The position numbers and the translations under genes are program-made. This document shows, piece after piece, positions 1 through 20,000 of a DNA stretch of 20,000 bases (position 1 is the first letter of the stretch; each line of letters begins with the position of its first letter). The notes under the pieces are model-generated. The model was not told where the DNA came from, did no database searches, and was given only the letters and a program-made list of their open reading frames with translations. Source of the stretch: an uncultured virus (IMG/VR IMGVR_UViG_3300037504_000331) (Duplodnaviria; Heunggongvirae; Uroviricota; Caudoviricetes); the IMG/VR virus record IMGVR_UViG_3300037504_000331, one strand, 5' to 3'.

Positions 1-1206
1 CTCCACAATGTCGAGCAGAAACTTCATGTGCTCGATGAGACGTGGAACCTTGGCCTCTCCCATCTCTCGACGGATCGTGCTGATCTGACCGAACATCTCG
101 GCGTTGGGGTCGATCAGATCGCTCACGTTGAAGTTGAGCATCCGTTCGTGGCGCAGGACTTCTCGAATCCGGCCGTCCGGTTCCAGGTACGCAAACTCGT
201 AGGTCTTATCCGGCAGGTCCTTCAACACGTCGGTCTTCAGCCGGCGGATCATGAAGTTCGACCGGAGTCGCGCCTGTAGCTCGGGAAGTCGGCCTTTCTT
301 CTCGATGTTCACCTGCTTGTCACCGATGTCCACCATGGCCGACGGGTTAAAGCGATAGGTGAAGTCGTCATAGGACATCCAGTCGATGGATTCCGGGCAA
401 AGCGCATTTGCCAGCGTGTAGCATTCTCGCGGCCGGTTTGGCAAAGGCGTGCCAGTCAAGGCAGTTATCCTGTCCGACCTTTCCGCCAAGTTCGGTCGCT
501 TGGATCGACCGCCGCCGAACACAGCGCGCGTGCGCTTGGCGTCTGGGGTCTTTAGGTAGTGGGCCTCGTCGAGGATGAGGTGGTCCCAGTGCGTTTCGCA
601 CAGCATTTCGAGCAGATCATCGTTACGCAGCATGTCGTAGGAGACGATGACCCATGGGCTCTCCTGATGACCGAGTCCGACCTTTGGCACGCTGGTGGCC
701 TTGAGGATCGGGAACGGCCGTGAATCCTCCGGGCCCATCCAGGACCAGTTTTCGATCTCTCGACGCCAGTTGAGACGGATCGAGGCTGGGCAGACCACGA
801 GGTTGAGAGGTAACTCGTGCTCGTTCGAGATCGCGATGGCCTGGATGGTCTTACCAAGGCCGGGCTCGTCGCCGATCAGGACGTTTGGATGCTCTCGGCT
901 GTAGTAGGCCGGAACCTGCTGGAAGGGCATGTACGCCTTGCCACGCGGCGCCGGAATGTCGGCATCCACTTCAGTCGCCCAGGAGAGCTTGTAGTCCTCC
1001 CACATGCGCCCCAGGCGCTCCTTGGTGCGCGAATCGCCTTCACGGAAGAACGGCAACGCCGCGTAGGGGCAGTTGGTGAACCAGACCTTCTCGCCGTTCT
1101 TCCCGCGGACTCGCGTGGATAGCGTCAGGCCGACGGATTTGCAGTATGCCTCATCGTCTGAGGTGACAACGTACTCATCGGTCTTCGGGTTGAACTGCAA
1201 AGTCAC
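1..1206 (-). CDS. SNF2/HARP-family SF2 helicase/ATPase, N-terminal part (runs off the left edge)
   Basis: Own translation from GTG at 1206 (not in the ORF track): LIGDEPGLGKTIQAI (Walker A), LVVCPASIRLNW, HLILDEAHYLK (DEAH), LTGTPLPN, MIRRLKTDVLKDLP. Confidence 0.9.
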   Translation of the reverse strand, partial: MTLQFNPKTDEYVVTSDDEAYCKSVGLTLSTRVRGKNGEKVWFTNCPYAALPFFREGDSRTKERLGRMWEDYKLSWATEVDADIPAPRGKAYMPFQQVPAYYSREHPNVLIGDEPGLGKTIQAIAISNEHELPLNLVVCPASIRLNWRREIENWSWMGPEDSRPFPILKATSVPKVGLGHQESPWVIVSYDMLRNDDLLEMLCETHWDHLILDEAHYLKTPDAKRTRAVFGGGRSKRPNLAERSDRITALTGTPLPNRPRECYTLANALCPESIDWMSYDDFTYRFNPSAMVDIGDKQVNIEKKGRLPELQARLRSNFMIRRLKTDVLKDLPDKTYEFAYLEPDGRIREVLRHERMLNFNVSDLIDPNAEMFGQISTIRREMGEAKVPRLIEHMKFLLDIVE

Positions 1207-1634
1207 GGCTTGTCGACCTCCACGCCCGCCTCGTGGAAGAGCTGACGGGCCTTAGCGTAGTCATCTTGCCAGATCACGGGGCCGTGAACGACTCGGCGGA
1301 TGCCGGCGCTGATGATGAGCTGGGAACACCCACGGCACATGCACGGAGCATAGGTGACGTAGAGCGTGCAGCCCTTCAGCGAGTGGCCGTCCTTGGCGGC
1401 AGCCGCGATGGCATTCATCTCAGCGTGGATCACGCGGTCGTGCTTAACGCCGCTGGCCCACATCTCCGCGGTCTCATCGACGCCGGGAGGGAAGCCGTTG
1501 TAGCCCGTTGAGATGACGTGGTGGTCATCGTTGACGATGACGCAACCCACCTGGGTGTCGGGGTCCTTCGAGCGCTCGGCCGCTTGGACCGCTTGCCCAT
1601 AGTGGTACGCATCCCAACTCGGAACTTTTCTCAC
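1203..1634 (-). CDS. dCMP deaminase
   Basis: RSKDPDTQVGCVIV, STGYNGFPPG, HAEMNAI, PC..C zinc motifs; adjacent to thymidylate synthase. Confidence 0.92.
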   Translation of the reverse strand: MRKVPSWDAYHYGQAVQAAERSKDPDTQVGCVIVNDDHHVISTGYNGFPPGVDETAEMWASGVKHDRVIHAEMNAIAAAAKDGHSLKGCTLYVTYAPCMCRGCSQLIISAGIRRVVHGPVIWQDDYAKARQLFHEAGVEVDKP

Positions 1635-1652
1635 GGCTTCCCTCCCTTGCGC

Positions 1653-2528
1653 TTAGATCGCGGTGCCTTCGCCGGGTTTACCTTGGGCGCTGATCGAGCC
1701 CTTGAGGACACCTTGGTGCTCGTAGTCGGCAAGCTCGAAGTCGTGGAACTCGTACTTGTCGATGGCATCCGGCGTGCGATGAATGATGAGTCGCGGCTCC
1801 GGCAGCACCATCCGGCTGCACTGCTCCTTCACCTGATCGACGTGGTTCTCGTAGATGTGAACGTCGCCGCCCTGCCAGATGAACTCGTCCGCCACACAGC
1901 CGAGCTGGTCTGCGACGAGGTGCGTCAGGAGAGAATACTGGGCGATGTTGAAGGGGACGCCCAGGAAAGTGTCGCACGAGCGCTGGGTCATGACCAACGA
2001 GATGCGGTTCTCGATACGGTAGAACTGAAGGTTGAAGTGACACGGCTTGATCGCCATCGCCTTGAGCCAGTCGGGCCGCCACGCGGTAATCATGTGGCTG
2101 CGCGCCTCGGGCCGATCACGCAGACTGTCCATCGTGACCTTGAGCTGGTCGATCTCCTTGGCGCCGCCGAACTGATGGCGCAGACGTTCGTCGATGGTCC
2201 AGTGCCGCCACATATAGCCGTAGAGCGGGCCGACGATACCGTCTTCGTTCGCCCAGGTATCCCAGATGTGGACGCCGTTTTGATGCAGGAACGAGACATC
2301 CTGATGGCCGCGCAGGAACCAGAGCATCTCGACGGCGAGCGACTTCCACTGGGTCTTCTTGGTCGTGAAGACGGGAATCTTGTAGCCGCTCAGGTCAAAC
2401 CGGAGCTGTTCGGCGAAGCTCTCGTACCGGCCTTCTTCGTCCGCGGGCTTGCGGTACGGCCCGGCAAGAATGCGCTCGCACATATTCAGGTATGCGCGCT
2501 CGCCGTACATCGAAGTCAGGTCTTTCAT
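1653..2528 (-). CDS. thyA: Thymidylate synthase (ThyA family)
   Basis: VEMLWFL, IWDTW, GPLYG, catalytic PCH, QRSCDTFLGVPFNIAQY, GDVHIYENH. Confidence 0.95.
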   Translation of the reverse strand: MKDLTSMYGERAYLNMCERILAGPYRKPADEEGRYESFAEQLRFDLSGYKIPVFTTKKTQWKSLAVEMLWFLRGHQDVSFLHQNGVHIWDTWANEDGIVGPLYGYMWRHWTIDERLRHQFGGAKEIDQLKVTMDSLRDRPEARSHMITAWRPDWLKAMAIKPCHFNLQFYRIENRISLVMTQRSCDTFLGVPFNIAQYSLLTHLVADQLGCVADEFIWQGGDVHIYENHVDQVKEQCSRMVLPEPRLIIHRTPDAIDKYEFHDFELADYEHQGVLKGSISAQGKPGEGTAI

Positions 2529-2842
2529 GCGTCTTGTCTCCTCTCGAAGAGCACCGCGTCTCCACGGTGCGTGTTCACCTGGATCGTCACCGGGTCCAGA
2601 TGGGCGGGATTGCAGCAGTCCCGGGTCCTACAGGTGTGATCCAGGACGTGCTTCTCTGGGATCGGGCCGACGAGCAGCTCGTAGACCAGACGATGGGCGA
2701 CGTAGATTCGGCCCTGCCACCTGACCTTGCCGTACCCATTGCCGCTGTTCCACCGCCCGGTCCATCGCCAGCATCCCGTAGCAGGGCAAACCTTGATACG
2801 GGATCGGATACGCTCGGGCAAGCTCCCGAACGCGTCTCTCAT
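2525..2842 (-). CDS. HNH endonuclease (phage zinc-binding HNH_3 type)
   Basis: TGCWRWTG..GYG..AHRLVYE..DHTCRTRDCCNPAHL..N pattern. Confidence 0.9.
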   Translation of the reverse strand: MRDAFGSLPERIRSRIKVCPATGCWRWTGRWNSGNGYGKVRWQGRIYVAHRLVYELLVGPIPEKHVLDHTCRTRDCCNPAHLDPVTIQVNTHRGDAVLFERRQDA

Positions 2843-3234
2843 CCGCCTTGGATGTGCCGGAGGAATTGAGCGATCATGTCCTTGGCGTGTTGGCGGTATG
2901 CCGCCTGCTGATCCTCGTCAAGCTGGTCGAAGTTGTCGCCAGTGACCGCGCAGTCCGTACGCGCGACCTCCTCCAACGCCTTGTTCCAGTCGTGCGAGGT
3001 GAGCCACAGGAGCAAGCAGAGCACGTCGGCCGCCGTGTTGATATGCCCGTGCGCGTGATCCATGCCATACGCCTGTACGCGTGCCGTTTGGGACACGTCG
3101 TTGCCGTCAGGATCGAAGACATGCACGGAACCGACACCGGCCTCGAAGTGAAGCTGCACGTGGCCTCGGGGCAGTTCGAGGGTTACGTCGTAGATCGACG
3201 GGTCCTCGTCATTCTGAATGAGTCGAAAGGTCAT
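2839..3234 (-). CDS. Hypothetical protein
   Basis: ORF with ATGA overlaps to both neighbours; start taken at MTFRL (3234). Confidence 0.7.
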   Translation of the reverse strand: MTFRLIQNDEDPSIYDVTLELPRGHVQLHFEAGVGSVHVFDPDGNDVSQTARVQAYGMDHAHGHINTAADVLCLLLWLTSHDWNKALEEVARTDCAVTGDNFDQLDEDQQAAYRQHAKDMIAQFLRHIQGG

Positions 3235-3629
3235 CGCTCGTACCACTCCTTCCGGTCGCGGTCGCGGCCAAGGCCGCCGCGGATCATGTCAAGGTTGCTC
3301 TCCTCGCGGTAGCGCAGCGGCGTCGGCGTCGTGTCGGCGTGCTCCTCGCGCGAGACCACGTCGGGCTGATCCTCGTCAGCGATCCGTTGCAGATAGCCTT
3401 CGAGGTAGGAGACCCGCTCGGTGAGCCGGGCGACCTCGGTTTTCAACGCGGCCTTGTCCTTCTCCAAAGCGAGGGCCCGGTCCCGCTCTTTATCCGCTCG
3501 CTCTATGGCCGCTTCGTTTCCCTGGAAGCTCTCTTCCAGGCGCTTCTTCAGGCCGTCCTCGGAAGCGAGGATTTCGGCTTTGGTACGCGTGTCCTTCTTG
3601 GCACGCTCTCGATAGAACTGGCTTGTCAT
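3231..3629 (-). CDS. Hypothetical coiled-coil protein
   Basis: AGGGAGACG RBS; heptad-like segment LEKDKAALKTEVARLTERVSYLE. Confidence 0.75.
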   Translation of the reverse strand: MTSQFYRERAKKDTRTKAEILASEDGLKKRLEESFQGNEAAIERADKERDRALALEKDKAALKTEVARLTERVSYLEGYLQRIADEDQPDVVSREEHADTTPTPLRYREESNLDMIRGGLGRDRDRKEWYER

Positions 3630-3636
3630 CGTCTCC

Positions 3637-3819
3637 CTACTCCACGGATACGCGGCGTTCGAGATCGGCCTTTAGCGCGTCCCGACGTTCGCGTAGCTTG
3701 TCGATGGTGAATTGACGGTCGCCTTCCATCACGCACGTGTCGCCGTCGTCCTGCTGAAGGCAGACAAGCTCACGCTGTACCGATAGAAGTTCGGCCCGTA
3801 ACTCGTTGGCGGTTTTCAC
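3637..3819 (-). CDS. Small hypothetical protein
   Basis: GGGAGACG RBS before GTG; first gene downstream of the leftward promoter. Confidence 0.7.
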   Translation of the reverse strand: MKTANELRAELLSVQRELVCLQQDDGDTCVMEGDRQFTIDKLRERRDALKADLERRVSVE

Positions 3820-3875
3820 TTATTCGTCTCCCTTGTGCTCGCTTAGAGGGTCGGCTACCCTTAGCGATCCCGGAA

Positions 3876-3904
3876 AAGCTATCGACCGTGGTCCCTCCTG
3901 TCAA
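3876..3904 (-). promoter_or_regulatory. Sigma70-like leftward promoter TTGACA-17-TAGCTT
   Basis: Minus strand TTGACA GGAGGGACCACGGTCGA TAGCTT. Confidence 0.75.
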
Positions 3905-3946
3905 CGCTCTAAAACCACACACCAGTGTGTTGACAGGAGGGACCAC
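3888..3946. repeat. Perfect 18-bp inverted repeat formed by two back-to-back promoters
   Basis: GTGGTCCCTCCTGTCAAC (3888-3905), 23-bp spacer, GTTGACAGGAGGGACCAC (3929-3946). Confidence 0.95.
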
Positions 3947-3959
3947 CTCCTTCTAGCTT
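3930..3959 (+). promoter_or_regulatory. Sigma70-like rightward promoter TTGACA-18-TAGCTT
   Basis: TTGACA GGAGGGACCACCTCCTTC TAGCTT upstream of the HTH/primase operon. Confidence 0.75.
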
Positions 3960-3992
3960 CCCTCCGAGACCTCTATGTTGGGAGACGACCGG

Positions 3993-4412
3993 ATGGCGCA
4001 GAATATCAGCCTTGGCAGCTTGGCCGACCTTCTGAAGGTGCATCCTCGGACTGTGCTTCGTGCGCTGACCGGTGAAGAGAATCCGCGGTATGACGAGGAT
4101 CACGATGACGAGACCATGTTTCTCGACGAAGACAAGGTCTGCCGTGATCTCAACATTCCGCCGAAGGTGTGGAGACGCGTGAAGGCGAATAAGGACAGCT
4201 TCTTGACACGCAAAGAAGTCTTGGACGCCCACGAAATCGCACCGTCCACGTTCAAGCGCCGGAAGTATCCTATCGCCGCACAGTTCCAGCGGCACTGCCG
4301 GTATTCCGAAGTCGACGTGAACCGCCATCGTGTGGAGAACTTCGGACACGATTTGGACCGACCCAAGAGCCCTCCCAACAAGGACGATGATGACCTAGAG
4401 AGTATCCTTTAG
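3993..4412 (+). CDS. Putative DNA-binding protein with HTH-like segments
   Basis: GGGAGACGACC RBS before ATG 3993; SLGSLADLLKVHPRTVLR and LTRKEVLDAHEIAPSTFKR resemble Xis/AlpA-type HTHs. Confidence 0.65.
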   Translation: MAQNISLGSLADLLKVHPRTVLRALTGEENPRYDEDHDDETMFLDEDKVCRDLNIPPKVWRRVKANKDSFLTRKEVLDAHEIAPSTFKRRKYPIAAQFQRHCRYSEVDVNRHRVENFGHDLDRPKSPPNKDDDDLESIL

Positions 4413-4427
4413 CCGTGGGGAAGACTA

Positions 4428-6611
4428 TTGTCTAACGATAGCAACTCCCGGCTGGAATGGGCTCTCAAGCTCGCGGAGCAGGGATTCCGTATCTTCCCGC
4501 TTCAGCCCGGGTCGAAGACGCCTTTCAAGGGCTCTTGGAAGGACATGGCGACGACCGATCCGGATATGATCCGGACATGGTTCGAGAACAATTCGTCGAT
4601 CAACTACGCCGTAAACCCAGATGACAAGCACGTCGTCATCGACATCGACCGCAAGCCAGACGAGATCGACGGACTCGACAACTTCGTATCCTTGGCGGTC
4701 GAGTCGGACGACTGGGATTGGGCGGATTTCGATTCGTGGGAAACCTTCACGGTCCAGACTCCGTCGGGCAAGGGCGGCTACCACGTCTACCTGCGCACGG
4801 ACGAGGCCGTAGGTAACTCTCACCAGCTCTGGCCCGAATCCATCGACATCCGCGGCGTCGGCGGCTACGTCGTCGGTCCAGGCTCTTACCTCGATGCAGG
4901 AGAGGGCAAGAGCGGCGAGTACAGCGTCGTGAAGGACGCTGAGCCTGCTCCCGCCCCCAAGTGGGCCAAGGACCGCTTCAGGCGCGGCGGAGAGCGCACA
5001 GCAGCCGCAGACGAAGCATTGTTCGACCAGGACACGCCGGCCGCTATCGAGCGCGCCCGTGATTTCCTCTCCCGCCGCAAAGTCGCCGTCGAAGGCCAGA
5101 AGGGTGAAGAGCACACCCTCGTGACCGCCATGCACCTTCGCGACATCGGTCTCTCGGCCGAGAAGTGTGTCGAGGTGATGTGCGAGAAGGGCGGATGGAA
5201 TGAACGCTGTGAGCCGCCGTGGGAGATCGGTGAGCTATCGGTCAAGGTCGAGAATGCTTACAAGTACGCGAAGAACCAGCCTGGGCAGAAGCAGGTCGAA
5301 GCCGACTCCTTCGGCGACATGGAGGGTGTGCAGGACATCTCAGAGATCGCCGAGAAGTTCGAGCAGGAGCGCGGAGCGCCGGCCGAGACTGCCGAGGGTC
5401 TAGCCTCCCTGTTTTTCAGGGGCGCTAGCCTGCAACATCGCGGACACCGCCGGGAGATGATCGTCCCGGAGTGGCTTATGGCCCACGGCCTCACCGCTGT
5501 CAACGCCAAGCGCGGCCAGGGCAAGTCCATCATGATGATCGACCTCGCCTGCCAGATCGCGCTCAAGGAGGACGGCGACGACCGCACGTGGATGGGTCAG
5601 CCTATCGCGGACGGCTGGAAGGTGATCTACATCTGCGGCGAGGACGACGTGGGCCTTGAGGAGAACCTGCGCGCCTGGATGAAGTACCATGACAAGGAGC
5701 TGCCAGAGGACCGGTTCGCCGTCATGGCGGGTACGGTCGACCTGATGTCCGCGGACTCGGTGAAGGCTTGGACTCAGTTCCTCTACGACAACTTCTCCCA
5801 GGAGCGCACGGTCATCTTCGTGGACACTTGGCAGCGCGCATCGAGCCGCGGCGGCCAGAACAAGGACGAGGACATGCAGATGGCCGTCCACCACGTCGAG
5901 GCGATGGCGAAGAGCCTGGGCGGCCCTGTGGTCGCGGCCTTTCACCCGCCGAAGGACGGCTCGAAGACGCTACTGGGCTCGTCCGTGCTTGAGAACTCCA
6001 CGACCGGTATCTGGGACATAGAGGACTCCAACGGCGCCCGCAAGCTCTCCGTATCGCGGATCAAGGGCAAGGGTATCGGCAACTACGTCCTCTTCGATGT
6101 CCACGAGGTCGATCTCGACGAACAGGACGACTTTGGCAAGCAACGCTCCGGCGCCATTGCGAAGCGCTTGGGCGGGACAGAGGAGCTAGCTGTGAAGAGC
6201 GAGAACCTGCGCAAGACCGTAGCGAAGATCATCTCCGAGATCGAGGAGTGGCGGAAAGCGAACGACCCGACCACCAAACGAAAGCTCACTCCCAACGAGA
6301 TCGACCGGTTCATAGGCCAGGGCGGCAAGCTCGGTGAAATGATCTCTGAAATGGACTCCGACGGATATGCGACTCCAGATGCAAAGTGGGCGAAGAGCGT
6401 TTTCGACCGGCTGCGTGATGTCAACTTCGTGCATGGCAAGTACCGCAATAGGATACCAGAGCTGTTCTCCGATCATCCTATGGATATGGGCGACGGCTAC
6501 GTTCTGCGCCTTATCAAGCAGAACGAGAAGATGAGTTACTTCGAGTTCGAGCGCGGCACCCTCTTCAGCGATGATGAGGACGAGGACGACAGCGACAAGA
6601 TCGACACATAA
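4428..6611 (+). CDS. Bifunctional primase-polymerase (Prim-Pol) fused to a RepA/AAA_25-like helicase
   Basis: N-terminal GFRIFPL..K.P, VVIDID, TPSGKGGYHVY, IDIRGVGGYVVGPGS; C-terminal AKRGQGKS (Walker A), YICGED, VIFVDT (Walker B), FHPPK..LGSS. Confidence 0.9.
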   Translation: MSNDSNSRLEWALKLAEQGFRIFPLQPGSKTPFKGSWKDMATTDPDMIRTWFENNSSINYAVNPDDKHVVIDIDRKPDEIDGLDNFVSLAVESDDWDWADFDSWETFTVQTPSGKGGYHVYLRTDEAVGNSHQLWPESIDIRGVGGYVVGPGSYLDAGEGKSGEYSVVKDAEPAPAPKWAKDRFRRGGERTAAADEALFDQDTPAAIERARDFLSRRKVAVEGQKGEEHTLVTAMHLRDIGLSAEKCVEVMCEKGGWNERCEPPWEIGELSVKVENAYKYAKNQPGQKQVEADSFGDMEGVQDISEIAEKFEQERGAPAETAEGLASLFFRGASLQHRGHRREMIVPEWLMAHGLTAVNAKRGQGKSIMMIDLACQIALKEDGDDRTWMGQPIADGWKVIYICGEDDVGLEENLRAWMKYHDKELPEDRFAVMAGTVDLMSADSVKAWTQFLYDNFSQERTVIFVDTWQRASSRGGQNKDEDMQMAVHHVEAMAKSLGGPVVAAFHPPKDGSKTLLGSSVLENSTTGIWDIEDSNGARKLSVSRIKGKGIGNYVLFDVHEVDLDEQDDFGKQRSGAIAKRLGGTEELAVKSENLRKTVAKIISEIEEWRKANDPTTKRKLTPNEIDRFIGQGGKLGEMISEMDSDGYATPDAKWAKSVFDRLRDVNFVHGKYRNRIPELFSDHPMDMGDGYVLRLIKQNEKMSYFEFERGTLFSDDEDEDDSDKIDT

Positions 6612-6643
6612 GAGAAGGGCCCCGAGCGGCAACCCGGGGCCCT
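6609..6643 (-). terminator. Intrinsic terminator hairpin between convergent operons
   Basis: AGGGCCCCG-N10-CGGGGCCCT stem (6616-6643), followed on the minus strand by TCTCTTA. Confidence 0.65.
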
Positions 6644-6675
6644 GAAGTCCATCTAACACATGAGGTGGTGCTAGC

Positions 6676-7071
6676 CTACTCGTGGATCACGACCGTCGCA
6701 AGAGGCTTGTCGTATGCCTCGGCGAGGTGGCAGGCGTTCACCCAGTCGCGACCCTCCTGCTTCCAGCCGGAGAAGAGCTTATTCAACGCCTCGTTACCTT
6801 GGCGGTATAGCTCCTGCGAATCGTGCGGATCGCCGTAATTCTTGCCCTGCTCATCCGCCAAACGCTGGATGTTGGCAAGGGCGATCCTCGGTGCTCCCGA
6901 CTCCACCTCGATGATGCTCTGGGTCAAGACCTGCGGCCGAATCCTCGACCGCAGGCTGATCCGGAAGCACATGGAGTTGTCGGGCCGAAGGTACAGCTCG
7001 ATGCGCAGCCTCCACGTCTGATCGACGAGCTGCGGTTCACCGTAGCTGTGGCCGTTCTTCTGTCCCTCCAA
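6676..7071 (-). CDS. Hypothetical protein
   Basis: TAAGGAGG RBS before TTG. Confidence 0.7.
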   Translation of the reverse strand: MEGQKNGHSYGEPQLVDQTWRLRIELYLRPDNSMCFRISLRSRIRPQVLTQSIIEVESGAPRIALANIQRLADEQGKNYGDPHDSQELYRQGNEALNKLFSGWKQEGRDWVNACHLAEAYDKPLATVVIHE

Positions 7072-7081
7072 GGCGACCTCC

Positions 7082-7618
7082 TTACTTGCGCCGCGCGAGC
7101 CGGCGGCTGATGGCGTCCCGGCTGAAACCGCTGGCCGCAGCCGCCGCCCGCACGCTGCCGTGCTGGTCGACGAGTTCCGCAGCCATGGCCGTCGTCAGCG
7201 TGGACGGGTCCTTGCGCGTCTCCTGGGCCTTCTGGGCGGCCTCCACGCCCTTCTTCGCCATGGCACGCTTCTTCAGCCCCGAGATGCGCTCACGGGCCTG
7301 CTGAGCGCCTTCACGAGCCTGATCCATGAAGCCGCGGCGGCGCTGCCGGCGATGGTAGTTGCGGATCACCCGCACGACCTCGATGGGGACGCCACGGTAG
7401 ACGGGGACGTTGTGCGTGGCCTGCTGAAGCGTGATCTCGCCGTTCTCGTACTTCCGGCGCATGCCGGCGCTCTTGAAGTGCGTCACGTGCTTGATCGGCT
7501 TGGCCGGGTTCCAGAGCGGCCGACCCTTCCGGTCGAACATCTGGTTCCCCATCTCGTCCGTCACCTTCGTGGCGCCGGGAATGATCGAAGTCTTCTCCAT
7601 GCGGAGTTGTGCGCTCAT
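7082..7618 (-). CDS. Basic hypothetical protein with C-terminal HTH module
   Basis: GGGAGACG RBS; C-terminus LVDQHGSVRAAAAASGFSRDAISRRL. Confidence 0.75.
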   Translation of the reverse strand: MSAQLRMEKTSIIPGATKVTDEMGNQMFDRKGRPLWNPAKPIKHVTHFKSAGMRRKYENGEITLQQATHNVPVYRGVPIEVVRVIRNYHRRQRRRGFMDQAREGAQQARERISGLKKRAMAKKGVEAAQKAQETRKDPSTLTTAMAAELVDQHGSVRAAAAASGFSRDAISRRLARRK

Positions 7619-7631
7619 GTGGTTCGTCTCC

Positions 7632-7811
7632 CTATTTGTTGAACATCGACCGGATCATGAGGTACGCGATAGCCGGCCAGCCGAAAACGCCGATGAGATA
7701 GAGCCACCATCCCATCTTTCGCCCCCGCTTCCGATAGCCGTAGGCGCCGATCTCGGTGAGACCGATCCCAGCTAGCAGATAGAGGGTAACGTACAAAGCC
7801 CAAGCGCTCAT
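7632..7811 (-). CDS. Small membrane protein, 59 aa, two predicted TM helices
   Basis: Own translation MSAWALYVTLYLLAGIGLTEIGAYGYRKRGRKMGWWLYLIGVFGWPAIAYLMIRSMFNK; ATGA overlap with the upstream gene. Confidence 0.7.
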   Translation of the reverse strand: MSAWALYVTLYLLAGIGLTEIGAYGYRKRGRKMGWWLYLIGVFGWPAIAYLMIRSMFNK

Positions 7812-8026
7812 CGGGACTTCCCCTTTCCTACGCAGGTCGGGCAGATGAACTTCCAGCGGTCCTTGTCCCGCCGGCCCCGCCAGCCGAAGAGGCGTATGAG
7901 GTCGATAGCTTCCAGAAGGTCACGCTGGGTGATCTCGCAGATACCCGGCATGTCCTCGATCTGGCCGCACTCATCGCACCCCAACGCCTCTTCTTGACCT
8001 GCGTAGACCTTTGGGAGGACCGGCAT
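7808..8026 (-). CDS. Small putative zinc-binding protein
   Basis: CDEC and CPTC pairs; abuts the GapR gene stop. Confidence 0.7.
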   Translation of the reverse strand: MPVLPKVYAGQEEALGCDECGQIEDMPGICEITQRDLLEAIDLIRLFGWRGRRDKDRWKFICPTCVGKGKSR

Positions 8027-8497
8027 CTACTCCATCCCGATGGCGGTCTTGTAGACGTGCAGAAGCTCCTCCTGCTCGGCACGATCCTGCTGATCCATCT
8101 TGCGCAGGCGCACGAGCTGGCGCATGACCTTCGTGTCGAACCCGTTGGCCTTGGCCTCGGAGTAGACCTCCCGGATGTCGGCGCCGATGTTGGCCTTCTC
8201 CTCTTCGAGCTTCTCGATCCGCTCGATGTAGGACTTGAGCTGGTCGCCCGTGATCCCCATCGTGTCGCCGCCGGTCTTGGTCTTCGGCTTCTCCTGGGTC
8301 TCCTCGGCGCCGTCGGAGTTGTGGCCGATGCCGGGCTCGGTCGACTCCGCGGCCGGCTCCTCCGTCTTCGGCTTCTTGTTGAGAACTCGCATGATCTTGT
8401 CGCGCGAGTACCCGCTGTTCGCAGCCGCTTTCCGGATGCTGCCGTGCTCGTCGACCAGGGTTTTGGCCTGATCGAACGTCAAGTCGCTATCAGCCAT
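8027..8497 (-). CDS. gapR: GapR (DUF2312) nucleoid-associated protein with an extra N-terminal HTH module
   Basis: QLKSYIERIEKLEEEKANIGADIREVYSEAKANGFDTKVMRQLVRLRK is the GapR signature; GGGAGACGAC RBS before ATG 8497. Confidence 0.9.
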   Translation of the reverse strand: MADSDLTFDQAKTLVDEHGSIRKAAANSGYSRDKIMRVLNKKPKTEEPAAESTEPGIGHNSDGAEETQEKPKTKTGGDTMGITGDQLKSYIERIEKLEEEKANIGADIREVYSEAKANGFDTKVMRQLVRLRKMDQQDRAEQEELLHVYKTAIGME

Positions 8498-9152
8498 TGT
8501 CGTCTCCCTTCTCCGGTGTGAACTCTTTCTGCGTGGCACGGTAGATGCGCGGCTCCGTGCCGATGCTCCGCTTGTCCCAGACATGCCATGCGAAGGCATG
8601 CCTTGGACCATGCTCAGGCTTGTCCCGGAACCACCAATCCCAGCGTGGGCGGGTGAGCAGCCGCAGCTCGAAGGCATAGTCCGGACGCTCGAAGATGTCC
8701 CGCCACGTCGAGGCGTTGCCGAACTCCTGGCGGACCAGGACGGCTGCCACTTCCGGATCGTACTCGTGCATCTTCCGGACGAACTGGATGTGGTTGTTCT
8801 TCAGGAACGGCGGGTTCGTGATGATCGCCCCGATCTCCATCAGATCGAGTCGCATCGGGACCTCGTTCAAGAAATCCACTGGTTCACGCCACGCGAAGTC
8901 GTCGGAGAGATCGTCGAGGTTGATGTCGGAGCAGAACACAGCGTCGTCGGTCTGCTCCTGTAGCACCCGGGCCATGTCTCCGCGGCCGGCAGCGGGTTCC
9001 CAGATCACGCCGTTGATCGCACTGAGCGGCGTGCCGTTCCGTTCCATCATCCCGACCAGAGCGCGGGTAAGCCACTCCTGGGTGTAGTAGGCATCGCCCT
9101 CGCGGCGAGCATACTGGGACTCGTAGAAGCTCTTGTCGTTGGACTTGCCCAC
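8490..9152 (-). CDS. Amino (N6-adenine/N4-cytosine) DNA methyltransferase, orphan phage type
   Basis: DAYYT, SAM motif I IWEPAAGRG, catalytic motif IV IITNPPF. Confidence 0.85.
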   Translation of the reverse strand: MGKSNDKSFYESQYARREGDAYYTQEWLTRALVGMMERNGTPLSAINGVIWEPAAGRGDMARVLQEQTDDAVFCSDINLDDLSDDFAWREPVDFLNEVPMRLDLMEIGAIITNPPFLKNNHIQFVRKMHEYDPEVAAVLVRQEFGNASTWRDIFERPDYAFELRLLTRPRWDWWFRDKPEHGPRHAFAWHVWDKRSIGTEPRIYRATQKEFTPEKGDDNG

Positions 9153-9182
9153 AGTCGTCTCCTGGTGTTCGGTCGGTCTCGG

Positions 9183-9212
9183 AACCTAGCCCGGTGCGGT
9201 CCCTCCTGTCAA
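9183..9212 (-). promoter_or_regulatory. Sigma70-like promoter TTGACA-18-TAGGTT for the MTase-GapR operon
   Basis: Minus strand TTGACA GGAGGGACCGCACCGGGC TAGGTT. Confidence 0.75.
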
Positions 9213-9213
9213 C

Positions 9214-9254
9214 GGCAGATGGGAAGTTACGACTCGGGCAGATCGAGGGTTACG
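9214..9254 (-). repeat. Two variant copies (one extra base) of the 17-bp element
   Basis: Plus strand GGCAGATGGGAAGTTACG (9214-9231) and GGCAGATCGAGGGTTACG (9237-9254). Confidence 0.65.
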
Positions 9255-9729
9255 TCGTCCAGACAGCGCGCTTGCCTAGGATGTTGTCGCGCTTTTCCCG
9301 CATGGCGTCGATGGCGAGGCCATGGCAGTGGTTGTTGGCCTGGAATCGCCCGGTCTGAGTGCCTGTGTGACCCTTGACGTGCCGCATGGAGAGCTTGGCG
9401 TTCTTGGTCTTAACCAGCTCATGCAGCTTCTCGACGCCGGCCTTCGAGCCCCGACGCCGGGCAGGCTGCTCGCCTTCGATCATCCGGATCGCCTCGGCAC
9501 AATCGCTCTGCACGAGCAGGATGTCGCCGGGCTGGGCGACGCCGCTACGGAAGGCCAGATGCACAGCGTTGACGATGGCATGCAACTCGGCATCGCCCGT
9601 CACCCTGTACGAGCCCTTCATAGCGGCGCCTTCCCAGGAGACTCCGCGGTCGGATCGGCAGTATGCACCCCAGCCGGCAGCGCGCGTCTTAGGGCATACA
9701 CTCGCGTCTGCGAAGATGGAGACGAGCAC
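9250..9729 (-). CDS. Ribonuclease HI-like protein
   Basis: IFADAS..GWG, AELHAI, VQSDC, HVKGH, terminal N..C..LA. Confidence 0.85.
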   Translation of the reverse strand: MLVSIFADASVCPKTRAAGWGAYCRSDRGVSWEGAAMKGSYRVTGDAELHAIVNAVHLAFRSGVAQPGDILLVQSDCAEAIRMIEGEQPARRRGSKAGVEKLHELVKTKNAKLSMRHVKGHTGTQTGRFQANNHCHGLAIDAMREKRDNILGKRAVWTT

Positions 9730-9732
9730 GGC

Positions 9733-9942
9733 TCATCCCCGCATTGCCATGGCGCCCGGGCCGTCGTCTGCCTGCCCCTGCTGCGGGTGAAAGCGATCCA
9801 TGACGATGTAGAACGCCGGTACAGTCCCGCTGTGGTGGAGTTGATTGAAGGTGTGCAGGCGCCAGCCGTCCTGCCCACGCTTATTCAGCCACCCGTTGAT
9901 GTCGTCGCTTTCTTCGAGCGTAACATGCAGGTACTCGAACAT
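9733..9942 (-). CDS. Small hypothetical protein (DUF4177-like pattern)
   Basis: FEYL..LNKRGQDGWRL pattern; GGGAGACG RBS. Confidence 0.65.
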   Translation of the reverse strand: MFEYLHVTLEESDDINGWLNKRGQDGWRLHTFNQLHHSGTVPAFYIVMDRFHPQQGQADDGPGAMAMRG

Positions 9943-10183
9943 CGCTCTGCGTCTCCCTTTCGATTCCGACGATCCGGTATCCGACGCCGTGCTTGGACTC
10001 GATCTGGTAGCCTTCGCGCCGGAGATTGTAGACGAGCACCTTCAGCGTACCGCCCATGGATGCCTTGTCCAGGTGCTTGTCGTTCCGCCATCCGGGCCAC
10101 AGCCGGTCATGAATCTCCCCATGGGAGTAGAAGTGACCCGGCCGTGACCGCAGGATGGATAGAAGGCGCTCTTGCTTATTCAC
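9881..10183 (-). CDS. Stand-alone OmpR/PhoB-type winged-helix DNA-binding domain
   Basis: QERLLSILRSRPGHFYSHGEIHDRLW..TLKVLVYNLRR..IESKHGVGYRI; no receiver domain; GTG start at 10183. Confidence 0.75.
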   Translation of the reverse strand: MNKQERLLSILRSRPGHFYSHGEIHDRLWPGWRNDKHLDKASMGGTLKVLVYNLRREGYQIESKHGVGYRIVGIERETQSDVRVPACYARRKRRHQRVAE

Positions 10184-10475
10184 CCCAACGATCCTCGTGA
10201 CTGCCCCAACGCTTGCGCGGCCGGTGCTCAGACGGATCGGGGGCAACATACTTGCCGCCCTCCTGGATCACGGCCCGCAGATCGCCTGTACGGTCACGGA
10301 TGTACGTGCGGCCGGAGCCGTCGATGTACGGCTCGCGCTCGGTGTAGCCGACGGTCTCGCCATCCTCGTTCACGATCCATTGGCGTTCGCCGGCCTCGGC
10401 CGTGGCGATCATGAGGGCGAGCGCCGCAACCATGCTCGCGAGAGCTGCGCCCACAGCGATCCCCGGCCACTTCAT
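10176..10475 (-). CDS. Predicted exported protein
   Basis: MKWPGIAVGAALASMVAALALMIATAEA signal peptide with AxA site; ATGA overlap with the upstream gene. Confidence 0.7.
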   Translation of the reverse strand: MKWPGIAVGAALASMVAALALMIATAEAGERQWIVNEDGETVGYTEREPYIDGSGRTYIRDRTGDLRAVIQEGGKYVAPDPSEHRPRKRWGSHEDRWGE

Positions 10476-10888
10476 GTCTCGGGCTCCCCAAGGCGCGCGG
10501 CCCACGGATCGTTTGCACGATGACCCTCCCACGCCTCGTTGAACGCCTCGTTGACGTGCTGCGGCCGGCTGTGGTCCGGGTGCATGCCGTTCTTGAAGAC
10601 CCAGCGCAGCGCCCGAGCGAACTTGTTCTTCTGGTGCTGAATCTGCATGGACACCCGAGTCCAAGCGTCGGCGTCCTTCTCGTGCTCGACCGCCTGCTTG
10701 CGCGCGTCGTCGAGGTCTTGGGCGAGCGCCAGGATCAGGTTGTCTCCTGGGTTCCCGGTGACGTGCATCCAGGGCTCGCCGTATCGAAGCGAGACGACTC
10801 CTCCGCTCTCGTGCTGGATGACGGTGTACTTGCCATCGGATGTCGAGACGCGCAGCAGCTCGCCTGTACTCTCCTTCTCGATCTGCAT
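10472..10888 (-). CDS. Hypothetical protein
   Basis: ORF in operon context, GGAG RBS. Confidence 0.7.
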   Translation of the reverse strand: MQIEKESTGELLRVSTSDGKYTVIQHESGGVVSLRYGEPWMHVTGNPGDNLILALAQDLDDARKQAVEHEKDADAWTRVSMQIQHQKNKFARALRWVFKNGMHPDHSRPQHVNEAFNEAWEGHRANDPWAARLGEPET

Positions 10889-10892
10889 GGGC

Positions 10893-11357
10893 TCAGCTCC
10901 GGTTGATCGTGTTGTTGAGGGTCAGGCGGATTGCCTGCAAGCACTTGATCTGCGTGCGCAGCTCTTCGTCCTGACCTTCCCAAGCGCCGATCTCCAAGGA
11001 GTCGGCGATCATGCTCAGCTCCTTCTCGACACCTTCCAGGGTGACGTAGTAGTCGGCCCCGGCGAGCTGTTCTTCGGTCGGATCGTCCAAACCGTCCTCG
11101 ATCAGATTCTTGTCCGGGTAGTCGTCCGTGACCCGCCGACTGGCGGCTGGGCTGTACTCGGGATGCGGCCCGTTGTCCTCGCCGGACCAGTCGCGCTCGA
11201 CATCCCGTGGGGTCGCGCCCTTCGTGGTCGTGACACCGCCCTCATCGGGCAGGTCGTCGGGCAGATCGTTAGTACGCGCCGCGGGCTTGCTCTGGGCCGG
11301 CTTCTGAGCCGGCTGGGAGCCGCCGGTCTCGTCCGGCAAGTCGTCCATGTCCACCAT
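10893..11357 (-). CDS. Acidic low-complexity hypothetical protein
   Basis: Start MVDMDDLPDE with AGGA RBS; repeated DLPD. Confidence 0.7.
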   Translation of the reverse strand: MVDMDDLPDETGGSQPAQKPAQSKPAARTNDLPDDLPDEGGVTTTKGATPRDVERDWSGEDNGPHPEYSPAASRRVTDDYPDKNLIEDGLDDPTEEQLAGADYYVTLEGVEKELSMIADSLEIGAWEGQDEELRTQIKCLQAIRLTLNNTINRS

Positions 11358-11359
11358 GG

Positions 11360-11881
11360 TTAGAGGTCCTTCTGTGGGGCGTTGTAGTCGTTCTTCCGGC
11401 GGGATACGTCGAGCGGTTGCTTGACGGGAGCCGGCCGGAACAACTCGGGCTGAAGGTCCTTGACCGAATTGTCGTCGCCGTACTCGTTCCGCAGGATCAT
11501 GAAGCGGCCGAACTGCGACGGCCGGCAGATGACCTCCACGCCTCGGCAGCCGTAGTGATCCTCGCACTTCTGCAAGGCCCGCAGCTCGTCGGCGCTCAGG
11601 CTGAAAGCCTCCTGGGCCGCGCGTATGAACGCGTTGCGCTTCATCCGGCGCTCGGGCAGCACGATCCGCACGCGGTCGCCGCTCATCCGCCCGGGCTTGG
11701 ACTCGGCCGGCGGAAGGCCCTCACGTTGAAGCGACTCGATCAGATCGTGAGCCTCCTCGGCGTAGTTGATGACAGCCTGGGAATCCAGGGATAGGCTTTG
11801 ACCTTCAAATTCACGAGCGTGATCCAAGAGAAACCTTAGCTTCCGCTTAGCGTCTCCTAAAACTCTGGTCGCATTCGTCAT
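11360..11881 (-). CDS. Hypothetical protein
   Basis: GGGAGACGAC RBS. Confidence 0.75.
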   Translation of the reverse strand: MTNATRVLGDAKRKLRFLLDHAREFEGQSLSLDSQAVINYAEEAHDLIESLQREGLPPAESKPGRMSGDRVRIVLPERRMKRNAFIRAAQEAFSLSADELRALQKCEDHYGCRGVEVICRPSQFGRFMILRNEYGDDNSVKDLQPELFRPAPVKQPLDVSRRKNDYNAPQKDL

Positions 11882-11893
11882 CTGTCGTCTCCC

Positions 11894-12094
11894 TTAGAAG
11901 GTGTACTTGTCGAGCAGCTCGTCCAGCTCGACCTCGAAAGCATGGCGGTCGCTCGCGGACACGATCACGCGCCCGTGGATTCCGACCTTGGCCGTCGTCT
12001 CCTCGCCGGCCTCGTCCAGGTACACAGTGCTGTACCAGTCGACGCCGGAGCTGAGCTTGCGATGCTCAGTGAAGCTCTTCTGATCCTTCGCCAC
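11894..12094 (-). CDS. Small hypothetical protein
   Basis: AGGAGG RBS before GTG. Confidence 0.7.
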   Translation of the reverse strand: MAKDQKSFTEHRKLSSGVDWYSTVYLDEAGEETTAKVGIHGRVIVSASDRHAFEVELDELLDKYTF

Positions 12095-12103
12095 GGGCGC
12101 CTC

Positions 12104-12310
12104 CTAGAACAGGATCACGTTGTCCTGGGTTTCCTCGATACGTTCTGCCTCGGCTTTGAGACGGTCGGCCTGTGCGCCGAGGCGGACTCGCTGCGGCTCA
12201 GGCGCGTCCCAGGCTTCATCCTCTATAGACCGGGCCTGGGCGCGGAGCATGGCCGCGTACTCTGCGCTGTCTTTGCGCAGATGTGAGTCGTCTTGTGGTG
12301 GTTGCACCAT
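12104..12310 (-). CDS. Small hypothetical protein
   Basis: GGGAGACGACC RBS. Confidence 0.7.
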   Translation of the reverse strand: MVQPPQDDSHLRKDSAEYAAMLRAQARSIEDEAWDAPEPQRVRLGAQADRLKAEAERIEETQDNVILF

Positions 12311-12322
12311 GGTCGTCTCCCA

Positions 12323-12357
12323 GACGGATCATCAGTACGCGTGGGCCCTCCTGTCAA
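12323..12357 (-). promoter_or_regulatory. TTGACAGGAGGGCCCAC promoter block followed directly by a degenerate 17-bp element over the -10 position
   Basis: Minus strand TTGACAGGAGGGCCCAC GCGTACTGATGATCCGTC TGGGAGACGACC ATG. Confidence 0.65.
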
Positions 12358-12815
12358 GAGCCTATGCTTTTCCAGTTAACGCCGCCGTCGAGCTGTCGCG
12401 TCACCGCATCCCAATCCGCCCGGCGGATCGCCTCCATGGCAACCTGATCGCGGAGCTTGCGCATCTTGGTGTCGCGCATTGCAGCTAGCATGTACGCCTT
12501 GGCGGCTGCGGCGTTGTTCGCGTCGGCGCCAAGCTCGTTCGCGATGCGCTCGCGCAAGGTTTCGTCCTGGGCCAGGGTCGCCACGATCACGGCCGTGGCA
12601 GCGTCGCCGTTGCCGGTGTCGATCACGGGCTTGTGCGGCAAGCGATCCTTCCGCGTCACGAACGCGAGCGTAAAGCAGATCGCCGGTACAAACGCGGCCC
12701 AGACGAGCCAGCCGACCCAGTCCTGGGGCCAGCCGTAGTCATAGAGCGATCCGGACAGGATCAGGACCACGTAAGCGCCGAACATCGGCAGCACCACATC
12801 GAGAATCTTGTTCAT
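12354..12815 (-). CDS. Membrane protein with two N-terminal TM helices
   Basis: ILDVVLPMFGAYVVLILSG and WVGWLVWAAFVPAICFTLAFV; GGAGG RBS before ATG 12815. Confidence 0.75.
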   Translation of the reverse strand: MNKILDVVLPMFGAYVVLILSGSLYDYGWPQDWVGWLVWAAFVPAICFTLAFVTRKDRLPHKPVIDTGNGDAATAVIVATLAQDETLRERIANELGADANNAAAAKAYMLAAMRDTKMRKLRDQVAMEAIRRADWDAVTRQLDGGVNWKSIGS

Positions 12816-12816
12816 C

Positions 12817-13878
12817 TCAGCGCCCCTCCATATCGGGCCATGCACAGTGAAGGCGTTCGACATCGCCGGCTTTGAACCAGAGCGCGTCGCCCGCCCCTAG
12901 CAGGTTCTCAGCGCCTCGACGGTCCAGGATGACGCGACTGTCGGTTCCAGAAGTGACGCGGAAGCACAGGCGCGTCGGCAAGTTGGCCTTGACCACCCCC
13001 GTGACCACGTCGACGCTCGGCCGCTGGGTTGCTAGCACGAGATGGACGCCGGCCGCGCGGGCAACCGCCGTGATCCGGCGAACCGCATCCTCGACCTGCT
13101 TGCCAGCCATAGTCATCAAGTCCGCGTATTCGTCCACGACGCAGACGATACGCGGGAGCTGGGCGCTACCCTGACCCTTCCGATGCAGGATCGCATTGTG
13201 CTCTTCCAGGGTCCGTGCGCCCGTCTTCTCCATGGCCTTGTATCGGTTCTGCATCTCCTTCACGAGCATGCGCATAGCCATGACGGACTCATTCGTGTCC
13301 GTGACGGGCGACGTGAGAAGGTGCGGCAAGCTCGCGAACTCCGCCATCTCCAAGCGCTTCGGGTCGATCAAGACCATGCGCAACTCCGTGGCGTCCAGGT
13401 TGTGGGTGAGCGAGCGAATCAGCGTGCGCAGGAACACGCTCTTGCCGGAGCCGGTAGAGCCGGCGACCAGAAGGTGAGGCGCCTCTGACAGATCGCCCAC
13501 AACGGGACGGCCGCAGACGCCCTTGCCCATAACGAACGGCAAGCGCATGTTCATCGCCTCGGCGACCGTCGCCTGCAACACGTCGCTCATGAGCACGCCC
13601 TGACGTTGATCCGGCCGCCGCGTGACCTCGAACGTGACAACGCCATCCTCGGGCCGGCTCACCGCCCGGCAGTCCTGTGCCCGCAACTGCATTGCGACCT
13701 CGTCCGCCAAGCCTCGGACCCTATTCACCTTGACACCCTCTTTCGGAGCCACGTCGAACAGGGTCAGGCAAGGGCCTTCCCGGATGTCCTCGACGGTCGC
13801 CGAGGCCCGGTGCTGCTCGAACATCATCTCAAGCTCGGCCGCCCGGCGGTCCATGTCTGTGATCTCGGGAATGCTCAA
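12817..13878 (-). CDS. FtsK/SpoIIIE-family ATPase, alpha-beta motor only
   Basis: APHLLVAGSTGSGKS, LIDPKRLE, VCVVDEYADLM, ARAAGVHLVLATQRPSVDVVTG, GAENLLGAGD; AGGAGG RBS before TTG. Confidence 0.92.
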   Translation of the reverse strand: MSIPEITDMDRRAAELEMMFEQHRASATVEDIREGPCLTLFDVAPKEGVKVNRVRGLADEVAMQLRAQDCRAVSRPEDGVVTFEVTRRPDQRQGVLMSDVLQATVAEAMNMRLPFVMGKGVCGRPVVGDLSEAPHLLVAGSTGSGKSVFLRTLIRSLTHNLDATELRMVLIDPKRLEMAEFASLPHLLTSPVTDTNESVMAMRMLVKEMQNRYKAMEKTGARTLEEHNAILHRKGQGSAQLPRIVCVVDEYADLMTMAGKQVEDAVRRITAVARAAGVHLVLATQRPSVDVVTGVVKANLPTRLCFRVTSGTDSRVILDRRGAENLLGAGDALWFKAGDVERLHCAWPDMEGR

Positions 13879-13893
13879 TGCCTGTTCCTCCTG

Positions 13894-13929
13894 GGCAGAT
13901 GGGCAGTACGTCGGCGGATCGCCTGTACG
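13894..13929 (-). repeat. Tandem pair of the 17-bp element
   Basis: Plus strand GGCAGATGGGCAGTACG tc GGCGGATCGCCTGTACG. Confidence 0.9.
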
Positions 13930-14781
13930 CTACTCGCGGTCGCTCAGCGGCACGCCCAGGTCGATCAACGCCTGCTGGGCAGCCTGGAATCGGTCGAGCT
14001 TCGCGCGGAACGTGAGCGCATTCTTCCGCGCCTGATCGCGGCTGCTGCCGCTGCGTCGGCCGTCGTCCGCGTCCACCTTCGCAGCGCCCTCGAATACGCT
14101 CAGCTCGTCGGCCCGCGTCTTCGCGAGCGGGTAGAGCTTGGCGAGCGCGGTCCAGGCGCGGTGCTGCTTGGCGTACAGGTCGAGTAGATGGTTCCGGAGC
14201 GCGGCCGGATCATTCAACGCGTGCCGGGGGACTCCGTACATGACCAGCACGTCGGCCTCGTCATCCTCGCCGATGTTGAAAGTCTGCTCGACCGTGACAG
14301 CGTCGCTGGCGCCGTCTTCCGCCTGCTCATCAAAGATGCGATCAAGCGCCTCCACGGCCGCGTCCTGGATCGCCGTAAAGTCCTGGTAAGGGCCGGCAAG
14401 GTGCTGGTGGCCTTGGCCTTGCGCGTCCAGGTGCGACGCCAGCTTGAGCTTGTCGATCCGCCACAGATGCCAGCCTTCATCCCACTCGATCACCAGAGTC
14501 AGGTCGTCCGTCACGTCGGCATAGAAGCGCGGCGCCGACGGGTCCGGTTTGAACAAGTCATCGTAACTGCGGCCCGGCTTGCCCGGGTTATAGCTCGGGT
14601 TGTCGTCCTCCGAAATGACCGGGTCCGAGTCCGGATCGAACAGCTCTTCGGCGGCCTTCTGCACGTCCTCGGGAACGCCGGCCGTGCCGTCCTCGTACAG
14701 GTTGAGCGCGGTGCCGTCGGCCTGGACCTGCACGCCGACCTCGTCGGCCATGCCCGGCACTAGAACAGAATGGATTCGCAT
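13930..14781 (-). CDS. Acidic hypothetical protein
   Basis: 283-aa ORF with AGGAGG RBS, flanked by element pairs. Confidence 0.8.
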   Translation of the reverse strand: MRIHSVLVPGMADEVGVQVQADGTALNLYEDGTAGVPEDVQKAAEELFDPDSDPVISEDDNPSYNPGKPGRSYDDLFKPDPSAPRFYADVTDDLTLVIEWDEGWHLWRIDKLKLASHLDAQGQGHQHLAGPYQDFTAIQDAAVEALDRIFDEQAEDGASDAVTVEQTFNIGEDDEADVLVMYGVPRHALNDPAALRNHLLDLYAKQHRAWTALAKLYPLAKTRADELSVFEGAAKVDADDGRRSGSSRDQARKNALTFRAKLDRFQAAQQALIDLGVPLSDRE

Positions 14782-14797
14782 GATGGGTGCCCTCCTG

Positions 14798-14833
14798 GGC
14801 GGATGGGGTGTACGTGGGCGGATGGGCAGTACG
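14798..14833 (-). repeat. Tandem pair of the 17-bp element
   Basis: Plus strand GGCGGATGGGGTGTACG tg GGCGGATGGGCAGTACG. Confidence 0.9.
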
Positions 14834-14841
14834 CCGGCCGG

Positions 14842-15423
14842 CTACATCTCGGGCGCGGGCTCGCCGCGATCCTTCGACTCGTCGAGGTTGACCGCGTCCG
14901 TCGCCTTGACGCCGGTCGAGTCCATCTCGCGCCATGCGTCGTTCCGGATCATGGCGGCCATTGGTTTGGCCTGGGCCATGGCCGACTCCTCGTTGGGCGC
15001 GTCCACGTCGACAGTCCGGCGCAGCGTCACCGTACGCTCGACCAGAACGCGGTAGCGGCTTTCGCCGGCATTGCGGCGAGCCTCGCGCGCCTCGACATCC
15101 TCGTTATGGACCTCGGCCCAGACCTCGAACGCGCGGTCGCGCAAGCGATCATAGATCGCCCGGGACAGCACGCCGTAGACGTTGTCGGTGCCGCTCGCGG
15201 CCTCCTGGAAGTCATCGGGGAAGCCTACTGTTAGATCGTCGAGCGCGCATTCCAGCAGGCTCGCGTTCATGATCGGCACGTGGCCGTCCACCAGCTCGTG
15301 AAGCCAGTCCTGGACCTCGCTCGCGTCCTGGTCGAGGTGGAGGTATTCGTGCGCCTGCTCCTGGACCTCGTCTCGCACGCGGTTTTCCAGGTCGCGCATG
15401 GTAGTCTTCTGCTCGTCTCGCAT
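14842..15423 (-). CDS. Ocr (T7 gp0.3)-like DNA-mimic anti-restriction domain fused to a C-terminal DpnD/PcfM-like domain
   Basis: DWLHELVDGHVPIMNASLL and TDNVYGVLSRAIYDRL resemble T7 Ocr DAIHMAADNAVPHYYADIF and TKDVIRILQARIYEQL (recalled from memory); D/E-rich. Confidence 0.65.
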   Translation of the reverse strand: MRDEQKTTMRDLENRVRDEVQEQAHEYLHLDQDASEVQDWLHELVDGHVPIMNASLLECALDDLTVGFPDDFQEAASGTDNVYGVLSRAIYDRLRDRAFEVWAEVHNEDVEAREARRNAGESRYRVLVERTVTLRRTVDVDAPNEESAMAQAKPMAAMIRNDAWREMDSTGVKATDAVNLDESKDRGEPAPEM

Positions 15424-15440
15424 GTCTGTCGTCTCCCGTT

Positions 15441-15478
15441 GGCGGATGATGTGTACGCGTCGGCAGCTTGCCTGTACG
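15441..15478 (-). repeat. Tandem pair of the 17-bp element
   Basis: Plus strand GGCGGATGATGTGTACG cgtc GGCAGCTTGCCTGTACG. Confidence 0.85.
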
Positions 15479-15482
15479 CGGG

Positions 15483-15497
15483 TTAAGAGAGGGTTAA
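15483..15497. promoter_or_regulatory. CtrA box TTAA-N7-TTAA
   Basis: TTAA GAGAGGG TTAA. Confidence 0.8.
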
Positions 15498-15682
15498 GCC
15501 TGGACCGATTCGAGGCACATCCCGAGCGTCGACTCGGCGTTGTCGATCATCTCGCGATAGGTCGCGAACGGACCTTCCCAGTCGGGGAAAATGACGTAGG
15601 GATTGGTCCACCAGTACCCTCGGGAGTCCAGCACGGCGCGAACGCTACCGTTGCGAAACTCCACGTTGCCCAGCTCGATCAC
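15494..15682 (-). CDS. Small hypothetical protein
   Basis: GTGA overlap with the upstream gene; stop lies in the CtrA box. Confidence 0.65.
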   Translation of the reverse strand: MIELGNVEFRNGSVRAVLDSRGYWWTNPYVIFPDWEGPFATYREMIDNAESTLGMCLESVQA

Positions 15683-16095
15683 AGGACTTGCAACGTCCCG
15701 TCGTCCGCCACGATCACGTCACACTGGGCGAACGTGCGCGCGGCCTTGTCCAGCGTCGTGCCGTGGGGATCGGGCCAGTCACCGTCCCAGAAGCCGGCGC
15801 CGTGGCCGTTGCGGGTGAGCCAGAAATCGTGTCCAGCCATCTCGAAAGGGCCGCTACCTTGCGGGCCGCGATTGTCGCCGTCGCGGATCGCCTGCACGAC
15901 TCCCTCAATCGCGAGGAACCGTACGCAGTCCGCCTTGATGCGCTCGGCCGACCGCGCGTCCAGGTCTTCCCGATCATAGTTGGCGTCGAGCGGGGAACCG
16001 CCGGTCTCGTCGGCGTTGTCCATCTCCGCCCAGAGCATCGCCGCGATGTAGGCAGCGATAAACGATTCGGTCTCAAGCATGGTCGCTTGCGTCAT
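15679..16095 (-). CDS. Conserved phage early protein of unknown function (GHDFWLTRNGHGAGFWD motif)
   Basis: ACGGGAGACG RBS before ATG 16095; motif recalled from phage hypothetical proteins. Confidence 0.75.
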   Translation of the reverse strand: MTQATMLETESFIAAYIAAMLWAEMDNADETGGSPLDANYDREDLDARSAERIKADCVRFLAIEGVVQAIRDGDNRGPQGSGPFEMAGHDFWLTRNGHGAGFWDGDWPDPHGTTLDKAARTFAQCDVIVADDGTLQVL

Positions 16096-16109
16096 GTTGG
16101 CGTCTCCCG

Positions 16110-16493
16110 TTACCAGCCGAGATTCAGGTTGCGCAGGATGTGTGCGCGGTTGTTCGCGGGCAGGATGTGATAGCTCGCCTTGAGGATCGCCGGCACGTTG
16201 AGGCGGTACAGGGCGGGGCCATCCGGCCCATAGTCGCGGACCAGGGTCACGGCGCCGCGCTTGGCGAGACGTTGCATGGCCCGCTCGGTCTCCTCGGCCG
16301 TGCCCCACGTCCAGCCATGATCGCGGGACCATTCGCCGCCCTGCTCCGCCATGTGGTCGAGCAGGGCGAGCATGTTGGGGCCGATCCGCCGGCCGCTTGT
16401 AAGCGCCTGCTCGGTCTCGTTTACCGCGTGGTCCTGCATCCGGCCGTTGATCCGGCCGTACTTGCCGGGGATGGGTTCGGCTCGCTTGGGCAT
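16110..16493 (-). CDS. Hypothetical protein, possible winged helix
   Basis: ACGGGAGACGAC RBS; LALLDHMAE..ETERAMQRLAKRGAV pattern. Confidence 0.7.
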   Translation of the reverse strand: MPKRAEPIPGKYGRINGRMQDHAVNETEQALTSGRRIGPNMLALLDHMAEQGGEWSRDHGWTWGTAEETERAMQRLAKRGAVTLVRDYGPDGPALYRLNVPAILKASYHILPANNRAHILRNLNLGW

Positions 16494-16550
16494 GCTGTCG
16501 TCTCCCGTTGTGAACGATGTCGGCTACCTGCCAACTATCGCCCAGATTTC

Positions 16551-16565
16551 TTAACAGAAGGTTAA
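16551..16565. promoter_or_regulatory. CtrA box TTAA-N7-TTAA
   Basis: TTAA CAGAAGG TTAA. Confidence 0.8.
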
Positions 16566-16801
16566 GACCGCGGGACCTTTTTGACCTCCTGGTCGACCAG
16601 CTCGGCGACGCCGTCGCGCGTCATCTCGAACTCGACCTCCTCGACCGTGACCAGCTCGGCCGCCTCTTTCGGGCCGTAGCCGCCGACCTCGACCAGATCG
16701 GTTTTCAGCTCTTTCGCGAGCCGTTGGGCGTCGCCCTTCTGGCCCCGGTATTGAACCGTGTCCTCGTCGCTCACCTTGTAAATCTTCCGGCTGCTCGCCA
16801 T
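16562..16801 (-). CDS. Small hypothetical protein
   Basis: AGGAGG RBS; stop lies in the CtrA box. Confidence 0.75.
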   Translation of the reverse strand: MASSRKIYKVSDEDTVQYRGQKGDAQRLAKELKTDLVEVGGYGPKEAAELVTVEEVEFEMTRDGVAELVDQEVKKVPRS

Positions 16802-16821
16802 GGTCTGTCGCCCCTCCTGTG

Positions 16822-16857
16822 GGCAGATGGGTAGTACGTTGGCGGATGGGGTGTACG
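16822..16857 (-). repeat. Tandem pair of the 17-bp element
   Basis: Plus strand GGCAGATGGGTAGTACG tt GGCGGATGGGGTGTACG. Confidence 0.9.
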
Positions 16858-16865
16858 TCGGCCGG

Positions 16866-17564
16866 CTAGACTGCCAGCCCGACGCAAGCGCGGATGTAGC
16901 GGCGGATGCGGCGCATGTCCGTCCCGTCCAGCCGGCCGCCGCGACGGTCCACCTCGCGCATGAAATAGTACACGCCGGTCTCTGTCAGTCCAGAGTTGCG
17001 CAGGGCGAGCGCGTACATCGTGCGATGGATATAGCAGGATTCCAGCCAATCCATCATGACGTGCTCGCCCACGACGCCGATAACCCACGGGTCGCCGCCG
17101 GACTCTTCGGCCGTGGGCAGGCCGCGCTTGCGGTACTCCCGGCAGTAGCGGTCGATCAGGCGATGCAGCCGCTTGTTCGCCTCGGGGCCCTGGTCCGGAT
17201 AGACGGCGCCGCGCGGGCCGACTCGGATGGATTGCAGGAACGGCCAGTCGCCGTCGGGGGTGCTGAGATGAATCTGACCCTGCCGCGTGTAGACCGTATA
17301 GCCGGCGGGAAGCCAGCCATTCATGCGGTCGCGCGTGGTCATGGTATTCCAGCCGCCCGTGTCGAGCATGAATCCGCCGTCGGGATAGAGCGTGACCACG
17401 TCGGTGCCGTGGAGGCGGATGCGGCGCTCGCCGTCGGCCATGGTGTAGTCGAGGGTGTTCCGGGCCGCCATGCGCGCCTTCTCCGGCCGAGCCGGCAGGC
17501 TCGCCAGCATGTCGCGCTTGTTCATACGGTCGCGGCCGTGGACTGCGAAAGCTCCGAAGGACAT
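16866..17564 (-). CDS. Conserved phage hypothetical protein (LHGT..GGW.T.TTR.R.N motif)
   Basis: ACGGGAGAC RBS; motif recalled from phage early-region hypotheticals. Confidence 0.75.
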   Translation of the reverse strand: MSFGAFAVHGRDRMNKRDMLASLPARPEKARMAARNTLDYTMADGERRIRLHGTDVVTLYPDGGFMLDTGGWNTMTTRDRMNGWLPAGYTVYTRQGQIHLSTPDGDWPFLQSIRVGPRGAVYPDQGPEANKRLHRLIDRYCREYRKRGLPTAEESGGDPWVIGVVGEHVMMDWLESCYIHRTMYALALRNSGLTETGVYYFMREVDRRGGRLDGTDMRRIRRYIRACVGLAV

Positions 17565-17614
17565 GATTTGGTCTCCCGTTGGGTTGAACGTCTGGGCAGT
17601 GTGCCGGAGCCGGC

Positions 17615-17629
17615 TTAACAGAGGGTTAA
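17615..17629. promoter_or_regulatory. CtrA box TTAA-N7-TTAA
   Basis: TTAA CAGAGGG TTAA. Confidence 0.8.
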
Positions 17630-18168
17630 GACCGCTCGTTTTCCCAGGCTCGAATCTCGTCCGTGATTCCCTGGATAGTCCGCTTGTCTACCCAATCGTT
17701 TTCCAGGTATCGAGCCGCGACGATGCTCAGGCATGTGGCGGATCGCTTGCACGGGTCCTCTTGAAACCATTCCTGAGCCTCGACCAGCTCGACCTCATAT
17801 CCGCGCCCGCGCCTGTACGCGTCGCGCAACCCTTCCATGGCGGACGCCACGGAGTCCGGGTACAGGTCCAGCGCTTGCTTGATCGCTTCCATGAGGGCTG
17901 GCGCCTGCCAGATGTCCGCGCCCTCATAGATGCGTGCGCGGGGCGACTCATCCTCGATAGCTTCCCGGCGCCGGACGACCTCTTCGGCGTCATCGTCGGG
18001 GTCCAGGGCCATGTCATCGCCGATCATGGACTCGACGCAACGCTTGATCGCGTGGTCCTGGTCGATTGCCTCGCCGGCCCAGGCATAGTCGCCTTCATCG
18101 CGGCCGGGCCAATCGTGGACGATGCTGAAAACCTTCAGCTCGGTCGGGGTCTCGGATTCGTTCGCCAT
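17626..18168 (-). CDS. Acidic hypothetical protein
   Basis: ACGGGAGACGAAC RBS; stop lies in the CtrA box. Confidence 0.78.
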   Translation of the reverse strand: MANESETPTELKVFSIVHDWPGRDEGDYAWAGEAIDQDHAIKRCVESMIGDDMALDPDDDAEEVVRRREAIEDESPRARIYEGADIWQAPALMEAIKQALDLYPDSVASAMEGLRDAYRRGRGYEVELVEAQEWFQEDPCKRSATCLSIVAARYLENDWVDKRTIQGITDEIRAWENERS

Positions 18169-18182
18169 GTTCGTCTCCCGTG

Positions 18183-18218
18183 GGCAGATGGATAGTACGT
18201 CGGCAGATCGTATGTACG
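18183..18218 (-). repeat. Tandem pair of the 17-bp element
   Basis: Plus strand GGCAGATGGATAGTACG tc GGCAGATCGTATGTACG. Confidence 0.9.
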
Positions 18219-18223
18219 CCGGG

Positions 18224-18238
18224 TTAACAGAGGGTTAA
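18224..18238. promoter_or_regulatory. CtrA box TTAA-N7-TTAA
   Basis: TTAA CAGAGGG TTAA. Confidence 0.8.
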
Positions 18239-18465
18239 GACCGCGGCATGTTCGTGAGCGGGGCCGCCGGGCCGCCGAACCGGGGCCCCGGCCGGCGGAT
18301 GCTGCGAATGCGCAGGTATTCTCCGTCAACCTTCACGTCATACCAGACCGCGACCTTGCGGGCCGCCGCCTCGGCCGAGCGGGCGCGTACGTTCATAACG
18401 CGCGGGCCCGTCGGATGCTGGTCTACCGGCCGGACGATGTCATAATTCACTTCCCAGACGGACAT
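18235..18465 (-). CDS. Small hypothetical protein
   Basis: TGATG coupling to the upstream HTH gene; stop lies in the CtrA box. Confidence 0.65.
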   Translation of the reverse strand: MSVWEVNYDIVRPVDQHPTGPRVMNVRARSAEAAARKVAVWYDVKVDGEYLRIRSIRRPGPRFGGPAAPLTNMPRS

Positions 18466-18617
18466 CACGTCGACTCCCGGAATGTGCGACCTGCCACGAT
18501 GTTGGCGATGACGCTAGCATGTACGCCGTAGCGCTGGGCCAACGTGGACTCGGGGACTCCGGCCGCCGCCTCCCGCCGGATGTCCCGCGCGTCCTCTATG
18601 GTGATCTTTCCGGACAT
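18465..18617 (-). CDS. Small stand-alone HTH protein, 50 aa
   Basis: Own translation MSGKITIEDARDIRREAAAGVPESTLAQRYGVHASVIANIVAGRTFREST; TGATG overlaps at both ends. Confidence 0.75.
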   Translation of the reverse strand: MSGKITIEDARDIRREAAAGVPESTLAQRYGVHASVIANIVAGRTFREST

Positions 18618-18814
18618 CAGCCTTGCCCCGATTCGGAGACGTAGCGCGTGATCTGGGCCACGAATGCCTCGGCCCGATCATCGTTCGCGCATGGCAACCC
18701 AGCCGCTTCCAGGTGCCGACGGGCGGCCTTATACGCCGCGTCGATAGCGGCCTTCACGTTGGCGTCCGCCACCTGATAGACCATCGAATGATAAAAGCGG
18801 TCCTGTTCGTTCAT
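18617..18814 (-). CDS. Small hypothetical protein
   Basis: GGGAGG RBS directly after an element pair. Confidence 0.72.
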   Translation of the reverse strand: MNEQDRFYHSMVYQVADANVKAAIDAAYKAARRHLEAAGLPCANDDRAEAFVAQITRYVSESGQG

Positions 18815-18833
18815 CGGGTTCGCCCCTCCCGTG

Positions 18834-18869
18834 GGCAGATGGGTTGTACGTCGGCAGATCGTATGTACG
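18834..18869 (-). repeat. Tandem pair of the 17-bp element
   Basis: Plus strand GGCAGATGGGTTGTACG tc GGCAGATCGTATGTACG. Confidence 0.9.
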
Positions 18870-18878
18870 CCTGCCGGG

Positions 18879-18893
18879 TTAACAGGCGGTTAA
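18879..18893. promoter_or_regulatory. CtrA box TTAA-N7-TTAA
   Basis: TTAA CAGGCGG TTAA. Confidence 0.8.
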
Positions 18894-19066
18894 TCGTACT
18901 CGCCGTTCTGGGCGCCGTAGATCACCATTTCCGCCGCATCGGTCGCATCGTTCGCGATCCGGCGGGCCGCCGAGTCGGCGAACCCCTGAGACCGGAGACC
19001 TTGGCGGATAGCTTGGCGCAACTCCACGTCGCGCAACTCGCTTGCGGCTTTCTTTTCCGTCGGCAT
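18890..19066 (-). CDS. Small hypothetical protein, 58 aa
   Basis: Own translation MPTEKKAASELRDVELRQAIRQGLRSQGFADSAARRIANDATDAAEMVIYGAQNGEYD; AAGGAG RBS; stop lies in the CtrA box. Confidence 0.72.
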   Translation of the reverse strand: MPTEKKAASELRDVELRQAIRQGLRSQGFADSAARRIANDATDAAEMVIYGAQNGEYD

Positions 19067-19083
19067 GGTCGACTCCTTTCGTG

Positions 19084-19123
19084 GGCAGATGGGTTGTACG
19101 CTCTAGGGCAGATCGCCTGTACG
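19084..19123 (-). repeat. Tandem pair of the 17-bp element
   Basis: Plus strand GGCAGATGGGTTGTACG ctctag GGCAGATCGCCTGTACG. Confidence 0.9.
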
Positions 19124-19124
19124 C

Positions 19125-19604
19125 TTAGGGCTTGCCCGTGCGCTTGCTCGACTCCGAGATGCGTGCGGCCTTGCGCGCGTCGCGCTCCCGCTTGCGCCGG
19201 GCGGCCCGATTCGAGGGGCCCCGGGTATCCTCCCCCGTACCCTCCCCCTGGTCTCGGAACGGGGAGCGGTCGCCTAGGGCCCTATCGGCGAACATCGCCA
19301 TGGGGCCCTGAGCGGACACGGGGAGCGTGGACACGGGGAAGCCTAGGGGCGGGCCCGCCGCATGCGCGGACGCCATGACATGGGCGATATGCGCGGCCCC
19401 CACGGGCCCCGCCGCAAGGGCGACGGTCTCAGGGGCCGCCATGCGGTCTAAGGCCGCTTGTGCGCGCTCTACGTCCGCGCGATACCCGTCTAGCATTTCC
19501 TGGTCTTCCGGGTTATCGCTCGCCTCCCGTTCGGCGATTGCCTCCCGGGCCAGATTCACGGCCGTTTGCAGCGCTCGCACGTTCGACTCGTTCGGATTTT
19601 CCAT
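19125..19604 (-). CDS. Hypothetical protein, first gene of the early array
   Basis: AAGGAG RBS before MENPNES (19604); the longer ORF-track start merely reads through the repeats. Confidence 0.72.
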   Translation of the reverse strand: MENPNESNVRALQTAVNLAREAIAEREASDNPEDQEMLDGYRADVERAQAALDRMAAPETVALAAGPVGAAHIAHVMASAHAAGPPLGFPVSTLPVSAQGPMAMFADRALGDRSPFRDQGEGTGEDTRGPSNRAARRKRERDARKAARISESSKRTGKP

Positions 19605-19625
19605 CGCTCGACTCCTTTTCGCGTT

Positions 19626-19706
19626 GACAGATCGCATGTACGCCCGGGCAGATCGCCTGTACGCCATGGCAGATCGCATGTACGCCCGGGCAGATCGCAT
19701 GTACGC
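19626..19706 (-). repeat. Four tandem copies of the element with a 21-bp period
   Basis: G(G/A)CAGATCGC(A/C)TGTACGC at 19626, 19647, 19668 and 19689. Confidence 0.95.
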
Positions 19707-19712
19707 TTTGCC

Positions 19713-19877
19713 TCAAATCAATCTCAAATTCGTGACGCATTCGCCTCAAATCCAATTCAAAACTAGATCAAATTCAATTCAAATTCGCATCAAATTCGCG
19801 TCGCCTTTGCTTCAAAACTAGATCAAATCCCAACTAAATTTGTCTTAAACCCGTGTCGCATTTGCCTCAAATGCCGG
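19713..19877. repeat. Degenerate 11-bp tandem array, 15 units, phased TCAAA tracts
   Basis: TCAAA at 19713, 19724, 19746, 19757, 19768, 19779, 19790, 19812, 19823 and 19867; CTAAA at 19834, TTAAA at 19845; (A/T)CGC variant units at 19735, 19801 and 19856. Confidence 0.92.
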
Positions 19878-20000
19878 ACGGGGGCGGGAGGGCCCGGGGA
19901 CACGGGAGCAACCCCGGACCCTCCCCAACGGTCGCGCACGTCCGGGAGCTACGCCGCGACCGTCGACTCGTACATATCCGGGCGCGTTGCCTCTAGGGCC

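Follow-up and report, generated by a model that had tools for sequence, protein, structure and literature searches.

What does a phage-like element gain by placing an HTH in front of GapR? GapR assembles as a dimer of dimers whose Lys and Arg residues form a ring that closes round duplex DNA, and the bases are not read. The question is raised by a minus-strand gene in a 20,000-nucleotide stretch of DNA from an uncultured Caudoviricetes virus (IMG/VR record IMGVR_UViG_3300037504_000331), the whole of which was analysed and is called the window below. We confirmed that 8027–8497 is one gene of 156 codons whose product, here P0001, has three parts: an HTH, a disordered linker and a complete GapR/DUF2312 domain (Table 1). 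All three are coding in a single frame with no stop codon or frame change within it, and GC3 in that frame is 0.92 over the whole gene (0.82 in the HTH, 1.00 in the linker and 0.94 in the GapR part), with values of 0.77–0.89 in the neighbouring genes. The ATG at 8497 is preceded by GGGAGACGACA, a ribosome-binding motif common to the upstream methyltransferase gene and to ORF 7082–7618, and the fusion-gene ATG and the methyltransferase stop overlap by 8 nt. A longer 216-aa ORF from 8677 merely crosses the methyltransferase gene in another frame. An antisense ORF (7994–8521, 175 aa, plus strand) was rejected as a gene, as the GC3 signal and all homology belong to the minus-strand frame. Scanning 6500–10500 for the sigma-70 consensus gave 0 promoter-like sites.

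Table 1. Features of the fusion gene and its surroundings (positions in the window).
Feature	Position	Strand	Description
DNA methyltransferase-like gene	8490..9152	−	Upstream of the fusion gene; phrog_799, E 2.7e-24
Shine-Dalgarno-like GGGAGA	8503..8508	−	5 nt 5′ of the fusion-gene ATG; GGAGACGA-type motif also before the methyltransferase gene and ORF 7082–7618
Fusion gene (P0001)	8027..8497	−	156-aa HTH–linker–GapR; TAG stop at 8027–8029; from ORF and translation, GC3, and relatives P0002 and P0003
Three-helix HTH	8363..8497	−	Residues 1–45 (helices 8–18, 21–28, 32–40), then basic tail NKKPKT; from AF2 and profile search
Disordered linker	8258..8362	−	Residues 46–80; rich in Pro, Glu, Lys and Thr; from AF2 pLDDT and GC3 (1.00)
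GIGHNS motif	8315..8332	−	Residues 56–61, inside the linker
Met80 codon	8258..8260	−	Aligns with host Gln5 (CAA); upstream ACCGGCGGCGACACG lacks a GGAG motif
GapR/DUF2312 domain	8030..8257	−	Residues 81–156; long helix 84–117, short helices 122–133 and 136–153; from Pfam, PDB matches and AF2
72-aa ORF with two CxxC pairs	7808..8026	−	Downstream; ATG directly after the fusion-gene TAG
178-aa ORF	7082..7618	−	Neighbour of no known family; C-terminal 43 residues (7085–7213) are the second HTH copy
Terminator-like hairpin	6616..6643	−	12-pair stem with 9 GC pairs and T-rich tail; closes the leftward gene string from 9152 to 6676

An arrangement of this kind could arise during assembly, as a chimera of a phage HTH gene with a host gapR read, or through an error of gene calling. 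The samples concerned are rich in host-type gapR, and the assembly graph is broken inside the GapR domain, at 8123–8207, in several runs. However, the GapR part is 86–90%, not 100%, identical to host DNA, and contigs at the depth of the element span 7532–8123 with 3 differences and both 8096–8234 and 8207–8532 with 0 differences (X3, X5). The junction between GapR and linker is itself bridged, again with 0 differences, by contigs from two runs that are not marked as a possible source (X3, 8207–8532; X4, 8207–8460). Two independent relatives from other contigs, P0002 (93% identity) and P0003 (66% identity), share the architecture and, with a sequence uninterrupted by stop codon or frame change, an artefact appears exceedingly improbable.

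Could the HTH and linker nevertheless be a minor or non-functional extension, with translation starting mainly at Met80 to give a canonical 77-aa GapR? The earlier note had raised such an internal start, and the ATG at codon 80 does lie four codons 3′ of the host protein start, as a derived change (from host CAA) common to P0001 and P0002. Yet it is Gly76 of P0001, not Met80, that aligns with the host GapR start, and Gln takes the place of Met80 in P0003, P0004 and P0005, of which P0003 retains HTH and linker. The ATG at 8497 has a GGAG-type motif and is coupled to the upstream stop; Met80 is preceded by no GGAG motif. The HTH is also kept across P0001–P0003 (39/45 and 31/45 identical), with a confident fold and with coding-type GC3 in the extension. 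Because Met80 is Gln5 in the host and Gln in P0003, and no Shine-Dalgarno sequence precedes it, the internal-start idea is left without support, and we regard it as improbable.

The C-terminal GapR/DUF2312 domain recognized in the earlier note is complete over residues 81–156. Residues 84–154 match Pfam PF10073 (GapR_DNA-bd) at E 1.5e-33 and 114.6 bits (cutoff 22.6); NCBIfam NF010247 is matched at 113.8 bits (cutoff 94), and the NCBIfam GapR equivalog model NF052541 falls below its cutoff (87.8 bits against 140). Solved GapR chains are found by sequence (6CFY, E 6e-23; Caulobacter 6JYK, E 2.6e-19), and AF2 predicts the GapR fold, one long and two short helices, with a mean pLDDT of 84–97 in blocks of 10 residues. 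P0001 thus has the same Pfam family and three-helix fold as Caulobacter crescentus GapR (CCNA_03428 / CC_3319; PDB 6CG8, 6JYK, 6OZX). Whereas that protein is chromosomal and consists of a single domain of 89 aa, P0001 belongs to a phage-like element and adds an HTH and a 35-residue tether; its 156 aa and extra folded domain set it apart from the small single-domain form (about 80–100 aa).

Alignment with Caulobacter GapR is gapless over 70 residues, such that residue n of P0001 corresponds to residue n−67 of the Caulobacter protein. The DNA-contact residues of Caulobacter GapR listed in PMC7498317 are K34, K42, K49, K56, K59, K60, R63 and K66; 7/8 of these positions are basic in P0001 (K101, R109, K116, K123, R126, R130 and K133), the exception being K60, which is replaced by Gln127. 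The salt-bridge pairs R26/E47, E28/R65 and E31/K66 are retained as R93/E114, E95/R132 and E98/K133, as are Y82 (Y149) and D68 (D135). All residues that the same source names as dimer or tetramer contacts are kept or conservatively replaced, except for R69, a tetramer salt-bridge residue that is Gln136 here; E88 is not covered by the alignment, and Glu156 sits one position further on.

Homo-tetramer modelling of the GapR part, a check proposed in the earlier note, gave an ipSAE of 0.76 for four copies of residues 79–156, compared with 0.00 for the best of 3 controls. Runs agreed in at least 92% of contacts, with partner pLDDT of at least 88. In calibration, 20/30 proteins whose solved structure is a pair of one chain reached the mark, as did 1/23 solved as single chains. 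GapR tetramers have already been solved, so this pass may mirror likeness to known structures and is not taken as independent support. The P0001 GapR domain is predicted to assemble as a dimer-of-dimers tetramer and, in the best explanation, the C-terminal half would be a working GapR module.

The source of this half can be traced closely. The nearest host copies are 81-aa chromosomal GapR proteins of Rhodovibrio, to which residues 81–156 are identical at 73/76 positions (3/76 differ); over residues 75–156 the identity to Rhodovibrio proteins is 93%. At the nucleotide level, identity to Rhodovibrio gapR is 86–90% over residues 81–156 (86–89% by BLAST over 8023/8027–8257), and BLAST DNA homology to Rhodovibrio is restricted to this domain. 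Comparison with Rhodovibrio gapR gives dS of 0.50–0.70 and dN/dS of 0.06–0.09, and the GapR part is under purifying selection. None of the three differing residues is among the DNA-contact or salt-bridge positions listed in the Caulobacter source. The added N-terminal part starts exactly at the position of the host gene's start codon. We take the GapR part to have been captured recently from Rhodovibrio or a close relative as host, and the element is probably a phage of these salt-loving bacteria. Rhodovibrio chromosomal GapR (loci L085–L088, including R. sodomensis DSM 9895) is thus the likely donor of the domain as well as a likely partner in mixed oligomers. It begins at the residue equivalent to Gly76 and has no HTH, linker or GHNS motif. 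The small number of differences (3/76) and the kept contact residues make mixed oligomers with host GapR, an idea of the earlier note, much more plausible.

The N-terminal module of about 40 aa, earlier described as HTH-like, is predicted to be a three-helix fold: residues 8–40 form three helices with pLDDT 93–95 both in the full-length AF2 model and when folded alone, where pLDDT is 87 overall and 94–95 in the core. Counted from the sequence, residues 21–45 hold 8 Lys/Arg and 1 Asp, and the region of helices 2 and 3 is strongly basic. The module reached no Pfam gathering score, the best matches being DUF7070 (E 5.5e-4, 20.1 bits, cutoff 27) and HTH_29 (E 9e-3, 16.5 bits, cutoff 28.1), and an HTH_7 Pfam match was absent; relatives of the module give sub-threshold matches to HTH_8, HTH_1, HTH_28 and HTH_23. 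The top neighbours by VIA are all DNA-binding HTH domains, led by a LysR DNA-binding domain (Z 5.6) and including a Tn3 resolvase HTH (Z 4.7), in a range (Z ≤5.6) that is common for small helical domains and in which no neighbour is significant on its own. Foldseek returned nothing for the HTH at E ≤1e-3, a PDB sequence search with the HTH profile gave only chance nanobody and repeat-protein matches with no stretch significant alone, and the ESM Atlas gave no usable feature matches for it. An Atlas structural neighbour of the HTH is a recombinase cluster carrying HTH_7, which we record as a lead only.

A second copy of the module lies two genes away, at the end of the 178-aa ORF, and the two copies are related at both protein (BLASTP 22/39 identical, E 2e-11) and DNA level (repeat D9, 73% over 67 nt). 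A word-based search with residues 1–45 returned only P0001–P0003; a profile built from the two copies retrieved 16 proteins at E ≤1e-3 in an exhaustive search of 1.84 billion representatives. Among these 16, P0126, P0129 and P0130 are long proteins with 3–10 short matching stretches each, and P0124 and P0131 are false positives caused by repeat or low-complexity sequence. Orthologues of the 178-aa ORF occur with the module (P0121, P0123, P0127) and without it (L083, L084). The module is further present in a phage exonuclease (P0128, phrog_704), in a WhiB protein (P0122) and in a serine recombinase (P0125), where it fills the C-terminal slot (E 5.9e-6) of a protein with a Resolvase domain (E 4.8e-43) and a phrog_125 DNA invertase match over residues 3–192. 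This slot, the C-terminal HTH of serine recombinases and DNA invertases of the resolvase–Hin type, is a known DNA-binding position; the recombinase HTH is joined to a catalytic domain, and that of P0001 to a clamp. Judged by these homologues, the HTH is a mobile phage module attached to at least five different protein types. The recombinase-slot homology and the basic helix 2–3 region lend indirect support to the earlier suggestion that the HTH targets GapR, and the module would bind DNA in a site-specific manner.

Between the two domains, the charged linker described in the earlier note is predicted to be disordered over residues 46–78, with pLDDT below 50 for residues 46–57 and 59–78. Its net charge is −6 over residues 46–79 in P0001, and the linkers of P0002 (32 aa, −1) and P0003 (55 aa, −12) differ in both length and charge; therefore no fixed geometry is implied. 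We also considered the acidic linker as a DNA-mimicking autoinhibitory brake and set the idea aside because the charge is not conserved among the three relatives. A GHN sequence at most 45 aa upstream of the GapR domain was present for 8/74 domains in IMG/VR loci and 0/78 in bacterial genome loci; among the loci examined, viral contigs are thus the only ones in which this short motif stands ahead of a GapR domain. The motif can also be seen in the sequence alignment.

The HTH–GapR fusion is rare: among 120 listed of 1720 GapR relatives, only 3 proteins (P0001–P0003) cover the whole query. The GapR domain by itself matches 148 phage records, bearing out the earlier statement that phage homologues exist, and 108 IMG/VR stretches. 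The tblastn phage matches cover the GapR part only, apart from one row spanning two genes, and the HTH was in frame in 0/15 IMG/VR ORFs read through. Candidates for further fusions were rejected: IMG/VR matches starting from residues 21–28 (L005, L010, L073) or 39 (L006, L039) cross stop codons, and a Brevundimonas phage Kikimora match over residues 15–154 consists of two separate genes. Single-domain phage GapR proteins, such as Azospirillum phage Cd gp10 and Erythrobacter phage R34L1 ORF28, place GapR in phages of Alphaproteobacteria, as here, and such homologues are common, so the HTH is clearly dispensable for phage use of GapR. Phage GapR is treated in PMC12185513 as an auxiliary gene that is likely host-derived.

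One known phage protein has the same design, with a DNA-reading domain N-terminal to GapR. Ruegeria phage 45A6 encodes a 351-aa protein (ANH49054.1, phrog_4212) in which an FtsK-gamma winged helix (E 4.9e-19) is followed by GapR (E 4e-32), and P0136 has the same architecture. FtsK_gamma is, however, non-homologous to the P0001 HTH, and the Ruegeria phage protein has an extra N-terminal region. It is annotated as 'cell division protein FtsK', and our literature search found no paper describing ANH49054.1 as a GapR fusion.

The fusion gene forms part of a tight leftward gene string with the methyltransferase gene, and genes for RNase H, a primase-polymerase/helicase, ThyA, dCMP deaminase and an SNF2 helicase are nearby. 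The anatomy set out in the earlier note (GapR, HTH-like module, charged linker) is thereby placed in a phage-like replication gene cluster. Structural genes are absent from the 20-kb window, and the element is only probably a phage; megablast of the window against phages gave no match, and no cultured phage is similar at the DNA level. The 72-aa ORF has no Pfam or PHROG match. For the 178-aa ORF, tblastn against phages gave no match, an IMG/VR scan with its family gave no relatives and the ESM Atlas gave no usable feature matches for residues 1–100. Strongly over-represented, strand-biased repeats stand just upstream of many window genes: 26 matches, every one on the same strand, where 0.49 would be expected. 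The conspicuous ones are 2–11 kb from the fusion gene and may be no more than promoters, with no candidate site tied to P0001, and the only copy adjoining the fusion operon is one degenerate copy near 9203–9245.

We read P0001 as a tetrameric GapR clamp that is tethered through its HTH to specific DNA in phage replication, and give this joint reading a probability of about 0.5. It builds on what the analysis shows of the architecture and predicted folds, of the host origin of the GapR part and the purifying selection on it, and of the mobility of the HTH module and the operon context; the mechanism that we infer from these would run as follows. One full-length 156-aa protein would be made from the fusion gene, in which some 35 flexible residues tether a small, basic HTH of three helices to the host-derived GapR behind it, so that a P0001 tetramer would have as many as four such anchors. 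The anchors would recognise specific sites, which most likely lie in the phage genome, raising the local concentration of the clamp and biasing where the sequence-blind, supercoil-sensing GapR ring loads. Caulobacter GapR is described in PMC8510090 and PMC13408042 as preferring overtwisted or AT-rich DNA and stimulating gyrase and topo IV. Replication and transcription of the element would gain GapR-type help with overtwisted DNA, with host gyrase and topo IV stimulated. Since the surfaces through which it assembles hardly differ from those of the host protein, P0001 would probably also co-assemble with host GapR and pull part of the host pool to the same sites. Both these hetero-oligomers and topoisomerase stimulation by P0001 are put forward as conjecture. 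A bolder version, in which the phage has made the host clamp site-directed, with anchors holding its own GapR and, through mixed tetramers, much of the host GapR at the phage repeats and diverting the stimulation of gyrase and topo IV from the host chromosome to phage replication, is speculative and we think it unlikely.

The same joining of host GapR, through the nearly identical coiled-coil and tetramer surfaces, could be the main role of P0001 and serve to disable the host protein. Bulky HTH and linker tails on mixed tetramers may mislocalise or block the host clamp, P0001 acting as a dominant-negative takeover factor (the earlier note spoke of poisoning) that shuts down host chromosome replication or frees topoisomerases for the phage. 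Such a role overlaps with that of the tethered clamp and differs mainly in who benefits and in whether clamp function is retained. It would fit the near-identity to Rhodovibrio GapR, with only 3/76 residues differing and none of them at the listed contact or salt-bridge positions. Within the same runs, the depth of host-type gapR contigs also exceeds that of the element by a factor of 50–100 (260–630 against about 5), so host and phage GapR would meet. A precedent in kind is given in PMC6606824, in which truncated H-NS variants of mobile elements and T7 protein 5.5 are reported to modulate host H-NS by direct interaction. A pure poison would have no need of a DNA-binding ring, however, and the dN/dS of 0.06 together with 7/8 kept DNA contacts suggests that such a ring is still under selection; the gene, moreover, lies among replication genes and not in an obvious early host-takeover block. 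On balance we consider disablement of host GapR unlikely.

Somewhat less likely again, in our view, is that P0001 is chiefly a site-specific transcription factor, in which GapR would be a ready-made scaffold for tetramerisation and DNA wrapping and the HTH would read operators or promoter elements. In a variant of this idea, the partner of the HTH would be a protein, for example RNA polymerase, and ORF 7082–7618 would reach the same sites or partner through its own module. The near-identity of the GapR part to a host nucleoid protein argues instead for the importance of GapR's own activity. A regulatory role would agree with the sharing of the module, with the same helix 3 start (Ser-Arg-Asp), by proteins two genes apart, with its company of WhiB-type regulators, and with the one-strand repeats ahead of many window genes, although these repeats are not linked to the HTH and adjoin the operon only as the degenerate copy. 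A phage parallel is T4 DsbA, which PMC7824862 describes as a GapR-family homologue that may ring double-stranded DNA and may recruit RNA polymerase to late promoters. DsbA is likened to P0001 by description only, its regulatory function is a proposal in that source, and the passages of PMC7824862 on DsbA mention no added HTH.

If the bolder version is true, in which the host clamp has been made site-directed, the locus exemplifies takeover of a nucleoid protein by chimerisation, not by an inhibitor, and the repeated addition of DNA-reading domains to phage GapR (HTH, FtsK-gamma) would amount to a general phage strategy. GapR has been used in GapR-seq as a mapping tool for positive supercoils (PMC8360656); a natural GapR with a sequence-reading anchor would show that evolution has re-aimed a topological clamp. 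With HTH–GapR one could readily find out whether the loading of GapR can be steered, which bears on the open debate, set out in PMC13408042, over GapR as a direct regulator or a topology sensor. The locus is also a clean case of phage capture of a host nucleoid protein and, because the ancestor and partner are still recognisable (86–90% nucleotide identity), the hypotheses of hetero-oligomers and of hijack are directly testable with two small proteins. It also newly defines a small mobile HTH module of phages.

Two further observations concern the repeats of the window. A scan of viral contigs with a 17-nt repeat matched 17 loci once each, revealed no arrays and was uninformative. The window also contains paired CGTAC-N4-SATCYGC repeats, TTAACCCTCTGTTAA and an AT-rich island at 19705–19870, which we list as candidate sites only.

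The minus-strand gene for P0001, 471 nt long, encodes a 156-aa protein in which a GapR ring module and a confidently folded, basic helix-turn-helix (HTH)-type module share one polypeptide, with a flexible tether between them. An earlier note had read this architecture from the sequence and had suggested a possible second start at an internal Met (Met80); the GapR domain, the HTH-type module and the linker held up, and the internal start gained no support. Translation probably starts at the ATG at 8497, since the motif standing before it (GGGAGACGACA) also precedes the methyltransferase-like gene (AGGAGACGACT; phrog_799, E = 2.7e-24) and ORF178 (AGGGAGACGAACCAC), a 178-aa ORF of the same string, since it overlaps the methyltransferase stop codon by 8 nt, and since the full-length relatives P0002 and P0003 start at residues equivalent to Met1. 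Third-position GC is 0.82 for residues 1–45, 1.00 for 46–79 and 0.94 for 80–156, against 0.77–0.89 in neighbouring genes, so the whole frame looks coding. A 216-aa frame opening at an ATG at 8677 was rejected; its 60 extra codons cross the methyltransferase-like gene in another frame.

Production mainly from Met80 is very unlikely: P0001 and P0002 have this Met, whereas P0003, the relatives P0004 and P0005 and the host all have Gln instead, and the 15 nt preceding it (ACCGGCGGCGACACG) contain no GGAG. That the fusion is an artefact is scarcely credible. One coding frame spans it, an element-depth contig of sequencing run X3 covers 7532–8123 with 3 differences, and contigs at element depth with 0 differences bridge 8096–8234 (run X5), 8207–8532 (X3) and 8207–8460 (run X4). 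The GapR part is identical to none of the host copies, and P0002 (151 aa, 93%) and P0003 (179 aa, 66%), on other contigs, keep the HTH-linker-GapR order.

The GapR part is an intact, selected ring module. Residues 84–154 match Pfam PF10073 (E = 1.5e-33), the domain scores 113.8 bits against NCBIfam NF010247 (cutoff 94), and its residues also match solved GapR chains. An AlphaFold2 model built from a 32-row alignment places GapR helices at 84–117, 122–133 and 136–153 (block mean pLDDT 84–97) and a disordered stretch at 46–78 (pLDDT below 50). Alignment with Caulobacter GapR is gap-free, P0001 residue n corresponding to Caulobacter n−67. Taking residue roles from excerpts of PMC7498317, the DNA contacts K34, K42, K49, K56, K59, R63 and K66 are all basic in P0001 (K101, R109, K116, K123, R126, R130 and K133), and the dimer salt bridges R26-E47, E28-R65 and E31-K66 are kept as R93-E114, E95-R132 and E98-K133, as are the tetramer-core Tyr Y82 (Y149) and the helix 3 N-cap D68 (D135); the DNA contact K60 (Gln127) and the tetramer salt bridge at R69 (Gln136) are lost. 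Four copies of residues 79–156 gave an ipSAE of 0.76 versus 0.00 in the best of 3 controls, with at least 92% contact agreement between runs and partner pLDDT of at least 88. In the tool's calibration, 20 of 30 proteins solved as same-chain pairs and 1 of 23 solved as single chains attained the ipSAE mark; because GapR tetramers are already in the PDB, the result expresses likeness to solved complexes rather than independent proof.

The N-terminal three-helix unit (8–18, 21–28, 32–40) is modelled by AlphaFold2 at pLDDT 93–95 and adopts the same fold alone (pLDDT 87); by count from the sequence, residues 21–45 hold 8 Lys/Arg and 1 Asp. Structures resembling it, all at VIA Z ≤5.6, come from DNA-binding HTH domains, namely those of LysR proteins, Tn3 resolvase, a mycobacteriophage repressor, ParB/KorB/SopB and NtrC1, together with sigma region 4. 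Foldseek returned no match at E ≤1e-3 (top, N15 Cro, probability 0.97), and Pfam gave only sub-threshold matches (DUF7070, HTH_29). The modelling supports an HTH fold for the first 45 residues, the family not being specified by the neighbour scores.

This HTH is a mobile module. A second copy forms the C-terminus of ORF178, two genes downstream (22/39 identical, E = 2e-11), and the likeness of the two extends to the nucleotide level (73% over 67 nt, repeat D9). A profile from both copies matched 16 of 1.84 billion representatives at E ≤1e-3; 12 were inspected, P0126, P0129 and P0130 being left out and the sixteenth being P0002. The module was present in 10 of the 12: at the C-terminus of the ORF178 orthologues P0121, P0123 and P0127, in the C-terminal HTH slot of a serine recombinase/DNA invertase (P0125; Resolvase E = 4.8e-43, phrog_125), at the N-terminus of a phage exonuclease (P0128; phrog_704, E = 4e-82), twice in a WhiB protein (P0122) and in four small proteins (P0132–P0135). 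P0124 and P0131 were discarded as repeat artefacts. The shared pattern is roughly LT-x-e-x-A-x-x-LV-x-EHGS-x-R-x-AA-x-x-S-G-y-S-R/K-d-x-i-x-RR. Metagenomic ORF178 orthologues at two loci (L083, L084) lack the module, which indicates that it was joined to two separate proteins in this lineage. The ORF178 family, some members with and some without the C-terminal HTH, has a conserved N-terminal region with motifs around W36, H44-x-x-HF and VPxxR, and no Pfam, PHROG, NCBIfam or Atlas match.

The full architecture is rare. Among the best 120 of 1720 proteins (85–273 aa, E ≤0.001), only P0001–P0003 cover all of P0001, and a search scored on residues 1–45 alone returned the same three; the closest HTH-less relatives among the matches listed are P0004 (94 aa, 78%) and P0005 (101 aa, 71%). 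GapR relatives are encoded by 108 of 216 candidate IMG/VR stretches (best 80 kept), with no HTH in the 15 ORFs read through, and 148 cultured-phage records hold a GapR homologue. Excerpts of PMC12185513, PMC7824862, PMC7373187, PMC7498317, PMC6606824 and PMC13408042 make no mention of GapR with an added HTH or FtsK-gamma; those of PMC12185513 present single-domain phage GapR as a first.

Other domains are joined to phage GapR elsewhere. Ruegeria phage 45A6 carries FtsK-gamma and GapR in one 351-aa protein, an architecture common to P0136 (phrog_4212 along its full length); P0138 joins GapR to T5orf172/MUG113; and L001 (an IMG/VR locus), P0006 and P0008 combine GapR with a domain like ribosome modulation factor (RMF; PF04957, 27.6 bits, cutoff 27.9). 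This RMF-like domain is N-terminal and in frame with GapR in L001 (8496–9134), P0006, P0008 and P0009, a lineage whose GapR is of the same Rhodovibrio-like type with a host-like Met-Ala-Asp-Thr start embedded internally. Among the longer GapR proteins found, 9 of 11 have an N-terminal GapR and long unannotated tails. The motif (I/V/A)GHNS lies upstream of 8 of 74 GapR domains in IMG/VR loci versus none of 78 from bacterial genomes, counts that are not free of bias because each set was taken as the 80 closest to P0001. It may represent a linear motif peculiar to GapR on mobile elements.

We conclude that the GapR domain was acquired from the host fairly recently, by capture or recombination. 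Among 257 relatives (one genome per species), the best are from Rhodovibrio (R. sodomensis DSM 9895 and Rhodovibrio MAGs), with 93% identity over residues 75–156 and a gapR product of 81 aa; residues 81–156 differ at 3 of 76 positions from the closest copies, and over this stretch dS is 0.50–0.70 and dN/dS 0.06–0.09. At gapR, the window and two Rhodovibrio genomes resemble each other in DNA only across the GapR domain (8023/8027–8257, 86–89% identity). Codons immediately before the domain can still be aligned (phage GGC-GGC-GAC-ACG-ATG, host ATG-GCC-GAC-ACC-CAA; host Met1 at Gly76, host Gln5 at Met80), so the extension starts where the host protein starts. Depth over 8036–8257 rises from about 5–20 to 260–630 in four runs, indicating abundant host-type gapR genes in the same samples; the additional contigs break off into loose sequence at 8254 and 8027. 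Runs with the stretch are labelled tidal-flat metagenomes, with small shares in hypersaline-lake and saltern runs. Rhodovibrio, or a bacterium closely related to it, is taken as the host with moderate confidence. A second host-like gene, thyA (thymidylate synthase), is 73% identical in DNA over 824 nt to an R. sodomensis gene. R. sodomensis DSM 9895 has two gapR copies (L086, L088; 93% and 89% identity to the phage domain), the second, with a different helix 2 and lower locus GC (0.68 vs 0.73), perhaps a paralogue or island-borne copy.

A P0001 tetramer would carry up to four HTH anchors; by binding specific DNA, these would favour loading of the GapR clamp at certain places, to the benefit of the element's replication or transcription. 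Joint tetramers with host GapR, in line with the mixed oligomers raised in the earlier note, are likely on sequence grounds, the assembly surfaces being nearly identical. Dominant-negative poisoning of host GapR, proposed there too, seems unlikely, and a transcription factor using GapR as a scaffold, for which T4 DsbA is the comparison case (excerpts of PMC7824862), somewhat less likely still. P0001 lies in a block of phage-type genes for replication and nucleotide metabolism: RNase H, a primase-polymerase with an AAA_25 helicase domain, HNH endonuclease, ThyA, dCMP deaminase, SNF2 helicase and an FtsK-like ATPase flank the gene string. No structural genes lie within the 20,000-nt window, and its DNA resembles no cultured phage.

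Coordinates of features in the window
Feature	Position	Strand	Remarks
Leftward string, gene 1: methyltransferase	9152-8490	-	
Leftward string, gene 2: HTH-GapR	8497-8027	-	
Leftward string, gene 3: 72-aa ORF	7808-8026	-	two CxxC pairs; ATG directly after TAG
Leftward string, gene 4: 59-aa hydrophobic ORF	between 72-aa ORF and ORF178		
Leftward string, gene 5: ORF178	7082-7618	-	
Leftward string, gene 6: 131-aa ORF	hairpin after it at 6643-6616		
GCRGATS-N4-GTACG repeats	10277-19705	+	e.g. 13895/13914, 14799/14818, 16823/16842, 18184/18203, 18835/18854, 19085/19108, 19627-19705
TTAACAGAGGGTTAA copies	15477-15497, 16551-16565, 17609-17629, 18218-18238, 18873-18893		
TTGACA 15-mer copies	3888-3946, 9198-9221, 12343-12366		
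(I/V/A)GHNS motif	8315-8332		also in loci L001, L007, L008, L010, L060, L061, L070, L073
AT-rich island with adjoining tandem repeats and ATG	19603-19870		
thyA	1653-2528		
ORF weakly matching an ocr-like family	14842-15423	-	

The 72-aa ORF is likely co-translated with the GapR gene, as its ATG directly abuts the GapR stop codon; its CxxC pairs (residues 17–20 and 62–65) give it a zinc-ribbon look, and it has no family match. The 16-nt GCRGATS-N4-GTACG has 26 matches with at most one mismatch versus 0.49 expected, on one strand only, mostly paired 19–23 nt apart between the preceding gene and the next leftward gene's ribosome-binding site. These repeats may act as phage promoters or operators and might be sites to which the HTH binds. 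The near-palindromic TTAACAGAGGGTTAA occurs five times, each just upstream (minus-strand sense) of paired repeats or a gene start. The AT-rich island (GC 32–37% vs 63% for the element), with many AATTTGA-type repeats, is followed on the minus strand by four tandem 21-bp GCRGATS-N4-GTACG copies, AAGGAG and an ATG at 19603, probably the true start of a gene listed from 19700. This layout looks like an origin or strong regulatory region; AT-rich DNA is the reported preference of GapR proteins. A conserved 15-mer with TTGACA (TTGACAGGAGGGACC, transcribed strand) occurs four times, two copies as an inverted pair in the gap where the leftward genes and the rightward primase gene diverge and one upstream of the methyltransferase-GapR string; it may be a −35 region, although no sigma-70 site emerged there from a consensus scan. 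In the right-hand part of the window, rich in repeats, one ORF weakly matches phrog_2568 (ocr-like anti-restriction, E = 1.2e-4).
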